Positions 1 through 64,000 of a stretch of DNA of 64,000 nucleotides are shown here, piece after piece. Position 1 is the stretch's first letter; every line of letters starts with the position of its first letter. Source of the stretch: Candidatus Woesearchaeota archaeon. Lineage in GTDB: Archaea > Nanobdellota > Nanobdellia > Pacearchaeales > GW2011-AR1. The stretch is from assembly GCA_964545065.1 (NCBI GenBank), contig CAZJEO010000002.1, positions 132,879-196,878 of the forward strand, written 5' to 3'. The translations under genes were made by a program, and so were the position numbers. The notes beneath the pieces were generated by a model, which was not told the DNA's origin, ran no database searches, and saw nothing but the letters and a program-made list of their open reading frames with translations.

Positions 1-2
1 AA

Positions 3-347
3 TATGCTATAGCTAATGGGAAGGTAGATGCAGGTGCTAGCAGTGATAATGTTTATCAAAGGATGGTAGATGCAGGAGAAATTGATCCAGAAGTAAATAT
101 TATTATCCATGAATCAGAACCAATACCTGGCTCACCAATCGTAGTTAGAGGCAATTTGCCAACTGAACTAAAGATAAAGATTCAACAAGTTTTAATTGAT
201 ATGGACCAACAAATAATTCATAAAGTTGATGGATGGGGAGGAATTGTAAGTTACCAGAAAGTCTCAGATAGTGATTATGATGTTATACGGGAAACTGCAA
301 GAATCTTAGGTATGGATGTTGCAAATCCAGAAGCTGCTAACAAATAA
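3..347 (+). CDS. phnD: Phosphonate/phosphite-type ABC transporter substrate-binding protein, C-terminal part (5' end lies outside the window)
   Basis: The frame is open from the window edge (YAIANGKVDAGASSDNVYQRMVDAGEIDP...). The PhnD-like C-terminus is followed directly by phnC- and phnE-like genes. Confidence 0.6.
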   Translation, partial: YAIANGKVDAGASSDNVYQRMVDAGEIDPEVNIIIHESEPIPGSPIVVRGNLPTELKIKIQQVLIDMDQQIIHKVDGWGGIVSYQKVSDSDYDVIRETARILGMDVANPEAANK

Positions 348-393
348 TTTTTTTTATTTTTTTTTATTTTTTAATAAAACGTACTAATTCAAA

Positions 394-1149
394 ATGATAA
401 AAATACAGAATTTAAATCATACCTATGAAAATAGAAAGGAATGTGCATTAAAGAATATTAATCTTAATATTGAAAAAGGGGAAAATATAATATTGTTAGG
501 CCCAAGCGGTTCTGGGAAATCAACTTTGATAAAATGCATTAATCGACTTATAGAGCCTACTTCTGGAGATATTTTTATTGAAGAAGAAAATATTTTAACT
601 TTGAAAGAAAAAGAAGTAATAAGAATCAGGAAAAAGATAGGAACCATTTTTCAAGAATTTAATTTAATAGAAAGTGACACGGTTTTAAAAAATGTATTAA
701 ATGGTCGGTTGGGATTTTTAAGTACCATTGATACTTTTTTTAATAAATTCAAAAAAGAAGATTATGAAATTGTGGAACAGAATTTAAAAGACGTGGGATT
801 ATTTGATTTGAAAAAAGAAAGAGTTTGTAATTTAAGCGGGGGACAAAAACAAAGAGTGGCTATTGCTAGGGCATTATCCCAAGAACCTAAAATTATGTTG
901 GCTGATGAACCTGTTTCAAATCTTGATCCCAAATTAATGACAGAAATTTTAGATTTATTACTGGGAATTTGTAAAGAAAGGCAAATAACTTTGATTACAA
1001 GTTTACATTTTGTGGAGTTAGTTAAAAAATATGCCTCAAGAGTTATTGGAATTTCTGAAGGTTCAATAATTTTCGACAATACTCTTGAAGAATGGGAAGA
1101 TGAAGAAAATTTAAAAGAAAATTTAAAAAAATTAGGTTATTTGGATTAA
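394..1149 (+). CDS. phnC: ABC transporter ATP-binding protein, phosphonate-import type
   Basis: Walker A GPSGSGKST, ABC signature LSGGQKQRV, Walker B IMLADEP. Sits between the binding-protein and permease genes. Confidence 0.85.
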   Translation: MIKIQNLNHTYENRKECALKNINLNIEKGENIILLGPSGSGKSTLIKCINRLIEPTSGDIFIEEENILTLKEKEVIRIRKKIGTIFQEFNLIESDTVLKNVLNGRLGFLSTIDTFFNKFKKEDYEIVEQNLKDVGLFDLKKERVCNLSGGQKQRVAIARALSQEPKIMLADEPVSNLDPKLMTEILDLLLGICKERQITLITSLHFVELVKKYASRVIGISEGSIIFDNTLEEWEDEENLKENLKKLGYLD

Positions 1150-1162
1150 AAAATTAAATAAA

Positions 1163-1960
1163 ATGAATATAAAAAAGATTTTAAAAACAAAATATAGAGG
1201 ATTATTTATTGGATTGCTTGTTGTTCTGATATATTATTGGGCAATTACTGGTACAGAAACTAATATAATCAATTTCTTTGGGGGTTTTAAATTCATGGCT
1301 GATTTTGTTGGCAGAATGTTCCCTCCAGATGTGTCAAATCTAGGGAGATTTATTTCAAAAGCATTGGAAACTTTACAAATGGCAATTGTGGGTTCTACAA
1401 TCGGTGCTCTAGTTGCTTTTCCACTATCTTTTTTAGCTGCAAGAAACGTTACACCAAATAAATTTGTTTATCATACAGTTAGAACAATTTTTGATATTTT
1501 TCGAGGAATAAATGAAATTGTGTGGGGTTTAATTTTCGTTTCAATGGTTGGACTTGGACCTTTTCCAGGGGTTTTGGCTCTGAGTGTTCATGTTACTGGT
1601 GCACTAGGAAGACATTTTTCAGAATCAATAGAAACTGTAGATCCAAAAACAATTAAAGCAATTGTTTCAACAGGTGCAAATAAAATACAAGTGGTCCTTC
1701 GTGGAATTTTGCCACAAGTAAAACCCTTGTTCATTAACTATTCATTATATTATACTGAAAATAATTTTAGAGCAGCTACTGTTTTAGGGTTGGTTGGAGC
1801 AGGAGGTATTGGTATGGAATTATTAACAAGTATGAGATTATTCAAAAACCAAGAAGTATTAACAATCCTTATAATTATGGTGGTGATGGTCATAGGAATA
1901 GATAGATTTAGTGCATATATCCGAAAAAGAGTTGTAAAAGGAAAGGGTGTTTCTTATTAA
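1163..1960 (+). CDS. phnE: ABC transporter permease, PhnE type
   Basis: Multi-TM protein of 265 aa that follows phnC. It has a PhnE-like EAA-type loop region (ESIETVDPKTIKAIVSTGANKIQVV). Confidence 0.8.
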   Translation: MNIKKILKTKYRGLFIGLLVVLIYYWAITGTETNIINFFGGFKFMADFVGRMFPPDVSNLGRFISKALETLQMAIVGSTIGALVAFPLSFLAARNVTPNKFVYHTVRTIFDIFRGINEIVWGLIFVSMVGLGPFPGVLALSVHVTGALGRHFSESIETVDPKTIKAIVSTGANKIQVVLRGILPQVKPLFINYSLYYTENNFRAATVLGLVGAGGIGMELLTSMRLFKNQEVLTILIIMVVMVIGIDRFSAYIRKRVVKGKGVSY

Positions 1961-2101
1961 GACGTTTTATTTCTTTTCATTTTTCTAAAAACTGATTTTA
2001 AAATATACAAATCATTTCTATCCAAACAATTAGTTAGGAGAATCAAAAGAGTGTAAGGGGCTACGAAGAAAGTCCCACATGATTTATGAAAAAATAAGAG
2101 A

Positions 2102-2614
2102 TTAACCCTTCACTGCCACAACTTTTATCTCTTCTTTCCCCATATTGAATGGAAGCAAATTTTGAATGATTCTTTTTAACATATTTTTTTGAACTTGAAC
2201 ATAATTAATCTTTATATTTTTAAATCCAGCCATCTGAAATAAATACTTAAGATGGCTCGGAACAAATAAATGATAATGATGATTGTCTATATGCTTTTTG
2301 GTTTGCCTCTCCACATATAAATTATGGTCGTTTTTAATATGAAAAATTAAAAACCCTGCATTATCTGTTTGTAAATGCATCTCCCCCCCCCCTTTCTTCA
2401 GAACTCGATAACATTCTTCCATAAAACTCTTTAAATCTCTTAAATGTTCTAAAACACGGTAACAAATGATTTTATCGAAAATGTTATCTTCATAGGGTAG
2501 TCCTTCTTCAATGTTACATATCTTTGTTGTGGCAGGAGTCTTCATAAAATCAATTCTATCTGTTCCTTCAAATCTTTGCCCACAGCCCACATTTAGTACC
2601 CTTTTCTCAGCCAT
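2102..2614 (-). CDS. Class I SAM-dependent methyltransferase (Methyltransf_11-like)
   Basis: Motif I LNVGCG, plus VLEHL and LKKGG motifs. The gene contains a G10 tract on the coding strand at 2383-2392. Confidence 0.75.
   Translation of the reverse strand: MAEKRVLNVGCGQRFEGTDRIDFMKTPATTKICNIEEGLPYEDNIFDKIICYRVLEHLRDLKSFMEECYRVLKKGGGEMHLQTDNAGFLIFHIKNDHNLYVERQTKKHIDNHHYHLFVPSHLKYLFQMAGFKNIKINYVQVQKNMLKRIIQNLLPFNMGKEEIKVVAVKG
2383..2392 (-). repeat. G10 homopolymer (C10 on the plus strand) inside the methyltransferase coding sequence
   Basis: catctcccccccccctttc on the plus strand. The coding strand reads aag aaa ggg ggg ggg gag (KKGGGE). Confidence 0.95.
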
Positions 2615-2742
2615 CTAAACTTAAATTATAAGGGCCTTAAAAAGTTTTTGTTTGGAAAAATCTAGGGTCTGCGAAGACCTACTTACCCCCATATAGATGA
2701 TAAAAAATTTCTTAGATTCAATATAGATAAAGAATTGACAGT

Positions 2743-3798
2743 TTATATTTCCAAAAGATACTTTAATGTCTCATCTTTTAATTTTTCTTCAGAAGAATCA
2801 TTAATTATAAAATTTCTGCCTTCTCTGGAAAGTTTATCTCTCTCTATTCTGGGCAATAAGAAAAATTTATCTATTTCTTTTTGTATTTTTTCTAGATTAA
2901 ATGGAACTTTTTTAACAGACTTTGTAGTTAAGGTCTCAAAAGTATCTAAATCAAAAAGTATTACCGGAGTTCCACATGCTAAAGATTCTCGTGGTGGAAG
3001 AGGGTGGCTATTTCTTTTACTAAAAAATAAACTTAAATCTGATAAGTTGTAATAATCTGGAAGTTTCTTATTGAGAATGTGCGGAATGTGAGTTACATTT
3101 TTAAATTTTTTATTTTTAAAGTTCTCGTCTTTTAATTCCCCGATTAAGACGAATTTTTTATCTTGATTTTTTTGAATTAACTCAAGTAAGTAATCAGAGC
3201 CTTGCTCAAATTCAATTCTACCAACATAGATAAGAATTTTATCCTTATCATTAAATCCGAACTTGCTTCTTAACTGTTTCTTATTCTTTGGCCTGAATAT
3301 ATGGACATTTATGGGAACTAGTAAACAAAATATCTTTTTTTTACTCAGGAAGAGGAACTTCCTCATAATTTCTCTTACCTTTTTACCACTACTTAAGAAA
3401 CGATCTGTAAAAAATTGAGAAAATAGAAAAAAACAATTTCTTAAATTAATTTTGGGGTTTCCATGAAGATAATTTATTGATTTGGTTTTTGTGAAGAATG
3501 TTGCTAAAAATAATGCCAATGCAATCTCTGCCATGCCAGTCAAGCTAACAACTGCTCCTATTTTATTATCCTTGCAGAATTTCCTTAATCTAAATGGAAC
3601 GATAAATTTTTTATCGGGAAATTCTGTTATTTTCGTTCTTTTTAATTTATACTTTTTCCTATCAAATTTGCTTGCGCAAACAATGAATAATTCTACATCT
3701 TTTGGAAAAATTTTTTCATAATAACTCATAATCACCTGTCTTGCATGATCATAATGGCCAAGGAAGAAACAAATTCTTTTTATCATTATGGGGTACAT
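2743..3798 (-). CDS. Glycosyltransferase, GT-B fold (GT1/GT4-like)
   Basis: C-terminal PPRESLACGTPVILFD resembles the EX7E/nucleotide-sugar-binding region of GT4 enzymes. Lies in the glycan locus. Confidence 0.7.
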   Translation of the reverse strand: MYPIMIKRICFFLGHYDHARQVIMSYYEKIFPKDVELFIVCASKFDRKKYKLKRTKITEFPDKKFIVPFRLRKFCKDNKIGAVVSLTGMAEIALALFLATFFTKTKSINYLHGNPKINLRNCFFLFSQFFTDRFLSSGKKVREIMRKFLFLSKKKIFCLLVPINVHIFRPKNKKQLRSKFGFNDKDKILIYVGRIEFEQGSDYLLELIQKNQDKKFVLIGELKDENFKNKKFKNVTHIPHILNKKLPDYYNLSDLSLFFSKRNSHPLPPRESLACGTPVILFDLDTFETLTTKSVKKVPFNLEKIQKEIDKFFLLPRIERDKLSREGRNFIINDSSEEKLKDETLKYLLEI

Positions 3799-3921
3799 AA
3801 AAAGAGAAGTTTAAAAACATTGCTTCACTGAAATAATAAATACTTTTATTTGAACAAAATTAATTTGAAAAATAGATTTTAACACCATAATTGTTATAAA
3901 GAGAACTATTTACAAGAACAT

Positions 3922-5070
3922 ATGGAGGGAGAAAATAAAGAACTGGAAACTTTAAAAAAAGAGAATGAGAAACTTACTGAGGAATTAAAAAGATTTCAAA
4001 ACCAAGGCAATAACAAGAAAAAGAATAACTATTATTCCCACTATAAAGCTGCGCACCACACAGAAAGGATAGCGCAATTGAAAAAAGGGGGGGTAATCTA
4101 CCCAGTATTTGTGCAAATTGATTTAATCAATGCCTGTAATATTGATTGCAGTTTTTGTTCGTATAAGTTAGGAAATTATTCCTCAGATCAGATAAAAGAT
4201 TTTGATCGTGGAGACAAATTAAATAAAAATATTGTCTTTAGGATATTAAGAGAAATGAAGAAAGCAGGGGTAAAAGCAGTAGAGTGGAGCGGAGGGGGGG
4301 AGCCAACTCTTCATCCAGATTGGAAAGATATTGTCAAAGTAGCAAAAGAGTTGGGATATGAACAAGCACTTGTGACTAATGGGACACTCTTGGACGATGA
4401 AGGAATTGATTTAATAAAAGATTTTGAATGGGTTCGATTTTCTATTGATGCTTCGACAGAGGAAACATACAATCAAGTAAAAAGAAAACCAGAATTAAAG
4501 TTGGCCTTGGAAAATCTTAAAAGGTTAGTTGAAATAAAAAATCCTGAAAATATTGTTGGAGTCAGTTTTGTTGTGTGTAAAGAAAATTATCATGAAATTC
4601 ATGAGGCGGCAAGGTTAGCAAAAACTCTTGGCGCAGACAATATCAGATTCTCTCTTGCTTATACTCCCCAGGGAAAAGAAATGTTTGATGGGATATGGGA
4701 TAACACAATAGAACAAATAGAAAAAGCAAAACAAGAAAAAACAGAAGATTTTAAAGTTTTTGCGTTTCCGAATAGGATTGATGAAATATCGCAAAAGACA
4801 AAAAGTGATGCTTGTTATTTTCATGAATTTGTTGCAACTATTGGTGCTAATGGGGCTGTTTACCCTTGTTGTTTATTAAAATACAATCCCAAGTTTAATT
4901 TTGGAAATTTAAATGATAACTCATTTGAGGACATATGGTTTGGAGACAAAAGAAAAGAATTTGTAGGCCAAATTAGAAGAGGTTGTAATTACAGTTGCTG
5001 GATGACTGATAAAAATAATTTTATAAGTTACTTTTTAGAAAGAAACCCATCACATGTGAATTTTATTTAA
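3922..5070 (+). CDS. Radical SAM protein with a Cys-rich C-terminal (SPASM/twitch-like) region and an N-terminal coiled coil
   Basis: CNIDCSFCSY (CxxxCxxC) and the GGGEPT SAM-binding motif. The C-terminus has CYFHEF...YPCCLL...CNYSC. Confidence 0.8.
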   Translation: MEGENKELETLKKENEKLTEELKRFQNQGNNKKKNNYYSHYKAAHHTERIAQLKKGGVIYPVFVQIDLINACNIDCSFCSYKLGNYSSDQIKDFDRGDKLNKNIVFRILREMKKAGVKAVEWSGGGEPTLHPDWKDIVKVAKELGYEQALVTNGTLLDDEGIDLIKDFEWVRFSIDASTEETYNQVKRKPELKLALENLKRLVEIKNPENIVGVSFVVCKENYHEIHEAARLAKTLGADNIRFSLAYTPQGKEMFDGIWDNTIEQIEKAKQEKTEDFKVFAFPNRIDEISQKTKSDACYFHEFVATIGANGAVYPCCLLKYNPKFNFGNLNDNSFEDIWFGDKRKEFVGQIRRGCNYSCWMTDKNNFISYFLERNPSHVNFI

Positions 5071-5071
5071 G

Positions 5072-6397
5072 ATGGAACTAACTGACATGAAAAAATCAAT
5101 TCCAAAAATAGTAATAATTGGAGCAGGGCTAACTGGTTTGAGCTTAGCATATTTCCTTGAGGAAGAAAATAAAAAAGATTACATCTTGCTCGAAGGTTCT
5201 TCTGAAATCGGGGGATTATGTAAAAGTATTAGGAAAAATGGATTTGTATTTGATTTAGCTCCCCACTTGTTGCACCTAAAAAATCCAGAAATTATAGAAT
5301 TAGTGAAAAAGCTATTAGGGGATGAACTAACACTAAATACCCGAAAAGCGGGAATAGTTTTTGGTGGTAAAATTATTCCGTACCCTTTTCAGTATAATCT
5401 TTACCATTTAGATGAAGAGATAAAAAAAGAATGCTTGGATGGTGCTATTGAAGCAAATAAAAAATTTAGTGAAGAAAAAGAATCTGATAATTTTGGGGAG
5501 TGGATAAAAATGACTTTTGGAGAGGGTATTGCAAAATACTTCATGACTCCATATAATAAAAAATATTATTGTGTTGATCCTAATGAACTAACCATGGATT
5601 TTTTTAAAAAATATATCCCTAAGACACGTTTTGAAGAAATAAGGCAAGGAGCAATATCTGACATGTCTGATTCTAAGGCTGGATACTTTCATGAGTTTTA
5701 TTACATAAAAAGCGGGGGAATTGATTATCTGCCAAAAGCTATGGCTAAGGGAGTTCAAAACATTAGACTAGATGAAAAGGTGATTCGGATTGATTTGGAT
5801 AAGAAAATAGTATTCACAGAAAACTCAGAGTATAATTATACTAATTTGGTTTCCACGATTCCTATTAATAAACTTATTCAATTGATGGGTAGAGTTCCGG
5901 ATGAAATTAAAATTGCACGTGAAAAATTAAGATGCAATAGCATAAGTCTTGTCTTTTTGGGAATTAATCGGCCCAAGATCTCTGACCATCATTGGTTATA
6001 CTTGCCTCAAGAAGATATTTTGCCTTTTAGAATAACTTTTCACAAAAATCTTTCAGAAAATATGGTCCCTACAAATATGAGTTCAATTTGTGCAGAGTAT
6101 TCTTATCTTGGTGATAAAAAATTTACAGATGATGAAATAATTGAAAAAACAATTGATGACTTAATTAAAATTGGTGTTATTAAAAACAAAGAAGAAATAA
6201 TTTTTAAAGACTCTATTGATTTGCCTTATGCTTATCCTATCTTTGATTTAAATAGAAAAGAAAATTTAAAATTGATAAAAGATTATTTAGATAAACATGA
6301 GATAATATCTATTGGACGATTTGGAACATGGGAGTATTCTCCTATGGAAGACGGAATTATCCAGAGCAAGCATGCTGTCTCTAGATTAATCTCATAA
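5072..6397 (+). CDS. FAD/NAD(P)-dependent oxidoreductase, UDP-galactopyranose-mutase-like
   Basis: N-terminal dinucleotide fold IVIIGAGLTGLSLAYFLEE. The C-terminal GRFGTWEYSPMEDGI resembles the UGM/amine-oxidase family C-terminus. Confidence 0.6.
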   Translation: MELTDMKKSIPKIVIIGAGLTGLSLAYFLEEENKKDYILLEGSSEIGGLCKSIRKNGFVFDLAPHLLHLKNPEIIELVKKLLGDELTLNTRKAGIVFGGKIIPYPFQYNLYHLDEEIKKECLDGAIEANKKFSEEKESDNFGEWIKMTFGEGIAKYFMTPYNKKYYCVDPNELTMDFFKKYIPKTRFEEIRQGAISDMSDSKAGYFHEFYYIKSGGIDYLPKAMAKGVQNIRLDEKVIRIDLDKKIVFTENSEYNYTNLVSTIPINKLIQLMGRVPDEIKIAREKLRCNSISLVFLGINRPKISDHHWLYLPQEDILPFRITFHKNLSENMVPTNMSSICAEYSYLGDKKFTDDEIIEKTIDDLIKIGVIKNKEEIIFKDSIDLPYAYPIFDLNRKENLKLIKDYLDKHEIISIGRFGTWEYSPMEDGIIQSKHAVSRLIS

Positions 6398-6486
6398 ATG
6401 TGCAGATGTTTGTTAATTAAGTTCTGTTTTCATGAGAAACTCAAGAGTATAACTAAATTTATATAGTCCATATCAACTCAATTATT

Positions 6487-7293
6487 ATGATATATTTGAC
6501 AGGGGATGTCCATGTAAAAATCCCTCCAGGGAATTGGGAGCAAAAAAACATTGAGTCAGAAGTTGCCGCTTCAGAAAAATACCTCAAAATATTAGCAAAA
6601 TATAATATTTCTTGCACACTTTTCATTAATGGTATCTGCTTTAATAAAAACAAAGAAGGGATCAAGCAATTATTGGAATATGATGTGGAACTTGGGGGGC
6701 ATACTTATAATAATTTCGGTGGGATGGATATAGTTAGAAGTTATATCACTAGAAAACTTTTTGGTAATATCTATGGACCTTCTTTTTACCAAAAGAGGGA
6801 CATTAGAAAAACAAAAGAGGCCTTTGAAAAGTTTGGATTAAAGATGACCTCTTGGAGAACGCATGCATTTGGTTCGAATAATGAAACATTTAGATTATTG
6901 AAAAAGGAGGGGGTGATGTACGTCTCTGATTTGATTGGAGATCAAGGATGTTTTGCAGATAAAAATGGGCTTATCCATTTACCCCTTAATATTTCTATAG
7001 ACCAGAACACAATTGCTTATGGTATTCTTAAACCTGAAAATAGGGACCCTTTTTCTTCAAGTTGCACGAAGGGAAGAATAAAACCAGAAGAATGGTTTGA
7101 AATTATAAAAAAAAGAATAGATGAAAATGAGAGAGAAAAAATTCCGAGCATAATTTTAATTCATCCAGCAACAATGGCTTTTTTGGATGATTTTCAATTA
7201 TTCGAAAAAGTTGCTAAATTTCTATCAAAATATGAATCTAAGAAAGTTTCTGAATTTGAATACAATGAAAAAATCAAATCTTATAAAGAATGA
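6487..7293 (+). CDS. Putative polysaccharide deacetylase-like hydrolase
   Basis: Weak CE4-like pattern (LTGDVH, GGHTYNN, ILIHPATM) in a glycan locus. Its first 9 and last 30 codons recur as a deletion derivative at 9685-9804. Confidence 0.4.
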   Translation: MIYLTGDVHVKIPPGNWEQKNIESEVAASEKYLKILAKYNISCTLFINGICFNKNKEGIKQLLEYDVELGGHTYNNFGGMDIVRSYITRKLFGNIYGPSFYQKRDIRKTKEAFEKFGLKMTSWRTHAFGSNNETFRLLKKEGVMYVSDLIGDQGCFADKNGLIHLPLNISIDQNTIAYGILKPENRDPFSSSCTKGRIKPEEWFEIIKKRIDENEREKIPSIILIHPATMAFLDDFQLFEKVAKFLSKYESKKVSEFEYNEKIKSYKE

Positions 7294-8655
7294 GAATATT
7301 TCAGTAAAAACCATGGATGATAAACAAAAGAGAAGAATCTTATTTATCTATCCTGCAAATGACGGTGAATCATTGGGGATAGAGTATCTTTCTGGGAGTC
7401 TTAGAAAAAGGGGGCATAAAACAGATTTAATCCTCTTTAGAGAAATTGAGGGGTTTGAAAGGGAATTAAAACAAAATATAAAAAGTTTTGACCCGGATTT
7501 TGTGTGCCTTTCTGTTGTTACAGACAATTATTCTTGGGCATGCAAGATATCAAGAATTATTAAAAAAGTAAAGGAAATTCCAATAGTTTTTGGAGGAATT
7601 CAAGTAACCTCCTGTCCTGAAGAAGTTATAAGTAATGATTTTGTAGATTACGCAGTCCTTGGAGAAGGGGAAGAAGCGATAGTCGAATTGGTTGAAAATC
7701 CTAAAAATCCAAACATAAAAAATGTCTGGTTTAAGAAAAATGGTAAAATAATTAAAAACAACTTAAGATCCTTAGTTCAAAATCTAGATTTATTGTCTTT
7801 CCCAGATAAAGAACTTTTTTATAAAAAAACTCCTCACCTTAAGAATAATTATTGGTGCATAACTAGTAGGGGATGTCCTTTTGGGTGTAGTTATTGCTTT
7901 AATCACTATCTCAGAAAATTGTATGAGGGACAGAGATGGTTAAGGAGAAGGAGCGTTGAGAATGTTATTGAAGAGTTAAAGATAATGAAAGAGAAAGGGG
8001 GCTGTAAAAATGTGCTTTTTTTTGATGATTGTTTTACCTCTGATAAAGAATGGTTAAGAAAATTCATTAAAGAATATAAAAAAGAAATCAATCTTCCTTT
8101 TGAATCTATCTCTATTCCGATTTTTATTGATAAAGAAGTTGCTTCTCTTTTAAAAGAAGGAGGGTGTATAAAAGTCCAAATGGGTGTTCAGACGCCTATT
8201 GAAAGAATAAGAAAAGAAATATGCAAGAGAGGAGATACTAATGAAGATATTGAAATAGCAGTTAATGAACTTAAAAAACAAAAGATAGCGGTCTCATTAG
8301 ATCACATATTTTCGTTGCCTTCTGAAAAAATAGAAGACTATGATGAGGGGTTAAAATTCTATATAAAACTTAAACCAACAATATTCAAAATCTTTAAGTT
8401 GGGTTATTACCCCAATACAGAAATAATGAAGATAGGTAAAGAATATAAAACAATAGATGAAGAAACTGAAAAGAAAATCATTGGGGGGGATTTTTCGTCG
8501 GGAATTATGCTGCATCGCAAAGAGGGAGAAAAGAAATTTGAAGAAATTTTTAAATTTATCCAATGGATTCCAATTTTTCCGAGAGGGTTTAGTAGATTTC
8601 TTCTTAGAACAAGGTTATATCGCAAAATTCCAAAAAATAAGTATATTACTAAAAT
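7204..8655 (+). repeat. Left copy of a 1452 nt apparently identical direct repeat (partner 9715-11166)
   Basis: Constant offset of 2511 nt. The forward ORF and three independent reverse/alternate-frame ORFs translate identically in both copies. The first mismatch I found is at 8656/11167. Confidence 0.85.
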
Positions 8656-8788
8656 CCCTATTGTAATTCCAGATTTTTATACAATAAAATTAATGAAACG
8701 TTTTTTTAGGGTAAGGAAGAATAGGAGGATAGTAAAAATTAAGTTGTATAAATCTAAATTGAAAAACATCTTCTTGGGAAATAATTAA
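7313..8788 (+). CDS. B12-binding-domain radical SAM protein, copy A
   Basis: N-terminal cobalamin-binding-like domain (RRILFIYPANDGESLGIEYLSG), then CPFGCSYC (CxxxCxxC). ATG 7313 is preferred as the start. In-frame ATG 7265 and the track start 7187 both overlap the upstream gene. Confidence 0.8.
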   Translation: MDDKQKRRILFIYPANDGESLGIEYLSGSLRKRGHKTDLILFREIEGFERELKQNIKSFDPDFVCLSVVTDNYSWACKISRIIKKVKEIPIVFGGIQVTSCPEEVISNDFVDYAVLGEGEEAIVELVENPKNPNIKNVWFKKNGKIIKNNLRSLVQNLDLLSFPDKELFYKKTPHLKNNYWCITSRGCPFGCSYCFNHYLRKLYEGQRWLRRRSVENVIEELKIMKEKGGCKNVLFFDDCFTSDKEWLRKFIKEYKKEINLPFESISIPIFIDKEVASLLKEGGCIKVQMGVQTPIERIRKEICKRGDTNEDIEIAVNELKKQKIAVSLDHIFSLPSEKIEDYDEGLKFYIKLKPTIFKIFKLGYYPNTEIMKIGKEYKTIDEETEKKIIGGDFSSGIMLHRKEGEKKFEEIFKFIQWIPIFPRGFSRFLLRTRLYRKIPKNKYITKIPIVIPDFYTIKLMKRFFRVRKNRRIVKIKLYKSKLKNIFLGNN

Positions 8789-8791
8789 AAA

Positions 8792-9280
8792 ATGAGAAAA
8801 CTAAACTTCGGATGTGGAAAGGATGTAAGGAAAGGATGGGATAATTGTGATATCCAAAAAGAAGCCCCCATTAGTTTTAATTTTAATAAATTCCCTTATC
8901 CTTTAAAAAAGAACTATTATGATTACCTTCGGATAAATTCAGTTTTAGATTATGTAGAAAAACCAGAAGAAGTTCTCAATGAGTTATGGAAACATTCTGC
9001 TAAAGAGGGTATAATCGAAATTTGGTGTGGTTATTGGAATTGTATAGGGTCTTGGAATCTATTAATCTCCAAAGGAGGATTTTCCCGTGAATGTTTTCTA
9101 TTATTTATTAAAAGTGATTATATAATTAATCAAAAAAGAAAATTTAAGATAGAACTTTTAGAATTAATCCCAACCACTGTTGGAAAATGGATTTACCCGA
9201 AATGTTTAAGGGAAAAACTGTCTCTTTTTTTCGGAGGAATTATTTCGCAGGTTCATGTTAAACTGAAAGTTATTAAATAA
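8792..9280 (+). CDS. Small class I SAM-dependent methyltransferase-like protein
   Basis: LNFGCGKD...GWDNCD motif I and a VLDYVEKPEEVLNEL region. Same family as the 2102-2614 gene. Confidence 0.6.
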   Translation: MRKLNFGCGKDVRKGWDNCDIQKEAPISFNFNKFPYPLKKNYYDYLRINSVLDYVEKPEEVLNELWKHSAKEGIIEIWCGYWNCIGSWNLLISKGGFSRECFLLFIKSDYIINQKRKFKIELLELIPTTVGKWIYPKCLREKLSLFFGGIISQVHVKLKVIK

Positions 9281-9286
9281 TTTAAT

Positions 9287-9435
9287 TTAATTCTTTTTCT
9301 TACAAAAACAAGTATAATTAATTGCCCCAAGCAGTCCAAAATAAGAGGGGAAGCTCATTGTAAATTTTTGTTTCTTAAGATATTTTTTAAGATCCTTTAC
9401 ATTTTTTAAATCTTTTTCCATATCTCTCCCAATAG
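9287..9435 (-). pseudogene. Remnant: last ~48 codons of a paralog of the 11394-12155 methyltransferase
   Basis: The minus strand reads ...DLKNVKDLKKYLKKQKFTMSFPSYFGLLGAINYTCFCKKKN*. The intact gene ends ...NLENLEDLKKFLKKQKFTMRFPSYFGLFGAINYTCFCKKKN*. Confidence 0.8.
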
Positions 9436-9486
9436 ATATTAAATTCCTTTTCGATTAATTTTTAATCCTGACTTTGATTAGAAAAA

Positions 9487-9603
9487 TCAACCTAGGGCGT
9501 AAATAAAAGGTGATAATGCACTACTCTGTCCAAAGACTATTAATGCACCAACTATTAACAGCATAATCATTATTGGGTTGTATCAACAGAACTTTTGCCA
9601 CCC
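9487..9603 (-). pseudogene. Remnant of a DUF5989/SxtK-like small membrane protein gene
   Basis: The minus strand reads WWQKFC*YNPIMIMLLIVGALIVFGQSSALSPFIYALG*. The intact copy at 12378-12551 has ...WWLLPTIIMLLIVGALIIFGQSSALSPFIYALG*. The remnant carries an in-frame stop. Confidence 0.75.
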
Positions 9604-9684
9604 TATATCTCTAGGGAAAACCCTATTTAAGTTATACTAAACGGCAAAAGATAGTTTTTTATATGTGAGTTTATGTTAAAATAA

Positions 9685-9804
9685 ATGATATGTATAACGG
9701 GCGAGGTGCATGATGAAAAAGTTGCTAAATTTCTATCAAAATATGAATCTAAGAAAGTTTCTGAATTTGAATACAATGAAAAAATCAAATCTTATAAAGA
9801 ATGA
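9685..9804 (+). pseudogene. Internal-deletion derivative of the 6487-7293 deacetylase-like gene (39-codon in-frame mini-ORF)
   Basis: MICITGEVH matches MIYLTGDVH at 6487. It is fused in frame to EKVAKFLSKYESKKVSEFEYNEKIKSYKE*, which is identical to the last 30 codons of the full gene. Confidence 0.8.
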
Positions 9805-11166
9805 GAATATTTCAGTAAAAACCATGGATGATAAACAAAAGAGAAGAATCTTATTTATCTATCCTGCAAATGACGGTGAATCATTGGGGATAGAGTATCT
9901 TTCTGGGAGTCTTAGAAAAAGGGGGCATAAAACAGATTTAATCCTCTTTAGAGAAATTGAGGGGTTTGAAAGGGAATTAAAACAAAATATAAAAAGTTTT
10001 GACCCGGATTTTGTGTGCCTTTCTGTTGTTACAGACAATTATTCTTGGGCATGCAAGATATCAAGAATTATTAAAAAAGTAAAGGAAATTCCAATAGTTT
10101 TTGGAGGAATTCAAGTAACCTCCTGTCCTGAAGAAGTTATAAGTAATGATTTTGTAGATTACGCAGTCCTTGGAGAAGGGGAAGAAGCGATAGTCGAATT
10201 GGTTGAAAATCCTAAAAATCCAAACATAAAAAATGTCTGGTTTAAGAAAAATGGTAAAATAATTAAAAACAACTTAAGATCCTTAGTTCAAAATCTAGAT
10301 TTATTGTCTTTCCCAGATAAAGAACTTTTTTATAAAAAAACTCCTCACCTTAAGAATAATTATTGGTGCATAACTAGTAGGGGATGTCCTTTTGGGTGTA
10401 GTTATTGCTTTAATCACTATCTCAGAAAATTGTATGAGGGACAGAGATGGTTAAGGAGAAGGAGCGTTGAGAATGTTATTGAAGAGTTAAAGATAATGAA
10501 AGAGAAAGGGGGCTGTAAAAATGTGCTTTTTTTTGATGATTGTTTTACCTCTGATAAAGAATGGTTAAGAAAATTCATTAAAGAATATAAAAAAGAAATC
10601 AATCTTCCTTTTGAATCTATCTCTATTCCGATTTTTATTGATAAAGAAGTTGCTTCTCTTTTAAAAGAAGGAGGGTGTATAAAAGTCCAAATGGGTGTTC
10701 AGACGCCTATTGAAAGAATAAGAAAAGAAATATGCAAGAGAGGAGATACTAATGAAGATATTGAAATAGCAGTTAATGAACTTAAAAAACAAAAGATAGC
10801 GGTCTCATTAGATCACATATTTTCGTTGCCTTCTGAAAAAATAGAAGACTATGATGAGGGGTTAAAATTCTATATAAAACTTAAACCAACAATATTCAAA
10901 ATCTTTAAGTTGGGTTATTACCCCAATACAGAAATAATGAAGATAGGTAAAGAATATAAAACAATAGATGAAGAAACTGAAAAGAAAATCATTGGGGGGG
11001 ATTTTTCGTCGGGAATTATGCTGCATCGCAAAGAGGGAGAAAAGAAATTTGAAGAAATTTTTAAATTTATCCAATGGATTCCAATTTTTCCGAGAGGGTT
11101 TAGTAGATTTCTTCTTAGAACAAGGTTATATCGCAAAATTCCAAAAAATAAGTATATTACTAAAAT
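9715..11166 (+). repeat. Right copy of the 1452 nt identical direct repeat
   Basis: See the partner entry at 7204-8655. Confidence 0.85.
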
Positions 11167-11299
11167 TCCTATTTTAATTCCCAATTTTTATACAATAAAA
11201 TTAATGAGATGGTTTTTTGGGGTAAGAAAGACTAGAATGATAATAAAAATTAAATTATGCCAATCTAAATTGAAAAACATCTTCTTGAGAAATGGTTAA
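9824..11299 (+). CDS. B12-binding-domain radical SAM protein, copy B
   Basis: Translation is identical to copy A up to ...KYITKIPI, then diverges over the last ~45 aa. Offset from copy A is exactly 2511 nt. Confidence 0.8.
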   Translation: MDDKQKRRILFIYPANDGESLGIEYLSGSLRKRGHKTDLILFREIEGFERELKQNIKSFDPDFVCLSVVTDNYSWACKISRIIKKVKEIPIVFGGIQVTSCPEEVISNDFVDYAVLGEGEEAIVELVENPKNPNIKNVWFKKNGKIIKNNLRSLVQNLDLLSFPDKELFYKKTPHLKNNYWCITSRGCPFGCSYCFNHYLRKLYEGQRWLRRRSVENVIEELKIMKEKGGCKNVLFFDDCFTSDKEWLRKFIKEYKKEINLPFESISIPIFIDKEVASLLKEGGCIKVQMGVQTPIERIRKEICKRGDTNEDIEIAVNELKKQKIAVSLDHIFSLPSEKIEDYDEGLKFYIKLKPTIFKIFKLGYYPNTEIMKIGKEYKTIDEETEKKIIGGDFSSGIMLHRKEGEKKFEEIFKFIQWIPIFPRGFSRFLLRTRLYRKIPKNKYITKIPILIPNFYTIKLMRWFFGVRKTRMIIKIKLCQSKLKNIFLRNG

Positions 11300-11302
11300 A
11301 AA

Positions 11303-11428
11303 ATGAGGAAACTAAACTTCGGATGTGGAAAGGATATAATGGAAGGATGGGATAATTGTGGTATCCAAAAAGAAGCCCCCATTAGTTTTAATTTTAATTC
11401 TTTTTCTTACAAAAACAGGTATAATTGA
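11303..11428 (+). pseudogene. Truncated copy of the 8792-9280 methyltransferase (first 32 codons only)
   Basis: MRKLNFGCGKDIMEGWDNCGIQKEAPISFNFN, then the frame runs into the 3' end of the opposite-strand gene. This equals a 404 nt deletion relative to copy A. Confidence 0.8.
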
Positions 11429-12155
11429 TTGCTCCAAACAGTCCAAAATAAGAAGGGAATCTCATTGTAAATTTTTGTTTTTTAAGGAATTTTTTAAGGT
11501 CCTCTAAATTTTCTAGATTTCTTTCTACATCTTTTCCAAGTTTCTCTTCGCGATCAATAAGGAAATATTTAGAGATTAACCTCTTTAAATCATTTAATAA
11601 AAACATATGGGGATGACAAACATTAAATATACCCCCATTTACTTTTTTTGTAAATCCATATAATTTTGAAAGTGCCAAAAAAGAAGATTGATGAAAGTGA
11701 CCTTCAAAATAAAGTATTCCGTCATCTTTCAACACCCTTTTTGCTTCTTGCAAAATTTTTTCTGGATTCTTACAATGGTCTAACACATTTGCTAAAATTA
11801 TCACATCAAACATTTCGTCTTTATAGGGTAGGTTTTCTCCTGTTCCTTTTAAATAATTTGTTTCCTCGTAGTTTATTATTTTCCCAAATTTTTTAATATA
11901 AAAATCTGCTAAAGGGTCTATAGAATGCTTTTCTTTTACAAGAAGATGGTTGATTATATCATCAACAGCACAACCAACCTGCAAAACGCAAATATCCTTC
12001 TCCTTACCATACTTTAAAAGTTCATTGGTGAGATATTTTGATTTTTTTACATAATATTTTTGATGGTCTAGAATAAAAGATTCCTCTATTGAATCCCAAA
12101 GTCCTTTTTCTGCATTTTGTGCTTTATCAAATCGTTCTGTAGTTACTGTTTGCAT
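11394..12155 (-). CDS. Class I SAM-dependent methyltransferase
   Basis: Motif I VLQVGCAVDD, FDVIILANVLDH and LKDDGILYF motifs. Confidence 0.75.
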   Translation of the reverse strand: MQTVTTERFDKAQNAEKGLWDSIEESFILDHQKYYVKKSKYLTNELLKYGKEKDICVLQVGCAVDDIINHLLVKEKHSIDPLADFYIKKFGKIINYEETNYLKGTGENLPYKDEMFDVIILANVLDHCKNPEKILQEAKRVLKDDGILYFEGHFHQSSFLALSKLYGFTKKVNGGIFNVCHPHMFLLNDLKRLISKYFLIDREEKLGKDVERNLENLEDLKKFLKKQKFTMRFPSYFGLFGAINYTCFCKKKN

Positions 12156-12202
12156 CTTATATCTTAAACGCTCTCTTTTTTATTCTTTGCGATGGTTTAC
12201 CG

Positions 12203-12325
12203 TTATCTTAAATCTGTCTGAAATAAGTGTGGGAGTTCCACATTTTTTGGGAATATTCTTTCATAATAATCTAGAATCACTTGTCTTGAAAAATCAGTTC
12301 TGGTAGTAAAAAAGCATATCTTCAT
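12203..12325 (-). pseudogene. Fragment resembling the N-terminus of the 2743-3798 glycosyltransferase
   Basis: MKICFFTTRTDFSRQVILDYYERIFPKNVELPHLFQTDLR* compared with IKRICFFLGHYDHARQVIMSYYEKIFPKDVELFIV in the GT. Not in the ORF track (40 codons). Confidence 0.6.
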
Positions 12326-12377
12326 TTTGATAGGGAAAAACTATTTTTATATAGTTTTGTGTACTAAAATTATATAA

Positions 12378-12551
12378 TTAACCTAAAGCATAAATAAAAG
12401 GAGATAATGCACTGCTTTGCCCAAAAATAATCAAAGCACCCACAATCAAAAGCATAATTATTGTTGGAAGCAACCACCATTTTTTTCTTATTTTTAAAAA
12501 GTCCCAGAGTTCTCTTATTAAACCTCTGTTTTTAAGATTGTTTTCTTGCAT
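12378..12551 (-). CDS. DUF5989/SxtK-like small membrane protein (57 aa, below the ORF-track cutoff)
   Basis: My translation is MQENNLKNRGLIRELWDFLKIRKKWWLLPTIIMLLIVGALIIFGQSSALSPFIYALG*. I recall this family pattern as accompanying carbamoyltransferase genes. Confidence 0.7.
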   Translation of the reverse strand: MQENNLKNRGLIRELWDFLKIRKKWWLLPTIIMLLIVGALIIFGQSSALSPFIYALG

Positions 12552-12575
12552 GATACAATTACTAACTATAAAATG

Positions 12576-13820
12576 TTAATAAATGTTTTGTTTTCCTTCT
12601 TGAAATTTTTCGTATATTAATTGACCTGCTACATAATGCCCATTTTTATTCAAATGGAGGTCGGTAACAAAGTATAATAGAGTATTATTGTCAGAAACAT
12701 ATTCTTTAAATTTGGGAAGGAGATTTATCAATGCAATTTCATTACTCTCTGCGAAATTTGTTAATAAATCATATGGCTTAGACCAATTCAAAAAATTACC
12801 TTCTTTGTCTTTTATCTTGCTTTCATAAACTTCTTCTCTTCTAGGGATAATAATAATTATCAATTTAGCGTTGTTTTCTTGGGATATGTTTTTAATTTTA
12901 AGAAGATAGTTTAGAACTTCTTCTACTTCTTTTTTAGTTTCAGAACTATAATTATTCGCATAAATCCCCCCGTCTCGTTTTCCTTTATAAAAGTTCATTA
13001 GACTATTTCTAAAACTGTTTTTAAAAAGAATATATGTGTGAAGACGGAAAGATAAAAATAGATTTATCTTGTATAATTCTTCTCTAATAAAATCTTTTTT
13101 AATACTATACGTTCTTAATCTATTTTTTTCATCAACGTAATATTTTGTTGAAACTATTCTTTCCAATTCTCCATTTTCATCAAAATAATTAAAATTGTAT
13201 TTGTGGTCTTCAAAATCATTTACTATAGAAAACCCAATTAATACAATATCTGGATTCAATAATATTCCTTCCTTTTTAAGATAAAGATATTGGGTGTTGG
13301 GACTATCTCCTGATTTATACCCTGCATTTATTATCTCATATTTATTAATCCTTTCATTTATTTTTTTCTCAAAAACTTTATGATACGTTTCATTTAATTC
13401 AACACCAAATCCATGAGTATGAGAATCTCCAAGAACTAATATTCTTGTAATATTTTGCGATTTATTAATACTAAATTCCTTGTCCCGATAACCTAAGGAA
13501 TTATGTTTGATGGATACATTAAACTCTCCAAATTCATTGAAATGGTTAGTTTCAATAGAAGGTTTTATTTGCCAAGGAAGATAATCACTTTCATTATAAA
13601 AAGTTGAAGCCGCATTTGTAAATGTATATTTCAATATTGGTTGTGGAGCAAAGATTCTTAGAAAAATTTCAAAAAATAGAAAAAATAGAAAAATTACAAT
13701 AAATAATAACAATAAATTTTTTTTCAATTCTTTAGTTTTCTTTTCAGATGATTTTAATTTTTTTTGTTTTTTTACAGGGACAATAACCTTTCTGAACCTA
13801 ATCTCTTGCATTTTCTTCAC
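12576..13820 (-). CDS. SGNH/GDSL-type hydrolase or acyltransferase with an N-terminal membrane anchor
   Basis: Block I RILVLGDSHTHGFG, an N-terminal TM segment (LLLLFIVIFLFFLFFEIFL) and a late DLHLNKNGH block (DxxH-like). Confidence 0.65.
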   Translation of the reverse strand: MKKMQEIRFRKVIVPVKKQKKLKSSEKKTKELKKNLLLLFIVIFLFFLFFEIFLRIFAPQPILKYTFTNAASTFYNESDYLPWQIKPSIETNHFNEFGEFNVSIKHNSLGYRDKEFSINKSQNITRILVLGDSHTHGFGVELNETYHKVFEKKINERINKYEIINAGYKSGDSPNTQYLYLKKEGILLNPDIVLIGFSIVNDFEDHKYNFNYFDENGELERIVSTKYYVDEKNRLRTYSIKKDFIREELYKINLFLSFRLHTYILFKNSFRNSLMNFYKGKRDGGIYANNYSSETKKEVEEVLNYLLKIKNISQENNAKLIIIIIPRREEVYESKIKDKEGNFLNWSKPYDLLTNFAESNEIALINLLPKFKEYVSDNNTLLYFVTDLHLNKNGHYVAGQLIYEKFQEGKQNIY

Positions 13821-15556
13821 TACTCCAAATATCTTTTTTATTGTCCATTCGTTTTATTAAAAAATCTCCCATAACCAAATAATCTATTTCAGTTCCCATC
13901 ATACATTTATATGCGTCATGAGGAGTACACACTATTGGTTCTCCTCTAATGTTAAAAGAGGTATTTATTAAAATTGGAATTCCTGAAAGTTTTCCAAATT
14001 TTTTAATTAAATCATAATATAAATGGTTTTGGTTTCTTCTTATTGATTGTAATCTGCCTGAGCCGTCAACATGAGTCACAGAAGGTATTTTTTTATGCCA
14101 CTCTTTCCTAATTGGATAAACCATTAACATAAAATCTGTTGGCAACGGGATTGGCTCGTCGCATTCAAAATATTTTAAAGCATCATCTTCACACACAACA
14201 GGAGCAAAAGGTCTAAACTTTTCTCGATGTTTAACTTTTAAGTTCAAAATCTCTTGCATTTTTGGATTTGTTGCATTTGATAATATGCTCCTGCTTCCTA
14301 AAGCCCGTGGTCCCCATTCCATTTTTCCCTGAAACCAACCAACCACATTATTTTCATAGATTAATTTTGATGTTTTTTCAAGAAGATCTTTTTCATTTTC
14401 GAATTCTGAATATTTGATTTTATGCCTATCGAGAAAATTTCTTATTTGTTTTGTTGAATATTTTGGGCCAAGATAAGCATCTTGCATTTGATAACTTCTC
14501 TCATTACCTAAAATTGTATTATAGACATATAATGCAACACCCAAACTTGTTCCACCATCTCCAGGGTCTGGCTGAGCCCAGAAATTTTTAAAGGGGGTAT
14601 TTCTCAAGATTTTCCCGTTAGCTACACTATTTAACCCACAGCCACCAGCAAGAACAAGATTCTTGCATTTTGTTTCTTTATAAATATGGTTTAGTATTTT
14701 AAATAAAACTCCTTCATAAATCATTTGAAGAGCGGCTGCAATATCTTTGTGCCTTTGAGTTAGTTCTGACTCTGGTTTTCTTATTGGACCTGTGAGTAAT
14801 TTACATAATTTTTTAGAAGGCATTTTGTTCTTATGAGTATAATTAAAATAATCCATATTTAATCTAAAGCTTCCATCATTTTTTATGTCAAGAACTTTTT
14901 TCAATTTTTCATAATAAGGGTTTGTTTTTTTATTCATATTTCCATAAGGAGATAAACCCATAACTTTATATTCAGAATTATTAACACTAAAACCTAGATA
15001 AGCAGTAATTGTTGAGTATAATAAACCTAATGAACTCGGAAATTGTATCTCTTTGAGAAGATTAATTTTATTTTTTTTACCAATTCCATATGTTGTGGTT
15101 GTCCACTCCCCGACACCATCAATAGTTACTATTGCTGCTTTTTCAAACGGACTAATTAAAAAAGAACTGGCATGAGCTAAATGGTGTTCAATGAACAAAA
15201 CATCTTTTTTGTACTTCAATTTTTTTCGAATGATTTTAAGTATTCTCAATTTTTCATTGAACCAGTTTGGAAGATTGGAAAGGAATGTCTTATAACCCTT
15301 GGGGGAACATTTCCAGATTTTGATGCAAAACTCTTTCAAATTTCAATAAAGGTTTTTCATAAAATCCTATGTAATCTATCTCTTTTATCGTAATGCCTTG
15401 GGTTCTTAGACACCATTTTATGGCATTTTCAGGAAAAGAGATGTCATGTTTATTCCTGGTAAATCTTTCTTCTTGGGCTGCCGCTACAATTTTCCCGTCT
15501 TTTAAAAGTGCCGCAGATGAATCATGATAGAAACAACTTATTCCCAAGATATACAT
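13798..15556 (-). pseudogene. Carbamoyltransferase (NodU/CmcH/SxtI family) split by a +1 frameshift in a C5 run
   Basis: The N-terminal ORF (15290-15556) starts MYILGISCFYHDSSAALLKDGKIVAAAQEERFTR. The C-terminal ORF (13798-15339) continues KGYKTFLSNLPNWFNEKL...HHLAHASSF. Removing one G from the plus-strand G5 at 15301-15305 restores the frame. Confidence 0.8.
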
Positions 15557-15557
15557 T

Positions 15558-15803
15558 TTAAAACTGCCTATAATACTCCTCCAAAGGTCTTTTAGTTAAG
15601 TTTAATTCCGACCAATAACTATCTTTTCTTCTCATTTTTAAATCTAAAAAATGTTTTCCAAAAATTTTAGCAATAATTGAAGTTCCTCCAACACCTAAAA
15701 AATAAACAATACTCAATAATACTGAATTTATAATTACTGCAATATGCTCGCCAAAATCCTTCGAGCCGTTTTCAAAACCTATAAAAAAATCTTTAATTTT
15801 CAT
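15558..15803 (-). CDS. Small membrane protein resembling the C-terminal half of SxtJ-family proteins
   Basis: MKIKDFF...IIAKIFGKHFLDLKMRRKDSYWSELNLTKRPLEEYYRQF. ATGA overlap with the upstream ORF, and 1 nt before the carbamoyltransferase start. Confidence 0.5.
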   Translation of the reverse strand: MKIKDFFIGFENGSKDFGEHIAVIINSVLLSIVYFLGVGGTSIIAKIFGKHFLDLKMRRKDSYWSELNLTKRPLEEYYRQF

Positions 15804-16003
15804 TTTAATATTTTTTTCAGTACGAATCCAATTAAAAGTAATGTTAAAAGTATTGCAGCCACGTGTAAAAAACTCCATGTTGGAGGAATTTTATTCAGAT
15901 ATCTTAAAATAAAGTAAAGAAGAAAAGTTGAGATAATATACATAAATGAAAAACCTAAGATCTCACCGATTCTTTTTTCAATTAGAAAATTTTTATTACG
16001 CAT
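15800..16003 (-). CDS. Small two-TM membrane protein (possible N-terminal half of an SxtJ-like protein)
   Basis: Hydrophobic 67 aa ORF, translationally coupled to the next gene by an ATGA overlap. Confidence 0.4.
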   Translation of the reverse strand: MRNKNFLIEKRIGEILGFSFMYIISTFLLYFILRYLNKIPPTWSFLHVAAILLTLLLIGFVLKKILK

Positions 16004-16266
16004 GGAATAAATAAATTCTTATTATTTATAAGCTTTTTTCATATTGTCCTCCTGTCTAAAGCATAAAAAATTTGTTAAGACAATAAACTATAAAAACCCT
16101 TTTTCATAAATCTGAATAATATATACAGAATGTGTGTATTCAAAAGACCCAAATTGTTGGGGCAAAAACCTTTTGGTTCTAATGTTGGAATATCTTTAAA
16201 ATATTTGCAAATATTGAAAAAATAATTATTTTATAATTTCTTTTATTAAATTAAAATCCTCCTTTT

Positions 16267-17802
16267 TTAATCTTTGTTATGATTTCTTACTCTCTTGAAT
16301 TTATTTGATATAATTTCTTTAAATACTTGTACATCTTGTTTGTTTATTCCTTTTGTTAAAAACATTATTCCAAGATACAAGGTTAACGCTAAAATTAGTT
16401 CCAAGAGACCTAACAAAAGAGTCATGTCTCCTATCTGGTAATTTATGAATGAAATTACTGCAAAGAAAACTAAGGATGCTAAAATTGGTTTGATTATTGA
16501 GGTCCAATTGTATGACACACCTAATTCTTTTTTAACACCTATTGAAAGACTAAATAATAGAAAAAATCTGCTCATTATTGTCGCTATTGCTGCTCCTGCT
16601 ATTGCCCAGGCCATAGAAATGTTTAAGAAAAAACTAATAATAATTATATCGAGAAGTATATTTAAGATTAAGGAAATTGAAATTATCTTCGCTACAATCT
16701 TTGGTTTTTCTCTGGCAAATAAAAGTGCTTTTAAATTTTCAGTTATCGGAATTTCAAAGATTAAAAATGCAAGAAAAAACATCGGGAGAGCTGCGGGTAA
16801 ATATTCATATCCGTATATTGCCCTTAAAAAATATTTTCCTAAAGTAAGAATTACAAACACAAAAGGGATAGTTATTATACAAAGATGTCTGAAAATTTTG
16901 TTAAAGGCTCCTGACAAGTTTTCATGTTTCATTTTTGTGAAAATTGGTAGAAACAGGTTAGAAAATATTAAGATTCCAAAGAAACCCCCCACAATTAAAC
17001 CGGCTGCGGTATAATAGCCTATGTAAGAGGAGGTTACAAAAATACCGAGTATGATTAAATCAACATATCCAAAAAGAGTAGAAGATACAGAAGAAAAAAT
17101 TGTATTTTTTAAAAATTTTTTTACTCTCTTTTTATCTATTTCTTCTTTTGTTTTTTTAAAGAGATAATCAACTTTCTTCTTGAGGGAGAAATATAAAAAG
17201 ATGATACCTATTATGGAAGAAAGAATTAAAACAAAAATTGCAAGAGAGACTCTTGGAGCTATAAAATAAAATGCAAAGAAAATTAACAAAATCTTGAAAC
17301 CTTGCAAAATCACCTCTTTTATTGCTAGGTGTTTTAAGTTTCCTATGACAAAAAAGAAGGTTTCATAAAAATTGTGAAAAGATAATGTAACTATGTAAAG
17401 ACTGGAAAGAAGTAAGGGAACAAAGAGTGCAGGTTTATTAAAAATATAATTTGACAAAGGATATGCTATTATGAATAAAAAAATCATTGAAAAAAATGCA
17501 AACAATACTTTTATTTTAGATAAATAGTGGCGATAAGAAGCTGCTTTTTTCTTCTGATTTCTTCCAAGAGAATCTGATAAATATCTTGAAAGAGTTTGAT
17601 TAGTTCCAAGATTTGTTAAAGTTGTTATTAATAATACTATTGCTATTGATAAACTATAAATTCCAAATTTATCTGGTAAAAGGAGTCTTGCAACTAAGAT
17701 TGAAAATATAAGCCCCCCAAACTTTCCAATAGAAAGAGTTAGCATATTCCAAAAAGAATTTTTAATTACCTTATGAGTCAGTGGTTCTTCTTCTAAATCC
17801 AT
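16267..17802 (-). CDS. Polysaccharide/oligosaccharide flippase (MOP/Wzx-like)
   Basis: 511 aa polytopic membrane protein in the glycan locus, with an N-terminal SFWNMLTLSIGKFGGLIFSILVARLL pattern typical of polysaccharide biosynthesis proteins. Confidence 0.7.
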   Translation of the reverse strand: MDLEEEPLTHKVIKNSFWNMLTLSIGKFGGLIFSILVARLLLPDKFGIYSLSIAIVLLITTLTNLGTNQTLSRYLSDSLGRNQKKKAASYRHYLSKIKVLFAFFSMIFLFIIAYPLSNYIFNKPALFVPLLLSSLYIVTLSFHNFYETFFFVIGNLKHLAIKEVILQGFKILLIFFAFYFIAPRVSLAIFVLILSSIIGIIFLYFSLKKKVDYLFKKTKEEIDKKRVKKFLKNTIFSSVSSTLFGYVDLIILGIFVTSSYIGYYTAAGLIVGGFFGILIFSNLFLPIFTKMKHENLSGAFNKIFRHLCIITIPFVFVILTLGKYFLRAIYGYEYLPAALPMFFLAFLIFEIPITENLKALLFAREKPKIVAKIISISLILNILLDIIIISFFLNISMAWAIAGAAIATIMSRFFLLFSLSIGVKKELGVSYNWTSIIKPILASLVFFAVISFINYQIGDMTLLLGLLELILALTLYLGIMFLTKGINKQDVQVFKEIISNKFKRVRNHNKD

Positions 17803-17881
17803 AATTAGGGCATTAGAAATTGGTTTTTATTCTTTGTGTAACAAATGTAGTTAAATTTATAAGAACCATAGATTAAGTCTG

Positions 17882-18829
17882 ATGATGAGATTTTCATTAG
17901 TTATCCCTGTTGCTCTTTATAGAGATGCGGAAATACTGAAAAGCTTAGAGAAATTGGATTTTCCTAAAGAAGAATATGAAATTATTGTTAAACCAGGGCC
18001 AAATCCTTCTGAAAATAGAAACAAAGGTGTTGAAGAGGCTACAGGAGATATTGTGGTTTTCTTGGATGATGATGCTGTTGCTCATGAGGCCATTTTAAGA
18101 AATGCTGATAAATTTTTTAATGAACATCCTGAGATTGATATTGTTGGTGGGCCGCAGTTAACACCAGAGGATGATAAGGGATTTGCAAAAATTTCTGGTT
18201 ATGCTCTTTCTTCTAAGTTTGGTGGCTGGAGTACTTCTAATAGATATGGAAAGAAAGAATTGAACTTAGACGCAGATGATACTTATCTTACTACAGCAAT
18301 CATGTTTTGTAAGAAGAGTGTTTTTGATAAGATAAGGTTTGATGAAACATTGTTTCCAGGGGAAGATCCTAGGTTTATCATGGATGCAAAAAAAGAAGGT
18401 ATGAGAGTTGCGTATCACTCTGGTTTGATTGTTTATCATAGAAGACGTCCCACTATTAAGGCATTTGTAAAGCAGATTTTTAACTATGCAAAGGTTGTTC
18501 CTTCACGCCAATCTCCTCAAGAGGTATTAAAAAAGCCTTTTGTTCTGATTCCGAGTTTTTTTCTGTTATATCTTGTAGTTATGCTTGGAGGAATAATAAT
18601 AAATCCCGAAGTAGCAAAATACTTTTTTGGAATTTTTAGCAAAGATTTTAGCCTTGCTTCTATATTGTTTGTTCCTTCGCTTTTGTATCTTGCATTTGCA
18701 TTGGTTTTTTCATTTTATGAATCATTGAAAAATAGAGATTTAAGAGGAATTGTCTTTTTGCCGTTTATATTTTTGCTACTACATCTAACTTATGGCGCTG
18801 GAGTTATTTATGGATATGTTAAGGATTAG
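17882..18829 (+). CDS. Glycosyltransferase family 2 with C-terminal TM segments
   Basis: The FSLVIPV start, a DxD region VVFLDDDAV and C-terminal hydrophobic helices. Confidence 0.8.
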   Translation: MMRFSLVIPVALYRDAEILKSLEKLDFPKEEYEIIVKPGPNPSENRNKGVEEATGDIVVFLDDDAVAHEAILRNADKFFNEHPEIDIVGGPQLTPEDDKGFAKISGYALSSKFGGWSTSNRYGKKELNLDADDTYLTTAIMFCKKSVFDKIRFDETLFPGEDPRFIMDAKKEGMRVAYHSGLIVYHRRRPTIKAFVKQIFNYAKVVPSRQSPQEVLKKPFVLIPSFFLLYLVVMLGGIIINPEVAKYFFGIFSKDFSLASILFVPSLLYLAFALVFSFYESLKNRDLRGIVFLPFIFLLLHLTYGAGVIYGYVKD

Positions 18830-18888
18830 ATTCATTGTATGTTCTTTAGTTAAAGAAAACTTAAAAAGGACGCAGATTAAGAAAAGGT

Positions 18889-19722
18889 ATGAATATAATT
18901 TTAACAGGGCATAAAGGGCTCATCGGGAGTTTTTTAAAAAAAGAGCTTGAAAAAAATATGCATAAGATTCAGGGGGTGGATATTAGAGAGGGTACAAGCA
19001 CTTCAGATATGCATAATCTCAATTTTGATGATCGAGTGGATTTAATGGTTCATGCTGCTGCACATTGTAAAATAAATCAAGCTATAGAAAATCCGGAACT
19101 ATCTCATAAAAATAATGTTGAAGGCTCTTTCAGGGTTTTAGAATTCTGCAGGAAAAAAGATATTCCAAGGATTGTGTTTTTTTCATCTTCACGAATTCTC
19201 AGTAAGGAAAAGAATCCTTACACAGCTTCTAAAATATATGGGGAAGAACTATGCAAGGCATATCAACATTCATATGGGATAGATTATGCAATTATAAGGC
19301 CCTCTACTGTTTATGGTGGATTTTGGGATGAAACAAAAAGATTGATGCACTTGTTTATCACAAATGCTTTGCAGGGAAAGGACTTAGATATTTATGGGGA
19401 TCCCAAGACAAAAACCCTTGATTTTACTTATATTGATGATTTTACAAGGGGAGTTGTTCTGGCAATGGACCATCCTCAATGGAATAAAGCATATAATATT
19501 AGTGGAAAAGGCGAAGCTAATATTTGTGAGTTAGCTAATTTTATTATTCAAGAGACTAAAAGCCAGAGTAAGGTAAAAGTTTTTGATGCTGAAGTTGCTC
19601 AACCCCAGCAAGTTAAATTAGATAATTCGGATATAGAAAAATTAGGATATGCTCCTGAAGTTGATTTGAAGGAGGGTGTGAGAAGAACAATAGATTGGTA
19701 TAGAAAGTATATGAAAGTTTGA
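18889..19722 (+). CDS. NAD-dependent sugar epimerase/dehydratase (short SDR)
   Basis: ILTGHKGLIGSFL (GxxGxxG) and the catalytic YTASKIYGE (YxxxK). Confidence 0.75.
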   Translation: MNIILTGHKGLIGSFLKKELEKNMHKIQGVDIREGTSTSDMHNLNFDDRVDLMVHAAAHCKINQAIENPELSHKNNVEGSFRVLEFCRKKDIPRIVFFSSSRILSKEKNPYTASKIYGEELCKAYQHSYGIDYAIIRPSTVYGGFWDETKRLMHLFITNALQGKDLDIYGDPKTKTLDFTYIDDFTRGVVLAMDHPQWNKAYNISGKGEANICELANFIIQETKSQSKVKVFDAEVAQPQQVKLDNSDIEKLGYAPEVDLKEGVRRTIDWYRKYMKV

Positions 19723-20583
19723 TTATTTTTTATTTATCTCATTAAGATCTTTTTGTGTATGAATATGAATTTCCCTTTCTGGAAGAACATAACCATTTAA
19801 CATTTGTTTTTTAGCTAATTTTGGGAAGATATTATCTTCTAAACTAATTCCAGAATAATTAAAAATCTCAGGCTCACAAACAAAAATAGGAGAAAATACG
19901 AGATAACTATCTTTTTTCTTTGGTTTTTGTCTGAATTCAATTATCTTTTTCCCCCTTAGATAAACTTGCCCTTTTTTAGTAGGATCTTTATAAGTTACTA
20001 AGGAAAGTGTGGAAATAGCTTCATTTGTAATATGGAAGTTCCATAAATCGTCTAGATTAATATTATCAAAATATAAATCCCCAAAAATAACTAAAAAACT
20101 AGTAGATAGTTCTTTTCTTGCTAATTTTAATATTGCGGCACTTCCTGTTAAAAAAGTGCTAGGCAAATGCTCTTTTTTTGATTTTTCTGAAACAGTTTTG
20201 TAGATTGATTCATCTTCTTCAATATATTTTATCTTAACACCATAATGTGATCCTGTTTTTAAAAGAGAAAATATGCCCTCAAGAGTTCTTTTTCTTGCTA
20301 TAATATATATTTCCCTAAAATTATGTTTTCTTAATTTTTTAACAGCTCTTTCAATCAAGGGGATTCCTTTAATTTTAACAAAAGGGATTTCTTTTCCCTC
20401 TTCTAATTTAAACCTCTTATATGAACCTCCCAGTAAAATAACCGCAGGTTTATTCTCTGAGAGAGAATTTTTCAATAAAACTTCTATTGCCTGAGACCTA
20501 TTTCTTATAAACAATCTATCTACTATTGAATCTACATTTTTGATTACTTGCTTGCTTAATGTTATTGATATCTTTTCCTTCAT
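19723..20583 (-). CDS. Sugar-phosphate nucleotidyltransferase with an N-terminal ribbon-helix-helix-like domain
   Basis: The N-terminus ISITLSKQVIKNVDSIVDRLFIRNRSQAIEVLL is CopG-like. It is followed by VILLGGSYKRF...KIKGIPLIERAV, an NTP_transferase signature. Confidence 0.6.
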   Translation of the reverse strand: MKEKISITLSKQVIKNVDSIVDRLFIRNRSQAIEVLLKNSLSENKPAVILLGGSYKRFKLEEGKEIPFVKIKGIPLIERAVKKLRKHNFREIYIIARKRTLEGIFSLLKTGSHYGVKIKYIEEDESIYKTVSEKSKKEHLPSTFLTGSAAILKLARKELSTSFLVIFGDLYFDNINLDDLWNFHITNEAISTLSLVTYKDPTKKGQVYLRGKKIIEFRQKPKKKDSYLVFSPIFVCEPEIFNYSGISLEDNIFPKLAKKQMLNGYVLPEREIHIHTQKDLNEINKK

Positions 20584-20671
20584 AGAGAATGCAAAACTAC
20601 ACTATTTTTAAATATGTCGGAAAAAGTAGGATAAAGGTAGGACATTTAAGGGATTGATAAATCTATAAAAT

Positions 20672-21466
20672 ATGGAAAAATCAAAATACGGTAAAGAATT
20701 AGGATATTTATGGACCGGGAATTTGGGCAATGAAGAAGTGACCCAAAAAATTATTCCTTCCACTTTGGAAATAAGCTTGGGAGAACAAGTTCAAATTAAA
20801 GAGGCTTTTAAGGAAGCTAAAGAAAAAAACCCTATCTTTTTTGATGGGGAGTTATGGAGATTTGAAGGACACAATAAGGTTAGGGGAGGAGTTGAGTTTT
20901 TATTAAGTAAAACAAATTATATGCCCCATAATATCTTAAGACATAAAACATTTTCAGTAAATTATGAAAATGGGAGATTTAATTCTCATTATCCTAATCC
21001 CCATAGTATAAATGCATTACAAAGAACCTCTGATGGATATTTCCTGATTGGTGTTAAGGGAAAAGTTTCTGATCAAGAAGCGAAGTTGGGTGTAATGGGT
21101 GCTGGATTTGTTAAAAGAAAAAAAGATCTTCCTCCTAAAACTGTTTTTTCTACAACATTAGATGAATGTAATGAAGAAACAGCTTATGCTAATAAAACTG
21201 CTCCAACTGAAACTGATATAGAATCCTTTAGAACTTTAGGTGCTATTTTTGGGGATAATCATGATACAACAATTGGTGTTTATGTTCCTTTAGATGCTGA
21301 AAAATCAGAAGTTGACATAGGAAATCAAGAGCATAGTGATTTATTATTTCTAAAAGATGACCCTAAAAGATTGGAGGAATTTTTAATTGAAGGAGGAATG
21401 GAGGGAATTCCTGCTGTAGACCATTTAATTGGCTGTGTTGAATTATATTTAAGGAATAAGTTCTGA
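20672..21466 (+). CDS. Hypothetical protein, possibly a degenerate Nudix-like fold
   Basis: Only a weak pattern (GVMGAGFV...TLDECNEETAY). No confident family assignment. Confidence 0.3.
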   Translation: MEKSKYGKELGYLWTGNLGNEEVTQKIIPSTLEISLGEQVQIKEAFKEAKEKNPIFFDGELWRFEGHNKVRGGVEFLLSKTNYMPHNILRHKTFSVNYENGRFNSHYPNPHSINALQRTSDGYFLIGVKGKVSDQEAKLGVMGAGFVKRKKDLPPKTVFSTTLDECNEETAYANKTAPTETDIESFRTLGAIFGDNHDTTIGVYVPLDAEKSEVDIGNQEHSDLLFLKDDPKRLEEFLIEGGMEGIPAVDHLIGCVELYLRNKF

Positions 21467-21468
21467 GT

Positions 21469-22332
21469 TTATAATTCAGAAAAGTCTTCTGAAGTTGCGC
21501 CATCAATGTTTAACCAGTCTTTATCTTTTCTTACTCTTTCATTTAATCTCCAGATTTCTTCAAGTAAATATGGCCGATACATATTTTCTCTTGCCAAATA
21601 AATTAAAGCGTTTAAATCCTTAGGGAAACATTTTCCACCAAACCCAAGATCTCCATCATGTCCTGGAACATCAATATTTTTTCCTATTCTTTCATCTAAT
21701 AAAATTGCTTTTTTTACTGTGTCATAATCTACTCCAACTGTTTTGCATATCTGATAAATCTCATTTGCAAGAGCTATCTGCCCTGTTAAAATTACATTTG
21801 CTGAATACTTTATCATTTCTGCGGTTTTTATGTCTAGATGTATGTAATTAGCATTTGGAAAAAGAGGTTTATAGACCTCTTCTACTTTTCTGTAATCTTC
21901 TATAGTATTTACCCCAATAACAATCCTATTTGTGTTCCTCATATCTTCTACTGCATGTTTTTCTCTTAAAAATTCTGGATTAAATGCAAAATGAAATGGA
22001 TATTGTCTTGCAAACTTATCTGTTGAACCAGAAACAGCAGTTGAGCGTATCACCACAATTATATCTTCTGGATTTTTTGTTTTTTCTCTTACTTTCCTAT
22101 TCAATAAATCTAATGAATGGTAAATAGCAGAATAATCCATCTCTCCGCTGGGTTTCATGGGTGTTGGCACGCAAATAAAAACAACTTCTGAATTTTCAGC
22201 TAATCTATTTATGTGCTCTTCAGAGTTGTATGGTTCTTTATATCTATCATAAGGAAAAATTTCATGTACTTGTTCAAAAATTTCTTTTGTGGCTCCTCCA
22301 ACCATCCCTACACCAATTATTCCAATCTTCAT
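21469..22332 (-). CDS. UDP-glucose/GDP-mannose 6-dehydrogenase family protein (short form)
   Basis: N-terminal MKIGIIGVGMVGGA Rossmann motif and the catalytic-Cys motif GFGGKCFPKDL. Confidence 0.7.
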   Translation of the reverse strand: MKIGIIGVGMVGGATKEIFEQVHEIFPYDRYKEPYNSEEHINRLAENSEVVFICVPTPMKPSGEMDYSAIYHSLDLLNRKVREKTKNPEDIIVVIRSTAVSGSTDKFARQYPFHFAFNPEFLREKHAVEDMRNTNRIVIGVNTIEDYRKVEEVYKPLFPNANYIHLDIKTAEMIKYSANVILTGQIALANEIYQICKTVGVDYDTVKKAILLDERIGKNIDVPGHDGDLGFGGKCFPKDLNALIYLARENMYRPYLLEEIWRLNERVRKDKDWLNIDGATSEDFSEL

Positions 22333-22371
22333 TTTAAATTTATGAATAATAGATTTAAAAGTATTTATGCT

Positions 22372-22843
22372 CTAAAATTCCAGGTCGTCTATGAAAGTTA
22401 ATCCTCTCGACCTCAAGAAACAATATATCACAGAGACTTTATTGAAGCTGTTGTAAAAAATTATTTCTACTGCCAGATCTGCAATTAAATGAATTGTGAA
22501 TCCTATTAGGATGAAGTAAAATGCAGGATGCACGAAAGAGCCTAGTGCGAAAAGAATCATCAAGATTTCTATTCCATGAAAAGTCATGGTTCCAAAATAC
22601 ACTTCTTTTTTTTTGCTCTTTTGATAAGGCTCTGTGTTTTTTTACATTCTTTGTAAACCATATGTAAGCTTTGATTGGGTTTAATTTTTTTGTCTTATAG
22701 ATATAATAAAAATAATAGTCGACGTCAATTAAAACAGAAGCGGCAAGGATGATTGCTGCATTTACGATTCCAATGGATGGAAAAATTAAAAGAATTACAA
22801 CTACGAAAACTATTCCTAATAATAAATGACTGTGGGGTAGCAT
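22372..22843 (-). pseudogene. Membrane-bound metal-dependent hydrolase (YdjM/DUF457-like) split by a frameshift in an A9 run
   Basis: ORFs 22439-22843 (MLPHSHLLLGIVFVV...) and 22372-22602 (..YFGTMTFHGIEIL...IHLIADL) join if the plus-strand T9 at 22606-22614 is shortened by one. Confidence 0.5.
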
Positions 22844-22872
22844 ATTAATAATAAAGAAACTTTATTTTTAAA

Positions 22873-23028
22873 TTAATCTTGTTTTTTATTTTCTAAAGAT
22901 TTCAGCATTTTTAGGACTGCTTTATCTACAAAAGACTTTACAGTAGGAAAATCAAACCTATTTTCGCCTTTCTCAATTAATTTTTTTATTCTTTTGCGTA
23001 ATTCATCATCTATTTTTACTTCTGCCAT
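22873..23028 (-). CDS. Small ribbon-helix-helix (CopG-like) protein, 51 aa, not in the ORF track
   Basis: My translation is MAEVKIDDELRKRIKKLIEKGENRFDFPTVKSFVDKAVLKMLKSLENKKQD*. The start overlaps the 3' end of the FG-GAP gene by 23 nt. Confidence 0.45.
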   Translation of the reverse strand: MAEVKIDDELRKRIKKLIEKGENRFDFPTVKSFVDKAVLKMLKSLENKKQD

Positions 23029-25765
23029 GTTTTCTCCTTTTCTTTTTTTTATCTTTTAATTTATTAACTTGTCTTTTTAACAACCAAATATCTTTTTCTT
23101 CCTTCCTCTTAATCCTCCACAAATAAAAGAATATTCCAGCAACGATCAAAACAACTATACTAATAACAATAATTATCCAATAACTTTTGATAACTCTAAA
23201 CTCAGTATGACCAGAAGCCATGACTTCGCCTCCATAACTAACATCAACATTAAAATCATAAACTCCTGATTTTATATTATAAGGAACTGTCAAACTTCTT
23301 ACAAATGAAGCAACAGCCTCAACAGCCAATGTATCACTTCCATCTGCAATTGTATTATTCTCTTTGTCAGTTATATAATATTCAACTAAAACATCAACCT
23401 GCCCAATGTTATTGACATTAAGAACTTCAATCTTTGCAATAACATCTCTTCCTGATTTAACAATACTAAACAAATTTGACAAACTAATCTTAACATCAAA
23501 CAAAGGTTCTTTTCCTAATTCCTCTTCTCCCACAATGTCTGCTCCAGAAAGTTTTGTTAATAACAAATCTGCAACACCATTTATAATAGAGACAAGTTCA
23601 AATTCAATATCATCTATTCCATCTCCATTCATATCAATTTGTTTTGTTTCTCCTAATAAAATTTGTATGGTGATTGGGTCTGAAGCAATTAACAAAGTTA
23701 TTGAATCAGAAGATACTGTAAGGATTGTTATAGAATGTTCAACCTCTCCCTGAAAACTAAAGGTCTTAATGTCTCCTTGCTCAACTTCAAAGGTTCCGCT
23801 ATCTGAAGTAGAAAAGTCAATATCAAATTCTGGTATTGTGGGGGTTACTGGGGGAGTTGTATCGTCACTTGGACCGCTACTTCCAGGACCTCCGCCACCA
23901 GGAGGAGAAGGGGGACTAGCAGAAGTTGTGAATGTGTATTGGATTGAGGTGTTGCAGTTATTCCAATAGTCACAACTTGAGACATTGTAGTAGTAAAGTG
24001 TTGAAGCTGACAATCCACTCAAACCAACAGAATGAGAAATTACCAAGTCATCCAAGCTTGAACTCGAAGTTGTTGCGTTTGTTGTTCCATAATGCACTGT
24101 TGAGTTGGCTGATTCGTTTGTTGTCCATGTTATTGTTGCTGTTGAGGATGTGACACTTGAAGAAACACTTGAAATGTTTGGAGGACTTGTGTCTGCACCA
24201 ATAACAATGCTCTGTCTGTCTGACCAATTTGATTTTCTTAATCCTGTGTCTATTGTTTGGACATACCAGTAGTATGTGTCATCAGCTAAATATTTGTTGA
24301 GGCTTATGTTCTTTCTTTGCATCATGTTTCCGAAGTAACCTGCTGTTGGATTTGATGAGCCTCCATATATCCCAGAAACAATTGTGTGATTATCTGTGGA
24401 GTTCCCAACCATCAAGTTATAATATAATCCCGTAGAGTTTGTTTCGCTATCGCTTCCATTGTTCCATGTAAGATTAAGAACACCATCTAAGTAACTTGAG
24501 GTGAATGTGTTTGGTGGGGAGGATTGTGAGTTGTTTTTTGATCGGGAACGGTTATTTGTATAAACAAAAGCTCTTGATAGAACACTCCCATAACCTATTT
24601 CTATTAAATCTAAATCAGTATCATTATCTAAATCTATCCAAGCTAAAGAACCATATTTAACGTCAAAAATATGTGATTCTGGGTCATAAATACCTCTTGT
24701 GAAATTTGTACCAGAAATGTTATATAAATATAAGATAGTAGCTTCTTCACGCCCATTTGTAATTAAATCTAAATAACCATCATTATCATAATCTCCAAAT
24801 GCTTGTGAACCAGCAAAAACTCCTGCCAGACCTCCATTTACATTATCTTGTAATTTAATAAAAGTTGTACCATTATTTTCATAAATTTCATGTTTATCAC
24901 AACAACCAAATAAAGATAAATCTAAATCTCCATCGTTGTCAAAATCAGCAAAAGCAAGAGAACTGTCTTCCACATTCATTAAATTACTTTGCCACTGAGA
25001 ACTCTCTACAAATGAAGTACCATTATTTAAATAAGCTTTTGTTAATTTATTAGATGAACTATCTCTCCCAGAAATAATTAAATCCAAATCACCATCATTG
25101 TCATAATCTCCAAATGCCTTTGAACTTTTTCTTAGTGTAGCCAAATTACTTTGCCACTGAGAACTTTCAATTAAACTCGTTCCATTATTTAGATATATTT
25201 TACTTATAATAGTGCTTTCTGTTTGTCCACTTAAAGCTAAATCTAAATCTCCATCATTATCTATATCTACAAAAGTTAGTGAACCTGGGCGATAAACTGC
25301 AGTCAAATTACTCTGCCACGTTGAATTCTCAGTCAAAGTTGTTCCATTATTAATATAAATTAAAGTTCTAATTGCTCCATTATCGCAACCATCAACAAAA
25401 CCTGCACCAGAACTACATCCACTCAAAGCCAAATCTAAATCTCCGTCGTTGTCTATATCTCCGATAGCTAAAGAACCATATGCTACATCTGTTAAATTAT
25501 CTTGCCATGTTGAATTTTCGATTAAAGATGTTCCATTATTTATGTAAACTATACTATATTGAGTATTGGCTAACGGGCCACCCTTAGTTAAAATCAGATC
25601 TGTGTATCCATTATTATCTAAATCGCCCCAAGCTAAAGCACTATAAACCCCCCTGCTTATATTTGACCCCCATTGGTCACTTTCGTTAAGATATAATTGA
25701 GTAGCACTAATAAAACTTATTGAAAAAAAAAATATAATAAATACAAACAGAAAAATACAAAGTCT
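23006..25765 (-). CDS. FG-GAP/VCBS-repeat surface protein with an Fn3-like domain, a Pro/Gly linker and a C-terminal TM anchor
   Basis: Repeated FGDYDNDGDLDL / DIDNDGDLDLALSG motifs. C-terminal TM segment IIIVISIVVLIVAGIFFYLW plus a basic tail. The frame stays open upstream of the track start (a TTG inside a repeat) and encodes a signal-like segment RLCIFLFVFIIFFFSISFISATQ. The true start is unresolved. Confidence 0.7.
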   Translation of the reverse strand, partial: RLCIFLFVFIIFFFSISFISATQLYLNESDQWGSNISRGVYSALAWGDLDNNGYTDLILTKGGPLANTQYSIVYINNGTSLIENSTWQDNLTDVAYGSLAIGDIDNDGDLDLALSGCSSGAGFVDGCDNGAIRTLIYINNGTTLTENSTWQSNLTAVYRPGSLTFVDIDNDGDLDLALSGQTESTIISKIYLNNGTSLIESSQWQSNLATLRKSSKAFGDYDNDGDLDLIISGRDSSSNKLTKAYLNNGTSFVESSQWQSNLMNVEDSSLAFADFDNDGDLDLSLFGCCDKHEIYENNGTTFIKLQDNVNGGLAGVFAGSQAFGDYDNDGYLDLITNGREEATILYLYNISGTNFTRGIYDPESHIFDVKYGSLAWIDLDNDTDLDLIEIGYGSVLSRAFVYTNNRSRSKNNSQSSPPNTFTSSYLDGVLNLTWNNGSDSETNSTGLYYNLMVGNSTDNHTIVSGIYGGSSNPTAGYFGNMMQRKNISLNKYLADDTYYWYVQTIDTGLRKSNWSDRQSIVIGADTSPPNISSVSSSVTSSTATITWTTNESANSTVHYGTTNATTSSSSLDDLVISHSVGLSGLSASTLYYYNVSSCDYWNNCNTSIQYTFTTSASPPSPPGGGGPGSSGPSDDTTPPVTPTIPEFDIDFSTSDSGTFEVEQGDIKTFSFQGEVEHSITILTVSSDSITLLIASDPITIQILLGETKQIDMNGDGIDDIEFELVSIINGVADLLLTKLSGADIVGEEELGKEPLFDVKISLSNLFSIVKSGRDVIAKIEVLNVNNIGQVDVLVEYYITDKENNTIADGSDTLAVEAVASFVRSLTVPYNIKSGVYDFNVDVSYGGEVMASGHTEFRVIKSYWIIIVISIVVLIVAGIFFYLWRIKRKEEKDIWLLKRQVNKLKDKKKKRRKHGRSKNR

Positions 25766-25767
25766 AT

Positions 25768-28700
25768 TTACTTTTTTTTTATCTGTAAAATTGTCCTACT
25801 AACTATAAATACAATCAAGATTCCACCAATAATAGCGACAATAAATACTAAACTACCTCCTGACAACAAGTTAGTTCCAATTGCTCCTCCCGTAATCCTT
25901 GCTCCCCCATTTTCTTCACTTGTAATTTCATCTCCTACAGATTCATCTTCGCCATCTTCCCCAGTAACATAAGTATTGTAAACATTTGTTACAGAATCTC
26001 CTCCTGATGAACCACCAGTGTTTGGACTTGAACTAATTAGTTTATTAGTTATTAATTCATCACTAACGCCAATACCTGCATCACCACCTTCTACAATCTC
26101 AATTTGTCCAATGTCTTCTCTGCCATATTGAGTCCATACTCCAAGAGGATCTATTTCAATACTTCGTGTGAAATTATATGTTCCTGCAGGTAAGTTAGGA
26201 CTTAAATCAACTTGGAAATTTACTGTTCCATCATTTGGTCCTAAAATTTCTGCAACCAAAGGCAAGCAATAAGAAGACTCTGCCCTGTTTGTGTCTGTTC
26301 CCTTGTCTTGGCTGTAACATTGAGTTTTATCAACATCTGTAAACCAGAAATACATTCTTATAGGAAGTAATTCATTAACAGGAACTTCTGGTTTGTAAGG
26401 AACATCTATTGTATAATTTATACTTATATTAGAACTACCACTCAGCTCATAACTTAAAACATCTTCCTGAGTTATAACTCCAGTATTTGTTCCTATAATC
26501 CTTTCCCATGTTTGTGTTGTTGTTTGATTAATGTTTTGCAATAAATTCCAACAATCTCCACCATTCCAGCAAGTGTAAAGCCATTCCAACCATGTATGCT
26601 CTTCGACTGTAAGACTAAGTTCTTCTGATAATTGTACAGGAACTGTTTTATCATCATCTGCTGAAAATATTTGTTCTTTAAAATAATAGCCAGCTATAAC
26701 ACTAAAATTACATTCCCAATTTCCAGGAGGAAATCCATAAGGTCCATAAGAATTTACATAATCTCCTAATTGATCAAATTCTGTATAATCACAGCTAATT
26801 GTTACATCATCTAAACTTGCCCCACTAAATGAATCAGTCACATTAAACTCAATCGCCCACAACACACTCAAATTCCCAGAACTCTTCATCAAACCATCAT
26901 CCTCCCCATCATTTGGAGTAACCTGACACATCCATTCATCTCCGCCAGATGTTTCATTTGAAACTATTTTATTATAATTAAGTAAATAATTATTAGTTAT
27001 TTGCTCAAATGTTAATGCTTCTTGATAAATTCTAAACTCATCAATACTTCCATTAAAACCTTGTCCTATAATTAAATCATTATCTTTATATGCTGGTAAA
27101 CTGCTCTCTGTCTTTTGTTTATCAAGTGTATCATTAATATAAAGCTTCAGATTATTATCTCCACTATTATCATAAGTAATAGTAGCAAGATGCCACTGAC
27201 CATCATTTGTTATTGTCGATGTTGAAGTTATATTAGCTTCTGTTTCTGTTGTTTGTTTTGAGTAATTCAATGTTACATTATAAAGTTTTGGAGAATAATT
27301 TGTGTCATTTGTTTCAAAATCAGCTTTAAACTGGAAATATATATTATTTGATAAACTTGAGATATCTACTGATTCTCCAGTTAAATCTTCTATATCCCAA
27401 CTAACTCCTTTATCAGAACAATCATTATTTTCACAACTTCTAACAGATAAAGAAAGATTTGTTATTGCTCCAATACCTTTGTTATAATTATCTAAAATTT
27501 CTGAAGCTGATAAACTTTTATTATAGATTGCGACTTCATCTATTGTGCCGTTGAAGTAAAAATTATCACCATCTGCTCTTCTGCCAATATCTACTTCTAA
27601 TAAAGTAGCTATATCATCAAACCATTCCCCGCTATCTGTATCAGCCTGTGCAACTCCATTAATATATATTTTAGATGTAGTTCCATCTTGTGTGATAGCT
27701 ATATGTGTCCAATCAGAAGTAACATTATTATCAGAACATAATTCTATCACCCATACCCCACCAACTCTTAAATTAAATAAAAATCCACCACCAGCACAGA
27801 CAAATCCAGTTGGATCATAGACTAATTTTCCTCGGTTATTAGAATCTTTATTTACACTAAATATTGTATTCATAGCTGACAAATCCTTTCCTTTTGTCCA
27901 CACAGATATTGTTCCTGTTGAAAAATCATCTAACTTAGATGCAAAATTATCTAAATCAACATAATCACCATCCCCATCAAAATCTAAAGCATTATTAAAT
28001 TTACCTTCTGTTGTCCAACTTGCTCCATAAACTGTTCCATCATTATCATTAGCAGTTTCATCATAAGTAATATTTCCAGAATTTTCATTAAAATGCCACA
28101 AACCAACCATATCTTCTTCTACACTTAGTTCTGCAACTGTCGGAACATCAGCACTCCAAATTATTGAGTTAAATGAAAGCTCTTTCATAGAATCATTAAA
28201 GATTTCACTTTGATAATCTCCACTATAAGAATTATCCAACACAACAGCACTAGTAGTGGTATTGTAATAAGTGGATGTGTAAGTTCCTTTGTTGAGATTA
28301 AACTCTTCTATATCCTGTTGCCAACCAGGAATAAGAGAATATGAAAACTTTAATTTATCATCACCTAAAAATTCTAATTTGTAATTACTAATTGTTGCAT
28401 TTCCTTTATTAAACAATTCTTCTGCCCCTGTTGTTGCTCGCTTAAACCATAACTGCCATGTTTTCTCCTCTGCAAAGTCTAAAGAATTTGAATCTTGGAT
28501 TAGTATGGAATCATCTCCATCAAATTCATATCCATTACCAACTTTTCCAGAAATTAATTGAGGATTTCCACTTTCTGCTCCATCATTATCATATCCAGAA
28601 TAATCATCCGCATTAATTTCAAAAGGTAAATTCAAAGCTAAAAGAGATTGAGAATTCTTATACCAATTATATATATTAAGAACGTTATCTCCATCAACAT

Positions 28701-30597
28701 CACTTGTTGATTGGTTATTACAAGTCAAATCTTGTGTTGAAAGATTTTTGTTGTTTGGTGTTGTTAATGTTGGGTTTGAATGGGTTGGTGGAGCATTTAA
28801 AATTGTAAAAGTAACTTGTTCTGTGTCATTTAAATTATCAGAAGTGTCATTACAATAAAAATTAACTGTATAACTTCCTTTTGTTATGCTTGAATTTGTA
28901 TGTGTGTAATCGTCTGGAGCAGTAGAATTAGTCATGGTATAATTAGTTACTCCTGAATTTAAAGTGTACCAACAAGAACTCATTGCTGTTTCATCTATTG
29001 CTGTAACATTAAAATCTATTGAATGTTCTGTATAATTTATAGGTAATGGAGATACTATTGTTACATTTGGATTAGTTGAATCTGGGGGTGCTTCAGTTTC
29101 TTCTGCACTTAAACTTGTTAATAAATCAAATGTTGCATTTAATTCTGTAGAAGTCAAAACCCTGTTATAAACTTCCATGTGAGAAAAATTCCCCTTAAAA
29201 TTAAAATCTCCAACAAGGTCTGCATGATGAAGAAGCACAACCCTCTCTGTTGTAGTAGTATTAGTTGCTGCCGTTGTTGAAGCATGTTTTAAAACTTTAT
29301 TTATATAAACATTATATTTATCTGCAACAACATCCCAAGTATAAACCATGTGAACTTGGTCACCTGCATTAAACCATCCAGCAGTATTGACAGTGCTTAA
29401 TACCAGCGTACCCCCAATATAACCACGAATGGTATTCGCTCCCCAGTAAAAATTATTACTTTGATGAAAGGTCGCATCATCTCCAGCAAACCACAATCCC
29501 TGACTCCCCATAGACGAAGAACTAAGTGTTGGTTCAAATCTCATTACAACAGTTCCATACGCCCCTTGAAATGGCTCTGTTCCAGTTTTATTTAAAAAAT
29601 CATCAGTAGAATCAAGTGTATAAGAATTAAACAATCCTGAATCAACCCCCTGGGTTATAGTTCCTTGAATAGTAAAATTATTATTTCCAGTAAAATCTAT
29701 CGCTTCACTTTCTTCGTTATCAAAAGGCATATACAATTCTAAACCAGACGGAGCTGTTCCAGAAACTCTTATCGCAGGTATTGTTTGAACTTTCCAAAAC
29801 TCATCTGTATCATTTGCTATGGCATGAATTGTTGAATCATTATAATAAATCGCACAACCATCACCAGCACAAGTGCCATAAATCCAAGTAGCAGTTCCTC
29901 CAAGAGTAGTTGAGGTTGTCCCATTAATTGCTAAAGGAACTGTCTCCAACATTCCTGTAATATTTCTTTTATACTCATAATCCGAATTCCACCAAGCCCA
30001 CTCTGTTAATTCTTTTCCAAATGAAGTCCCGATCCAATCTATTCTTTGATTAGGATTTTTCTTACCTTCAATTCTCCATTTGTAAGTTCCTGCTTCTAAA
30101 ATTTCAAAATTATATTCCTCCCAAAACTCTTTTATTCTTGGTTCTTTGTGTGTCTCAGTAAAATTCATAGTGCAAACTTCTGTGGTTGTTTGATTTATTT
30201 CATCATAGACATCTTCACAAACTTCTATATAATCATTAACCTCAACCTCATATTCTTCTGTTATCCATAATAAAATCTTATCTTCTTTTATATTAGTTTC
30301 TTCTCCCTTTATATTTTTAAATTTCAATGAATCAAATAATTTTTCAGGAACATAAAGCGTAGCTATTCCTTCTGCATAACAATTGATTAAACATTGATCT
30401 GTGTTTTCAATTAATTTATATTCTGCTAATTCAGTTAATTCGTTATCTGAGATAGTAATTGTTTCTGTTTCATCGTCATAATCTTTAATATTATCTATTG
30501 AAGTTTCAGCGATAACAAAATATAAACTAAAAATCCCAATTAAAACAAGAAGCGTGATTATTCCTAACCTTACTTTACCCCCTTTATCCATTGTCAC
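25768..30597 (-). CDS. Giant (1609 aa) surface protein with several LamG/concanavalin-A-like lectin domains, an N-terminal signal/TM and a C-terminal TM anchor
   Basis: LamG_3-type endings recur: MEVYNRVLTSTEL, IDEVAIYNKSLSASEI, IDEFRIYQEALTFEQI. N-terminal hydrophobic segment LGIITLLVLIGIFSLYFVIA and C-terminal LVFIVAIIGGILIVFIV...KKK. Confidence 0.7.
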   Translation of the reverse strand: MTMDKGGKVRLGIITLLVLIGIFSLYFVIAETSIDNIKDYDDETETITISDNELTELAEYKLIENTDQCLINCYAEGIATLYVPEKLFDSLKFKNIKGEETNIKEDKILLWITEEYEVEVNDYIEVCEDVYDEINQTTTEVCTMNFTETHKEPRIKEFWEEYNFEILEAGTYKWRIEGKKNPNQRIDWIGTSFGKELTEWAWWNSDYEYKRNITGMLETVPLAINGTTSTTLGGTATWIYGTCAGDGCAIYYNDSTIHAIANDTDEFWKVQTIPAIRVSGTAPSGLELYMPFDNEESEAIDFTGNNNFTIQGTITQGVDSGLFNSYTLDSTDDFLNKTGTEPFQGAYGTVVMRFEPTLSSSSMGSQGLWFAGDDATFHQSNNFYWGANTIRGYIGGTLVLSTVNTAGWFNAGDQVHMVYTWDVVADKYNVYINKVLKHASTTAATNTTTTERVVLLHHADLVGDFNFKGNFSHMEVYNRVLTSTELNATFDLLTSLSAEETEAPPDSTNPNVTIVSPLPINYTEHSIDFNVTAIDETAMSSCWYTLNSGVTNYTMTNSTAPDDYTHTNSSITKGSYTVNFYCNDTSDNLNDTEQVTFTILNAPPTHSNPTLTTPNNKNLSTQDLTCNNQSTSDVDGDNVLNIYNWYKNSQSLLALNLPFEINADDYSGYDNDGAESGNPQLISGKVGNGYEFDGDDSILIQDSNSLDFAEEKTWQLWFKRATTGAEELFNKGNATISNYKLEFLGDDKLKFSYSLIPGWQQDIEEFNLNKGTYTSTYYNTTTSAVVLDNSYSGDYQSEIFNDSMKELSFNSIIWSADVPTVAELSVEEDMVGLWHFNENSGNITYDETANDNDGTVYGASWTTEGKFNNALDFDGDGDYVDLDNFASKLDDFSTGTISVWTKGKDLSAMNTIFSVNKDSNNRGKLVYDPTGFVCAGGGFLFNLRVGGVWVIELCSDNNVTSDWTHIAITQDGTTSKIYINGVAQADTDSGEWFDDIATLLEVDIGRRADGDNFYFNGTIDEVAIYNKSLSASEILDNYNKGIGAITNLSLSVRSCENNDCSDKGVSWDIEDLTGESVDISSLSNNIYFQFKADFETNDTNYSPKLYNVTLNYSKQTTETEANITSTSTITNDGQWHLATITYDNSGDNNLKLYINDTLDKQKTESSLPAYKDNDLIIGQGFNGSIDEFRIYQEALTFEQITNNYLLNYNKIVSNETSGGDEWMCQVTPNDGEDDGLMKSSGNLSVLWAIEFNVTDSFSGASLDDVTISCDYTEFDQLGDYVNSYGPYGFPPGNWECNFSVIAGYYFKEQIFSADDDKTVPVQLSEELSLTVEEHTWLEWLYTCWNGGDCWNLLQNINQTTTQTWERIIGTNTGVITQEDVLSYELSGSSNISINYTIDVPYKPEVPVNELLPIRMYFWFTDVDKTQCYSQDKGTDTNRAESSYCLPLVAEILGPNDGTVNFQVDLSPNLPAGTYNFTRSIEIDPLGVWTQYGREDIGQIEIVEGGDAGIGVSDELITNKLISSSPNTGGSSGGDSVTNVYNTYVTGEDGEDESVGDEITSEENGGARITGGAIGTNLLSGGSLVFIVAIIGGILIVFIVSRTILQIKKK

Positions 30598-30685
30598 TTA
30601 TAGTCACTAATAATCACTTATATATAAATGTTTTCTTTTCGGGCCTTTCATAACAATGTGCAAGTTGCATAAGAATGATTGAGAG

Positions 30686-30805
30686 TTATTGTGCAATTAA
30701 TAGGATAGTAATTCCACCAACTATAATTAAAAAAATTACAAAAAGCCACCACCATTTCTTAAGTAATTTTTTAGCTTGATTTGGGTTTATTGAAACGCTT
30801 GCCAT
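30686..30805 (-). CDS. 39 aa single-TM peptide (not in the ORF track)
   Basis: My translation is MASVSINPNQAKKLLKKWWWLFVIFLIIVGGITILLIAQ*. It starts 10 nt after the stop of the preceding small ORF and lies upstream of the LamG gene on the same strand. Confidence 0.4.
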   Translation of the reverse strand: MASVSINPNQAKKLLKKWWWLFVIFLIIVGGITILLIAQ

Positions 30806-30815
30806 TTTAAATAAT

Positions 30816-30983
30816 TTAGATGCCCTCTCCTTTTGCTTCTACCCAACAAACTTCTGCTCCTGAGGGGCAATAGATTAATGCTCCTGAAGTAGTTAGCATA
30901 CCAATACTTATTGATCCTGAAATTGCCAATGCGAAAGCATTCTCAATAAGAGCAGCACCTGATGTTGTACTTGTTGTTTTCAT
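30816..30983 (-). CDS. 55 aa peptide with a type IV pilin-like / leader-peptide-like N-terminus (not in the ORF track)
   Basis: My translation is MKTTSTTSGAALIENAFALAISGSISIGMLTTSGALIYCPSGAEVCWVEAKGEGI*. An AT-rich TATA-like element (ttatataatttaaaag on the minus strand, around 31021-31036) lies about 45 nt upstream. Confidence 0.45.
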   Translation of the reverse strand: MKTTSTTSGAALIENAFALAISGSISIGMLTTSGALIYCPSGAEVCWVEAKGEGI

Positions 30984-31180
30984 ACGTTAAGATTAAACTT
31001 GAAGTTAATAAATATTCTCTTTTAAATTATATAATTTGGTTTGGGTTGAATTATTTACTTTATGATAGAAAAACTTATAAAGATATTTCTGGTAATCTGA
31101 TTATAATGGTTGATAGTTAAGAGGGTTGTCCTGATTAACTTCAGGGCAGTAAAACCCTCTCCCTATTTTTTTAGAATAAT

Positions 31181-31882
31181 ATGAAAGTAATGATTTTTTT
31201 GGATAACTCTAATTTTTTTAAAAGCATATCTTGTTTTCATACCGATAGGGGGCAAGATAGAGTTATAGACTATAGCAAAATAAATAAATTTGTTATGAAC
31301 TATCTTTCTAAAAACCCCCAATATAAAAAAGAAAACTTATTCCATGTAAGAACATATTATTACGACGGGGAATATACAGATACAATGATAAATAAAATAA
31401 AAAAGCATTTAAATAGAATACCCAATTTGCTAGAAACTCAAGAAGAAAAAAATGAAATTAATATTATTCTTACAAAAGCCCTGCGTAGAATGTCTGCACA
31501 AAAAAGGGAGATGGATAGAATGAAAAGTTTTTACTTCTTTGAAATAAAATTAAAACCATTACAATATTACCCATCGCAAGGGGTATTTCAAAAAGGTGTA
31601 GATGTTCAATTAGCAGTGGATTTAGTCTCAAATGCTTATTTAAATAATTATGACATTGCAGTATTGTTCTCGGGGGACATTGATTTATTTGAGTCTGTTA
31701 AATTAGTTAAAACTCTTGGGAAACAAATAATTATTTTTTCCCATAATAATCTTATGGCGGATGGGATGGTTTCTGTATGTGATTTCTATAAAGATTTATG
31801 TAGATTAGATGATGAGCAACTAAATGAATTTACACATCTCTTTGAAAAGAGACCTGCTAAGCCCATCAAACCTTCAACTTAA
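31181..31882 (+). CDS. NYN-domain (LabA/DUF88-like) putative RNase
   Basis: MKVMIFLDNSNFF start, then GVDVQLAVDL and AVLFSGDIDLFESV, the acidic NYN/PIN-like motifs. Confidence 0.7.
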   Translation: MKVMIFLDNSNFFKSISCFHTDRGQDRVIDYSKINKFVMNYLSKNPQYKKENLFHVRTYYYDGEYTDTMINKIKKHLNRIPNLLETQEEKNEINIILTKALRRMSAQKREMDRMKSFYFFEIKLKPLQYYPSQGVFQKGVDVQLAVDLVSNAYLNNYDIAVLFSGDIDLFESVKLVKTLGKQIIIFSHNNLMADGMVSVCDFYKDLCRLDDEQLNEFTHLFEKRPAKPIKPST

Positions 31883-31945
31883 CACTTCGATAAGGCTTGC
31901 CATTAATCTCATGTTTCTTCTTTTCAAGAAAAATCAAAACTCTTT

Positions 31946-33469
31946 TTATCCCTCTATCTTCTTAACAATATCTACGAAAGCGGGTCTTGTGATTAATACA
32001 CCAATTGTAATTCCAAGTATTGTTGTGAATACAAATCCTTTTAGCAAACCTGCTCCTGCCCACCACAAGGGAATAAGGGCAACTAATGCTGTGAAGTACG
32101 CGCCTAAGATTATTTTGAATGCTCTTTTCATTCTTTGTTTTATACTTAAGAAATGGGTTTGCTTTGCTTCATCGAGAATAATAATCTGGCTGTCGATTCC
32201 TGTACCAATTACAGCTAAGATTCCTGCGATACTTGGAAGATCCAAGTCCCATTTTATTACAGCTGCGATTCCTAAGATGATAATTATTTCTGATATGCTT
32301 GTGAGTAATAACGCGAAACATGATTTCAGTTTTCTGTATCTTATGAAAACAACAAGCGAGATGGCAAATAAAGCAGCGAGGCCTGCGAAGAGGACATTCC
32401 TAGTGAATCCAATTCCAAGTGTTGGTGAAATTGTGTCTAGTTTTACTATTTCTAATTTGTAAGGTAGGCTTCCTGTGATGAGGATTGTCTGTAATTTGTG
32501 CATTTCTTCTTCTGCAGCGATATAAGCATCATTCCTTGTTGCGCCCATCTCTGAACCCTGGATTTGAATCTGGGTTGTTACTCTGCCTTTAAGACCTTCG
32601 CTAATCAATAGACTGTTCACTAAGTTATCGTCTATATACAAATCAAGCTTTTTTTCTAGATAATTACCCTGAGATGTTGAATTTATTTCTAGTTTTTCTG
32701 TTATGTCTGCGTGTCTTTGTGCTGCTTCTTCGCTGAGATAAACAACAAATCTGAAACTACAGACCTGCCCTTCTTGGGCTTCACTGCAAGAATAAACTCC
32801 TGAATCCTGTCCAGACCTTGCAACAGAAGTTATGTCTTTATCTCCTCCAATAAACACTATTTCATCCCCTATTTTTGCCTCGAATTTTCCTTGCTGTGAG
32901 ATTAAATCTCTCAAATCACTTGGAGTTGCTCCTGCAATTTCTATTAGCATGAAATGATTTCCTGTTAAATCTGAAACAGGTCGGATGTTCATATCTGTGA
33001 TTCCATACACATTGAATCTGTTACTGACTATGTCCACTAAATCGCTAACTTCTTCTGCTGAGAGTTTTTCATTTTCTGCTTGGACTAATGCTCTTGAGCC
33101 TCCTATAAGATCTAATCCTAGTTTGATATTTGTTGCTGGAATTTTTGAAACAATTATTTTTGGTGAAGAATTTGAATAAAGAATGTAATCTACTTCATCT
33201 ACTGTTAGGGTTGTTTTTACTTTTTCTTCTGAAGGGAATTTTTCTTTTATTATTTCTGAGAAATCTTCAACACTAGATATTTTTTGCCCATCTATTGCTA
33301 TTATAACCTGGCCTTGCCTTAAACCTTGTTCAAAGGCATTTGAATCTCCCTCGACAGAAGATATTAAAACTCCTTTTTCCAGAAATGTCGGAGTTATAAA
33401 TAAAGATATCAGGGATAATGCCAAAACAATTAATAATAACCAGATTTTCCATGTTAGTTTTAGTTTCAT
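31946..33469 (-). CDS. secD: Protein-export membrane protein SecD
   Basis: N-terminal TM, a large periplasmic-type domain and a C-terminal six-TM bundle (GLDLIGG..., AGILAVIGTGIDSQIII). Lies in an operon with secF. Confidence 0.85.
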   Translation of the reverse strand: MKLKLTWKIWLLLIVLALSLISLFITPTFLEKGVLISSVEGDSNAFEQGLRQGQVIIAIDGQKISSVEDFSEIIKEKFPSEEKVKTTLTVDEVDYILYSNSSPKIIVSKIPATNIKLGLDLIGGSRALVQAENEKLSAEEVSDLVDIVSNRFNVYGITDMNIRPVSDLTGNHFMLIEIAGATPSDLRDLISQQGKFEAKIGDEIVFIGGDKDITSVARSGQDSGVYSCSEAQEGQVCSFRFVVYLSEEAAQRHADITEKLEINSTSQGNYLEKKLDLYIDDNLVNSLLISEGLKGRVTTQIQIQGSEMGATRNDAYIAAEEEMHKLQTILITGSLPYKLEIVKLDTISPTLGIGFTRNVLFAGLAALFAISLVVFIRYRKLKSCFALLLTSISEIIIILGIAAVIKWDLDLPSIAGILAVIGTGIDSQIIILDEAKQTHFLSIKQRMKRAFKIILGAYFTALVALIPLWWAGAGLLKGFVFTTILGITIGVLITRPAFVDIVKKIEG

Positions 33470-34026
33470 TTTTTCCGTTCTCCTATAATAGGTTTTATTT
33501 TGTCAAAAAGAGAGAGATATTCTTCTGATAAAAGACCCTGAATAAATCTTTTTTTGTCTGCTTCTGTTAAATGTTTTAATTTTTCAATAGACCAAAATTC
33601 TAAACTGGTAAGTTCCCCTTTTTCAGGTTTTAAATCTCCTATACCTCCCTCAAATTGATAAGCATATATTTTTTTGAAAGAGTTGTTAGTATTATTCGTT
33701 ATAGGATCATGTGATTTTGATCTGCGAGTTCCTAAAAAAATTAGATTATCAAAACTTGTTTGGATACCTAGTTCCTCATCAAGTTCTCTGGTTGCCGCAG
33801 ATTCATAACTCTCATCAAGATCAACATGCCCTCCAGAAGAAGCATCTAATAAATTTGGAAAAGTATCTTTGTTTGGACCCCTCCTCTGAAACAAAATTTC
33901 TCCTTTTTTATTAAATAGCCAAACATGAATTTCTCTATGTAAAAGCCCTTTTCTATGAATCTTTTCTCTAGTTTCTTCTCCAATAATATTCCCTTGTTCA
34001 TCAATTAAATTGAATTTTTCTTTCAT
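33466..34026 (-). CDS. Nudix hydrolase (IDI-like subfamily, lacking the IDI catalytic Cys)
   Basis: Nudix box GGHVDLDESYESAATRELDEELGI, preceded by HRKGLLHREIHVWLFNKKGEILFQRR. ATGA overlaps with both secF (34023-34026) and secD (33466-33469). Confidence 0.8.
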   Translation of the reverse strand: MKEKFNLIDEQGNIIGEETREKIHRKGLLHREIHVWLFNKKGEILFQRRGPNKDTFPNLLDASSGGHVDLDESYESAATRELDEELGIQTSFDNLIFLGTRRSKSHDPITNNTNNSFKKIYAYQFEGGIGDLKPEKGELTSLEFWSIEKLKHLTEADKKRFIQGLLSEEYLSLFDKIKPIIGERKK

Positions 34027-34922
34027 TTTCTCTTTTTCTCCATGTACCATTTAAGTATTGAAGCATTTGTTATCCAAGTGTTTAGCAAATCAAAGCCAAG
34101 CCCGATTGCGAGGATTGTGAAAATTTGTGCCAGTACAGAAGAGAATGAGCTTACTACGATTAAAGCGAAGATGACTGCTAAAAGAGATGTTAAGGTCATT
34201 GTTGTCCCTGTTTTGAACGCCCCGAAAATTCTTTGGTTTAGTGAGCCTTCGTCTCGTTTTAGGATTCTTGTTGTCAGCAAGATGTCTGTATCAACAGAGT
34301 AACCGATTAGCATTAAGAAAGCTATGATTCCTGCGCTTGAAACTTTTATTCCCAAGAGATTTACAACAACTAATGTCATTAGTATGTCTGCAAAGGCAGA
34401 GATTATTACAGCTGCCGATGGAACAGGTGTTCTGAAAATTATGAAAACAACTATTGCCATGAAAAGGAAGGCTATTAAAATTGCAATTAGAAGTTGCCTG
34501 TAAAAACTCTCGCTAAGAGTTGATCCTGTGAACTCGAAGCTACTGTTTTCTTCTGTTAGCTCATATCCAAGATACTCCTCCAGAACTTGTTCTGTTCGCT
34601 CTCCATCAGAAGTTGTTTCTATGACAATTGCTAATTTTTCTCTTGTAATCAAATCATAAATCTCTCTTGTGCCTAGTTCTTCAAGTTGATTAGAAAGCGC
34701 CTGTTCTAATTCGGCTGTGTCTAAATCTCCATTAATTGTTACAGATGTTCCACCTTTTAATGTGATGTCTCTTCTTATGAGATCATTATTTTGGGCATAG
34801 AATGATGACATGTAGATGAATGAGAAAACTAAAAGCGCTATGGGAATTAGCAATAGTAATTTGTAATTCTTATCATGAAATTCTGCGAATTTGTTTTTTT
34901 TCTGTTCTTGTTCGTTTTCCAT
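34023..34922 (-). CDS. secF: Protein-export membrane protein SecF
   Basis: SecF-type TM bundle (DILMTLVVVNLLGIKVSSAGIIAFLMLIGYSVDTDILL). The start is set at MENEQEQ (ATG 34922) because the longer track ORF overlaps tRNA-Gly. Confidence 0.85.
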   Translation of the reverse strand: MENEQEQKKNKFAEFHDKNYKLLLLIPIALLVFSFIYMSSFYAQNNDLIRRDITLKGGTSVTINGDLDTAELEQALSNQLEELGTREIYDLITREKLAIVIETTSDGERTEQVLEEYLGYELTEENSSFEFTGSTLSESFYRQLLIAILIAFLFMAIVVFIIFRTPVPSAAVIISAFADILMTLVVVNLLGIKVSSAGIIAFLMLIGYSVDTDILLTTRILKRDEGSLNQRIFGAFKTGTTMTLTSLLAVIFALIVVSSFSSVLAQIFTILAIGLGFDLLNTWITNASILKWYMEKKRK

Positions 34923-34931
34923 TTTATTGAA

Positions 34932-35002
34932 TGCGCGAGCTGGGAATCGAACCCAGGCAATTTGCTTGGAAGGCAAATGTCATACCATTAGACCACTCGC
35001 GC
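34932..35002 (-). tRNA. tRNA-Gly (anticodon UCC)
   Basis: GCGCGAG acceptor stem paired with CTCGCGC, T-loop GGGTTCGATTCCC, anticodon stem TTTGC/GCAAA with loop CTTCCAA. No encoded CCA. Confidence 0.9.
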
Positions 35003-35028
35003 TTTATTTGAGTAAATTGAATTAGTTT

Positions 35029-35370
35029 TTAAAACTTATTACTTTTCATTTGATAGTGAATTTTTTTATGACAATTGGCACAAACTACCTCGCATTTTTT
35101 TATTTCCATTACAATTCTTTTTATTGAACAACCATCATCTACCATGTTACCAATTGCTTTTTCTTTCTTATATTCTCCTTTATGGTGGAACTCCAATGTT
35201 GCAGGATGACTCTCTGGACATTTAGAACAAACTAAACTTCCTTTATAATTTTGGAACCATTTTTTTATTTCCAACTTTCTTCTCTTGACATGTGCTTTCT
35301 CTGACTCTTTGTTTTTGGCGTACCATTCTCTACGATATTTTCTTCTATATTCTGGATTTGTAAAAGGCAT
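35029..35370 (-). CDS. HNH endonuclease-like zinc-finger protein
   Basis: CSKCPESHPATLEFHHKGE...CANCHKKIH (CxxC...HH...CxxCH). Lies between two tRNA genes. Confidence 0.6.
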   Translation of the reverse strand: MPFTNPEYRRKYRREWYAKNKESEKAHVKRRKLEIKKWFQNYKGSLVCSKCPESHPATLEFHHKGEYKKEKAIGNMVDDGCSIKRIVMEIKKCEVVCANCHKKIHYQMKSNKF

Positions 35371-35422
35371 AAAAAATAAAGGATTCCAACCTTAATAAAA
35401 GTTTGTGACCTCCTCTATCAAA

Positions 35423-35497
35423 CGCCCGAGGTAGGATTCGAACCTACGACTTCTTCCTTAGGAGGGAAGTGCTCTATCCAGACTGAGCTACTCGGGC
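35423..35497 (-). tRNA. tRNA-Arg (anticodon CCU)
   Basis: Acceptor GCCCGAG/CTCGGGC, D-arm GCTCAGTCTGGATAGAGC, anticodon stem CTTCC/GGAAG with loop CTCCTAA, T-arm GTAGGTTCGAATCCTAC. Confidence 0.9.
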
Positions 35498-35535
35498 TAG
35501 GATATGTTTTTAAACAGTATCTTTGTTTAAAAAAC

Positions 35536-35808
35536 ATGTTGGTTAAGATTTTAGGAGCAATAGATGTTGTTGCGGGAGCTATATTGGGCTTGAGTATTTT
35601 AACAGAGATTCCTTTCTATCTTTTAATTACTTTGGGCGCTGTGTTGTTGATTAAGTCATTTCTTGGCTTTCCAAAAGATTTTGCAGGATGGATTGATTTT
35701 TTGACGGCAATTATATTGATTCTGACTGCGTTTATTGCAGTTCCTTTATTCATCAAAATTATTTTTATGATATTGATTCTTCAGAAAGGGATTAGTAGTT
35801 TTTTATGA
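35536..35808 (+). CDS. Small integral membrane protein (3 TM), unknown function
   Basis: Hydrophobic 90 aa ORF. No family recognised. Confidence 0.45.
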   Translation: MLVKILGAIDVVAGAILGLSILTEIPFYLLITLGAVLLIKSFLGFPKDFAGWIDFLTAIILILTAFIAVPLFIKIIFMILILQKGISSFL

Positions 35809-35962
35809 GAAGATGTAAAGGATGTTCGCTCCCAGAGAAGTTGCTATAGGAATGTAAAATTTGTCACTTCTCTAAAAGCTCATCGAACCAAAACGTAAGC
35901 ACGAAATAGTTTTGAATTTAAGCGATTTTGAAAATTCCATTTGCTGTTTACAACAGCAATAA

Positions 35963-36046
35963 TGCGGAGTAAAGGATTCGAACCTTCGTAAGCACTAAGC
36001 TAACGCCTCTTGAGGGCGTCCCGTTTGACCACTCCGGCAACTCCGC
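35963..36046 (-). tRNA. tRNA-Leu (anticodon CAA), class II with a long variable arm
   Basis: Acceptor GCGGAGT/ACTCCGC, anticodon stem ACGCC/GGCGT with loop CTCAAGA, variable arm TAGCTTAGTGCTTAC, T-arm GAAGGTTCGAATCCTTT. Confidence 0.9.
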
Positions 36047-36068
36047 ATAGAATTAGGGGGAATTTCGT

Positions 36069-36079
36069 GTATAAAAAGG
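36069..36079 (-). promoter_or_regulatory. TATA box of the tRNA-Leu(CAA) promoter
   Basis: The minus strand reads cctttttatac, centred about 27-28 nt upstream of the mature tRNA 5' end. The same CTTTTTATA core and spacing occur upstream of the second tRNA-Leu. Confidence 0.6.
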
Positions 36080-36093
36080 TTTAGAATTAGAAA

Positions 36094-36813
36094 CTATTTT
36101 CCAATCTTCTTGGCAACATCTGCCAAATCTTTCTTTAATACTTCAATAGATTTACTAAAAATATCTTTGACATCTATTTGCCCAAATGATTCAAGATTCA
36201 CAATTAAGTCCTTTCCATAATTTATTTCTGATTTTTTCCCTGCTCTTTCACAGATTCCCTCACAAAAATCAAGAATTTCTTTTTCTTTATCGTCGATAAT
36301 AATAAGTTTGCCTTCTTTCTCTTTTATCTCATTTTTTGGGCAGGCTTTTTTAATTTCTGCAGCAAACCCCTTGTCCATTGTTATTTCTGACACATTTCTA
36401 TAAAACATTAATCCGGGGGAGAACTTTGCATGTGTGCTCCCTTTTCCAGGTTTAACATTTGCAACTAATTCCAGCTCTTGTCCTTTACTCAAAATCGTGA
36501 TAGGGATATCCCCATAAACAACATCAAAATCTCCTTTTAATTCTTCAGCTTTAACTGTTCCTTCTTTCTTCACACTCAACTTCAACTTCCCTTCTGTTTT
36601 TTCTGTCACAGTTTTTTCTACTTTCAGGGGGACTAATCCAATTCTATGAGCAACTGTTTCGTCATAAAGCGGAGAATCGTTTTTTGAGATTTCTACCTCT
36701 TCTACAGCTAGGATTGGAATTTCTCCAACATATCTTCTGATAGCATTAGCAAGAGATTCTTCTATCTCTGCCTTGAATGCAAATTTATTGTTTTTTTTAT
36801 TTACAAGTTCCAT
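36094..36813 (-). CDS. rpoD: DNA-directed RNA polymerase subunit D (Rpo3)
   Basis: ANAIRRYVGEIPILAVEEVEISKNDSPLYDETVAHRIGLVPLK. Conserved position after S13-S4-S11. Confidence 0.85.
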   Translation of the reverse strand: MELVNKKNNKFAFKAEIEESLANAIRRYVGEIPILAVEEVEISKNDSPLYDETVAHRIGLVPLKVEKTVTEKTEGKLKLSVKKEGTVKAEELKGDFDVVYGDIPITILSKGQELELVANVKPGKGSTHAKFSPGLMFYRNVSEITMDKGFAAEIKKACPKNEIKEKEGKLIIIDDKEKEILDFCEGICERAGKKSEINYGKDLIVNLESFGQIDVKDIFSKSIEVLKKDLADVAKKIGK

Positions 36814-36843
36814 ATTAAAATATCAAAATTTGGTTATTTAAAC

Positions 36844-37362
36844 TTATGGTCTTCTGCCTCTTCGGCCACCTTTTTTCTTTGGTCCGCCCCGAGGAAATTT
36901 AGTTGTATCAAGTATATTGATTATCTTGTACCCAGAACGTGTCAGGCTTTTGACAATCGCATGAGCTCCTGGTCCTGGAACAGCATTTCCTGTCTTTGAT
37001 CTTATTCTAACATATAAGAATCTAACTCCTAAATCCCTAATACTTTCGTCAATCCTTTTTGCAATAAACATCGCAATTGTAGGATTTGCCTTTAATCGAC
37101 CGTGTTTTGTAACCATGCCTCCAGTAACCTTTGTAATTGTTTTCCCAGACATATCAGTAACATGAACAATTGTATTATTGAAGGATGTATAAATATTGAT
37201 AACAGCTTCAACTTCTTTTTTCACAGAAGCTTTTTTCTCTGACTTTTTTTCTTTAGCTTCTGCTTTAGGTTCTTCTTTTGCTTTGCCTTCTTTAGAAGGT
37301 ATACTCTCCTTGGGCGCTTCAACTTTTTCTTTCTTAACTTCTGTTTTTTCTGTTTTATCCAT
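36844..37362 (-). CDS. rps11: 30S ribosomal protein S11 (uS11) with a Lys/Glu-rich N-terminal extension
   Basis: Core VINIYTSFNNTIVHVTDMSG...GPGAHAIVKSLTRSGYKI. The start is set at MDKTEK (ATG 37362), which overlaps the S4 stop. Confidence 0.9.
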   Translation of the reverse strand: MDKTEKTEVKKEKVEAPKESIPSKEGKAKEEPKAEAKEKKSEKKASVKKEVEAVINIYTSFNNTIVHVTDMSGKTITKVTGGMVTKHGRLKANPTIAMFIAKRIDESIRDLGVRFLYVRIRSKTGNAVPGPGAHAIVKSLTRSGYKIINILDTTKFPRGGPKKKGGRRGRRP

Positions 37363-37924
37363 TCTTAATTCCCTCTGCTTCTTCCACCTTTGCAGGAGTT
37401 TCATTTACTTCAATTGCTTTTACTTCTGTTTCTGGAATTTCTAATTCACTTTCCTCTTTTTTCCCAGCAGGTTTGTTTTTTGAAACTTTCAAAGAAATCT
37501 TATTTTCTAGCACAATCGAGACAATGTATGAGGGTCTATTAACAACTTTTCCATCGATTAAAACTTTTTTGTGAGTAATTAATTGTCTTGCGCCCTTTGA
37601 AGTAGTTGCCATTTTTTTTGCCACAAGAACACTCTGCAATCTTCTTTTTAGATAATCTTCTTTATTTAATGATAAAACATCGGCAATCGAATCAACCTTT
37701 ATCCCAATTTTCTTTAACTGGTCGAACAATGCTTCTTGCTCTTCTGGTTTAGCAGAAATAAGTTTCTTTGCTTTCTCCCTCATAGAACCAACATTTGCCT
37801 CAGCCTTCCAAATCTCCCTCTTATTTTTCAATCCAAATTCTTTTTTAATCCGTGCCTCTTCATCAATTCGTACTTTGTCAAAGGGCCTTTTTGGTTTTGA
37901 ATATGTTTTATGTTTTCGTTTCAT
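37355..37924 (-). CDS. rps4: 30S ribosomal protein S4 (uS4) with an acidic C-terminal tail
   Basis: MKRKHKTYSKPKRPFDKVRIDEEARIKKEFGLKNKREIWKAE, followed by an S4 domain. Confidence 0.9.
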   Translation of the reverse strand: MKRKHKTYSKPKRPFDKVRIDEEARIKKEFGLKNKREIWKAEANVGSMREKAKKLISAKPEEQEALFDQLKKIGIKVDSIADVLSLNKEDYLKRRLQSVLVAKKMATTSKGARQLITHKKVLIDGKVVNRPSYIVSIVLENKISLKVSKNKPAGKKEESELEIPETEVKAIEVNETPAKVEEAEGIKNG

Positions 37925-37934
37925 TTATTACTCC

Positions 37935-38414
37935 TTACTGAGAACTCTTATTTTTCTTTTTAATTCCAGCACCCTTTGCTCTATTTTTTCTAAAATTACT
38001 TCTAGTTCTTTGTCCTCTAAGAGGCAATCCAGCGCTGTGTCTGAATCCCTTGTAACTTTTAATTTTTTTCAACCGTTTTATGTCAAATTCATTTTGCAAT
38101 TCAAGATCGCTTCCTGTCAGATGTTTGTCTTCCCCAGTCTCAAAATCCTTTCTTCTATTCAAAATATAATTCGGGACTTGGGGATTTTTTGCAAACTCAG
38201 TAATTTTCTCAACTTCTTTTTCGGTCAAAGAACCGATCTTTCTTCGTTTATCAATTCCTAATATTTTGCAAGTAGCATTGGCCATACTCCATGAAAGCCC
38301 CTTAATTGTAGCCAAACCCGCATAGACTGTCATCCCTCCTTCAATATCTTTTGATAAAATCCTGACTATCCTTTCCTCATATTTCTTCTCTTCTTGTTCT
38401 TGTATTTGTTCCAT
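37935..38414 (-). CDS. rps13: 30S ribosomal protein S13 (uS13)
   Basis: RIVRILSKDIEGGMTVYAGLATIKGLSWSMANA...YKGFRHSAGLPLRGQRTRSN. The start is set at MEQIQEQ, just after the upstream stop. Confidence 0.9.
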   Translation of the reverse strand: MEQIQEQEEKKYEERIVRILSKDIEGGMTVYAGLATIKGLSWSMANATCKILGIDKRRKIGSLTEKEVEKITEFAKNPQVPNYILNRRKDFETGEDKHLTGSDLELQNEFDIKRLKKIKSYKGFRHSAGLPLRGQRTRSNFRKNRAKGAGIKKKNKSSQ

Positions 38415-38415
38415 T

Positions 38416-38952
38416 TTAATGTATGAATATATTTGTTCGCTCAAGATTTATCAATTCTGCAAATAGCCTTTTTTCAATCGCCTTCTCAGGGTCAGGCAGG
38501 TTTGGAATTCTTTTTTTCATGTCATCGAAACTCTCAAATTCCTTTTCCATTCTTTGCTTGATAATTTCTTGCATATGCTTTTTCCCAAAACTAGGGAGCA
38601 TCTCAATCTGATGTAGCCTTTTATTAATAGCTTCTGCTTTGTTGAAAAAATCCACGAATTCTTTCTCTCTTTCTTTCACAATCTTACTTATAAATTCTTC
38701 TAATTGCGCTTTCGCGGCTTCTGTTAATTTTTCTCTATGCAATCTTCCAAGAATATAATATATTTTATCCCTTTTCGCTTCTCCGATATAGGCTTCTTCT
38801 CCAACTTCTAAAGAAACGCCTCTTCGAGGAACAAGCTCAAGTAAAGTCAAATTCTTTTTTCCAATAGCTTGGGCTATTGGCATCATTTTCCTTTCTAGGG
38901 GATACCCATTCGGCAGGAAATCTAATATGATTGCGTGTTCTTCTTTTTCCAT
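38416..38952 (-). CDS. DUF655/COG1491-type predicted nucleic-acid-binding protein
   Basis: EEHAIILDFLPNGYP...LLELVPRRGVSLEVGEEAYIG pattern. Conserved archaeal neighbourhood L21e-Rpo4-DUF655. Confidence 0.65.
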   Translation of the reverse strand: MEKEEHAIILDFLPNGYPLERKMMPIAQAIGKKNLTLLELVPRRGVSLEVGEEAYIGEAKRDKIYYILGRLHREKLTEAAKAQLEEFISKIVKEREKEFVDFFNKAEAINKRLHQIEMLPSFGKKHMQEIIKQRMEKEFESFDDMKKRIPNLPDPEKAIEKRLFAELINLERTNIFIH

Positions 38953-38957
38953 TTTCT

Positions 38958-39263
38958 TTATTTCGTCTCTTTAATTGTATTAATGATTTTTTGTGCCTCG
39001 TCATCATCTAAACTCACATCCGTGAAAATTTTATTTAATTCTTCTGCATTCTCTGGCATCAAGTCAATTATCTTTGTGATATGCTCGTCTCTAACTTTCA
39101 TCATTTCCAAATTTTTCAATTTCTCTTTAAGTTTGCTCGCCTCTTCTTTTTTTATCTTGACAAACTTTTTTATGAATCCAATTACATCTATCTCTTCTGC
39201 TTCTTCCTTTTTAACATACTTAAGAGCTTCAGCCATACTTAATGGTTCTTTATTAATTATCAT
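38958..39263 (-). CDS. rpoF: RNA polymerase subunit F (Rpo4)
   Basis: Size, the acidic helical pattern (..KLKEKLKNL...KIIDLMPENAEELNKIF...DEAQKIINTIKE) and the position after L21e. Confidence 0.6.
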   Translation of the reverse strand: MIINKEPLSMAEALKYVKKEEAEEIDVIGFIKKFVKIKKEEASKLKEKLKNLEMMKVRDEHITKIIDLMPENAEELNKIFTDVSLDDDEAQKIINTIKETK

Positions 39264-39267
39264 CTTA

Positions 39268-39525
39268 TTATAGGGTCTTTATTTTTTTTAAATGTATTGG
39301 AGTAATCAGAAATCTTTTTTCCTTATTCTGATCTTTAATCTTGACCATGTATGCTTTTCCTCTTTTTCCTTCTATAACGCCTGCTCGTCCTTGAAGTCTT
39401 TCTGGAAAATTAGAATTCATAGACCATTCTCTGGCAACAGATACAGAATCTCCTTCCTTCAATTCTTGAAAGTACTTGCTAAGTTGTAGCTTTCCTCTGG
39501 TTCTGATAGATTTCTTTTTAACCAT
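39268..39525 (-). CDS. rpl21e: 50S ribosomal protein L21e
   Basis: RTRGKLQLSKYFQELKEGDSVSV...LQGRAGVIEGKRGKAYMVKI. Confidence 0.85.
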   Translation of the reverse strand: MVKKKSIRTRGKLQLSKYFQELKEGDSVSVAREWSMNSNFPERLQGRAGVIEGKRGKAYMVKIKDQNKEKRFLITPIHLKKIKTL

Positions 39526-39560
39526 ATTTCTACTGAGAAATATCTATTTAAAAAACTATC

Positions 39561-39716
39561 TTAAATCAAATCTCCTCTCTCTTTTGCAAGTTTCCAGTTC
39601 TTAATGATTGTATTAAACATTTTCTCTCCAAAAACGCTTTTTCCACACCTTTCACAAAAATCTACAACAAAACTTTCATGAAGCTCTTTTCCGCAATATA
39701 AACATTTTTTCACCAT
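39561..39716 (-). CDS. Small zinc-ribbon protein, 51 aa (not in the ORF track)
   Basis: My translation is MVKKCLYCGKELHESFVVDFCERCGKSVFGEKMFNTIIKNWKLAKERGDLI*, with CxxC...CxxC. Confidence 0.5.
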   Translation of the reverse strand: MVKKCLYCGKELHESFVVDFCERCGKSVFGEKMFNTIIKNWKLAKERGDLI

Positions 39717-39802
39717 TTTTATTTTTTATTTCCTTAAAAAAAAGAGGAATAGTTTTTAAAGATTTGGCATTTTTCAGGATTATTCATGTTGTTATTTGGG
39801 GT

Positions 39803-41008
39803 TTACTCATAACGCAAGGCATCAGCTGGTTTAAGCTTAGACGCTTGCATTGCAGGTAAAACTCCTGAGCCTGCTCCTATGATAAACGAGAATAGCAATG
39901 CTCCTATATAGATTAAAGGATTTGAGCTTGCTTGAAGAATATTTGTTCCTAGTGCTTGGGCGGCTATGAATTCTGCGCCCTTTGCCAACCCTATTCCGAT
40001 TCCTACTCCAATTGCTCCTCCAATCAATCCAAGCAACCCTGATTCTATTAGGAATAATAATAAGATGTCTGAGTTTTTTGCACCTACTGCTTTCATAGTT
40101 CCTATTTCCCTTGTTCGTTCTATAACAGACGTGTACATTGTATTCATAATTCCAATTCCTCCAACAAGCAATGAAATTGCTGCAATTCCTACAAGAACTC
40201 CTTGTACAACTGCGAAAATATTTTGGAAAGTTTCTAAGAGTTGCTCAGAAGTTTGAACAGAGAATGTTTCTTGATCTTGTTTTTCCCCTCTTGCTTGTCT
40301 TAGCTTTCTTTCAATTGTCTCGGCAACAGTTTCTGGATTAAATCCTTCTGCTGTTTTAACAATGATTTGGCTTTCTTCATCTTCAATGTCTAAAATTTCC
40401 CTTAAAGTTTCCTTGGGAACATAAAGAACTGCATCGTCCATTGGATTTCCAACTTTTTCTACTATTCCAATTACTTTGAAATCATGTCCTTCGATTTTAA
40501 GAGTTGATCCAATTTCAATTTTCTTTTCCCAAATGTCTCCATAAACATGATTGTAACCTACAACTACTTTGAATTTTTCACCTTTCTTGAAAACTCTTCC
40601 TTCTACTTCTAATTCGCCTAGTGTTAGTAATCTGTCCATGTCTTCGGGGTTTGCACCATAAGCATATCCTATATTTAATTCTCCTTTGAATTCTGCTTGC
40701 CCTTGCTTGGCTAAGTATCCTGAAGCCCATTCAACACCCCGAACATTTTCAATGGTCTTCAAATCATCACTTGTTAAAATTAAACTAGGTCCTGCTGTTC
40801 CTGGAGGTCCCATCCCTTTTGGTTGAATGATAATTTTATCTGTTCCAAGTTTTTCAAATTCTTCACTGATATAATCTTGTAATCCTTGCCCTAAAGAAAT
40901 TAAAGAAACAACTGCTGCAATTCCTATAAAAATTCCAATCATTGTTAACCAAGAACGCAACTTCCTTCTCTTTAGATTATTTAATGCTAAAGAAAAATAA
41001 TCTTTCAT
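39803..41008 (-). CDS. ABC transporter permease, MacB/FtsX type
   Basis: N-terminal TM, a periplasmic-type domain and a C-terminal FtsX domain (TREIGTMKAVGAKNSDILLLFLIESGLLG). Confidence 0.8.
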   Translation of the reverse strand: MKDYFSLALNNLKRRKLRSWLTMIGIFIGIAAVVSLISLGQGLQDYISEEFEKLGTDKIIIQPKGMGPPGTAGPSLILTSDDLKTIENVRGVEWASGYLAKQGQAEFKGELNIGYAYGANPEDMDRLLTLGELEVEGRVFKKGEKFKVVVGYNHVYGDIWEKKIEIGSTLKIEGHDFKVIGIVEKVGNPMDDAVLYVPKETLREILDIEDEESQIIVKTAEGFNPETVAETIERKLRQARGEKQDQETFSVQTSEQLLETFQNIFAVVQGVLVGIAAISLLVGGIGIMNTMYTSVIERTREIGTMKAVGAKNSDILLLFLIESGLLGLIGGAIGVGIGIGLAKGAEFIAAQALGTNILQASSNPLIYIGALLFSFIIGAGSGVLPAMQASKLKPADALRYE

Positions 41009-41059
41009 TTGATATACCTCTTATGACGAATGAATGGAAATTTCTTATTTGCTTTCATT

Positions 41060-41920
41060 TTATTTCCTCTTCTTTAATTTTCTTTTCTTAAGAATCCTGT
41101 ATCCAATGTAAACCGCAACACTAATTCCAATCCCAAAATACATAATGTAATTTGGCTTTTTGACCAACCCAAATTCTTGTGCTTCTTTTAGTGAATAAAT
41201 TCTCAAGGTAACTTCTTTTTGCTCTGTGAATTCTTTGTTTGTTGCATCTCTATATCTTAATGTTACAAGAAGTTTAATTGGATTGGGAGCGTTAGGATTT
41301 ATGTATGCCTCATATTCAACACTATCAAAATCATCACTATCAATATTTCCTATATATTGCTCTTTTTCTGATAGGAATTTTACTCCTACTATATCTGTTA
41401 CTGTTACATACGTAAATTTTATATCTGATAATCCTGAGTTAACGACTTTTATTGAAAATGTATTTTCTTGTCCTCTTATTAAAACAGAATCTTCAAAGAA
41501 AAGATTTAATTCAGGTGGAGAATTAACAACTAAGCTTATCTCTTCTTGTTTTTCGGGTTGTAATTCTCCGCTTATATTCTTATAAGTGATGATTACAGGA
41601 ATTTTGTAAATTCCAGAACTTGCTGTTGGCAAAGCAACAACATTAAAATTGAAAACTTCGTCATCTCCATCATCAAGAGATTCGAGGAACTTTTCAGAAC
41701 CAGATTGATATGGTGCAAAAGCGTCAACTTCAGATAAATCTAATTTTACATTTAAGTTTTTAATCTCTTCGCCTAATGTGTTTTCTATTTCAATAGAAAT
41801 CTTTGCTGTTTCGCCTGGCATGATTTCTACTGGTGTACTTTCAACATCTTTTATTGAAAGTGCTGAGACAAGGCTCAAACTTAAAAGGATTGCAAATATG
41901 ATGGTGATGTGTTTGTTCAT
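41060..41920 (-). CDS. Secreted/anchored beta-rich protein (COG1361 S-layer-domain-like) of the ABC operon
   Basis: Signal peptide, repeated beta-sandwich-like segments and a C-terminal TM plus KKRKLKKRK tail. Sits between the ATPase and the permease. Confidence 0.45.
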   Translation of the reverse strand: MNKHITIIFAILLSLSLVSALSIKDVESTPVEIMPGETAKISIEIENTLGEEIKNLNVKLDLSEVDAFAPYQSGSEKFLESLDDGDDEVFNFNVVALPTASSGIYKIPVIITYKNISGELQPEKQEEISLVVNSPPELNLFFEDSVLIRGQENTFSIKVVNSGLSDIKFTYVTVTDIVGVKFLSEKEQYIGNIDSDDFDSVEYEAYINPNAPNPIKLLVTLRYRDATNKEFTEQKEVTLRIYSLKEAQEFGLVKKPNYIMYFGIGISVAVYIGYRILKKRKLKKRK

Positions 41921-42603
41921 TTTATTTTCCTTTGTTCTACTATTCTTCCATCTCTTATTTTTAAAACTTTCTGTGCGTGTTTTAGAAGGTCTAAATCGTG
42001 TGTAACAATGATTATTGTTTTTCCTTTTTTATTAAATTCTGTAAAAAGTTTGATAATTTCAAGTCCTGTTTTTGTATCTAAATTTCCTGTTGGCTCATCT
42101 GCTAATATTACTTCAGGATCATTTGCTAATGCTCTTCCGATTGCTACTCTTTGTCTTTCTCCACCCGAAAGTTCATTAGGTAAATGTGTTCTTCGATGAG
42201 TTAATTTCACTTGTTCTAGAATTTTTTCTGCTCGTTCCATTCTTTCTTCTTTATTGACTCCTTGAAAAATCATTGGAAGAGCAATGTTTTCAATTGCGGT
42301 TAATGTGGGAATTAAATTAAATGATTGAAATACAAATCCTATTTTTTTGCCTCTGATTTGTGCTAGGCCAGATTCTGTCAGGTGTTCGATATTTTGTTCA
42401 TCAAGGAAAATATCTCCTTTGCTTGCGAAGTCTAGTGCTCCGACAAGATTCATCATTGTACTTTTTCCACTGCCTGAAGGACCAACTATCACAAGAAAAT
42501 CTCCTCGTTCTATTTTCAAATCAATATCAGAGAGTGCATTTACTTCACTGTCTCCCATTTCATAGATTTTGCTAATTCCTTTTAATTCTATTATTGGTTT
42601 CAT
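41917..42603 (-). CDS. ABC transporter ATP-binding protein (MacB/LolD-like)
   Basis: Walker A GPSGSGKST, signature LSGGERQRV, Walker B ILADEPTGNLD. Confidence 0.9.
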   Translation of the reverse strand: MKPIIELKGISKIYEMGDSEVNALSDIDLKIERGDFLVIVGPSGSGKSTMMNLVGALDFASKGDIFLDEQNIEHLTESGLAQIRGKKIGFVFQSFNLIPTLTAIENIALPMIFQGVNKEERMERAEKILEQVKLTHRRTHLPNELSGGERQRVAIGRALANDPEVILADEPTGNLDTKTGLEIIKLFTEFNKKGKTIIIVTHDLDLLKHAQKVLKIRDGRIVEQRKIK

Positions 42604-42684
42604 GAAATTGGGGGAGTAAGGCGCTATTTAAAGTTAATTATGCTCGTTAGCAAGTTTTATAAACAAAAAATCAGAGTTAGTTAT

Positions 42685-42882
42685 ATGATAATTCCAGTTA
42701 GATGCTTTTCATGTGGAAAACCGATTGGTCACCTGTGGGAAGAATACAAAAAACAAATAGAACAAGGGGAAAAGCCAAAAAAAGTGCTCGACGAACTTGG
42801 TCTCGAAAGACATTGTTGCAGATCGGTGTTTCTTGGACAAAAAGATTTCGTAGAACTGGTTGGTAAATTTAAGAAGAGTTAG
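42685..42882 (+). CDS. rpoN: RNA polymerase subunit N (Rpo10)
   Basis: MIIPVRCFSCGKPIGHLWEEY...LGLERHCCRSVFLG. The start is set at the internal ATG 42685. Confidence 0.9.
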   Translation: MIIPVRCFSCGKPIGHLWEEYKKQIEQGEKPKKVLDELGLERHCCRSVFLGQKDFVELVGKFKKS

Positions 42883-43132
42883 TTTTCCATTTGCTGACAT
42901 AATTACAGTTTTCACAAGTTATTGATTTCATTTTATTATGGATTCTGGTTTTAGAATTTCTGTGAGGAGAAAAACATTTTTTACAGAACTTTTTTCTTAA
43001 ACTTCCTAATGGGATATTGTATTGCATTGCTAATGTTTTTATTTTTTTGATGTCTTTTGGATTTTTGTTTTTAATATCTGCGAAGAATTTTTGAATTTGC
43101 TCTTTTGCTTGTATTTTAGAGAGTTTTTTCAT
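42869..43132 (-). CDS. rnp4: RNase P protein component 4 (Rpp21/Rpr2-like)
   Basis: Zinc ribbon CKKCFSPH...CENCNY, preceded by a basic helical N-terminus. Confidence 0.6.
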   Translation of the reverse strand: MKKLSKIQAKEQIQKFFADIKNKNPKDIKKIKTLAMQYNIPLGSLRKKFCKKCFSPHRNSKTRIHNKMKSITCENCNYVSKWKTNSS

Positions 43133-43168
43133 AATTCATTGAAAAGAAAGATAGTATATAAAATTAAA

Positions 43169-43282
43169 GAGGACAGCTTGATGCTTTGGCGCCTTGTGGG
43201 GCACTACTGACACCAACATAGGAAGCTTAACTTCTGTGTTCGGAAAGGGAACAGGTGTTTCCAACCTATTATGGCCGTCTTC
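43169..43282 (-). rRNA. rrf: 5S ribosomal RNA (isolated, not linked to 16S/23S in this window)
   Basis: The minus strand reads GAAGACGGCCATAATAGGTTGGAAACACCTGTTCCCTTTCCGAACACAGAAGTTAAGC..., which matches the conserved archaeal 5S core (CCGAACxxGAAGTTAAGC). The terminal helix is GAAGACGGC/GCTGTCCTC with G-U pairs. Ends are accurate to about 5 nt. Confidence 0.85.
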
Positions 43283-43319
43283 AAAATTACTCGGATGTTG
43301 GCGTTTATAAAACTTTTCA

Positions 43320-43403
43320 TGCGGGCAAAAGGATTCGAACCTTCGTAAGCACTAAGCTAACACGCCCTTAACGTGTCCCGTTTGACCACTCCGGCATACC
43401 CGC
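43320..43403 (-). tRNA. tRNA-Leu with apparent anticodon AAG (A34), class II
   Basis: Acceptor GCGGGTA/TGCCCGC, anticodon stem ACACG/CGTGT with loop TTAAGGG. The D-arm, variable arm and T-arm are identical to tRNA-Leu(CAA) at 35963-36046. Confidence 0.85.
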
Positions 43404-43425
43404 ATAATTTTTAGATAATTCCTCC

Positions 43426-43435
43426 ATATAAAAAG
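43426..43435 (-). promoter_or_regulatory. TATA box of the tRNA-Leu(AAG) promoter
   Basis: The minus strand reads ctttttatat, centred about 27 nt upstream of the tRNA 5' end. Confidence 0.6.
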
Positions 43436-43506
43436 TTTTATAAACTGAATCTTTCTTGAACTTTTACCTGCGAGCGCAAGCAATAGTGGGAAGTTAATAC
43501 TTCTTA

Positions 43507-43515
43507 CTATAAAAG
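43507..43515 (+). promoter_or_regulatory. Candidate TATA box for the L18e-L13-S9 operon
   Basis: ctataaaag lies about 55-60 nt upstream of the L18e ATG. Based on position only. Confidence 0.35.
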
Positions 43516-43570
43516 ACACCAAGGTTTCTTTTACTAAGCTTCCTTTAGGTTTGGGTCACGCCTGATAAAA

Positions 43571-43942
43571 ATGAAAACAAAAACATTAATAGAAAAACAA
43601 TTGAAGAGAAAAGCAAATCCAATTTTAGTTGAGACTATAATTGCTGCTAAGAAAAATGAAGGTTGGAATATTATTGCGTCTGTTCTTTCGGGTTCTAAAA
43701 AAAATAGATTGAATATTAATCTTGAAGAAATAGATAAAAAATCTGAAGATGGTGAAACTATTGTTGTTCCTGGAAAAGTTTTGAGTCAAGGTGAAATAAA
43801 TAAAAAAGTAAAAATAATTGCATTGAGTTTTTCAGAAAAAGCAAAAGAAAAACTATTAAAAGCAAAGATTGAAACTTCTAATATGCTCGAAGAAATTAAA
43901 AAAAATCCTGAGGCAAAAGGGATTAAGGTATTGAAAAAATGA
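43571..43942 (+). CDS. rpl18e: 50S ribosomal protein L18e
   Basis: NPILVETIIAAKK...VVPGKVLSQGEINKKVKIIALSFSEKAKEKL. Conserved position before L13-S9. Confidence 0.85.
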   Translation: MKTKTLIEKQLKRKANPILVETIIAAKKNEGWNIIASVLSGSKKNRLNINLEEIDKKSEDGETIVVPGKVLSQGEINKKVKIIALSFSEKAKEKLLKAKIETSNMLEEIKKNPEAKGIKVLKK

Positions 43943-44343
43943 AAATCATCGACGGAACAGGCGCTGTTTTAGGAAGACTTGCAAGCTTTGTAGCAAAGCA
44001 AGCATTGCAAGGAGAAGAATTTGTTATTTTGAATTGTGATAAAGTAATAATTACTGGAAATAAAAAAATGGTTAAGGCAGAATTTGCAGAAACAAGAACA
44101 AAAGTTGGAAGTGGACAGAAAGGTCCGAAGATTTCAAGGACAAGTGAAAAAATTGTTAAGAGATCTATACGGGGAATGTTGCCGAATCATAGAAAAGGAC
44201 GAGGAAAAGAAGTTCTTGGAAAGATTAAATGTTATTCTGGAGTTCCAAAAGAATTTGAAGAATCTAAAAAAATCTTGGCAGGAAGGGCACCGGGAATTCC
44301 AAATAAAAGTAAACTTGTTAGAGTTGAGGAATTATTCAAATGA
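43939..44343 (+). CDS. rpl13: 50S ribosomal protein L13 (uL13)
   Basis: IIDGTGAVLGRLASFVAKQAL...IRGMLPNHRKGRGKEVLGKIKCY. Confidence 0.9.
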   Translation: MKIIDGTGAVLGRLASFVAKQALQGEEFVILNCDKVIITGNKKMVKAEFAETRTKVGSGQKGPKISRTSEKIVKRSIRGMLPNHRKGRGKEVLGKIKCYSGVPKEFEESKKILAGRAPGIPNKSKLVRVEELFK

Positions 44344-44426
44344 AAACGGCTTTCTTTTTTAGAAAAAAAGAAAGTACGATAGTAGAAAAAAACTATCATA
44401 GAAAAAATTTCGGAGAAATTTTTAAA

Positions 44427-44828
44427 ATGAAAAGAATAACAGCGTCGGGAAAAAGGAAAACTTCTGTTGCTAGAGCAATTCTTACAGAAGGTACTGGAAA
44501 AATAACAATCAATAAAAAAGATTATAAAAATTTACAAATATTTGATAAATTACAAATTGAAGAACCTTTGAAAATCACTCAAGAAGTTCTTGGAAAAATA
44601 AATTTTGATGTTACAATATTTGTTAGAGGTGGTGGAGAAAAAGGGCAAATAGAAGCTGCAAGACTTGCATTGGCTAAATCAATAGTTGAATTTACAAAAT
44701 CAAAAGAATTAACAGACGCGTTCTTATCTTATGACAGAAATATGTTGATTGCCGATGTAAGAAGGAAAGAAGCTTACAAACCAGGAGATAGTAAGGCGAG
44801 AAGTAAGAGGCAGAGTTCTAAGAGATAG
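44427..44828 (+). CDS. rps9: 30S ribosomal protein S9 (uS9)
   Basis: MKRITASGKRKTSVARAIL...GGGEKGQIEAARLALAKSIVEF...KPGDSKARSKRQSSKR. An alternative upstream ATG at 44340 (ATGA overlap with L13) would add 29 aa. Confidence 0.9.
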   Translation: MKRITASGKRKTSVARAILTEGTGKITINKKDYKNLQIFDKLQIEEPLKITQEVLGKINFDVTIFVRGGGEKGQIEAARLALAKSIVEFTKSKELTDAFLSYDRNMLIADVRRKEAYKPGDSKARSKRQSSKR

Positions 44829-44837
44829 TCAGTTTTG

Positions 44838-45317
44838 TCATTTTAATTTCTTTTCCATAGTCTTGGATTTTGTTTTAAATCCGGGTCCTTCCCAAAAATC
44901 TTGTTTAATCACCTTATAACCTAATTTTTTATAAAAAGGGTATGCTGTTTCTGTTGGATGAAGGATTATTTTGTTGATTTTTTTTGATTTTGCGAATTTT
45001 TCTATGAACTGCATTAACTTTGATCCATAGCCTTGACCGAGATGTTTGTGGTCTATGTACAGACCCCCGACTCTTCCAGATTTGAGATTAATATAAATGC
45101 ATCCCAAAATCTTGTCTTGTTTTGTCAACACAAACACTTTCCTTTTTTCCAGGCTCTCTATGATTTGTTTTGGAGAATTTTCTTTCTTCAGAAGGTCTAT
45201 TGCCGGCCGAGGGTAATCATTCATATTTATCTTTTCTAGAGTCTGTCGTACCAGGGTTGAAATTCTCCGAGCATTTTCTGGCTGAGCTTTTTTTATCTTG
45301 ATTGAATTATTTGTCAT
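44838..45317 (-). CDS. GNAT family N-acetyltransferase
   Basis: Motif A GLYIDHKHLGQGYGSKLMQFIEKFA and a C-terminal YPFYKKLGYKV. 4 nt overlap with the upstream gene. Confidence 0.8.
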   Translation of the reverse strand: MTNNSIKIKKAQPENARRISTLVRQTLEKINMNDYPRPAIDLLKKENSPKQIIESLEKRKVFVLTKQDKILGCIYINLKSGRVGGLYIDHKHLGQGYGSKLMQFIEKFAKSKKINKIILHPTETAYPFYKKLGYKVIKQDFWEGPGFKTKSKTMEKKLK

Positions 45318-45946
45318 TTTATTCCTAAATCCTCTAGTTTATTCTGGACATGATTAAATAATGTTGAAGAGATTAATGGTTTGTGGGTGCCTTGGTGGGT
45401 TTGACCGTCGAATTTTATTTTTCCGAGATAAGTTTGGTTTCTTAATATTTTTTTCAAGCCATTGACAGAGAAATCATATTTTTTAGCTAATTGAGTTAAA
45501 CTTATTTTTTGATTTAAAAAATCTTGAAAAATTTCTTGAACAAGATAAGAATCTTCTGCCTGAACTAATTTTTTGTTCTCGAGTTTGTAGCCGAATGGTG
45601 CTCGAGTTACAACATTGCCATCACGAGCTTTTAGAACCATTCCTTTTTTTGTTCTCTTGGAGATTGATTTTTCAGATTTTCTAAAAGTATCTAAGATTGC
45701 TCCATCTATTTTCTCTTCTAAAAATATTTTAAAATCTTCTTCGCTATTTGGAGCAAAATAATGGCAAATAAAACATAATGTTACTAAGTTATCTACTTTA
45801 TCTTCTCCTTCATCAACCTTCATTTTGATATGATGTATTTCTAATTCTTCTGAATTTCCAAGATGATTGCATTTTTGGCAACGGAATTTGTCTCTACTAA
45901 AAACTTCTGACTTTGTTTTGAATTGTGTTGATGGTCTTTTTGACAT
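45314..45946 (-). CDS. HNH nuclease domain fused to a serine-recombinase-type 'Recombinase' DNA-binding domain (no resolvase catalytic domain)
   Basis: The N-terminus CQKCNH...ELEIHHIKMK...DNLVTLCFICH is an HNH motif. It is followed by ISKRTKKGMVLKARDGNVVTRAPFGYKLENKKLVQAEDSYLVQEIFQDFLNQKISLTQLAKKY...ILRNQTYLGKIKF...HKPLISSTLFNHVQ, which matches my recollection of the alpha-E/recombinase-domain pattern of large serine recombinases. Confidence 0.65.
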   Translation of the reverse strand: MSKRPSTQFKTKSEVFSRDKFRCQKCNHLGNSEELEIHHIKMKVDEGEDKVDNLVTLCFICHYFAPNSEEDFKIFLEEKIDGAILDTFRKSEKSISKRTKKGMVLKARDGNVVTRAPFGYKLENKKLVQAEDSYLVQEIFQDFLNQKISLTQLAKKYDFSVNGLKKILRNQTYLGKIKFDGQTHQGTHKPLISSTLFNHVQNKLEDLGIK

Positions 45947-45947
45947 T

Positions 45948-46775
45948 TTACATACTATCTAAGGGTGAAGGAATTTTTTTAAGTTCTTCTGTTGATATGT
46001 GCGTATAGATTTGCGTTGTACTTAAATCTGCATGACCTAAAAGTTCTTGAATTTTTCTTATGTCTATTCCATTTTCTAACAAGTGTGTTGCAAAGCTATG
46101 CCTCAAGGTGTGTGGATGAACTTCTTTATTGATTCCTGCTTTTTGTGCTGCGGTTTTCACTATTTTTTGAATGTTTCTATCAGATAGTTTTCCTTTTGGG
46201 CCTGAAAAAAGATATTCTTCATTCTTTTCTTTTTGTTTTTGTGTTTGTTTTTTTAAACTTTTTAAGAGGAATTTAGGAATATTAAAAATTCTGTCTTTTC
46301 TCCCCTTGCCCATTCTGACATACCCAATCATTTCTTCAAAATTCAAATCATTTATTTTGAGATTTATTAGCTCTGAAACTCTAAAACCACAGGCATATGT
46401 TAAAGAAACCATGAGCTTGCTTTTTTTAGTTGAAACTGCATTAAGCAATTTTTTTAATTCATCTTTTGTTAAAACCGCGGGGAGTTTTTTCTCTCTTTTT
46501 GGACGTTTTATACCCGCAGTTATATCTTTTCCTAAAATTGATGAATATGCCAACCTTAATGCAGATAAAAAAACAATTATTGTTGAAGCTGCTTGCTCTG
46601 TTAATTTTTCGGCCATAAATGCCTTTACATCATCTATCCCTGTTTTTTCGGGTTGTTTGCCACAGAAATCTAAAAGTTCTGAATTTGCTCTAAGATAGTT
46701 CCTGATTGTATAATCTGAATTTTTTGAAATTTTTAGTTCTACTCGAAGTTTTTCTAAAAATTCCTCTTTTTTCAT
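45948..46775 (-). CDS. xerA: Tyrosine recombinase, XerA/XerC/XerD-like
   Basis: C-terminal catalytic region GFRVSEL...HTLRHSFATHLLENGIDIRKIQELLGHADLSTTQIYTH, and an N-terminal SAM-like core-binding domain. Confidence 0.85.
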   Translation of the reverse strand: MKKEEFLEKLRVELKISKNSDYTIRNYLRANSELLDFCGKQPEKTGIDDVKAFMAEKLTEQAASTIIVFLSALRLAYSSILGKDITAGIKRPKREKKLPAVLTKDELKKLLNAVSTKKSKLMVSLTYACGFRVSELINLKINDLNFEEMIGYVRMGKGRKDRIFNIPKFLLKSLKKQTQKQKEKNEEYLFSGPKGKLSDRNIQKIVKTAAQKAGINKEVHPHTLRHSFATHLLENGIDIRKIQELLGHADLSTTQIYTHISTEELKKIPSPLDSM

Positions 46776-46815
46776 ATAGTTGGTTGTACGAACCTTTTTA
46801 TAAATTTATCGCTTG

Positions 46816-46839
46816 TTCGCACAATATAGGTTGTACGAA
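46816..46839. promoter_or_regulatory. 9-6-9 inverted repeat upstream of xerA (candidate recombinase core/dif-like site or operator)
   Basis: ttcgcacaa-tatagg-ttgtacgaa, with 8 of 9 arm positions complementary. A further direct copy, ggttgtacgaa, is at 46782-46792. Confidence 0.35.
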
Positions 46840-46869
46840 GTATTTGCGTGTAGAAGTTAATTTTGAAGA

Positions 46870-47085
46870 TTATTCATTAAAATGTTTATCAACAACACTG
46901 CGAAGGACTGCACATCCGGATGGATCGTTTTGGGTTTTGATGCATGCACGAAGGTTGGGTTTGTTCAGAGCCATAAAATGTTTTATTCTCGTATTTTCTT
47001 CAACACCTGCTTCTTTACAAGCTGTTTGATATAATGGATATAAGTTATTCACAAAAAAACTTAATGGTCTTCTCTCCGTTATCAA
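46870..47085 (-). CDS. Hypothetical small protein
   Basis: ORF only (TTG start in the track). No family recognised. Confidence 0.3.
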   Translation of the reverse strand: MITERRPLSFFVNNLYPLYQTACKEAGVEENTRIKHFMALNKPNLRACIKTQNDPSGCAVLRSVVDKHFNE

Positions 47086-47195
47086 AGCCTTTATTTAATA
47101 TTTCTTCAAACATTGATATGTAATATCCATCTAAAGCCATTTTTTATCAAAAAGCTCCAACTTTTTAAGCATTTATGTCCTCTGCAAAAATGAAA

Positions 47196-47438
47196 TTACG
47201 TCTCATTAGTGGACTTGTGTAATTTCACTAAGATGCCCTGCAATTTTTCTTTGGTTAGATCGAATGAGCAAGAATTGCCTCTTTTTACTCTGGGGTCTTG
47301 TGTATCATAGGGTTCTCCGACCATTATTCGATCATATTTGCAGTATTTTGCTCCAAGGGATCCTGGAAGGCCCCAATAGAAAGGGCATCCTTTCCCGTTG
47401 GAATAATTTTGGCATAATAGTGTAGTCATTTTTGTCAT
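47196..47438 (-). CDS. Hypothetical Cys-rich small protein
   Basis: The start is set at MTKMTTLLCQNYSNGKGCPFYW (ATG 47438). Four Cys residues. No family recognised. Confidence 0.35.
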   Translation of the reverse strand: MTKMTTLLCQNYSNGKGCPFYWGLPGSLGAKYCKYDRIMVGEPYDTQDPRVKRGNSCSFDLTKEKLQGILVKLHKSTNET

Positions 47439-47510
47439 TTTTCCCACCCCATCTAGATTTTTAATGATTTGTATCTTTAAGAACAAGCTTTCGTGTGCAC
47501 TTAGCTGACC

Positions 47511-47807
47511 TTAGTTATGTTCGTGTGGATTTTCTTTTATGATGTGGGAGGTTACACGAATTAAACCAAGACTAACAACTGTTATTAATGAAGATGTTAA
47601 AATGCTTGAAAGAGCGGTGCTTTTTGCATCCACGAAAAAATTAACAAAAATTTGAAATGTGTCAAAGATGGTCTGCCTCCAAGTGAATGCAATTGTAAAA
47701 CTTAATGTTAAAACAACCAGTAATCTAATTTCTTTTCTGTGTTCTTTTTTAAATCGTCTTGCTTCTCTACGCATCCTTAGAAATTTATATTTGCTTACCT
47801 GATTCAT
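47511..47807 (-). CDS. Small membrane protein (basic N-terminus, two TM segments)
   Basis: MRREARRFKKEHRKEIRLLVVLTLSFTIAFTW... followed by a second hydrophobic segment. Confidence 0.45.
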   Translation of the reverse strand: MNQVSKYKFLRMRREARRFKKEHRKEIRLLVVLTLSFTIAFTWRQTIFDTFQIFVNFFVDAKSTALSSILTSSLITVVSLGLIRVTSHIIKENPHEHN

Positions 47808-47908
47808 TTTAAGATATAGTTTTTAGGATTTATTAATTTTTACGTAAATTTCAAATATCAATTTTGTTACTGTCGGGCATTGTGCACTAAGGTTACCTTA
47901 GTTAGTTC

Positions 47909-47993
47909 AAACAGCCTGTTTATTGTTTGCTGGGTGTTTATGGCTGTTTAAACAGGCTGTTTGTATAAGATTTTTGAGACAAACAGCTATTTT
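47909..47993. repeat. Non-coding array of AAACAG(C/G)CTGTTT palindromes and half-sites
   Basis: aaacagcctgttt (47909-47921) and its exact reverse complement aaacaggctgttt (47949-47961), plus ggctgttt and aaacagctatttt. Confidence 0.8.
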
Positions 47994-48099
47994 TTCCATG
48001 AGAAACGCTGGGTCTTCGACACATTTTTATCGACGGGAAAAGTGGTTGTTTGTCGTCGAAGAACAAAAGATTTTTAAAGATTGTTTTACAAAAGATAGT

Positions 48100-48735
48100 A
48101 TGTTTTGGTTGTTTAGTGGAAAAAAAGAGGTTGAAAAGGCAAAAGAGGAAGCGAGAAAAGGTTTTGAAAATGTTAAAAAAGATATGGGTTCTATAAGTGG
48201 TTGGATTAAACACCTAGATTCTGAAAAAAACTTGCAAAAAAAAGAAACTGAAGAGATAAAAGACATTTTATCGACGGTACAAGACGAAGTTGAAGGAATA
48301 AAAAATGTTCTCGCAATCATGAATGATATGAAATCAAACACTGTGTTTAAAACACCCAAACAGCTGTCTAAGAAACAGACAGCTGTTTACCCTGTGCAAA
48401 CAGCTGTTCAAACAGCTGTTCAAACACCAAATTTAGAGCGATTTTCAATAACTGAAAGAGCAATCCTTTGGGTATTGTTAAACACAGACATGAAATTGAG
48501 TTATGAAGATTTGGCTGCTATGCTTGGAAAAGAGAGATCTACAATAAGGGGGCAAATAAATCGGATTCAACAGAAGAGTGAGGATTTAATAGAAGAGGTT
48601 ATTGAGCAAAATGGCAAAAAAAGGATGTTTATACCTGAAAATCTTAAGGAAAAACTACTAAAAAAGACAAAAGTGAGAGTTAAAAAGAGTAAAAACTCTA
48701 AGAAAAACGAGAAAAACAGAGTTTCAGAATACTAA
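48100..48735 (+). CDS. Coiled-coil / repeat-linker / winged-HTH protein (paralog of 48834-49532)
   Basis: N-terminus KGFENVKKDMGSISGW, linker QTAVYPVQTAVQTAVQT, and wHTH ITERAILWVLLN...SYEDLAAMLGKERSTIRGQINRIQQK. The start is set at ATG 48100. The track start at 47923 (TTG) would read through a non-coding palindrome array. Confidence 0.55.
   Translation: MFWLFSGKKEVEKAKEEARKGFENVKKDMGSISGWIKHLDSEKNLQKKETEEIKDILSTVQDEVEGIKNVLAIMNDMKSNTVFKTPKQLSKKQTAVYPVQTAVQTAVQTPNLERFSITERAILWVLLNTDMKLSYEDLAAMLGKERSTIRGQINRIQQKSEDLIEEVIEQNGKKRMFIPENLKEKLLKKTKVRVKKSKNSKKNEKNRVSEY
48345..48421. repeat. Coding-region array of the same AAACAGCTGTT(T/C) palindrome
   Basis: aaacactgtgttt, aaacagctgtct, acagacagctgttt and aaacagctgttc x2 (a 12 nt tandem), encoding the QTAV repeats. 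Confidence 0.8.
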
Positions 48736-48833
48736 AGTGAGTATTAAATCAAAAAGTTCTGAAAATAATACTCTAAAAGCGAATAGTGAGAATTAAGTTA
48801 TTCGGTGAGGAGAAAAACTATAAATAGCCTTGC

Positions 48834-49532
<699 letters not shown>

Positions 49533-49564
49533 TGCATTTTCATGAACAAGAAGTATAAATATTT

Positions 49565-49837
49565 TTAGTGTGATTGATGGCTCTTATATGCCTGATAAGC
49601 TGCGTCACTTATTTTCCATCGTGATCTTATGATATAAGATATCCCTTTTGGGTTTTTCTTTATCTCTATTACAAGATTTTTATTTTTTAGTCCTAAAAGA
49701 AGTCTTTTAATAAATTCTTCATCTCTTGCAATCTCCTGGGCAATATTTGAGGTGAATAAAGGTTTAGGGGAAACAGAATATAATAGTAAGAGGATTTGTT
49801 CTGATATTTTTTCTTTTTTCTTTTCAGATATTTTCAT
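49565..49837 (-). CDS. Small winged-HTH protein
   Basis: ILLLLYSVSPKPLFTSNIAQEIARDEEFIKRLLLGLKNKNLVIEI, an ArsR/MarR-like helix-turn-helix plus wing. Confidence 0.5.
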   Translation of the reverse strand: MKISEKKKEKISEQILLLLYSVSPKPLFTSNIAQEIARDEEFIKRLLLGLKNKNLVIEIKKNPKGISYIIRSRWKISDAAYQAYKSHQSH

Positions 49838-49867
49838 TAAATAATAAAAGAAGGGATTTTTTTAAAC

Positions 49868-50296
49868 TTACTCTTTCTTTTCCGATTGTTCTTCTTTCAT
49901 TGTTAATGAAGGTAGACGCATGTGTAAGGGCAAGTTCATTTCTTCTTCTAATTGAAGACATTTCAAGGTGGATTTCCTTAAAATAAGATTAAGAAGATTA
50001 AGCTTAAAATCAGGGGGTATTTGTTTATCTTTCCACTGTTTTAGAAGGTCTTTGGATAATTTTGGTTCAAGTGCAAGTACAATAACTCCTTTGAGTTCTA
50101 TTTTAGCCATATCTGGATCATAATCTAATTTAAATTCAAATTTAAAAGAGAGAAGTTCTTCCTGGGATTTGAAAAAATCTGCCTTGACTTCCTTTATCTC
50201 AGAGATATCAATATTTGTGTTAATTTTTAAATCTTCTAAAGATTCTTTGTTTTTTTCAACACTTATCTTAGTAAAATTAAATCCGACAATTTTCAT
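49868..50296 (-). CDS. Hypothetical protein (142 aa) with weak SecB-like secondary-structure pattern
   Basis: First gene of the 50296-48834 minus-strand string. Family not recognised with confidence. Confidence 0.3.
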   Translation of the reverse strand: MKIVGFNFTKISVEKNKESLEDLKINTNIDISEIKEVKADFFKSQEELLSFKFEFKLDYDPDMAKIELKGVIVLALEPKLSKDLLKQWKDKQIPPDFKLNLLNLILRKSTLKCLQLEEEMNLPLHMRLPSLTMKEEQSEKKE

Positions 50297-50463
50297 GGTT
50301 AACAGAAAGAGAAGGTGTTTTTAAAGATTTGTATAAGAAATTAAATAAAAGAATGGATTTGAAAGGAATTAGATTAATTAAATTATTTGATGAATTTAGA
50401 AGAAATTATTGGAAGATTAGATTAAGATATCAATTATTTGATTAATTTAAAGATTACTTATAA

Positions 50464-50724
50464 TTAGATTAAATCTTCTTCAGAAACAATTACAAAATCG
50501 CCGATTGCAATTATTGCACTGTAAGGTATTAAAGTCTCATTTGAGTTTGTTCTCTCAAGGTTGAGGTTTTTTACATAGGGAGTTGCGTCTTTTACGACGA
50601 GGTTTATCAATTCTCCTGACTTTGTTTCAAAAGTGATGTCTTTGAGAAAACCTAACCTCTTCCCTTCTTTGGTTACAATCATTTTTCCAAGAAGAGTATT
50701 GAATACATTTTTATTATCTTGCAT
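50464..50724 (-). CDS. PRC-barrel domain protein
   Basis: LLGKMIVTKEGKRLGFLKDITFETKSGELINLVV...IPYSAIIAIGDFVIVSEEDL matches the PRC-barrel pattern. Confidence 0.7.
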   Translation of the reverse strand: MQDNKNVFNTLLGKMIVTKEGKRLGFLKDITFETKSGELINLVVKDATPYVKNLNLERTNSNETLIPYSAIIAIGDFVIVSEEDLI

Positions 50725-50949
50725 AAGAAATTTAGAAGAAAGAAATTTATAAAGTTTTCTGTGAACCTAAATAGGTTTTGAGATGATATTATGATGATGT
50801 GATCTTTGAATTGTGCATCTATATGTTGTTTGAATGATTGGTCCCACCCCTTAGTTTCGTCTGGAAAGATTTAAAAAGAAATTTTGAATTTTTTATTTTT
50901 TTATTTTATTTAAAAAAATTTATATTATATAGTATATATATTATATAGA

Positions 50950-50976
50950 TAGTAGTAGTAGTAGTAGTAGTAGTAG
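50950..50976. repeat. (TAG)9 trinucleotide microsatellite inside the origin AT-rich region
   Basis: Nine perfect tag units, preceded by a duplicated tattatatag motif and followed by a C-string, caccctcccc. Confidence 0.95.
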
Positions 50977-51044
50977 ATCACCCTCCCCTGATAATTTTTT
51001 TTATTTTAATTATTAATTTTATTTTTTTGAAAGAGCGTAGAAAT

Positions 51045-51199
51045 TGTTTTCCATATAAAAAATTAGTTTCATATAGAAAAACTATTTTCCACTAGAAATA
51101 AAGGCGTTCTTCTTTTTTAGTAGTCATAATCTTTTATATACATAAATCATTTCTTACCGATAGAAAAAATGAAATCAATAATTTTTTCCATAGGAAATA
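51045..51199 (+). repeat. Array of five direct ORB-like boxes
   Basis: ttttccatataaaaaa / gtttcatatagaaaaa / ttttccactagaaata / tttcttaccgatagaaaaaa / ttttccataggaaata. Confidence 0.75.
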
Positions 51200-51244
51200 G
51201 GAGTGTGACATTAGAGTGGTTGAAATAAATATAGAGGTGGTGAA

Positions 51245-52474
51245 ATGGTAGTTGAAGTTGATACAGGGAAAGAGCTTGATGAGATTTTTGATTCATTTGA
51301 TAAGAATATTATTTTTAAAAACAAGTCGTTGTTGCAAAATAGTTATCAGCCAGAGAGTATTCCTCATAGAAGTGAAGAGATTAAACAGATTGGTTCTATT
51401 CTTGCGCCTGCCTTGAGAGGAGAGAGAACGAGTAATCTTTTTCTTTATGGTAAGACTGGAACTGGTAAGACCTTATCTGTGCAGTATGTTCGAGATGAAT
51501 TATTAAAAAGATTAGAGAAAGATAAAGGTTTTAATTTAAGAATTGAATATCTTAATTGTAAATTGAAAAAAGTTTCGGATACAGAATATAGGATTTTGGC
51601 TGAGATTATTAAGAAACTTGGAGGAGAGGTGCCTCCAACTGGTTTACCTACTCAAGCAGTATATAATAAATTCATTGATATTATTGATTCTGAGAAGCAA
51701 CTTATTATTTTAATTTTAGATGAAATTGATCAGACTGTGATGAAGATTTCTAATGATTTTTTGTATAATTTGACTAGACTTAATGCAGAACTTTCTCAAT
51801 CGCAGATTTCTATTGTAGGAATTAGTAATAATCTTACTTTTTTAGATGAACTTGATCCGAGGGTGAGGAGTTCGCTGTCTGAAGAGGAAATTGTTTTTCC
51901 GCCGTATAATGCGCTGCAATTGCAGGATATTTTGAGTAGGAGGGCAAAGGGAGCGTTTAGAGAAGGTGTTGTTGAGGATGGTGTGGTTGCAAAGTGTGCT
52001 GCTTATGCTGCTCGAGAACATGGGGATGCTAGGAGGGCGTTGGATTTGTTGAGAATTGCAGGTGAGTTAGCTGAGAGAGATAGTTCAAAGGAGATTAAGT
52101 TAAAACATCTTGATAGTGCGAATGATAAGATTGAGAGGGACAAGATTTTAGATGTTATTCGGTCAGAGCCAAAGCAGTTTCAACTTGTGTTGAGTTCTAT
52201 TATTAGTTTGGCAGAGAAAGGCAATTCAAAGTCTTTTTTTACAGGAGATGTTTATCTTTCGTATCAAGATTTGTGTATTCAGAATAAACTAGAAGTTTTG
52301 ACGCAGAGGAGAGTTAGCGATATAATTCAAGAATTTGATATGTTAGGAATTATTAATGTGAAGGTTATTTCAAAGGGGAGGGGAGGAAGAATGAGAGAGA
52401 TAAAGTTGGCAATTTCAAATGATATAATCAAGAAAGCAAAAGAGATAATTGAAAGTTCGTTGAATTATAGTTAA
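51245..52474 (+). CDS. orc1: Orc1/Cdc6 replication initiator
   Basis: Walker A GKTGTGKT, Walker B LILDEID, sensor regions and a C-terminal winged helix (LTQRRVSDIIQEFDMLGII). Confidence 0.9.
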   Translation: MVVEVDTGKELDEIFDSFDKNIIFKNKSLLQNSYQPESIPHRSEEIKQIGSILAPALRGERTSNLFLYGKTGTGKTLSVQYVRDELLKRLEKDKGFNLRIEYLNCKLKKVSDTEYRILAEIIKKLGGEVPPTGLPTQAVYNKFIDIIDSEKQLIILILDEIDQTVMKISNDFLYNLTRLNAELSQSQISIVGISNNLTFLDELDPRVRSSLSEEEIVFPPYNALQLQDILSRRAKGAFREGVVEDGVVAKCAAYAAREHGDARRALDLLRIAGELAERDSSKEIKLKHLDSANDKIERDKILDVIRSEPKQFQLVLSSIISLAEKGNSKSFFTGDVYLSYQDLCIQNKLEVLTQRRVSDIIQEFDMLGIINVKVISKGRGGRMREIKLAISNDIIKKAKEIIESSLNYS

Positions 52475-52476
52475 TC

Positions 52477-54042
52477 ATGGAATCAAAAGAAATTTTAGAA
52501 TTTTGTATACAGAAAGGTCTTTTAGTAGATAAAGAGATTTTGAATTTATTTAGTGAGACTCAAGATTTTGAATCTGTAAAATTAATTATAGAGAAGATTA
52601 AAACTCATACTCAAGAGAGGATTATTACGAGGAATTTATTTGATAAGAATAAGGAGCATGTGTCGCGGGTTTTTTCTGCGCTGCCAGAGGAGAATCAGAG
52701 ACAGCTTGAGAAATTGAAGATTAAACTTGGATTGAGTATTGAGATTTCAAAAGAAATTGAAAGACCGGTGAATGAGGAGATTGTACAATTAGAGAAAGAA
52801 GGGGTTAATGGAGTGAAGATTCATTCTGTTGTTGCTTATCCTATGAAAAAATTAGAGACTAAGGATTTTGTTGGTTTTTTTAGGAATCGGTTTGATAGTA
52901 TGAGGAATATTTTGCAAGAGCATCCAAAGCTTGTGAATTTGGTTTCAATAAATAAGATTGCAGGAAGTAGGCAAGGGATATCAATTATAGGAATTATTTC
53001 TGATAAAAGGATGACGAAGAATGGAAATATTCTTCTTGAGGTTGAGGATTTGACTGGAAAGATTAGGGTTTTGATAAATCAGAACAAGCCTGATTTATTT
53101 AAGGAAGGTGAGGAGATAAGTCTTGATTCTGTTTTGGGATTTATTGGTTCAGGGAATGGTGAGATCTTTTTTGTGAATGATCTTGTGTTTCCTGATGCGC
53201 GGATTTTAGAGAGGAAAAAATCTCCTGTTGAAGAGTATGCTTTGTTTATTGGAGATATTCATTATGGGAGCAAGCTTTTTTTGGAAGAGGGTTTTTTGAA
53301 GTTTATTGATTATCTTAATGGAAAGGTTCTGAATACTCCAGAGGTTGAGAAGATAAAATATCTTTTTATTGTTGGAGATATGGTTGCAGGGGTAGGGAAT
53401 TATCCGAATCAAGAAAAGGATTTGGAAATTAAGGACATTGAAGAGCAATTTATTGGATTTGCTGAGATGTTGAGCAGGATTCGGAAAGATATTCAGATAA
53501 TTATTTCGCCAGGGAATCATGATGGTGTTCGGTTGATGGAGCCACAGCCATTGATCGGGGAAAAGCATGCATGGGCACTTTATGATTTAGACAATGTGGT
53601 TTTTACTGGGAATCCTGCTTCTGTTAATTTAGGAGCGAAGGGCGGTTTTTCTGGTTTTGATGTTTTGACTTATCATGGGTTTTCGTTTCCTTATTATACA
53701 AATACTGTTCCAAGTTTGATTAGAGACAATGCAATGAATGCTCCTGATAAGATCATGGGTTATTTGCTGAAGAATAGGCATCTGGCGCCGTCACATACAT
53801 CGACTCAGTATTTTCCTCATGAAGAAGATGCTTTGATAGTTAGGAATGTTCCTGATATTTTTGTTTCAGGACATACACACAAGAGTGCTGTTTCATATTA
53901 TAATAATGTTTTGATGATTTCGATTTCATCATGGGAGGGGAAGACAGATTATATGGAGAAGATGGGAAGTGAGCCAGACCACTGTAAGGTGCCGATGTTT
54001 AATCTTAAGACAAGGGAGGTGAAAATTCTTGACTTCGAATAA
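52477..54042 (+). CDS. polB: DNA polymerase II (PolD) small subunit DP1
   Basis: OB-fold region plus calcineurin-like phosphoesterase motifs (FIGDIHYGS, VGDMVAGVG, PGNHD, GHTH). Confidence 0.9.
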   Translation: MESKEILEFCIQKGLLVDKEILNLFSETQDFESVKLIIEKIKTHTQERIITRNLFDKNKEHVSRVFSALPEENQRQLEKLKIKLGLSIEISKEIERPVNEEIVQLEKEGVNGVKIHSVVAYPMKKLETKDFVGFFRNRFDSMRNILQEHPKLVNLVSINKIAGSRQGISIIGIISDKRMTKNGNILLEVEDLTGKIRVLINQNKPDLFKEGEEISLDSVLGFIGSGNGEIFFVNDLVFPDARILERKKSPVEEYALFIGDIHYGSKLFLEEGFLKFIDYLNGKVLNTPEVEKIKYLFIVGDMVAGVGNYPNQEKDLEIKDIEEQFIGFAEMLSRIRKDIQIIISPGNHDGVRLMEPQPLIGEKHAWALYDLDNVVFTGNPASVNLGAKGGFSGFDVLTYHGFSFPYYTNTVPSLIRDNAMNAPDKIMGYLLKNRHLAPSHTSTQYFPHEEDALIVRNVPDIFVSGHTHKSAVSYYNNVLMISISSWEGKTDYMEKMGSEPDHCKVPMFNLKTREVKILDFE

Positions 54043-54076
54043 TTTTCATCTCTTCGTTAAAATAAATAAATTTTAC

Positions 54077-54106
54077 CGGGAGGTTAAGATTTTGGATTTT
54101 GAGTAG
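54077..54106 (+). pseudogene. Fossil second copy of the DP1 C-terminus (10 codons including the stop)
   Basis: cgg gag gtt aag att ttg gat ttt gag tag encodes REVKILDFE*. That is the same peptide as the real DP1 end (agg gag gtg aaa att ctt gac ttc gaa taa), and it differs only by synonymous changes. Confidence 0.7.
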
Positions 54107-54107
54107 G

Positions 54108-54674
54108 ATGGAAGGTATAATTGAAGAAGTTAGGAAATTTGTAGAAGAAGAATGTAAAAAACCTAGCGCTAAATATAGGCTTATTTATGAAGGGCATTTT
54201 GTTCCAATGCATGAGCGTGCTGTTGAATTAGCAAAAAAATTAGGCGCAGATTTGGAGACTGTTGAATTAGCTGCATGGTTTCATGACCTTGGTTCTGTAC
54301 TTGATGGAAGAGAAAATCATCATATTATAGGAGCAGAAATAGCTGAAAAAAAATTAAAAGAATTAGGTTATCCTAAAGAAAAAATAGAGCAGGTTAAACA
54401 TTGTATTCTTAATCATAGAGGTTCTGTTGGTATGAATGGAGAGACTGTTGAATCACAGATTATTATTGAGGCAGATACATTAAGTGGTTTTGATAATGTT
54501 GGGGGGATATTTGAGGCTGCTATCCTTCATGAAGATTTACATCAACAAGATGCAGCAAAATCTGTTTTAAATAAATTGAAGAATAAATATAATCAATTAT
54601 CTACAGAATCCCGCGAATTAATTAAAAAAAAATATGAGGCAGCATTAGTGTTGTTCGGAGAAGATGGAAACTGA
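54108..54674 (+). CDS. HD-domain phosphohydrolase
   Basis: HxxxxxxxxxxxHD pattern (HERAVELAKK...AAWFHDLG), with later HH and D residues. Lies between the DP1 and DP2 genes. Confidence 0.75.
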   Translation: MEGIIEEVRKFVEEECKKPSAKYRLIYEGHFVPMHERAVELAKKLGADLETVELAAWFHDLGSVLDGRENHHIIGAEIAEKKLKELGYPKEKIEQVKHCILNHRGSVGMNGETVESQIIIEADTLSGFDNVGGIFEAAILHEDLHQQDAAKSVLNKLKNKYNQLSTESRELIKKKYEAALVLFGEDGN

Positions 54675-57600
54675 AAAATACTTCAAAGATCTTGAAAGAG
54701 ATGTTAGGAAAGTTTATGCTGTTGCAGAAGCTGCGAGGGCGAAAGGAATTGACCCGAAGAAAAAGGTTGAGATTCCGTTGGCAATGAGTATGGCTGAGAA
54801 AGTTGTTGAGTTGATTGCTACAGTTTATCCTCAAATGAGTGGTTGTGGAATTGATAAGAGAATTCTTGAATTAGAAAAAGAGTATGGGAAGCTTGATTCC
54901 ACAATTGTTTTTAAGATTGCAGAGGAGGTAGCAAAGCAGAAATTTTGTAAGTTTGCTAGTTTGCTTGAGGCAATTGATGCAGGAATTAGAATTGGGTTGG
55001 CATATGTGACAATAGGGGTTGTTTCAAGTCCAATCGAAGGATTCACTCAATTGAAGTTAGGGAAGACGAGAGATGGGAAAGATTATTTTATTGCATATTT
55101 CTCAGGGCCTATAAGAAGTTCAGGAACAACTGCAAATTGTATGACTTTGATGTTGATTGATTATCTTAGAGAATTGTTTGGTTATGCTAAATATGATCCG
55201 ACTGAAGAAGAGGTTAAGAGATTTGTGGCAGAGATTACTGATTTTCACGAGAGGGTTACGAATCTTCAGTATATGCCTACTGAAAAAGAGATGGTTTTTC
55301 TTGCTGAGAATATGCCGATTCAGGTTGCGGGCGATCCTTCTGAGAAGTTAGAGGTTTCTAATTATAAGAATTTGCCTAGAGTGGATACTAATTTTTTGAG
55401 GAGTGGTTTTTGCTTGGTTCTTGCAGAAGGATTGGCTCAAAAAGCTGCGAAGGGTCTAATGTTATTGAACAATGCCAAGGAAAAAGGAATTAATGCAACT
55501 GGATTTGATTTTTTAGAAGATTATCTTGAATTGCATGAAAAAGAAACAAGTGTTGCTTCAGAAGGAGAAGAGAAAGATACAAGACCAACTTATATCAGAG
55601 ATCTTCTTGCAGGGAGACCTGTGTTTTCACACCCCTCTATGTCTGGAGGTTTTAGATTTAGATATGGTAGAGGGAGGGTTAGTGGATTTAGTGCTGTTTC
55701 TTTGCATCCTGCGACAATGGCGATTACAGATAATTTTATTGCTACTGGGACGCAGTTGAAAATAGAGAAGCCTACAAAAGGTTGTGTTACGACTGTTTGC
55801 GATTCAATTGACGGACCGATTGTGAAATTATTTAATGGAAGTGTAAAAAAAGTTGAGAGTATGGAAGAGGCTAAGAAGCTTTATCCTGATGTAGAGGAGA
55901 TAATTTATCTTGGAGATATTTTGTTTCCGTTTAGTGATGTTAGAAATAGATATGCTGATTTAATAAATCCAGGTTATGTTGAAGAATGGTGGAAGTTGGA
56001 ATTAGAGGAGAAAGGTGGGACTGTTGAAGATTGTTTTAATGTTTCTTTTGATGAAGCGATTGAGTTTAGTAAGAAGTTTGGAGTTGGGTTTTATCCGAAA
56101 TATATTTTTTACTGGACGCAGATTGCTGAAAGTGGTTTTCTTGAGTTGATTAAATGGTTGAGAGGTGCGTTTGTTGCTGATAAAAAGATTGTTTTTCCGT
56201 ATCAAAAAGATATTCAGGAGAAGTTTGCTCAAGGGAAGAGGGCGTTGGAGCTTTTGGGTGTTGAGCATGCTGTGAGTATTGAGAATGTTGTTATTGATGC
56301 AAAGGAATCTAGAGCATTGCTTGCTAATCTTGGAATTGACTTGAGAGTTTTGGAGAAAGGAGGAGCGATTAGAGAATTTGTTCAGGAGAAGAGATATAAA
56401 CTGGCACCCAAGGGTGTACCCCCAGAAGGGGGCAAGGGTGAGGAGATTTTGCATAAGATTAATTCTGTTTCTAATTTTGTAATTAAGGATAAGGCAGGGG
56501 AATTTATCGGCGCGAGGATGGGAAGACCTGAGAAAGCTAAGCTTAGAAAACTTGTTGGTAGCCCGAATATTCTTTTTCCTGTTGGGAAAGAGGGAGGAAG
56601 ATTGAGGAGTTTTCAGGCAGCGTGTGAGGTGGGAAATGTTTGGAGTTCTTTTCCTGTTTATTATTGTGAAGAGTGTAAGAAGGAGACAATTTATCCTCAT
56701 TGTGAGGACTGTGGGAAAGAGTGTGAGAAGAGGTTTTATTGTAGAGAGTGTGAGGAAGTTAGTAAGACAAAGTGTCAGCAGCATGAGAGGAGTGTTCCAT
56801 ATTATGCGAGGAAGATTGATATTAATCATTATTATCAGAAGGCTGTTGAGAAATTAGGATTAGCAAGACAGAATTTGCCTGCGTTGATTAAAGGTATTAG
56901 GGGAACTTCGTCAGAGAATCATCAGATAGAGAATCTTACTAAGGGAGTTTTGAGGGCGCTTCATGGTTTGCAAGTTAATAAGGATGGGACGATTAGGTTT
57001 GATTGCACTGAATTACCCTTGGTTAGTTTTAAGCCTAAGGAAGTTTCTGTTAGTGTTGAGAAGTTGAAGGAATTGGGTTATGATAAAGATGTTTATGGGA
57101 AAGAGCTTGTTAGTGATGAACAGATTTTGAATTTGATGCCCCATGATGTAATTCTTCCGAATTCGCCTGAGTCGCTTGATGAGAAAGCTGATGATGTTTT
57201 TGTTAAGCTTTGTAATTTTGTTGATGAGCTTTTGGTTAAAGTTTATGGGTTGAAGCCATTTTACAAAGTTAAGAGTAGAGATGATTTGGTTGGCAAGTTA
57301 GGAGTTTGTATGGCGCCACATAATTGTGCAGGAGTTATTTGCAGGTTTATTGGTTTTTCAAATAGTTTGGGATTATTTGCTTCGCCTTATATGCACGCAG
57401 CGATAAGAAGAGATTGTGATGGGGATGAAGCAGCGATTATGCTTTTGGGAGATGTGCTTATTAATTTTTCCCGGGAATTTCTTCCGAGTCATCGAGGGGG
57501 AACACAGGATGCTCCGTTGGTTTTGAATGCGAAGATTGATGCAGGGGAAGTTGATGATCAGATTTTGGATTTTGAGTTTTCTTATGGGTATCCGTTGAAA

Positions 57601-58164
57601 CTTTATCAATTGGCAGAGCAGAGAAAGCATTCTTCTGAGGTTGGGATTAGGAATGTGAAAGAAGTATTGGCAGAGGGAGGGGACCCTTTTGTTGGTTTGG
57701 GTTTTACTCATGATACAACTGATTTTAATAAAGGAGTTGTTTGTTCTTCGTATAAATTACTTCCGACAATGCAGGAGAAAGTTCAGCACCAGATGGAACT
57801 TGTTGAGAAGATTAGGGCGGTGGACACTTCTGATGTTGCGAGGTTGATTATTGAGCGGCATTTTATTCGGGATTTGAAAGGTAATCTTAGGAAGTTTTCA
57901 ATGCAGGGTTTTAGGTGTGTGGCTTGTAATGAAATTATGAGGAGACCGCCGTTAAAAGGAATTTGTCATAAATGTGGTGGAAAGATAATTTTTACAATTA
58001 ATGAAGGAGGGATTAAGAAATATCTTGAACCAGCAATTGATTTGGCGAATAAGTATGAACTTTCTGCTTATCTTAAACAGAATTTAGGATTGATAAAAGA
58101 TAATATTGATAGTATTTTTGGGAAGGAGCTTGAGAGACAGGAGAAGTTGGGGGGATGGATGTGA
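54664..58164 (+). CDS. polC: DNA polymerase II (PolD) large catalytic subunit DP2
   Basis: 1166 aa with conserved DP2 blocks (e.g. GFRFRYGRGRVSGF, GRPEKAK, MAPHNCAGV..., RRDCDGDEA, C-terminal Zn motifs CVACN...CHKCGG). No intein-sized insertion. Confidence 0.95.
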   Translation: METEKYFKDLERDVRKVYAVAEAARAKGIDPKKKVEIPLAMSMAEKVVELIATVYPQMSGCGIDKRILELEKEYGKLDSTIVFKIAEEVAKQKFCKFASLLEAIDAGIRIGLAYVTIGVVSSPIEGFTQLKLGKTRDGKDYFIAYFSGPIRSSGTTANCMTLMLIDYLRELFGYAKYDPTEEEVKRFVAEITDFHERVTNLQYMPTEKEMVFLAENMPIQVAGDPSEKLEVSNYKNLPRVDTNFLRSGFCLVLAEGLAQKAAKGLMLLNNAKEKGINATGFDFLEDYLELHEKETSVASEGEEKDTRPTYIRDLLAGRPVFSHPSMSGGFRFRYGRGRVSGFSAVSLHPATMAITDNFIATGTQLKIEKPTKGCVTTVCDSIDGPIVKLFNGSVKKVESMEEAKKLYPDVEEIIYLGDILFPFSDVRNRYADLINPGYVEEWWKLELEEKGGTVEDCFNVSFDEAIEFSKKFGVGFYPKYIFYWTQIAESGFLELIKWLRGAFVADKKIVFPYQKDIQEKFAQGKRALELLGVEHAVSIENVVIDAKESRALLANLGIDLRVLEKGGAIREFVQEKRYKLAPKGVPPEGGKGEEILHKINSVSNFVIKDKAGEFIGARMGRPEKAKLRKLVGSPNILFPVGKEGGRLRSFQAACEVGNVWSSFPVYYCEECKKETIYPHCEDCGKECEKRFYCRECEEVSKTKCQQHERSVPYYARKIDINHYYQKAVEKLGLARQNLPALIKGIRGTSSENHQIENLTKGVLRALHGLQVNKDGTIRFDCTELPLVSFKPKEVSVSVEKLKELGYDKDVYGKELVSDEQILNLMPHDVILPNSPESLDEKADDVFVKLCNFVDELLVKVYGLKPFYKVKSRDDLVGKLGVCMAPHNCAGVICRFIGFSNSLGLFASPYMHAAIRRDCDGDEAAIMLLGDVLINFSREFLPSHRGGTQDAPLVLNAKIDAGEVDDQILDFEFSYGYPLKLYQLAEQRKHSSEVGIRNVKEVLAEGGDPFVGLGFTHDTTDFNKGVVCSSYKLLPTMQEKVQHQMELVEKIRAVDTSDVARLIIERHFIRDLKGNLRKFSMQGFRCVACNEIMRRPPLKGICHKCGGKIIFTINEGGIKKYLEPAIDLANKYELSAYLKQNLGLIKDNIDSIFGKELERQEKLGGWM

Positions 58165-58294
58165 TTTTGTTTAGAAAATTTTAAATAGTTAGTTTGATAA
58201 ATTTGATTATGGAAAGGGGTGAGAAATAGTATATCTTATTGTAAGAATCTTTAAAAGATAGCATTAATTGTACTTACATAGGAGGTTAGTCAAC

Positions 58295-58552
58295 ATGGAG
58301 CAAGATTTAATGATAGAGGAGTTAGGAGAAGAAGAAAGAATTTTACTTTTAAGAGCGAATAATTTTGATGTCGATAGAGAAGGATATGTAATAAATCTTT
58401 CTAAAGAAAGAATTCCTTCTAAACAAAATCCAAAAAAATTTATTCAAGCAAAATTTGCTTGCTTAATTCCTGGATCCTTGGAAGTTTTGGATGGGACTCC
58501 TGTAGCTATTTCTGAATTTTTCAGAAAGAAAGAATTGACTGAAAAAGAATGA
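58295..58552 (+). CDS. Hypothetical small protein (85 aa)
   Basis: ATG 58295 is preceded by ggaggt. ATGA overlap with the next ORF. No family recognised. Confidence 0.4.
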   Translation: MEQDLMIEELGEEERILLLRANNFDVDREGYVINLSKERIPSKQNPKKFIQAKFACLIPGSLEVLDGTPVAISEFFRKKELTEKE

Positions 58553-59307
58553 ACGAACAAATCTTATCAGAAATTAAAAATTTGCCCCTTTCTGTAGCTT
58601 TAGTTTATCTTGTTTCTAAAGGAATAGATTTTACTCAAAGAGGATATGATGAATTGAAGAAAATTATAATAGATAAACAGCATGAAAAAAAATATCTTTT
58701 TGTTCCAATAAGAGAAGAAGCTCTCAAATTAAAGAAGCTAAGCGGGGACACTAAATACAGGGAATTAGAATTGCTTGTTCCAAATTATAAATATTTAGAT
58801 TTAATTAGAACAGGTCTTTTAATAGATTACTATAGAAATAATTTTTCTAGAGAAAATGATGAGAGGATAAAGGAAATAAAATTTGATATTATAAAAAACC
58901 CCGGAGGGAAGAGATTGTTAAAAATTGTTAATTTGCCCTCGACGATATTTTTTTCTTCAATTATAAAGTATCTCCATAATTTAAAAGTAAATGATTATCC
59001 TGAAAATCATATTCAAGAGGAATTTGAAGAACTTGTAGATGACTGGGAAGATTCTTCATTGTTTGTTGAAAAGACGGATGAAATAGATAAAATAAAGATT
59101 TTTTGTCATAAACAAAAAGAAGAAAATACCGATAGGTTTTTTATTTTAGCTACAAAAGAAAGGGCCATTTCATTAGTCGAAGAATCTCTTAATGATCTTG
59201 AACAAGAAAATTTCTTTGTTGAAAATTTCTACAAATATAGAGTTTTTAAAGATGGTGAGGAAAGGGGCCAGAGAATAGAAGTTATTATTTCTAGAAAAAC
59301 TATTTAA
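58549..59307 (+). CDS. Hypothetical protein (252 aa)
   Basis: Coupled to the upstream small ORF. No motif recognised. Confidence 0.4.
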   Translation: MNEQILSEIKNLPLSVALVYLVSKGIDFTQRGYDELKKIIIDKQHEKKYLFVPIREEALKLKKLSGDTKYRELELLVPNYKYLDLIRTGLLIDYYRNNFSRENDERIKEIKFDIIKNPGGKRLLKIVNLPSTIFFSSIIKYLHNLKVNDYPENHIQEEFEELVDDWEDSSLFVEKTDEIDKIKIFCHKQKEENTDRFFILATKERAISLVEESLNDLEQENFFVENFYKYRVFKDGEERGQRIEVIISRKTI

Positions 59308-59372
59308 TCAAACCGACAAAAGTGATTCCCATCCAAAGATTTATAACTTCTTCTTTGTTTTATGATTAAAAG

Positions 59373-59864
59373 ATGGTGGATAAAAGAATTTATGATTACT
59401 TGTTGAGATATTCTCGGCAATATAGTTTGAGTGATTTGAAAAAATATTTGATTAGTTCTGGTCAGAATAGTAATGCTGTGAATGAAGCGGCGACTGCTGT
59501 GATTGCGCAGATGGGTAGGGCGAAAGCTATGGAGAGACCGCAGCCTATCCCGAAGAAGTTGCCGATGGTGGGAGTGCAGAAGAAAACAGCTGTGAAAAAA
59601 CCAGTTGTGAAAAAACCTGTTAAGAAAGTTAAACAAACAGTGCAACCGAAAACTGTTTCTAAGAAGCAAGTTAAGCCAGTAAATCAACAAGTCAAGGCTA
59701 AAAATGTGAAACCAATTAATGGAAAGAATGGGAAGAACCTAAAAACCGAGAAAGGGAAAGATGTTGCTAAGAAACCTGGAAATAAATGGCTTTTGATTTT
59801 TTTGATAATTCTTATTGTTCTTTTAATTGCTGCAGCAGCTGGTTGGTATTTTTTTCTTAGATAG
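59373..59864 (+). CDS. Tail-anchored protein with a Lys-rich linker
   Basis: Small N-terminal globular segment, a KKPV-rich repeat region and a C-terminal TM segment (WLLIFLIILIVLLIAAAAGWYFF). Confidence 0.45.
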   Translation: MVDKRIYDYLLRYSRQYSLSDLKKYLISSGQNSNAVNEAATAVIAQMGRAKAMERPQPIPKKLPMVGVQKKTAVKKPVVKKPVKKVKQTVQPKTVSKKQVKPVNQQVKAKNVKPINGKNGKNLKTEKGKDVAKKPGNKWLLIFLIILIVLLIAAAAGWYFFLR

Positions 59865-61058
59865 TTAGGTAAGATATAAGATAATAGTCGGCAAAAGTAA
59901 GCAGCCCATCATTTGAGTTCTTTTAACTTTTAATTTAATACAATAAATTCCGGTTAGTGTTGAAACAATTAAAACAATTAATCCTGTGAGGCCTGAAATA
60001 AGTGTGATAACTAAAATAAGAATTAATAATGTTATGAGGGAAATTTTTGTGTAATTTATTTTGTTGATGTTGTTGGAGAAGAATTTGGCTAGGGATTTTG
60101 TGAGGAAGAATGAAATTATTCCGGTGATTAAAATTATTATGAGGAGGAGGATTAAAATTTTGCTTGAGAAATGTTGGAGGAGTTCTTGGATTGCGACTGC
60201 TGCTCCTGTTCTTGTTTTTGAAATAACGTAAAGTGAGATGAAAGAGAAACCCATGACAAGCGTGTTTGTTGCACCGAGGAGGATTAAGAATCCTTTTTTG
60301 TTGGTTTTTGCAATTAAATTTCCGATTACTGCTGCTTGGCCAGAACCTAATCCTGGGAGAAAACTGCACAATGGCGAGGCAATCACAGAACCAAGCAAGG
60401 GTTTGAATAATTTTGTTTTTGGTTTTGTTATTTTTTGTTCGGGAATTTGTGTTTTATTTTTTATACTTTGAATTAGCATGGAGCCACCGAAAAGTCCTGT
60501 AAGTAAAGGTAGCAGAGGTTGGTTTAGCGAGGGTAGATTTAGAACACTTAAACCTAAAGCTCCTGTGAGAAGAAAAACAAAAAGCGCAGAAAGTTTTTTC
60601 TTTTCGAGGAAAACTAAAAGCAGAGAAATAAAAATTAGAATAAGCGGCATGACAAATTGTTTTGTTAAAAGATTGTAAATTTTTCCTATTGTAAAAATTG
60701 CTGGAAGAGAAATTAAAATTATTGCAAAAATTGCTGCAAGACTACCATAAGTTGTTAAAATAATTGCTTGATAGCCTTGCCCTTTTTTTAATAAGTCATG
60801 TCCGGGCAAAACTGATAATTCTGTATCTGTGTCTGGGCAACCGAGGAGAATTGAGGGAATAAAATCCAAGAAAGTGTGGATGATTGCCATGGATGCTATG
60901 AAAACCACGAGATAGATTGAATTTATTGAAGAAAAAATAGTTACAGATAAAGAGATAAGAATTATGCCTAGGGTGTTGATATGGATTCCTGGAATTAGGC
61001 CTGTTAGAGTTCCTGCGAGAATTCCTAATAAAAGAGAAAGGAAAATTTGAAAGAGCAT
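59865..61058 (-). CDS. Polytopic membrane protein, TctA/DUF112-like
   Basis: About 10-12 TM helices and a GLIPGIHINT-type N-terminal motif. Family assignment is tentative. Confidence 0.45.
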   Translation of the reverse strand: MLFQIFLSLLLGILAGTLTGLIPGIHINTLGIILISLSVTIFSSINSIYLVVFIASMAIIHTFLDFIPSILLGCPDTDTELSVLPGHDLLKKGQGYQAIILTTYGSLAAIFAIILISLPAIFTIGKIYNLLTKQFVMPLILIFISLLLVFLEKKKLSALFVFLLTGALGLSVLNLPSLNQPLLPLLTGLFGGSMLIQSIKNKTQIPEQKITKPKTKLFKPLLGSVIASPLCSFLPGLGSGQAAVIGNLIAKTNKKGFLILLGATNTLVMGFSFISLYVISKTRTGAAVAIQELLQHFSSKILILLLIIILITGIISFFLTKSLAKFFSNNINKINYTKISLITLLILILVITLISGLTGLIVLIVSTLTGIYCIKLKVKRTQMMGCLLLPTIILYLT

Positions 61059-61100
61059 ACCTGAGGAAAGATTTAATAATTAATAATTCTTACTTAATTT

Positions 61101-61631
61101 ATGAATTGGTTATTTTTAGAAGAGTTGGCGTTGGATTCGAGTGAAGCTTTGGCAGAGCAAGGGGTTGAGGCGATTGGAGGAGTTCTTGGTTTAATTTTTT
61201 CAATTCTTTTTGCAATGGTTGCAGTAGTTTTCTTTGTAGCAATTGGAATTTATGTATATAGTTCTTTTGCATATATGGAGATTGGGAAAAAGGCGAAGCA
61301 TAAAAATCCTGGAATTGCGTGGATACCTTTTGTAGGTAAACCTCTTTTGACATCCCAAATTGCGAAAATGCCTTGGTGGCCTGTTTTGTTTTTATTAGGA
61401 GGGATTTTCATATTTATTCCTATAGTTGGGGTGTTTATTTATTATGCATCTATGGTTGCATTTACAGTTTTCTTTTTTATATGGAGATGGAAAGCTTATG
61501 AAAAAGTTGGACATCCTGGATGGTTTTCATTGATATTTTTGATTCCAATAGTGGGTTATGTGTTTTTGGGAATTGTTGCTTGGAGTAAAGAGAATATCAT
61601 AGAACCGATTAAGCCCAGAAAGAAGAAATAA
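61101..61631 (+). CDS. Integral membrane protein, unknown function
   Basis: Four hydrophobic segments. No family recognised. Confidence 0.45.
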   Translation: MNWLFLEELALDSSEALAEQGVEAIGGVLGLIFSILFAMVAVVFFVAIGIYVYSSFAYMEIGKKAKHKNPGIAWIPFVGKPLLTSQIAKMPWWPVLFLLGGIFIFIPIVGVFIYYASMVAFTVFFFIWRWKAYEKVGHPGWFSLIFLIPIVGYVFLGIVAWSKENIIEPIKPRKKK

Positions 61632-61633
61632 TT

Positions 61634-61864
61634 TTATTTGAGAGCTTTTTCAATTTTTTCTTGATCAAACCCTAAAAATATTTTATCATCAATAACAATA
61701 ACTGGTACGCTTAATTGCCTTGATATTTTTTTCATTTCTTTTTGAGCTTTGGTATTTGAAGAAACATCAATATTTTCAAATTTTATTTTTTTTTCATTAA
61801 AAAAATCTTTAGCCATTTTACAATAAGGGCAAGTTGGTGTTGAATATATTTTTACTTTTGGCAT
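61634..61864 (-). CDS. Glutaredoxin/NrdH-like small redox protein
   Basis: YSTPTCPYCKMAKDFF (CPYC active site) with a thioredoxin-fold length of 76 aa. Confidence 0.75.
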   Translation of the reverse strand: MPKVKIYSTPTCPYCKMAKDFFNEKKIKFENIDVSSNTKAQKEMKKISRQLSVPVIVIDDKIFLGFDQEKIEKALK

Positions 61865-61965
61865 TTTTTGATATATTAAAGGATTATAAAAAATATTTAA
61901 ATCTTTTGGAAATTATGAAATATTTTGGTGAAAAGTTTTTTATAGTTCTTTTTTAATATTAAAAT

Positions 61966-62967
61966 ATGGTTGACAAGCTTGAATTAATTAAAAGAAATAC
62001 TGATGAGATAATTGGGGAGGGTAAGCTTTCTGGGATTTTGAAGAAAAAACAGCCGATTGTTTATTGTGGTTATGAACCTTCTGGAGATGTGCATATTGGA
62101 CATTTTGTCACGATTATGAAACTTCGGGATTTTGAAAAGGCTGGATTTAAGGTTAAGATACTTTTGGCTGATTGGCATGCTTGGTTGAATAAAAAAGGAG
62201 ATTGGAAGTTTATCGAGGGACAGGTTGAGAAATGGAAAAAGGCATTTAAGAAAATTGGATTAGAAAAACCAGAAATTATTGTGGGAACGAGTTTTCAAAG
62301 AAAGTCAGATTATATAGATGATGTTTTTACTCTTGCAGCAAGCTCTACATTGAATAGGGGCCTTCGGGCGATGCAGGGTGTTGCGAGAGATATTGAGCAC
62401 GCAAAAGTTACGCAGATTATCTACCCGTTTATGCAAGTTGTTGATATGAAGGCTTTGAAAGTCGATGCTGTTGTTGCAGGAATGGAGCAGAGGAAAATTC
62501 ATATGATGGCTGTGGAAAGTTTGAAGGAAATTAAATATGAAGTTCCTGTTTTTGTTCACACGCCTTTAATTTCTTCGCTGAGGGGAGAAGGGAAGATGTC
62601 TTCTTCTGAAGTATCTGGTTTGATTTCTGTTAAAGATTCTTCTGATGAAATAAAAAAGAAAATTTCAAAAGCATTTTGTCCAGAGGGAAAGAAAAATGTT
62701 GTTTTAGAAATAGCAAGAATTTTGATTTTTCCTTTTTTTGATACCCAAGGAGGGCATAACCAAAGGTCACGAGAACCTTCTATCGAAGGCGAGAACCTCT
62801 TACGAGGAAAAGTTGAAATTAAGAGAGATAAGAAGTTTGGAGGGAATGTTAAGTATAATTCTTATTCTGATTTAGAAAAAGATTTTTTATCAAAGAAACT
62901 TCATCCAATGGATTTGAAAGCAATGGTTGGAGAAAATCTTGCGAAAATGTTTGAGAAAATTAGGTGA
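61966..62967 (+). CDS. tyrS: Tyrosyl-tRNA synthetase (archaeal type)
   Basis: HIGH-type motif GDVHIGH, KMSKS-type KMSSS and a C-terminal KFGGNV...LHPMDLK. Carries an in-frame GC-richer insertion of about 22 aa near 62741-62808. Confidence 0.9.
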   Translation: MVDKLELIKRNTDEIIGEGKLSGILKKKQPIVYCGYEPSGDVHIGHFVTIMKLRDFEKAGFKVKILLADWHAWLNKKGDWKFIEGQVEKWKKAFKKIGLEKPEIIVGTSFQRKSDYIDDVFTLAASSTLNRGLRAMQGVARDIEHAKVTQIIYPFMQVVDMKALKVDAVVAGMEQRKIHMMAVESLKEIKYEVPVFVHTPLISSLRGEGKMSSSEVSGLISVKDSSDEIKKKISKAFCPEGKKNVVLEIARILIFPFFDTQGGHNQRSREPSIEGENLLRGKVEIKRDKKFGGNVKYNSYSDLEKDFLSKKLHPMDLKAMVGENLAKMFEKIR

Positions 62968-63885
62968 TTACTTTGTCTTAAATTCCACAATATCTAAATC
63001 TTTTAATTCATGGTTTAAGCCTGTGATTTGTCCTGAGAATTTTGATGAAGGTCCCCAGATTTTAGTTTCTTTTATTCTTGAGGAAAATCCGTGGAGGATT
63101 TTTTCAGCGACATCTTTGACAGTGCTTTGGGGATTGAGAATTAAAGGTCTATTTTTGTCAGCAGGTTTTCCCGGTTCTTTTGTGAAGACTCTAATCTTGT
63201 TGACATTTTGAAAAATCATTTCTTTAAGGGGTTCAGAATCCCATTCTTCTGCACCAAGTGATTCAATAACAATAAAATTATATTTTTTTGAAGCAAGGGT
63301 TGCGGAAATTTTTCGTGTGTCTTGTTTTTGGAAATTGTTGAAGACGATTATTTTTTTTCCTAGAGTGTTTTTTAGATTTTTTTTAATTTCTTCGATTTGT
63401 TTTAAATCTGTTACTATAATTAAAATTACATCTGCTGTATGGGCTATGCCTTTGTCGTAATGTTCTGATTCAATCGCAGGAAGTTCTATTAATTGGATGC
63501 TTGTTCCTTGGAAAGGAGTCATGCCGACGATTGGTTTTTTAGTTGTAAATTGTTCGAGAGGGGATTTTGCGATTTTAGGGTTTGCATTTGTTAGTTCGTT
63601 CAAAAGCCAGGATTTTCCCACGCCTGTTTTTCCAACAAGCACTGCTTGCATTTCTTCTTTTTTTATTCCAGCTTTGCCTCCTTTTTTTTGTTTGATTTCT
63701 TTTTCGTTTGCATATTTTAATCGAGCTAGTCTTCGTTTTAATTGTGCTCGGAGATTTTCTGCTCCCTTATGTCCTGGAGCATGAGAAATCATTTTTTTTA
63801 AAGCAGCAATTTTTTGTTCCCGTGTTTCAGCTTCAATGTAAACTTTTTCAGCTGCTAAAAATTCTGGATGTGCGTTGATTGGCAT
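62968..63885 (-). CDS. DRG/Rbg-type GTP-binding protein with a C-terminal TGS domain
   Basis: G1 motif GKTGVGKS and a C-terminal TGS-like segment (IRVFTKEPGK...DIVEFKTK). Confidence 0.6.
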   Translation of the reverse strand: MPINAHPEFLAAEKVYIEAETREQKIAALKKMISHAPGHKGAENLRAQLKRRLARLKYANEKEIKQKKGGKAGIKKEEMQAVLVGKTGVGKSWLLNELTNANPKIAKSPLEQFTTKKPIVGMTPFQGTSIQLIELPAIESEHYDKGIAHTADVILIIVTDLKQIEEIKKNLKNTLGKKIIVFNNFQKQDTRKISATLASKKYNFIVIESLGAEEWDSEPLKEMIFQNVNKIRVFTKEPGKPADKNRPLILNPQSTVKDVAEKILHGFSSRIKETKIWGPSSKFSGQITGLNHELKDLDIVEFKTK

Positions 63886-63886
63886 T

Positions 63887-64000
63887 TTATTTATCTTGGA
63901 AGTGGTTTATTATATTAATATATTTCTGATTTAATCCTCCTAAACGGAATATAATCACTTTATCGAATCCAGCATTTTTTACAAAGTTTAAATCTTTTTT
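63887..64000 (-). CDS. 3' end of an unidentified gene (5' part lies outside the window)
   Basis: The frame is open from the window edge: KKDLNFVKNAGFDKVIIFRLGGLNQKYINIINHFQDK*. The stop is 1 nt before the GTPase start. Confidence 0.4.
   Translation of the reverse strand, partial: KKDLNFVKNAGFDKVIIFRLGGLNQKYINIINHFQDK

What the first reader, a model, noticed from the sequence alone, without database searches (positions are those of the whole stretch)
6487..12551. Tandem segmental duplication of a five-gene glycan module, followed by reciprocal gene decay
Two direct copies of an ancestral unit can be reconstructed. The unit is deacetylase-like, B12-rSAM, small methyltransferase, opposite-strand methyltransferase, opposite-strand DUF5989. 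Copy A (6487 to about 9603) keeps the deacetylase, rSAM and small MT intact. It retains only the last ~48 codons of the opposite-strand MT (9287-9435) and a stop-interrupted DUF5989 remnant (9487-9603). Copy B (9685-12551) keeps the rSAM, the opposite-strand MT and DUF5989 intact. Its deacetylase is reduced to a 39-codon in-frame fusion of the first 9 and last 30 codons (9685-9804), and its small MT to 32 codons (11303-11428). A glycosyltransferase N-terminal fragment lies at 12203-12325. The net result is one working copy of every gene except the B12-rSAM, which is kept twice and differs only in the last ~45 residues. That looks like retention of a diversifying paralog in a recombination-prone locus.
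Basis: seen in the sequence. Interest (0 to 1): 0.7.

Follow-up and report, generated by a model that had tools for sequence, protein, structure and literature searches.

The report
Tandem duplicated glycan genes, partly homogenised
A small archaeon's surface-sugar gene cluster contains a real tandem duplication: the spare gene copies have been cut down to stubs, and the one gene kept twice has recently been copied over itself, which is ordinary recombination-driven turnover rather than a new kind of system.

Summary
Window 7204-8887 repeats at 9715-11398 (offset 2511 nt, 98.5%). All five claimed gene stubs are there (deacetylase, small methyltransferase, methyltransferase, DUF5989, glycosyltransferase N-terminus).

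- **Uneven divergence.** The repeat is 0/1452 mismatches in the core (7204-8655), then 16%, 5%, 15% and 21% in the following segments. This points to an old split plus recent gene conversion of the B12-radical-SAM gene, not one event followed by steady decay.
- **No diversifying selection.** The two radical-SAM copies differ only in the last 44 codons, with dN/dS 0.36.
- **Stubs were functional.** The methyltransferase and DUF5989 stubs diverged under purifying selection (dN/dS 0.21 and 0.02), so they were working genes for most of that time and were truncated recently.
- **Related contigs lack the duplication.** A related genome (housekeeping dS about 0.4-0.8) has the deacetylase and methyltransferase genes abutting, with no radical-SAM or small methyltransferase gene. 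A more distant contig has deacetylase, small methyltransferase and methyltransferase without the radical-SAM gene. The radical-SAM gene therefore looks like a one-gene insertion that was later duplicated.
- **Mosaic locus.** The cluster is a recombination mosaic in a DPANN-type archaeal chromosome.

An assembly artefact is unlikely but cannot be tested without reads. This is ordinary locus dynamics of modest interest.

The parts
6487..7293 (+). Intact polysaccharide-deacetylase-like gene (unit A), 268 aa. A TATA-like TTTATATA lies at 6458-6465, 29 nt from its start to the ATG.
   Evidence: Pfam PF01522, 36.6 bits against a cut-off of 23.1. 64% aa identity to the deacetylase of relative L048 and 65% to L052. 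Promoter-like box seen.
7204..8655 (+). Repeat core, copy 1: 1452 nt, 100% identical to 9715-11166. It covers the last 30 deacetylase codons and about 92% of the radical-SAM gene.
   Evidence: Zero mismatches in the position-by-position comparison. blastn self-alignment.
7265..8788 (+). B12-binding radical-SAM gene, copy A. The likely start is ATG 7265 or 7301; the longest ORF starts at 7187. Compared with L048 and L052 it is a one-gene insertion between the deacetylase and sMT genes.
   Evidence: Pfam B12-binding plus Radical_SAM. CxxxCxxC motif conserved in alignment A1. Deacetylase homology to L048 and L052 ends at about aa 257, window about 7258-7260.
8656..8887 (+). Diverged right part of the repeat: the radical-SAM tail (8656-8785, 16.2% divergent) and the sMT 5' end (8786-8887, 4.9% divergent).
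   Evidence: 26 mismatches in 232 nt. Tail dS 0.38, dN/dS 0.36. The two segments differ in divergence, p 0.007.
8792..9280 (+). Intact small class-I SAM methyltransferase (sMT), 162 aa.
   Evidence: The protein's own Pfam hit is only E 0.045. 12 of 14 family members hit Methyltransf_11, best E 6.5e-10. Full-length homologues at up to 61% identity.
9287..9435 (-). Remnant of the methyltransferase gene (unit A): last 48 codons plus the stop.
   Evidence: tblastn aa 206-253, 77%, E 2e-22. 86% nt identity. dS 0.49, dN/dS 0.21.
9487..9576 (-). Remnant of DUF5989 (unit A): last 29 codons plus the stop. An in-frame stop lies three codons upstream.
   Evidence: tblastn aa 29-57, 90% aa identity. 79% nt identity. 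pS 0.72, dN/dS 0.02. With its 3' flank it is 79% identical to L048 over 116 nt.
9577..9684 (.). Junction spacer between the units, with no detectable homology. It contains a TATA-like TTTTATAT at 9657-9664, 28 nt from its start to the remnant ATG.
   Evidence: Local alignments do not exceed shuffled controls. Sequence read.
9685..9804 (+). Deacetylase remnant (unit B): a 39-codon in-frame fusion of the first 9 codons and the last 30.
   Evidence: ORF list. tblastn aa 240-268 at 100%. N-terminal motif MI.[IL]TG[DE]VH shared with unit A and L048.
9715..11166 (+). Repeat core, copy 2 (identical to 7204-8655).
9776..11299 (+). B12-binding radical-SAM gene, copy B, intact. It differs from copy A at 12 of its last 44 residues.
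11303..11428 (+). sMT remnant (unit B). 32 homologous codons (11303-11398) are followed by unrelated read-through. The missing 393 nt correspond to 8888-9280 and were lost between TTTAAT microhomologies.
   Evidence: tblastn. Junction sequences.
11394..12155 (-). Intact class-I SAM methyltransferase (unit B), 253 aa.
   Evidence: Pfam Methyltransf_11, E 6e-15. 82-83% aa identity to the L048 orthologue P0123.
12203..12325 (-). N-terminal fragment of a group-1 glycosyltransferase.
   Evidence: 63% identity over 30 aa to the N-terminus of ORF 2743-3798(-), E 2e-10, which is a Glycos_transf_1 protein. 83% nt identity to the 5' end of the L048 GT1 gene.
12378..12551 (-). Intact DUF5989 gene (unit B), 57 aa.
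   Evidence: Pfam PF19451, 77 bits.

Best explanation
This is a genuine tandem segmental duplication inside a hypervariable surface-glycan biosynthesis island on the chromosome of a DPANN-type (Pacearchaeota-like) archaeon.

The conserved backbone of the locus is deacetylase, then small methyltransferase, then a convergent methyltransferase. In this lineage a single B12-binding radical-SAM gene sits between the deacetylase and the small methyltransferase. The whole unit (deacetylase, rSAM, sMT, then opposite-strand MT and DUF5989, about 4 kb) then came to exist twice in tandem.

The two units diverged to synonymous distances of about 0.4-0.5 or more while their genes were still under purifying selection. 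That could happen in two ways:
- both units were long-lived functional duplicates; or
- the second unit arrived as an already diverged allele through recombination. I think this slightly more likely, because the locus swaps alleles freely.

Later, four deletions removed the redundancy. They took out:
- the deacetylase_B interior, in frame;
- 393 nt of sMT_B, between 6-nt TTTAAT microhomologies;
- the MT_A 5' part plus the spacer;
- the DUF5989_A 5' part.

Most recently, gene conversion (or an equivalent recombination) between the two radical-SAM copies made at least 1452 nt identical. The tract runs from the left edge of homology to 133 nt before the stop codon.

Shown: the repeat, the remnants, the divergence strata, the selection signatures, and the states in related contigs. 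Inferred: the order of events, the conversion mechanism, the allele-import option, and the idea that the deacetylase_B stub survives because it keeps the promoter and start that drive rSAM_B.
For: **Repeat and remnants.**

**Divergence strata.**
- 0/1452 mismatches in the core against 21/130 in the tail, Fisher p 3e-24.
- The probability that all 26 differences fall in the last 232 of 1684 aligned nt is 4e-23.
- At the tail's synonymous divergence, dozens of synonymous differences would be expected in the core; none are seen.

**Purifying-selection signature in the remnants.** MT 3' end dN/dS 0.21 and DUF5989 3' end 0.02. These are similar to orthologue values of 0.05-0.22 against the relative.

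**Microhomology** at the sMT_B deletion junction.

**Related contigs.**
- L048/L050 is collinear with the window, with housekeeping dS 0.43-0.76. Its deacetylase and MT genes are convergent, 8 nt apart, with no rSAM or sMT gene.
- L052 has deacetylase, sMT and convergent MT, with the same 6-nt spacer between the stops and no rSAM.
- The nearest rSAM homologues (68-71% aa) are single genes in unrelated contexts, one next to an rve integrase.

**Mosaicism between the two genomes within this locus.** dS ranges from 0.08 to 1.9. Gene fragments (GT1, flippase, a 170-aa methyltransferase) are scattered in both genomes.

**Three-way comparison.** Site patterns for the MT 3' end (A+B together 18, A+L048 9, B+L048 12) and the DUF5989 3' end (8, 9, 6) are close to star-like.

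**Independent assembly.** A separate assembly of run SRR8799001 (Logan contig L001) is 100% identical to window 11369-21076. It stops exactly 30 nt inside repeat copy B. That is what a k=31 graph does at a true repeat boundary.

**Promoter-like boxes.** A TATA-like box lies 28-29 nt upstream of the ATG of deacetylase_A, of the deacetylase_B stub, and of the L048 deacetylase.
Against: - No reads were available, so linkage across the 1452-nt exact repeat and the true copy number are unverified.
- The perfect identity of the core could be partly an assembler consensus, if bubble popping merged sparse differences.
- The selection estimates rest on short segments (29-48 codons).
- The low dN/dS of the DUF5989 stub could instead mean that it is still translated from an internal ATG as a 25-27-aa membrane peptide.
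- Allele import and in-situ duplication cannot be told apart with the available relatives. A-B distances (dS 0.38-0.49) are about the same as, or slightly below, the distance to the nearest relative genome.
- No genome with a single-copy deacetylase-rSAM-sMT arrangement was found.
Confidence: 0.72

Rival explanations
1. One in-situ tandem duplication of the five-gene unit, immediate redundancy, neutral reciprocal decay of one copy of each gene, and retention of the B12-rSAM pair because the paralogs are diversifying.
For: The collinear order of intact genes and remnants and the complementary pattern of loss fit this model. MT 3' site patterns slightly favour grouping A with B over either with L048: 18 against 9 and 12. 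A-B dS of 0.38-0.49 is not larger than the distance to the relative genome, 0.43-0.76. An in-situ origin is therefore possible.
Against: Divergence is strongly non-uniform, from 0% to 21%. The remnants show purifying rather than neutral divergence, with dN/dS 0.21 and 0.02. The rSAM copies are identical over 1452 nt, and their tails have dN/dS 0.36, which is the opposite of diversification. The intact DUF5989_B is further from both the A stub and L048 (dS 2.4 and 1.1-1.6) than the A stub is from L048 (0.68). A simple duplicate pair would not show that.
Confidence: 0.15
2. Assembly artefact. Two co-occurring strains or alleles, or a collapsed repeat traversed twice, were chained through the shared 1452-nt sequence, so that no single genome carries both units.
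For: The source is a metagenome-assembled contig (198,270 nt). An exact 1.45-kb repeat cannot be spanned by short reads. The two units look like two diverged functional alleles, as co-occurring strains would supply. The Logan assembly breaks at the repeat edge.
Against: The middle segment (8656-9714) is flanked by the core on both sides, so any molecule that carries it has the core twice. The only alternative is an excised circle, which itself implies the tandem state. The deletions that define the remnants join non-homologous points or 6-nt microhomologies, far shorter than any assembler k-mer, so an assembler cannot have made them. Unit B still carries stubs of MT and DUF5989 upstream of its own intact MT and DUF5989.
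Confidence: 0.07
3. A recombinational on/off or dosage switch. The perfect 1452-nt direct repeats are maintained because RadA-mediated deletion or amplification between them toggles the small methyltransferase and the rSAM tail variant. That would change the surface glycan in a subpopulation, as in phase variation.
For: Perfect direct repeats of this length are intrinsically recombinogenic. Deletion between them would remove exactly sMT, tail A and the stubs, leaving a tidy deacetylase-rSAM(tail B)-MT locus (geometry). The island encodes surface-glycan functions.
Against: There is no evidence of population heterogeneity, no site-specific recombinase in the region, and no conservation of the arrangement in any other contig. 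Instability is a by-product of any tandem repeat.
Confidence: 0.05

Closest known systems
Mosaic polysaccharide loci of bacteria (O-antigen rfb/wb clusters, pneumococcal cps loci), which carry gene remnants at recombination junctions (my own knowledge, not tested here).
   Same: A surface-glycan cluster with a flippase, GT1 and GT2 glycosyltransferases, sugar-nucleotide enzymes and modifying enzymes. Allele-level mosaicism between relatives (dS 0.08-1.9 within one locus). Truncated gene fragments mark past rearrangements.
   Different: The host is an archaeon of the DPANN group. No insertion sequence or transposase flanks the rearranged segment. The event here is a tandem duplication with complementary trimming, not a cassette replacement.
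Concerted evolution of duplicated genes by gene conversion, for example tufA/tufB in enterobacteria or rRNA operons (my own knowledge).
   Same: A long block of perfect identity with an abrupt boundary, embedded in older and more diverged homology.
   Different: Here the block covers only part of the gene, leaving 44 diverged C-terminal codons. The copies are adjacent rather than dispersed. The direction and mechanism of conversion are not observed.
Reciprocal gene loss or duplication-degeneration after segmental duplication.
   Same: Each gene in the duplicated unit survives intact in exactly one copy, and the losses alternate between the copies.
   Different: The lost copies were removed by a few discrete deletions, not by gradual mutation. 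Their surviving stubs show purifying-selection divergence, so redundancy was not resolved soon after the split.
Cobalamin-dependent (class B) radical-SAM methyltransferases such as CysS, TsrM and GenK, and the related enzyme AprD4.
   Same: An N-terminal B12-binding domain plus a radical-SAM core with CxxxCxxC. Weak sequence matches to the CysS, TsrM and AprD4 structures, E 3e-8 to 3e-5. The gene sits among sugar-modifying genes.
   Different: It scores far below every curated NCBIfam subfamily cut-off; the best is TIGR04072 at 129 bits against a cut-off of 360. Substrate and chemistry are unknown. It has a basic C-terminal tail of about 45 residues, and that tail is the only part differing between the copies.
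Carbamoyltransferase / DUF5989 / SxtJ-type small-protein neighbourhoods.
   Same: In relative L048, DUF5989 lies directly after an intact 585-aa carbamoyltransferase.
   Different: In the window an SGNH/AlgX-like gene separates them. The carbamoyltransferase is frameshifted, and DUF5989 is present as one intact copy plus one stub.

Membership tests
Tandem segmental duplication | Two adjacent direct copies with the same internal order of homologous segments, at better than chance similarity. | tested here: met
   Three collinear direct matches with E values of 0, 2e-46 and 3e-17. Protein-level remnants lie in the expected order and on the expected strands.
Tandem segmental duplication | Both copies are present on one DNA molecule, not joined by the assembler. 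| not testable with these tools
   No reads were available. Indirect support only: the Logan contig L001 breaks exactly k-1 nt into the repeat, and the deletion junctions could not be made by an assembler.
Gene conversion / concerted evolution | A block of identity significantly longer than expected from the flanking divergence, with sharp boundaries. | tested here: met
   0/1452 against 26/232 mismatches. P(0 differences in the core at the flanking rate) is 1e-75, and Fisher p is 3e-24.
Gene conversion / concerted evolution | The identity is real in the genome, not a consensus produced by the assembler. | not testable with these tools
   This needs phased reads across the core.
Neutral reciprocal decay of redundant duplicates | Complementary loss: each gene is intact in only one copy. 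| tested here: met
   The deacetylase and sMT genes are intact only in unit A. MT and DUF5989 are intact only in unit B.
Neutral reciprocal decay of redundant duplicates | The lost copies show relaxed constraint (dN/dS approaching 1) since the duplication. | tested here: not met
   dN/dS is 0.21 for the MT stub and 0.02 for the DUF5989 stub. Synonymous excess is significant at p 7e-4 and 1e-9. Only the 32-codon sMT stub is near 0.8, and that rests on 5 differences.
Diversifying (positively selected) paralog pair | An excess of nonsynonymous change between the retained copies. | tested here: not met
   The core is identical. The tail has dN/dS 0.36, with synonymous excess at p 0.03. Compared with outgroup tails, both copies carry similar numbers of derived residues.
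Cobalamin-dependent (class B) radical-SAM enzyme | A B12-binding domain followed by a radical-SAM domain with a CxxxCxxC cluster motif. | tested here: met
   Pfam PF02310 (E 5.5e-20) and PF04055 (E 4e-23). Motif C-PFG-C-SY-C, with C225 and C232 invariant and C229 nearly invariant in A1.
A characterised class-B rSAM subfamily (TIGR04072 ladderane-lipid type, HpnJ, BchE, PhpK and others) | A score above the curated NCBIfam cut-off. | tested here: not met
   The best hit is TIGR04072 at 129 bits against a cut-off of 360. All others are also below cut-off.
IS- or integrase-mediated composite element | A transposase or integrase gene, or terminal inverted repeats, bounding the duplicated segment. 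| tested here: not met
   No such ORF or Pfam hit lies in 6487-12551. The inverted repeats found are short and imperfect. An rve integrase sits next to a 68% rSAM homologue, but in an unrelated contig.
Class-I SAM methyltransferase (for the 162-aa 'small MT') | A significant match to a class-I methyltransferase domain. | tested here: inconclusive
   The protein's own hit is E 0.045, below cut-off. 12 of 14 full-length homologues hit Methyltransf_11, best E 6.5e-10. The N-terminal L-N-F-G-C-G motif is conserved.

The most novel reading that the evidence does not exclude
The perfect 1.45-kb direct repeats are kept identical by selection and act as a recombinational toggle or amplifier. Popping out or re-amplifying the 2.5-kb unit would switch the small methyltransferase and the radical-SAM tail variant. 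That would give a DPANN archaeon a phase-variable surface glycan for host attachment or virus evasion.
Probability: 0.06. Interest if true: 0.55.

Novelty: new member of a known kind. Interest (0 to 1): 0.3.

Why it matters
This is a clean, datable example of how a glycan island in a reduced DPANN archaeal genome changes. The steps are gain of a single modifying gene, duplication of a multi-gene unit, removal of redundancy by a few deletions, and homogenisation by gene conversion. It implies active homologous recombination in such genomes.

It also carries a practical warning. A 1.45-kb perfect repeat inside a metagenome-assembled contig needs read-level validation. Automatic annotation will also report two 'paralogs' and several spurious small ORFs here.

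It does not reveal a new mechanism or a new system.

Tried and rejected
- **Exact-protein look-ups.** Both rSAM copies, the deacetylase, sMT (full and contig-edge-truncated) and the 44-aa ORF in the middle segment found no indexed contig. The contiguity of 8656-9714 in a second assembly could therefore not be checked.
- **Junction search.** A scan of JGI metagenomes for a 41-nt sequence specific to the deacetylase_B fusion gave no hit.
- **Species-representative genomes.** The scan found only rSAM relatives at 56% identity or less. These lie in multi-rSAM/methyltransferase glycan islands without the five-gene unit.
- **Closest rSAM homologues (68-71%).** They sit in unrelated contexts and gave no unduplicated state.
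- **Flank homology.** I looked for homology between the regions upstream of the two deacetylase starts, between the MT-DUF5989 spacers, and upstream of the DUF5989 stub. None exceeded shuffled controls.
- **Promoter scan.** The sigma-70 promoter scan is uninformative for an archaeon: 31 sites found against 30.6 expected.
- **Misaligned comparison.** My first three-way MT comparison was misaligned by one codon. I redid it correctly.
- **Abandoned argument.** I first thought that A-B divergence far exceeded the genome-wide distance to the relative. That rested on two unusually similar genes, the carbamoyltransferase and the NTP-transferase, at dS about 0.1. Housekeeping genes give dS 0.43-0.76, so I dropped the argument.
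- **Literature.** Searches for DUF5989 and for DPANN glycan islands returned nothing directly relevant.

Full report

Yes. A blastn self-comparison of 5500-13500 gives three collinear direct matches:

| Unit A | Unit B | Length / identity | E value |
|---|---|---|---|
| 7204-8887 | 9715-11398 | 1684 nt, 98.5%, offset 2511 | 0 |
| 9281-9432 | 11387-11539 | 86% | 2e-46 |
| 9485-9576 | 12376-12467 | 79% | 3e-17 |

I translated the intact genes and searched them against the window.
- The last 29-30 deacetylase codons at 9715-9804. They are fused in frame to 9 N-terminal codons starting at 9685.
- The first 32 codons of the small methyltransferase (sMT) at 11303-11398.
- The last 48 codons of the methyltransferase (MT) at 9290-9433(-).
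- The last 29 codons of DUF5989 at 9490-9576(-).
- A 40-codon ORF at 12203-12325(-). Its first 30 residues are 63% identical (E 2e-10) to the N-terminus of the ORF at 2743-3798(-).

Pfam confirms the labels: Polysacc_deac_1, B12-binding plus Radical_SAM, Methyltransf_11, DUF5989, and Glycos_transf_1 for the 351-aa ORF. The 162-aa 'small methyltransferase' has no significant hit of its own, but 12 of 14 full-length relatives hit Methyltransf_11.

Two small corrections apply.
- The DUF5989 stub is secure only up to 9576. An in-frame stop follows three codons upstream, and similarity out to 9603 is not significant.
- The 27-nt deacetylase 5' stub is convincing through its position, its frame and the conserved motif MI.[IL]TG[DE]VH. 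That motif is shared with the intact copy and with a relative's deacetylase. Its DNA score alone is not convincing.

**2. Where are we?**

The window encodes Cdc6/Orc1 and both subunits of the archaeal D-family DNA polymerase. It also carries SecD, a 5S rRNA and four tRNAs, at about 31% G+C. Homologues of the radical-SAM and methyltransferase proteins come from Pacearchaeota and Nanoarchaeota metagenome bins. This is the chromosome of a DPANN-type archaeon.

Both radical-SAM copies are recorded on one 198,270-nt contig held by NCBI and ENA.

The surrounding genes make 2-21 kb a surface-glycan biosynthesis and modification island. They include a flippase, GT1 and GT2 glycosyltransferases, an epimerase, an NTP-transferase, a carbamoyltransferase, an SGNH/AlgX-like protein, an FAD oxidoreductase and a SPASM radical-SAM enzyme.

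**3. The divergence between the two units is not uniform.**

A position-by-position comparison gives the following:

| Segment | Differences | Divergence |
|---|---|---|
| Core 7204-8655 | 0 / 1452 | 0% |
| rSAM tail 8656-8785 | 21 / 130 | 16.2% |
| 8786-8887 | 5 / 102 | 4.9% |
| MT 3' end | 21 / 144 | 14.6% |
| DUF5989 3' end | 18 / 87 | 20.7% |

- Core against tail gives Fisher p 3e-24.
- The chance that all 26 differences fall in the last 232 of 1684 aligned nt is 4e-23.
- Selection on the protein cannot explain this. At the tail's synonymous divergence (pS 0.30), dozens of synonymous differences would be expected in the core, and there are none.

The core has therefore been homogenised recently, by gene conversion or an equivalent recombination. 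That event lies on top of a much older split. The left end of the identical block coincides with the edge of homology (the deacetylase_B deletion junction), as expected for a conversion tract.

**4. The stubs were working genes for most of their history.**

Nei-Gojobori estimates between each stub and its intact partner:

| Segment | dS | dN/dS | Synonymous excess, Fisher p |
|---|---|---|---|
| MT 3' end | 0.49 | 0.21 | 7e-4 |
| DUF5989 3' end | pS 0.72 (saturated) | 0.02 | 1e-9 |
| rSAM tail | 0.38 | 0.36 | 0.03 |

- These ratios match those of orthologous genes between this genome and its relative, 0.05-0.22.
- Had one copy been free to decay since the duplication, values near 0.6 would be expected.
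- Both units were therefore under purifying selection for most of the time since they diverged. The truncations are late.
- The radical-SAM tails show no sign of diversifying selection. Against outgroup tails, both copies carry similar numbers of derived residues.

**5. What related genomes show.**

*The relative L048/L050.* The methyltransferase has an 83% identical homologue on a 42.6-kb scaffold (L048/L050). The same sequence occurs in NCBI assembly GCA_004196275.1 under accession SDBV01. That accession is a marine-sediment metagenome from near Loki's Castle (PMC6401483).
- The scaffold is collinear with the window over the glycan flank and over housekeeping genes, at 85-92% nt identity with housekeeping dS 0.43-0.76.
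- Its deacetylase and methyltransferase genes are convergent and only 8 nt apart. It has no B12-rSAM gene, no small methyltransferase gene and no duplication.

*The more distant contig L052.* This JGI contig carries GT1(-), deacetylase (65%), sMT (61%) and a convergent MT (57%). It has the same 6-nt spacer between the two stop codons as the window, and again no B12-rSAM.

*Boundary of the insertion.* Deacetylase homology to both relatives ends at residue about 257, window about 7258-7260. That is just before the probable radical-SAM start at 7265. The backbone is therefore deacetylase, sMT, convergent MT. The radical-SAM gene is a one-gene insertion into it. Its nearest homologues (68-71%) are single genes in unrelated neighbourhoods, one beside an rve integrase.

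*Mosaicism.* The locus as a whole is mosaic between the two related genomes:

| Gene | dS, window vs L048 |
|---|---|
| Carbamoyltransferase, NTP-transferase | 0.08-0.10 |
| Epimerase, GT2, flippase, MT_B | 0.44-0.51 |
| DUF5989_B, deacetylase, FAD oxidoreductase | 1.5-1.9 |

The relative also carries stray fragments of a GT1 gene, of the flippase 3' end, and of a 170-aa methyltransferase.

**6. In-situ duplication or imported allele?**

- Three-way site patterns for the MT 3' end are A+B 18, A+L048 9 and B+L048 12. For the DUF5989 3' end they are 8, 9 and 6. Both are close to star-like, with only a slight A+B signal for MT.
- A-B synonymous distances (0.38-0.49) are about the same as, or a little below, the genome-wide distance to the relative.
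- The DUF5989 stub of unit A, with its 3' flank, resembles the relative (79% over 116 nt; dS 0.68). The intact DUF5989_B is further from both.
- These data fit two readings. One is an old in-situ duplication in which both units stayed functional for a long time. The other is recombination that stacked an already diverged allele next to the resident one.
- I lean slightly to the second reading, because the locus demonstrably exchanges alleles. I cannot decide between them.

**7. How the redundancy was removed.**

Four deletions account for the stubs.
- The sMT_B deletion removes exactly the equivalent of 8888-9280 (393 nt). It lies between TTTAAT microhomologies.
- The deacetylase_B deletion is in frame. 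It keeps the ATG, nine codons and a TATA-like box about 28 nt upstream. Similar boxes lie upstream of deacetylase_A and of the relative's deacetylase.
- It also keeps the 97 nt upstream of ATG 7301, the later of the two candidate radical-SAM starts, which are identical in both copies.
- I infer, without direct evidence, that this stub survives because it supplies transcription and translation initiation for rSAM_B.

**8. Could it be an assembly artefact?**

I cannot test this without reads. It is unlikely, for these reasons:
- The middle segment (8656-9714) is bounded by the core on both sides, so any molecule carrying it has the core twice.
- The deletion junctions join non-homologous sequence or 6-nt microhomology, which no assembler would create.
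- An independent assembly of run SRR8799001 (L001) is 100% identical to 11369-21076. It stops exactly 30 nt inside repeat copy B, the behaviour of a k=31 graph at a real repeat boundary.

Three things remain open: the exact copy number, population heterogeneity, and whether the '100%' identity of the core hides sparse differences removed by bubble popping.

**9. Function.**

The duplicated enzyme has a B12-binding domain and a radical-SAM core with CxxxCxxC. It matches the CysS, TsrM and AprD4 structures only weakly. It falls far below every curated subfamily threshold.

In this gene context the most likely role is a cobalamin-dependent radical modification of a sugar or glycan intermediate, probably C-methylation. 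That is an inference.

The part that differs between the copies is a basic C-terminal tail of about 44 residues. Whether the difference matters is unknown.

**10. Verdict.**

The evolutionary reading needs three changes:
- homogenisation by gene conversion instead of diversification;
- late truncation of long-functional or imported copies instead of immediate reciprocal decay;
- the radical-SAM gene as an accessory insertion into a conserved deacetylase-sMT-MT backbone.

This is a well-resolved example of ordinary glycan-island dynamics in a DPANN archaeon. It is a new instance of known processes, and its interest is modest.

Noticed in passing
window 13798-15560 (-), frameshift near 15305: The carbamoyltransferase is split into an 88-aa and a 473-aa ORF by a 1-nt insertion in a run of C. 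The relative L048 has an intact 585-aa gene that is 96% identical. The Logan assembly of SRR8799001 carries the same frameshift. It is therefore in the reads: a likely pseudogene, or a slippage-prone site.
   Followed up: partly
L048 7609-8049, 9523-9813 and 9808-9983 (matching window 2742-3182, 2362-2654 and 16260-16437): The related genome carries three displaced gene fragments between its DUF5989 and MT genes. They are the C-terminal 146 codons of a GT1 gene (89% to the window's intact GT1), part of a 170-aa methyltransferase (87%), and the 3' end of the flippase gene (96%). Fragment shuffling is therefore a property of this island in both genomes.
   Followed up: partly
window 22847-31942: About 9.1 kb present in the window is absent from the collinear relative L050, between the UDP-glucose-dehydrogenase-like genes and secD. 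It encodes an 808-aa FG-GAP-repeat protein and a 1609-aa laminin-G/sialidase-like protein, probably surface proteins. This is a second variable island.
   Followed up: no
window 35959-43445: The ABC/MacB transporter block (39881-43320) is inverted relative to L050. In the window the rearranged stretch is bounded by two tRNA-Leu genes (35962-36047 and 43319-43404). Both match the single tRNA region of L050, at 80% and 91%. The segment 36.1-39.8 kb has no counterpart in the fetched part of L050.
   Followed up: no
window 13798-15339, 19723-20583 and 20672-21466: The carbamoyltransferase, the NTP-transferase and a 264-aa hypothetical gene are much closer to the relative (dS 0.08-0.15) than housekeeping genes are (dS 0.43-0.76). 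This suggests recent exchange of these segments between the two lineages.
   Followed up: partly
window 51245-58164, with the cumulative GC-skew minimum near 40-44 kb: Genes for Cdc6/Orc1, the PolD small subunit and the PolD large subunit lie in a row. The cumulative GC skew turns around near 42 kb, close to the 5S rRNA gene (43168-43282). A replication origin may lie in this part of the window.
   Followed up: no
window 9490-9570 (-): The DUF5989 stub keeps two in-frame ATG codons, the whole predicted membrane helix and the conserved C-terminus. It has almost no amino-acid change despite saturated synonymous change. It could still be translated as a 25-27-aa peptide rather than being a dead remnant.
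   Followed up: no
L002 10001-12388; L046: The closest homologues of the duplicated radical-SAM gene (68-71%) occur as lone genes. One sits beside an rve-family integrase; another lies among short unannotated ORFs. This hints that the gene travels as a mobile single-gene cargo among DPANN genomes.
   Followed up: partly

Follow-up and report, generated by a model that had tools for sequence, protein, structure and literature searches.

A conserved HNH nuclease–recombinase-domain chimera encoded beside XerA and a dif-like site near the replication origin of a DPANN archaeon

In the window (the whole stretch of 64,000 nucleotides of Candidatus Woesearchaeota DNA that was analysed), three successive minus-strand open reading frames encode 159, 210 and 275 aa; by their coordinates the first two overlap by 4 nt and the last two are separated by 1 nt, a packing already laid out in the preliminary description of this DNA. 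They encode a GNAT acetyltransferase, a chimera of an HNH nuclease domain and a serine-recombinase-type recombinase domain (RD), referred to here as HNH-RD, and the tyrosine recombinase XerA. The xerA/HNH-RD module lies about 4 kb from oriC, and is accompanied by a dif-like site, an additional half-site, and two copies of a palindrome termed M (Table 1).

Table 1. Positions of genes, protein domains and DNA sites at the xerA/HNH-RD locus, numbered from the first letter of the window
Feature	Position	Strand	Description
GNAT acetyltransferase	44838..45317	-	159 aa; Pfam Acetyltransf_10/7/1
HNH-RD chimera	45314..45946	-	210 aa; HNH nuclease, linker/end of helix E, RD
Recombinase domain (RD, "type B")	45326..45622	-	Residues 109-207 of HNH-RD
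Family-specific helical linker and helix E remnant	45623..45751	-	Residues 66-108 of HNH-RD
HNH (beta-beta-alpha-Me) domain	45755..45895	-	Residues 18-64 of HNH-RD; CxxC...CxxC zinc site
xerA	45948..46775	-	Archaeal Xer-type tyrosine recombinase, 275 aa
Extra XerA half-site	46782..46793		GGTTGTACGAAC; between TATA box (46797-46804) and xerA start codon
dif-like site	46814..46841		11-6-11: TGTTCGCACAA TATAGG TTGTACGAAGT, 28 bp
M site 1	47495..47515		GTGCACTTAGCTGACCTTAGT; odd-spaced palindrome
Small predicted membrane-protein gene	47511..47807	-	98 aa; bracketed by both M sites
M site 2	47882..47902		GTGCACTAAGGTTACCTTAGT; orientation as M site 1

XerA was assigned using Pfam Phage_integrase (169.8 bits, 6e-50) and the NCBIfam family XerA_Arch (NF040815; 246.7 bits, cut-off 220), and the residues R..K..H-x-x-R..H..Y are visible in its sequence. 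No other full-length tyrosine recombinase is encoded in the assembly, PF00589 adding one weak match on another contig, and orthologues of XerA with 63–73% identity occupy the same locus in five related genomes (G031, G281, G237, G085 and G072). The dif-like site has one exact copy in the 782-kb assembly, and the sole other match carries 3 mismatches, no better than a control with the reversed pattern. It is kept upstream of xerA or its operon in relatives (L048–L051, L061, L062, G031, G085, G281 and G072), and was present at 11 of 12 XerA-type loci versus 0 of 8 loci of the serine-recombinase type; the inverted repeat (46816-46839), put forward earlier as a possible companion of the fusion, thus tracks XerA instead. 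The site has the architecture of archaeal dif (PMC2958812), and is probably the XerA crossover site. The position of the extra half-site between TATA box and xerA start is conserved in 8 loci, and in serine-recombinase loci the corresponding stretch of the promoter contains an M-type half-site; the XerA half-site probably serves as an autoregulatory operator of xerA.

Tight spacing is common in this genome (in about 25% of adjacent same-strand ORF pairs the spacing is -8 to +4 nt, by a rough ORF-based count), so the linkage of xerA and HNH-RD rests on adjacency kept in relatives and not on spacing. The GNAT gene is missing from all ten related loci examined, where the equivalent position is empty or holds NUDIX, HAD or small ORFs, and it therefore falls outside the conserved unit. 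Of the three-gene string proposed earlier, the xerA–chimera pair recurs in relatives and the GNAT does not; the conserved unit is a recombinase plus HNH-RD, and the GNAT is lineage-specific cargo unrelated to it.

For HNH-RD, Pfam HNH (PF01844) matched residues 23–62 (36.6 bits, cut-off 21.4), and Pfam Recombinase (PF07508) matched residues 132–205 (37.5 bits, cut-off 21.1). The Ser-nucleophile catalytic domain (Resolvase, PF00239) gave no Pfam match in the protein at E ≤ 1, and no Resolvase domain was found by searching the whole assembly. Pfam Zn_ribbon_recom gave no match, the protein ending about 5 residues after the RD, and the zinc-ribbon/coiled-coil domain of the large serine recombinase subfamily is absent from HNH-RD. 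Across 61 relatives, the HNH domain shows no variation at R18, D19, C23, K25, C26, C58 and C61, and at least 90% of the sequences retain H38, H39, N53 and H62; the HNH catalytic residues are conserved across 61–110 relatives. The linker (motif FAP..F..Y..EKIDG..L.TFRK) is followed by the helix E remnant (motif ..KRTKKGM..), and over the two together P66, L85, T87, F88, R89 and G102 are invariant in the same 61 relatives. The preliminary description had assigned both an alpha-E helix and a Recombinase domain to this protein; the latter was recovered with PF07508, but of helix E only the C-terminal part is left, alignments to serine recombinases beginning at residue 83.

Profile searches of HNH-RD against the PDB returned the HNH of IscB (9k2z, 3e-9) and the RD of the A118 integrase (4kis, 5e-9). 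An AF2 model (pLDDT 88) has predicted linker helices at residues 69–77, 82–92 and 95–108, and Foldseek matched it to 4kis and 6dnw at E 5e-6, and also to two HNH enzymes, 6ghc (McrA) and 4h9d (the nickase Gme HNH). The IscB family NF040563 covered residues 7–78, the HNH part only, at 49.7 bits versus a cut-off of 175, and RuvC, PLMP and omega RNA, the marks of IscB/OMEGA systems, were not found with HNH-RD. The CxxC...HH...N...CxxCH HNH that had been read from the letters in place of the Ser-nucleophile domain is real by Pfam and residue conservation, in a protein with a recombinase domain and no intact resolvase catalytic domain. Searches of the accessible literature found no description of an HNH and recombinase-domain pair or of such a system, in agreement with the earlier failure to match the arrangement to a described one. 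HNH-RD is a conserved, apparently undescribed family, in which an HNH domain replaces the Ser domain and the recombinase DNA-binding domain is kept.

Pacearchaeota-like DPANN archaea yielded more than 100 full-length relatives with 50–86% identity. The genome has a single copy of the gene, and its slot is fixed between the rps9 operon and oriC/cdc6; we take the family to be vertically inherited within these archaea. In the 7 closest loci, the present one included, XerA is followed by HNH-RD with gaps of 1–2 nt, and in 4 more distant loci a small serine recombinase replaces XerA in the same operon as HNH-RD, so that the neighbour upstream of an active-looking HNH-RD is a site-specific recombinase in 11 of 11 loci, although the recombinase family varies. 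XerA does not need HNH-RD, since G237 and G072 have XerA at this locus without the chimera; in G281 the HNH half is split off and still lies 1 nt after xerA.

The RD of the chimera is 71–73% identical to the RD of intact serine recombinases (256–259 aa) in three genomes of sister genera (G106, G300 and G249), where these enzymes occupy the same spot after rps9. In an RD tree, HNH-RD and the RDs of these three genomes fall in one starred clade, the serine forms intermixed with the HNH forms. Many relatives are degenerate, having lost the HNH histidines or the entire HNH domain with the RD intact, which argues for DNA binding as the core selected function. Among 14 genomes of family f1, the slot close to rps9 is occupied by XerA in 8 and by a serine recombinase of type B in 4. 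A recombinase slot next to rps9 was rejected as a general rule, since recombinases lie away from rps9 in genomes other than those of family f1 and G072. The idea that XerA and serine recombinases strictly exclude each other across the phylum was likewise rejected in favour of enrichment only: with a tyrosine recombinase counted as present at E ≤ 1e-10, none was found in 15 of 40 genomes having a full-length serine recombinase versus 41 of 261 others, and both XerA and a serine recombinase are present in G249 and G291.

The M consensus is ACTWAGG-N3-CCTWAGT, its core being a 7-3-7 palindrome of odd spacing with a single base pair at its centre, and the motif has two copies in the 782-kb assembly, at 47495 and 47882 only. 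This confinement led to the rejection of M as a set of origin recognition boxes. The half-site ACTWAGG recurs in type-B serine recombinase promoters, as the half-site of the even palindrome ACTTAGGG-NN-CCCTAAGT; M itself is unlikely to be a serine-recombinase crossover site, being odd (7-3-7) whereas the promoter palindromes are even, built around a central dinucleotide. In two samples of family f1, M was present in 17 of 21 genomes having an RD gene versus 1 of 13 without one, a correlation only, among related genomes that are not independent. The neighbouring wHTH gene is retained in 8 genomes that have neither M nor an RD gene, which makes wHTH operators an unlikely identity for M. The M sites are candidate binding sites of the RD, which probably recognises them. 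A different locus-specific protein could bind M, and this counts against the link between M and the RD.

The 98-aa predicted membrane protein encoded between the M sites has no Pfam domain (a homologue in L036 gives a weak DUF5654 match), and the M–gene–M arrangement is kept in L031, L036, L050 and G291. Here the distances from dif to the two M sites are 0.65 and 1.05 kb, and in L050 one M lies about 25 bp from dif.

The reading that we favour, with a probability of roughly 0.5, is that HNH-RD is a serine-recombinase-derived nuclease or accessory subunit that binds the M sites and belongs to an origin-proximal chromosome-resolution module in which XerA exchanges strands at dif. HNH-RD would descend from a small serine recombinase in which a zinc-stabilised HNH took the place of the serine catalytic domain, and its gene lies in one operon with the resident site-specific recombinase gene, downstream of it. 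At the present locus, XerA, the unique dif-like site and the promoter half-site would make up an XerA/dif module for chromosome resolution that is complete in itself; the resident recombinase of other genera is of the small serine type, with even res-like palindromes ahead of its gene, and in yet other genera the RD is still joined to an intact serine catalytic domain. An HNH-RD dimer, we infer, would bind both M palindromes (47495 and 47882), M having the half-site of the serine recombinase's crossover-type palindrome with one base pair less between the halves, a difference similar to that between accessory sites and site I in res. M-bound HNH-RD would then be an accessory or regulatory component of the resolution module near the origin, its HNH domain being a putative site-specific nickase or nuclease at M, and XerA, if it cooperates, would exchange strands at dif.

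Several points count against this reading. The spacing between M and dif in this genome exceeds that of a cer/psi-type accessory region, and is too far for an accessory site of that kind. Serine and tyrosine recombinases have no common mechanism, and a single accessory role with both families is therefore not obvious. If active, a nuclease aimed at its own chromosome would need control, and none was seen. Unrelated genes, too, are spaced as in operons in so compact a genome, and XerA does without HNH-RD at this locus in two relatives.

A homing-type nuclease, domesticated or selfish, would cut chromosomes without the cassette and be copied in with it by repair, and would hold an island of recombinase, nuclease and cargo at one slot with exchangeable contents. 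The modular design of HNH-RD, a nuclease with a borrowed DNA-binding domain, is shared by free-standing homing endonucleases, and this origin would also suit the cargo that differs between loci (GNAT, HAD, APH, NUDIX), the exchange of recombinase type at one slot, the N-terminal domain swapped several times on the RD tree, and the active, degenerate, split and absent states of HNH-RD, which resemble a homing-gene life cycle. We nevertheless consider it unlikely, since a single-copy gene at a fixed locus has been maintained at 50–86% identity over many genera, full-length relatives were not found in IMG/VR or GenBank phages, and the sporadic or multi-copy occurrence in phages, introns, inteins or mobile islands by which homing endonucleases are recognised was not seen. 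Moreover, the M sites are in cassette-bearing genomes, where an M-recognising nuclease would cut its own chromosome, and the degenerate forms, far from being pseudogenes, have uninterrupted ORFs in which the RD is conserved. Those same forms, without catalytic histidines or the whole HNH and with the RD retained, suit a pure DNA-binding regulator or architectural protein, in which the HNH would be a zinc-finger scaffold and promoters bearing M would be repressed or organised without cleavage; resolvases repress their own genes at res, and M sites and half-sites are found in promoters, where in serine recombinase operons they fall between TATA box and start codon. Such a role is rather unlikely for HNH-RD, given that H38, H39, N53 and H62 are so widely kept in its own clade and R18 and D19 are invariant, a conservation that argues for a working active site.

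The chimera could also be an independent nuclease, active for example in repair or foreign-DNA restriction, that merely shares a compact operon with xerA. About a quarter of same-strand neighbours in the genome are equally tight, G237 and G072 have XerA but no chimera at the locus, and XerA of other archaea acts alone in vitro (PMC2958812, PMC3646895). The 11 of 11 active-looking loci with a site-specific recombinase upstream, despite the changes of recombinase family, and the split-off HNH half in G281 that remains 1 nt after xerA, make this independence quite improbable in our view. Of the possibilities raised in the preliminary description, a helper for Xer-type resolution or a mobile-element remnant may apply; "addiction" and "defence" drew no support from PADLOC, IMG/VR or GenBank phages. 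HNH nucleases and GNATs do occur in defence and toxin–antitoxin systems, and HNH-RD gave weak PADLOC matches to DpdF and ZorE at the HNH level; an anti-virus or toxin–antitoxin module, in which the GNAT would be the toxin and the nuclease would act as effector, is nonetheless very hard to credit, as these matches span the generic HNH core only, at 22 bits, the GNAT and XerA have no PADLOC match, the GNAT is missing from all related loci, no antitoxin-like partner (RHH/DUF1778) accompanies it, and the locus belongs to the conserved core by oriC.

A broader version of the favoured reading, which we regard as possible but on balance unlikely, treats the rps9/oriC-proximal slot as a chromosome-resolution locus run by either recombinase family, HNH-RD being the surviving accessory-site subunit of the serine system. 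In genera without XerA, chromosome dimers would then be resolved by a small serine recombinase acting at a res-like site; no XerA was found in G300 or G016, and only weak tyrosine-recombinase-like genes in G106. To our knowledge, chromosome dimer resolution has so far been attributed only to tyrosine recombinases. HNH-RD would now partner XerA/dif and nick or cut the DNA site-specifically at M, which would, for example, set topology or directionality, or destroy unresolved dimers. If the favoured reading holds, a recombinase site-recognition module would have been naturally re-used to aim a nuclease, providing a protein-guided counterpart of the IS607/TnpB recombinase–nuclease pairs and possibly a compact scaffold for site-specific nickases. 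Two unrelated recombinase families would alternate at one origin-proximal slot in DPANN archaea, a serine recombinase as cellular chromosome-dimer resolvase would become testable, and the dif-like, M and even palindromes would be concrete candidate DNA sites for the biochemistry of unculturable organisms.

Among known systems, the large serine recombinases (such as Listeria phage A118/LI integrase, PDB 4KIS; TP901-1 integrase) have in common with HNH-RD an RD placed after helix E, the end of which carries ..RTK.G.., and the likeness to the A118 RD holds in sequence (E 5e-9) and in fold (Foldseek E 5e-6, 122 aligned columns); HNH-RD differs in its 210-aa length, its HNH, and the lack of a Ser-nucleophile domain, zinc-ribbon and coiled-coil. 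The small DPANN serine recombinases (256–260 aa; G106, G300 and G249) occupy the same position after rps9 with M motifs nearby, but keep the AAIYxRVSTEEQ serine active site, have the even palindrome in their own promoter, and do not adjoin XerA. With HNH/His-Me finger nucleases (IscB, McrA, group II intron), HNH-RD shares the CxxC...HH...N...CxxCH beta-beta-alpha-metal core; unlike the IscB type it has no RuvC, PLMP or guide RNA, and targeting would come from the recombinase DNA-binding domain. IS607, with a serine recombinase (TnpA) gene followed by a nuclease (TnpB) gene, offers an analogy only, since the nuclease here is proposed to be protein-guided, is single-copy and chromosomal, and no transposon ends or guide RNA were seen. 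As in Tn3/gamma-delta res–resolvase and plasmid multimer-resolution systems, the serine recombinase genes of the relatives have promoter palindromes, and M shares their half-site and not their spacing, as do accessory sites II and III relative to site I; in this genome, however, there is no serine catalytic subunit, the M sites are hundreds of bp apart, and XerA/dif holds the crossover position. Single-recombinase Xer modules with an adjacent site are known as XerS/difSL, XerH/difH and archaeal xerA/dif (PMC5357621). Like these, the present module has a unique 11-6-11 site directly ahead of the recombinase gene; unlike them, it lies about 4 kb from oriC and not near a terminus, and adds a promoter half-site and an HNH-RD gene behind xerA.

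Three minus-strand ORFs, encoding XerA, a 210-aa protein in which an HNH domain precedes a serine-recombinase 'recombinase domain' (HNH-RD, the chimera), and a GNAT acetyltransferase, have exactly the coordinates, 1-nt gap and 4-nt overlap claimed in the preliminary description. Since about one quarter of same-strand adjacent ORFs are equally close (rough count, 782-kb genome, 85% complete), close packing is weak evidence by itself. Pfam placed HNH at residues 23-62 and 'Recombinase' (PF07508) at residues 132-205 of the chimera, with no Resolvase or zinc-ribbon match in Pfam or NCBIfam. A profile built from 61 relatives matched two known domains, the HNH of IscB (9k2z, 3e-9) and the A118 serine integrase's recombinase domain (4kis, 5e-9). 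The AlphaFold model was confident (mean pLDDT 88), and in this predicted structure the C-terminal half superposed on the large serine recombinase-DNA complex (4kis/6dnw; Foldseek, E 5e-6); for the N-terminal part, the superposed structures were McrA and an HNH nickase. Helix E is reduced to its last turns. The proposed fusion of HNH and recombinase domains, devoid of a Ser catalytic domain, is thus borne out by Pfam, profile and structure prediction alike.

Coordinates of genes and sites in the window and in related loci (L numbers; G numbers denote genomes of the phylum sample)
Feature	Location	Strand or orientation	Size	Basis or remark
GNAT acetyltransferase	44838-45317	minus	159 aa	Pfam/NCBIfam
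HNH-RD chimera	45314-45946	minus	210 aa	Pfam/NCBIfam: HNH + PF07508
Archaeal XerA	45948-46775	minus	275 aa	NCBIfam, 246.7 bits (curated cut-off 220)
M sites	47495-47515 and 47882-47902	same orientation		genome search
Type-B intact serine recombinases	L044 (G106) 4088-4867; L045 (G300) 3641-4417; L046 (G249) 4306-5076		256-259 aa	catalytic domain + RD, no zinc ribbon
Type-A promoter palindrome	L034 about 5140-5228			AATAAGGG-AA-CCCTTATT
Type-B promoter palindrome	L047 (G291) about 1300-1380			ACTTAGGG-CA-CCCTAAAT

A protein database search returned 1593 matches to the chimera, the best 120 of which were nearly all HNH+Recombinase proteins of 205-215 aa (50-86% identity), with named sources in Pacearchaeota or Nanoarchaeota. 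Only one copy is present in the chimera's own genome, where xerA is the sole full-length tyrosine recombinase and no Resolvase domain was found anywhere; the gene is cellular and conserved. Three relatives (P0012, P0070 and P0096, 323-337 aa) carry an additional N-terminal PF13391 (HNH_2) before the HNH-RD part, and another (P0123, 389 aa) a C-terminal extension. In line with the claim that no described system matches, a literature search found no account of the domain pair or of the locus. The chimera is grouped with modular proteins, as a site-specific nuclease or a derivative of a recombinase.

Related loci, with genes called either as simple ATG ORFs or by the collection itself, revealed a different unit from the three-gene string. 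In the seven closest, including the window (relatives 69-86% identical), xerA and the chimera are consecutive, xerA first, with 1-2 nt separating them; the pair is flanked on one side by the rpl18e-rpl13-rps9 operon and on the other by a series of small genes that ends at cdc6. Four loci are more distant (55-70% identity), and there the upstream gene of the same operon is instead a 246-260-aa serine recombinase with Resolvase and Recombinase domains. GNAT was in none of the relatives' loci examined, the slot after the chimera being empty or holding NUDIX or small ORFs. The recombinase and HNH-RD part of the string therefore recurs, whereas GNAT is incidental; the conserved unit is a site-specific recombinase, of either of two unrelated families, followed by HNH-RD. 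The rps9 and GNAT genes are convergent, with 9 nt between stop codons (44828-44838).

Two kinds of small serine recombinase (catalytic domain plus RD) were distinguished. Type A, partner of HNH-RD in the four serine loci, has an RD only ~30% identical to the chimera's; the type-B RD is 71-73% identical, and type B stands alone just after rps9, at the same place, in three genomes from sister genera within the window's own family (G106, G300, G249). Matches in the 300-genome phylum sample were mostly to chimera residues 83-209, in ORFs of ~255 aa bearing the AAIYxRVSTEEQ serine active site. The DNA-binding half of the chimera is orthologous to that of a resident serine recombinase. On the RD tree, type A forms a separate clade, while HNH, zinc-ribbon-only (HH lost), RD-only (N-terminal coiled coil) and type-B forms are intermixed, so this is one RD lineage whose N-terminal domain was swapped or lost several times. 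The RD of the HNH-bearing representative P0122 clusters with type A, and HNH has thus been joined to both RD subtypes. In G281 (L041) the chimera is split into two intact ORFs, a 121-aa HNH-only ORF (8543-8908) 1 nt after xerA and a 139-aa RD-only ORF with an N-terminal coiled coil (2825-3244) 5 kb away. One locus (L036, 7444-7884) combines a type-A serine recombinase with HNH-RD and a coiled-coil RD-only protein of 146 aa, giving three RD proteins in all.

A dif-like site, the candidate XerA crossover site, lies directly upstream of xerA (46814-46841; TGTTCGCACAA-TATAGG-TTGTACGAAGT, 11-6-11) and is the sole exact match in the assembly. Whether the inverted repeat at 46816-46839 accompanies the fusion had been put forward as a check; it follows XerA instead, being kept in 11/12 XerA-type loci (one from another family) and 0/8 serine-recombinase-type loci, so XerA here has its own site. 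A third XerA half-site, placed after the TATA box (46797-46804) but ahead of the start codon, suggests xerA autoregulation. At the equivalent promoter position, serine-recombinase loci have even palindromes centred on a dinucleotide (type B, ACTTAGGG-NN-CCCTAAGT; type A, AATAAGGG-AA-CCCTTATT), and the half-site CCTAAGTKCACA immediately precedes the start codon; G000 lacks all of these elements.

An odd palindrome, M (ACTWAGG-N3-CCTWAGTGCAC, also written GTGCAC-TWAGS-NNNN-CTWAG-T), is a candidate RD binding site present in exactly two copies in the assembly, bracketing a 98-aa membrane-protein gene (47511-47807). This layout recurs in relatives of both recombinase types; in some (L034), two to three small ORFs lie between the M sites. 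The M half-site is that of the type-B even palindrome, with inter-half spacing 1 bp shorter, and M is therefore odd and unsuited as a central-dinucleotide crossover site. M (0-1 mismatch) was found in 17/21 RD-encoding genomes versus 1/13 without RD (two samples, window's family), a lead rather than a statistic because the genomes are related; eight of the genomes that lack M as well as RD still carry the adjacent wHTH gene. Between the first M site and the dif-like site, two short minus-strand ORFs (46870-47486; 71 and 96 aa) occupy the position that one 133-145-aa gene has upstream of xerA in three other loci (L048, L049, L061), and may represent that gene in decayed or miscalled form.

The most economical mechanism, judged from sequence, would have HNH-RD bind the M palindromes as a dimer and serve as an accessory or regulatory subunit of an origin-proximal resolution module in which XerA would now carry out strand exchange; its conserved active site would make it a site-specific nickase or nuclease. 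Against this, the M sites lie 0.65-1.05 kb from dif in the window's genome, one accessory role must fit two unrelated chemistries, and XerA occurs without the chimera in two genomes (G237, G072). A rival is that the chimera is merely an unrelated neighbour of XerA; its company with a recombinase gene of whichever family is solid. At least 90% of relatives retain the catalytic HH...N...H residues, and the zinc cysteines show no variation. The chimera could alternatively be a domesticated homing-type nuclease, or a pure regulator with the HNH as zinc scaffold. A defence or toxin-antitoxin module is a further rival; PADLOC gave generic HNH-level matches only, and searches of IMG/VR and of GenBank phages yielded no full-length relative.

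The rps9-proximal slot is occupied by XerA in 8/14 genomes of the window's family and by a type-B serine recombinase in 4/14. No Phage_integrase domain was found anywhere in G300 and G016, and only weak ones in G106. Chromosome resolution by serine recombinases of the G106/G300/G249 type is a possibility, as is alternation of serine and tyrosine recombinases as the resolution enzyme in these archaea. Mutual exclusion of XerA and serine recombinase was rejected, as it does not hold across the phylum.

Compared with known systems, the chimera is not a serine recombinase, because the defining catalytic domain is absent, and it is an HNH nuclease in sequence and fold, with predicted nuclease activity. 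The promoter palindromes of the serine recombinases show a res-like layout, as when res precedes a resolvase gene, and the spacing change from even palindrome to M recalls res crossover versus accessory sites. The dif-like site shares the 11-6-11 architecture of archaeal dif (PMC2958812, PMC8371274). Xer genes adjoin their own site, as here, in XerS, XerH and some archaeal modules (PMC5357621); the position ~4 kb from oriC is unusual.

Follow-up and report, generated by a model that had tools for sequence, protein, structure and literature searches.

The PolD locus described here lies in a 64,000-nt stretch of DNA from a Candidatus Woesearchaeota archaeon (the whole of which is called the window below) and has the gene order orc1 - DP1 - HD - DP2, with all genes and features on the forward strand. 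The first of these genes, orc1/cdc6 (positions 51245 to 52474; translation, identities, and mosaic profile), is context outside the insert that forms the subject of this study, and ORB-like repeats and an AT-rich stretch are found upstream of it. DP1, the small subunit of PolD, is a coding sequence of 521 amino acids (52477 to 54042; open reading frame list and translation); its 1520 homologues carry PF04042/PF00149 and, where source names are given, stem from Pacearchaeota, Woesearchaeota, or Nanoarchaeota. The HD-domain gene (54108 to 54674; Pfam HD, 2.6e-12), which was probably once translationally coupled to DP1 and whose orthologues directly follow DP1 in the related loci L003, L017, and L056, precedes DP2, the large subunit of PolD (54664 to 58164; open reading frame list and DP2 tail survey).

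DP1 ends with the codons aca agg gag gtg aaa att ctt gac ttc gaa taa. The last nine sense codons and the stop, i.e., REVKILDFE*, are designated T1 (54013 to 54042, with the tail at 54013 to 54039 and the stop at 54040 to 54042). A second tail, tac cgg gag gtt aag att ttg gat ttt gag tag, is located at 54074 to 54106; it contains REVKILDFE* once more (T2, 54077 to 54106) and is followed by a single G (54107) and the HD start codon ATG at 54108. A repeat search of the window, the self-comparison that the sequence-only reading of this DNA had proposed, recovered T1 and T2 as a 28-nt imperfect direct repeat with a spacing of 64, and T2 lies in the +1 frame relative to DP1. That reading had claimed a repeat of the DP1 tail with synonymous differences only, and this is borne out: T1 and T2 differ at nine bases in eight codons, all of the differences are silent, both copies encode REVKILDFE*, and in 200,000 simulations of nine random substitutions the peptide and the stop were never kept (P < 5e-6). 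The distance of 35 nt given there has to be corrected, as 31 nt separate the stop from tac and 34 nt separate it from cgg. In a scan of 791 open reading frame ends from related loci, which drew on PolD neighborhoods and leaves genome-wide specificity for PolD genes beyond its scope, the re-encoded DP1 tail scored 42 vs. a shuffled-control maximum of 31, and apart from a tandem repeat in L015 only DP1 and DP2 exceeded this maximum.

An assembly artifact is ruled out, because the two copies differ and the layout recurs in independent TARA, ENA, Logan, JGI, and NCBI assemblies. In situ tandem duplication was also rejected; only the tail of 28 to 30 nt is repeated, and as judged by eye the spacer is unlike both the 34 nt before T1 and the HD start after T2. 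Two other duplicated ends were encountered in the related loci: the one in L019 borders an N-gap and is an artifact, and the one in L015 is an identical 40-nt tandem repeat.

The insert, as delimited by its identity to a counterpart in locus L053 and by homologous units elsewhere, is a cassette of 64 nt (54013 to 54076) that comprises T1, the stop, a hairpin arm, and a second hairpin. T1 appears to be a recoded replacement tail (REVKILDFE plus TAA), with gtg, ctt, gac, and ttc as codons that are unusual for the clade. The first hairpin (HP1, 54014 to 54054) is an inverted repeat with its 5' arm in T1 (54014 to 54027) and a 3' arm that begins in the stop codon (54041 to 54054), and its predicted energy in the window is -14.3 kcal/mol (z, -3.07). 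Across the carriers, the 55 nt around the stop fold with -10.4 to -19.2 kcal/mol, vs. a mean of -3.1 kcal/mol (standard deviation, 2.5; minimum, -9.9) for 46 non-carrier DP1 ends, and in comparison with these ends the predicted stop-spanning hairpin is specific to carriers. Formal covariation in HP1, as assessed within DP1, is weak: the nine pairs of the core do not vary, and a single pair (att/TAA to atc/TGA) is compensatory. The second hairpin (HP2, 54055 to 54078), likewise an inverted repeat, consists of CGTTAAAAT and ATTTTACCG with the loop AAATAA, and its stem architecture is common to the cassette types A to D, among which T-A to C-G exchanges occur and the apical inserts vary. A link to origin recognition was dismissed, the ORB-like repeats upstream of orc1 (TTTCCA.T.GAAA type) being unlike the hairpin. 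T2 (REVKILDFE plus TAG), by its clade codon usage and its junction with HD, is the displaced original tail, now noncoding.

In the approximately 46 loci that have no duplication, the usual DP1 tail is gtt aaa att ttg gat ttt gaa and matches T2, and the T1 codon gac, which is present in 8/8 carriers, was found among these loci only in L056/L057. Furthermore, the T2 stop 1 nt before the HD start corresponds to the same coupling as in the native DP1-HD junctions of L003 (TGAgATG), L017 (TAATG), and L056 (TAAaATG). On the strength of the clade-typical codons and the native-type junction, we conclude that T2 is the displaced ancestral DP1 end. In this respect, the sequence-only reading was right on two counts, namely, in recognizing the second tail as a former DP1 end shaped by evolution as a coding sequence and in proposing that DP1 and HD were once tightly coupled. 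Its proposal that DP1, possibly with orc1 and the origin, had been swapped in by recombination does not hold: DP1, HD, and DP2 are congruent, with L001 as the nearest relative of each (91%, 74%, and 85 to 87% identity, respectively), and L001 is the closest for the upstream genes, too. The nucleotide identity profile of DP1 vs. L001 is flat (0.73 to 0.95 per segment and 0.88 to 0.92 in the last 100 codons), and a difference in GC content on either side of position 54043 was looked for, with no step found. The orc1 gene is mosaic between the window and L001, with the 5' half of the L001 gene as the outlier, which is evidence of recombination in the region and not of a swap linked to T2. The piece that appears to be foreign amounts to only about 64 nt.

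Homologous cassettes are present at the same DP1 site in seven further loci of Pacearchaeota (L004, L046, L047, L048, L053, L055, and L060), from which the anatomy of the cassette, its recurrence, and its site specificity are evident. The layout consists of T1, stop, arm, hairpin 2, and T2 in 8/8 distinct DP1 loci, the T1 of carriers follows the pattern GTG AAA ATH CTN GAC TTY GAR plus stop, and in each of the eight the spacer passes into T2 at the Arg codon, to within 3 nt. The arm is complementary to T1 in each of these loci (GGTGAAAAT/ATTTTCACC), in a carrier sample that is small and was partly ascertained by a pattern requiring the arm: L046 to L048 originate from a metagenome scan for tail plus TAA plus TTTTCAYC, with a second tail in 3/3 cases, and L053/L054, L055, and L060 were found via the genomic context of the nearest protein matches. 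Locus L004, from a species-representative genome, reads RAVKILDFE TAA, a spacer of 78 nt, and atg agg gca gtg aaa att ttg gat ttt gaa taa. Spacers of the eight DP1 loci range from 31 to 143 nt and share their ends, the offsets between T1 and T2 are 64, 65, 67, 111, and 156 nt, and the size of the insert varies from 64 nt in the window to up to 175 nt in relatives. The longest run shared by both repeats is GGGAGGT (7 nt) in the window, GAGGT in L053, and GTGAA in L046; an attachment core was not identified.

Most relatives, the closest one (L001) included, are devoid of the cassette. Its types A to D broadly follow the host clades, and much of the inheritance may therefore be vertical. A homologous duplicated tail at the same site in seven further DP1 loci is incompatible with the single recombination scar that had been proposed from the window; together with the conserved hairpin, it therefore indicates a recurrent structured cassette. 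The sequence-only reading had also named an outcome that would have pointed to a functional element such as an RNA structure, namely, that all related genomes carry the duplicated tail. The comparison supports this in part, given the seven other DP1 loci with a conserved hairpin, and speaks against it in part, given the many relatives that have no duplication.

The histories of cassette and host are incongruent. The cassettes of the window and L053 are identical at 62/64 positions, with one additional 3-nt indel in the loop of hairpin 2, vs. an amino acid identity of 78% between the DP1 proteins (0.57 at third positions) and a difference of about 31% in the 45 nt directly upstream of the cassette. 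Their T2 copies differ at 6/30 bases, all silently (P of about 1.5e-5). The spacers of L004 and L060 are 97% identical, with a 65-nt internal deletion in L004; DP1 of L060 is 87 to 88% identical to that of the non-carrier L005 and only 77 to 78% identical to that of L004, and T2 of L060 resembles the native tail of L005. The nearest relative of each carrier is a non-carrier (L001 for the window, 91%; L049/L050 for L053, 81%; L056 for L055, 85%; and L005 for L060, 88%). The T2 copies thus seem to have diverged as coding sequences in their own lineages while T1 and the spacer are shared, a combination that points to repeated acquisition at one precise site.

The sequence upstream of the cassette is also informative. 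L046 and L004 are 0.90 to 0.96 identical in their last 60 to 80 codons vs. 0.72 in the gene body, and in the comparison of L046 with both L004 and L047, these codons plus T1 are 0.90 to 0.98 identical vs. 0.72 to 0.85 in the gene body; the tract of raised identity in L004/L046/L047 is co-conversion-like. With respect to possible losses, the tail of L001 equals the T1 of the window at positions 1 to 18 and T2 at positions 19 to 30, with one mismatch and with the junction TAGgATGGAA kept, and L056 has a T1-type tail and no spacer. Both tails look like products of recombination between T1 and T2, i.e., deletions. T2 has decayed in several carriers, with the Arg codon changed to tga, tgg, or gga in L046 to L048, a 2-nt insertion in L055, a 9-nt deletion in L047, and a V-to-M exchange in L060. 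Damage of this kind speaks for T2 being a fossil rather than an element that is decoded.

The same pattern recurs at the end of DP2. Displaced DP2 tails are present in four loci, i.e., L005, L006, and L032, which were detected by the tail scan, and L017, which was recognized by inspection; the DP2 tail survey found none in the window. The DP2 spacers of L005 and L017 share the termini ATTCATTCGTCCAAG ... CGTGGCCAAATG with the D-type DP1 spacers of L004 and L060, and the bases after the new DP2 stop are complementary to the new tail (AAGAGGC/GCCTCTT in L005 and AAAAACC/GGTTTTT in L017). To the right of the junction, the DP2 sequence AAAGCAGGAAAA resembles the DP1 sequence AGGGCAGTGAAAA. For hairpin 2, a closing stem interrupted by two 1x1 internal loops is predicted in 4/4 D-type copies, with variation in the apical inserts. 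The DP2 T2 of L006 is the native tail of L007 and L010. DP2 of L005 may hold three successive tails. A separate contig of 182 kb from JGI 3300072015, P0006, has a gap of 60 nt between DP1 and DP2 and an HNH_3 gene overlapping the DP2 end, an arrangement that we treat as a lead for a long form.

Nuclease, integrase, transposase, and recombinase domains were not found in or beside the cassettes (8 DP1 and 4 DP2 instances), there is no open reading frame of any size between the tails in the 8 DP1 loci, and the open reading frames adjoining the DP1 and DP2 ends encode no nuclease domains. A small antisense open reading frame in the D-type spacer is uninformative, because the two D-type copies are 97% identical. 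The 64-kb window holds one copy of the cassette and no second copy of the spacer, and dispersed copies were not found in approximately 60 loci, where cassettes are confined to PolD gene ends. Viral contigs contained neither a relative of DP1 nor T1 or spacer sequences, and a virus or plasmid donor was rejected, the 61 matches of core-L in viral contigs being close to the estimated chance number and none of them having core-R nearby. Identical or fixed-length short target-site duplications were not seen at the cassettes. The termini of the D core, CATTCGTCCAAG and CGTGGCCAAATG, are imperfectly inverted (9/12 complementary), and the stems of types A to C have 8 to 9 bp, with energies mostly no better than those of shuffles.

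Searches for RNA families had the same outcome. Rfam 15 gave no match near the gathering score (window, 53800 to 54300; L060, 4500 to 4850), ARAGORN detected no tRNAs in six carrier loci other than the window, and a scan for terminators composed of a hairpin and a U-run, which did not include archaeal termination signals, yielded 0 sites and only T4 runs at 53700 to 54400. An archaeal bulge-helix-bulge (BHB) intron was dismissed by inspection, as the junctions AGGGAGG/CGGGAGG are of the same sense, purine rich, and unable to pair and the motif is absent from the predicted folds. A diversity-generating retroelement (DGR) does not account for the exchanges between the tails, which run in both directions (c/a, t/g, g/a, t/c, g/t, and others) and are not confined to adenine, and C/D-box small RNAs, ribozymes, and tRNA fragments were rejected by inspection, Rfam, and ARAGORN.

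Since the same kind of insert occurs at the polymerase gene ends of related archaea, a mobile cassette is likelier than a one-off scar. The explanation that we favor, and to which we give an even chance of being correct, is a small, ORF-less tail-replacement cassette that is site specific and spreads horizontally. In the window, 64 nt would have been inserted exactly in front of T2, the original and once HD-coupled end of DP1. The cassette would bring along the recoded last nine codons and a new stop, and with these supplied, DP1 would stay intact; at the same time, the stop would be placed inside the strong HP1, and HP2 would be added. In Pacearchaeota-like DPANN archaea, the cassette family would have the conserved 3' ends of DP1 and DP2 as its target and would pass from lineage to lineage as one unit whose insertion point is fixed. 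Regarding the mode of insertion, we infer as the favored route a site-specific break between the Thr and Arg codons, where the empty site would read AAAACA|AGGGAGGTTAAAATTTTGGATTTTGAA, followed by homing-like repair from a filled allele; a recombinase acting in trans would be the alternative. Repair of a break from a filled allele would leave T1 and the spacer from the donor and T2 from the recipient, with sharp edges and occasional co-conversion upstream. Recombination between the two tails would lead to loss of the cassette. We would regard the element as selfish or close to neutral, with the hairpins as its structural ends.

The main rival, which we consider unlikely, is a cis-regulatory 3'-end cassette under selection, whose hairpins HP1 and HP2 would end or stabilize the DP1 transcript or break the coupling of DP1 to the gene that follows and whose AT-rich HP2 loop is possibly an archaeal promoter. 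Its usefulness would spread the unit by ordinary homologous recombination, with T2 as a by-product. The hairpin over the stop is indeed strong and carrier specific, stop-spanning hairpins of other sequence exist at DP2 in L005, L006, and L017, the changes between the window and L053 are restricted to the compensatory pair in HP1 and the loop indel, and the agreement of cassette types with host clades would fit as well. However, the cassette is missing in most relatives, including L001, and is therefore dispensable, 65 nt of the D-type spacer were lost in L004 without consequence, and neither a U-run terminator signature nor an Rfam match was obtained. Moreover, ordinary recombination leaves unexplained why the boundaries are sharp within 3 nt on both sides. 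An element-borne 3' end that restores the gene, the native end displaced downstream, and silent differences between the two form the layout that would be expected of an integrase-type plasmid or virus (PMC13626634) whose attachment site was the 3' end of DP1 and of which, after deletion of the body, attL and attR remain nearly adjacent. Spacers of 31 to 143 nt with shared ends would be consistent with internal deletions in such a remnant, and the D-type core is, as judged by eye, richer in G+C than the host. We nevertheless regard a remnant as quite unlikely: none of the 8 DP1 and 4 DP2 instances contains an integrase or other open reading frame, a viral contig bearing DP1 or the cassette was not found, 64 bp cannot circularize, and the near-identical short forms in diverged hosts (window/L053 and L004/L060) require that the short form itself moves.

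Two further readings take T2 as their starting point. As a true former gene end, T2 is compatible with replacement of DP1 in one allelic or xenologous event, perhaps together with orc1 and the origin, with the right crossover about 30 nt inside the old gene, and the mosaic orc1 documents that recombination occurs in the region. The congruence of DP1, HD, and DP2 with L001, the flat profile without a GC step, the mere 64 nt or so of foreign sequence, and the recurrence of the cassette at this site in seven further loci, as well as at DP2, nevertheless render such a replacement very unlikely. The other reading, in which T2 is still decoded, is highly improbable in our view. It assumes bypassing from T1 to T2 as in gene 60 or a +1 frameshift, so that translation would end beside the HD start, the coupling would be restored, T2 would be under selection at the protein level, and the peptide LTSNNFHLFVKINKFY would be produced. 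T2 copies differ only silently between hosts, a hairpin is located at the would-be take-off site, and in T4 the bypass gap itself belongs to a mobile cassette (bioRxiv 10.1101/2022.08.31.505936). An open +1 frame extends from 54023 to 54106 in the window and is present in L053 as well; it is limited to these two loci, and a +1 frameshift was rejected. Matched take-off and landing codons follow trivially from the direct repeat. Between loci, T1 and T2 do not keep a constant frame relation, with the +1 frame closed or unlinked in L046 to L048, L004, and L055, T2 is damaged in several carriers, and T1 with its stop already yields a full-length DP1 with a tail identical to that of its homologues.

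Displaced gene ends have been described in other systems, and the closest parallel in layout is the insertion of e14 or phage 21 into icd of Escherichia coli, where the insert carries its own icd 3' end and the native end is displaced as icdC; the two copies differ mostly silently, and loss of the insert results in a chimeric tail (PMC13626634). The PolD cassette is alike in that a cassette-borne gene end restores DP1, the native end is displaced downstream, and a direct repeat is formed. In contrast, e14 is a 15-kb prophage with an integrase, whereas the cassette comprises 64 to 175 nt, is ORF-less, and has a stop-spanning hairpin. In the fungal mitochondrial genes atp6 and cob, a partial C-terminal copy is located downstream of the intact gene, with mobile-element DNA in between (PMC6279837). 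With these homing-endonuclease systems the PolD cassette shares a patchy distribution, co-conversion-like tracts, and a fixed site in highly conserved sequence, but endonuclease open reading frames or their remains lie between the fungal copies, and none were seen between the PolD tails. Gene 60 of phage T4 exemplifies a short, hairpin-bearing mobile insert in an essential, replication-related gene (bioRxiv 10.1101/2022.08.31.505936). Both are hairpin inserts of about 50 to 60 nt that are made harmless by a built-in trick; T4, however, bypasses the gap, whereas the cassette relies on a duplicate tail and a stop and needs no recoding.

The cassette also resembles MITE and REP elements in being small and ORF-less, with a variable interior and, in the D core, imperfect inverted termini, but it lacks a short fixed target-site duplication and dispersed copies and is always accompanied by a gene-specific replacement tail and arm. 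In type VI secretion system (T6SS) effector/immunity arrays, a new 3' end reportedly enters via upstream homology and pushes the old end downstream, sometimes repeatedly, and the orphan tips of CDI and Rhs proteins likewise reflect a sequential displacement of 3' modules. Those displacements alter the protein, i.e., provide a new toxin, whereas T1 and T2 of DP1 encode an identical peptide. Unlike in the e14, fungal, and T4 systems, the stop of the cassette is in a hairpin built from the replacement tail, and both PolD genes are targeted. Overall, at least one defining feature is lacking for membership in each of the integrase, homing-endonuclease, MITE, bypass, BHB-intron, and DGR classes. It is possible, and we propose this with considerable doubt, that the cassettes form a class of miniature tail-replacement elements that has not been described before. 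Such elements of DPANN archaea would be ORF-less and would home into the last 9 to 12 codons of replication genes that are essential and highly conserved, namely, DP1 and DP2 of PolD. The host would be spared by the recoded C terminus and the stop in a hairpin, and not by splicing or bypassing, and a putative site-specific nuclease or recombinase would act in trans.

For genome annotation, these observations suggest reading short duplicated gene ends with exclusively silent differences as footprints of cassettes and not of whole-gene replacement. The cassette also marks a hotspot of recombination between lineages next to the replication origin. If its hairpins are regulatory, it would constitute a portable 3'-end module that splits a tightly coupled replication operon. 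If it is mobile, it would exemplify a third route by which selfish DNA persists in essential genes, besides splicing (introns and inteins) and bypassing (T4 gene 60), namely, the silent replacement of a few displaced codons that the element itself brings along, and it would be the first example of this route in DPANN archaea and in the PolD operon.

Displaced C-terminal tails also occur at the gene for the large PolD subunit, DP2, namely, in the related loci L005 (13807-13918), L017 (15219-15370), L006 (6618-6730), and L032 (13612-13695). The DP2 genes of L005 and L017 and the cassettes at DP1 in L004 and L060 have the core termini of the D type in common. In L005, the sequence gta gag tgg ttt tga, 6 nt past the displaced original tail (T2), may be a fragment of a third tail, and in L032 the second tail directly follows the first stop codon, without a spacer.

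At DP1 of the window, the +1 frame is open from within the recoded replacement tail (T1) across the spacer to the stop codon of T2 (54023-54106; KFLTSNNFHLFVKINKFYREVKILDFE*), and this open frame contains a TTG at position 54029. The same frame is likewise open over the corresponding stretch of locus L053 (approximately 1885-1971), but it is not kept in the cassette types other than those of the window and L053.

Duplicated gene ends were also found elsewhere. On the minus strand of L015 (5800-5960), the gene end …FVVVSEEDFI* occurs in three identical copies that form a 40-nt tandem repeat, unlike the tails at the PolD genes, which are diverged. The identical duplicated gene end of L019 (3690-3900) flanks a run of N on both sides; this scaffolding artifact exemplifies how a false "second tail" appears.

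Upstream of orc1, the window contains a putative replication origin (50840-51200) with ORB-like repeats and an AT-rich stretch between them. The repeats comprise AGTTTCGTCTGGAAA at 50851-50867, AGTTTCATATAGAAA at 51063-51079, and copies of the form TTTCCA..GAAA in inverted orientation around 51048, 51088, and 51186. The region also harbors about 10 consecutive TAG trinucleotides (approximately 50946-50977), followed by atcaccctcccct. The orc1 gene itself (51245-52474) was compared with its counterparts in L001, the closest relative (3150-4361), and in L049 (4741-5970). Over codons 1 to 200, the nucleotide identity of the window is higher with L049 (0.83 to 0.92) than with L001 (0.75 to 0.85), whereas over codons 200 to 410 the window is nearer to L001; the 5' half of the L001 gene is an outlier relative to all others. 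This mosaic pattern of identities indicates recombination among lineages inside orc1.

On the contig from JGI 3300072015 with the protein match P0006, the DP1-DP2 gap is cassette sized (60 nt), and the start of a 143-aa HNH_3 endonuclease gene overlaps the final 35 nt of DP2.

L001 carries additional genes at both borders of DP1 (4392-5156 and 6699-7909): a 254-aa ORF with a weak AGOG match between orc1 and DP1, and a 202-aa HIT-like ORF plus a second HD gene between DP1 and HD. The start of the HIT-like ORF lies at a TAGgATGGAA junction identical to the one between T2 and HD in the window. Among all DP1 loci compared, DP1 is followed directly by DP2, by HD, or by genes for a HAD-like hydrolase (MKIKAIISDMDG…), a 5'-nucleotidase-like protein (MKIGIDIDD…), or a 320-aa protein, often overlapping the DP1 stop codon or located within 2 nt of it. 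Since the gene 3' of DP1 is so highly variable among relatives, the DP1-DP2 junction is a hotspot of gene insertion.
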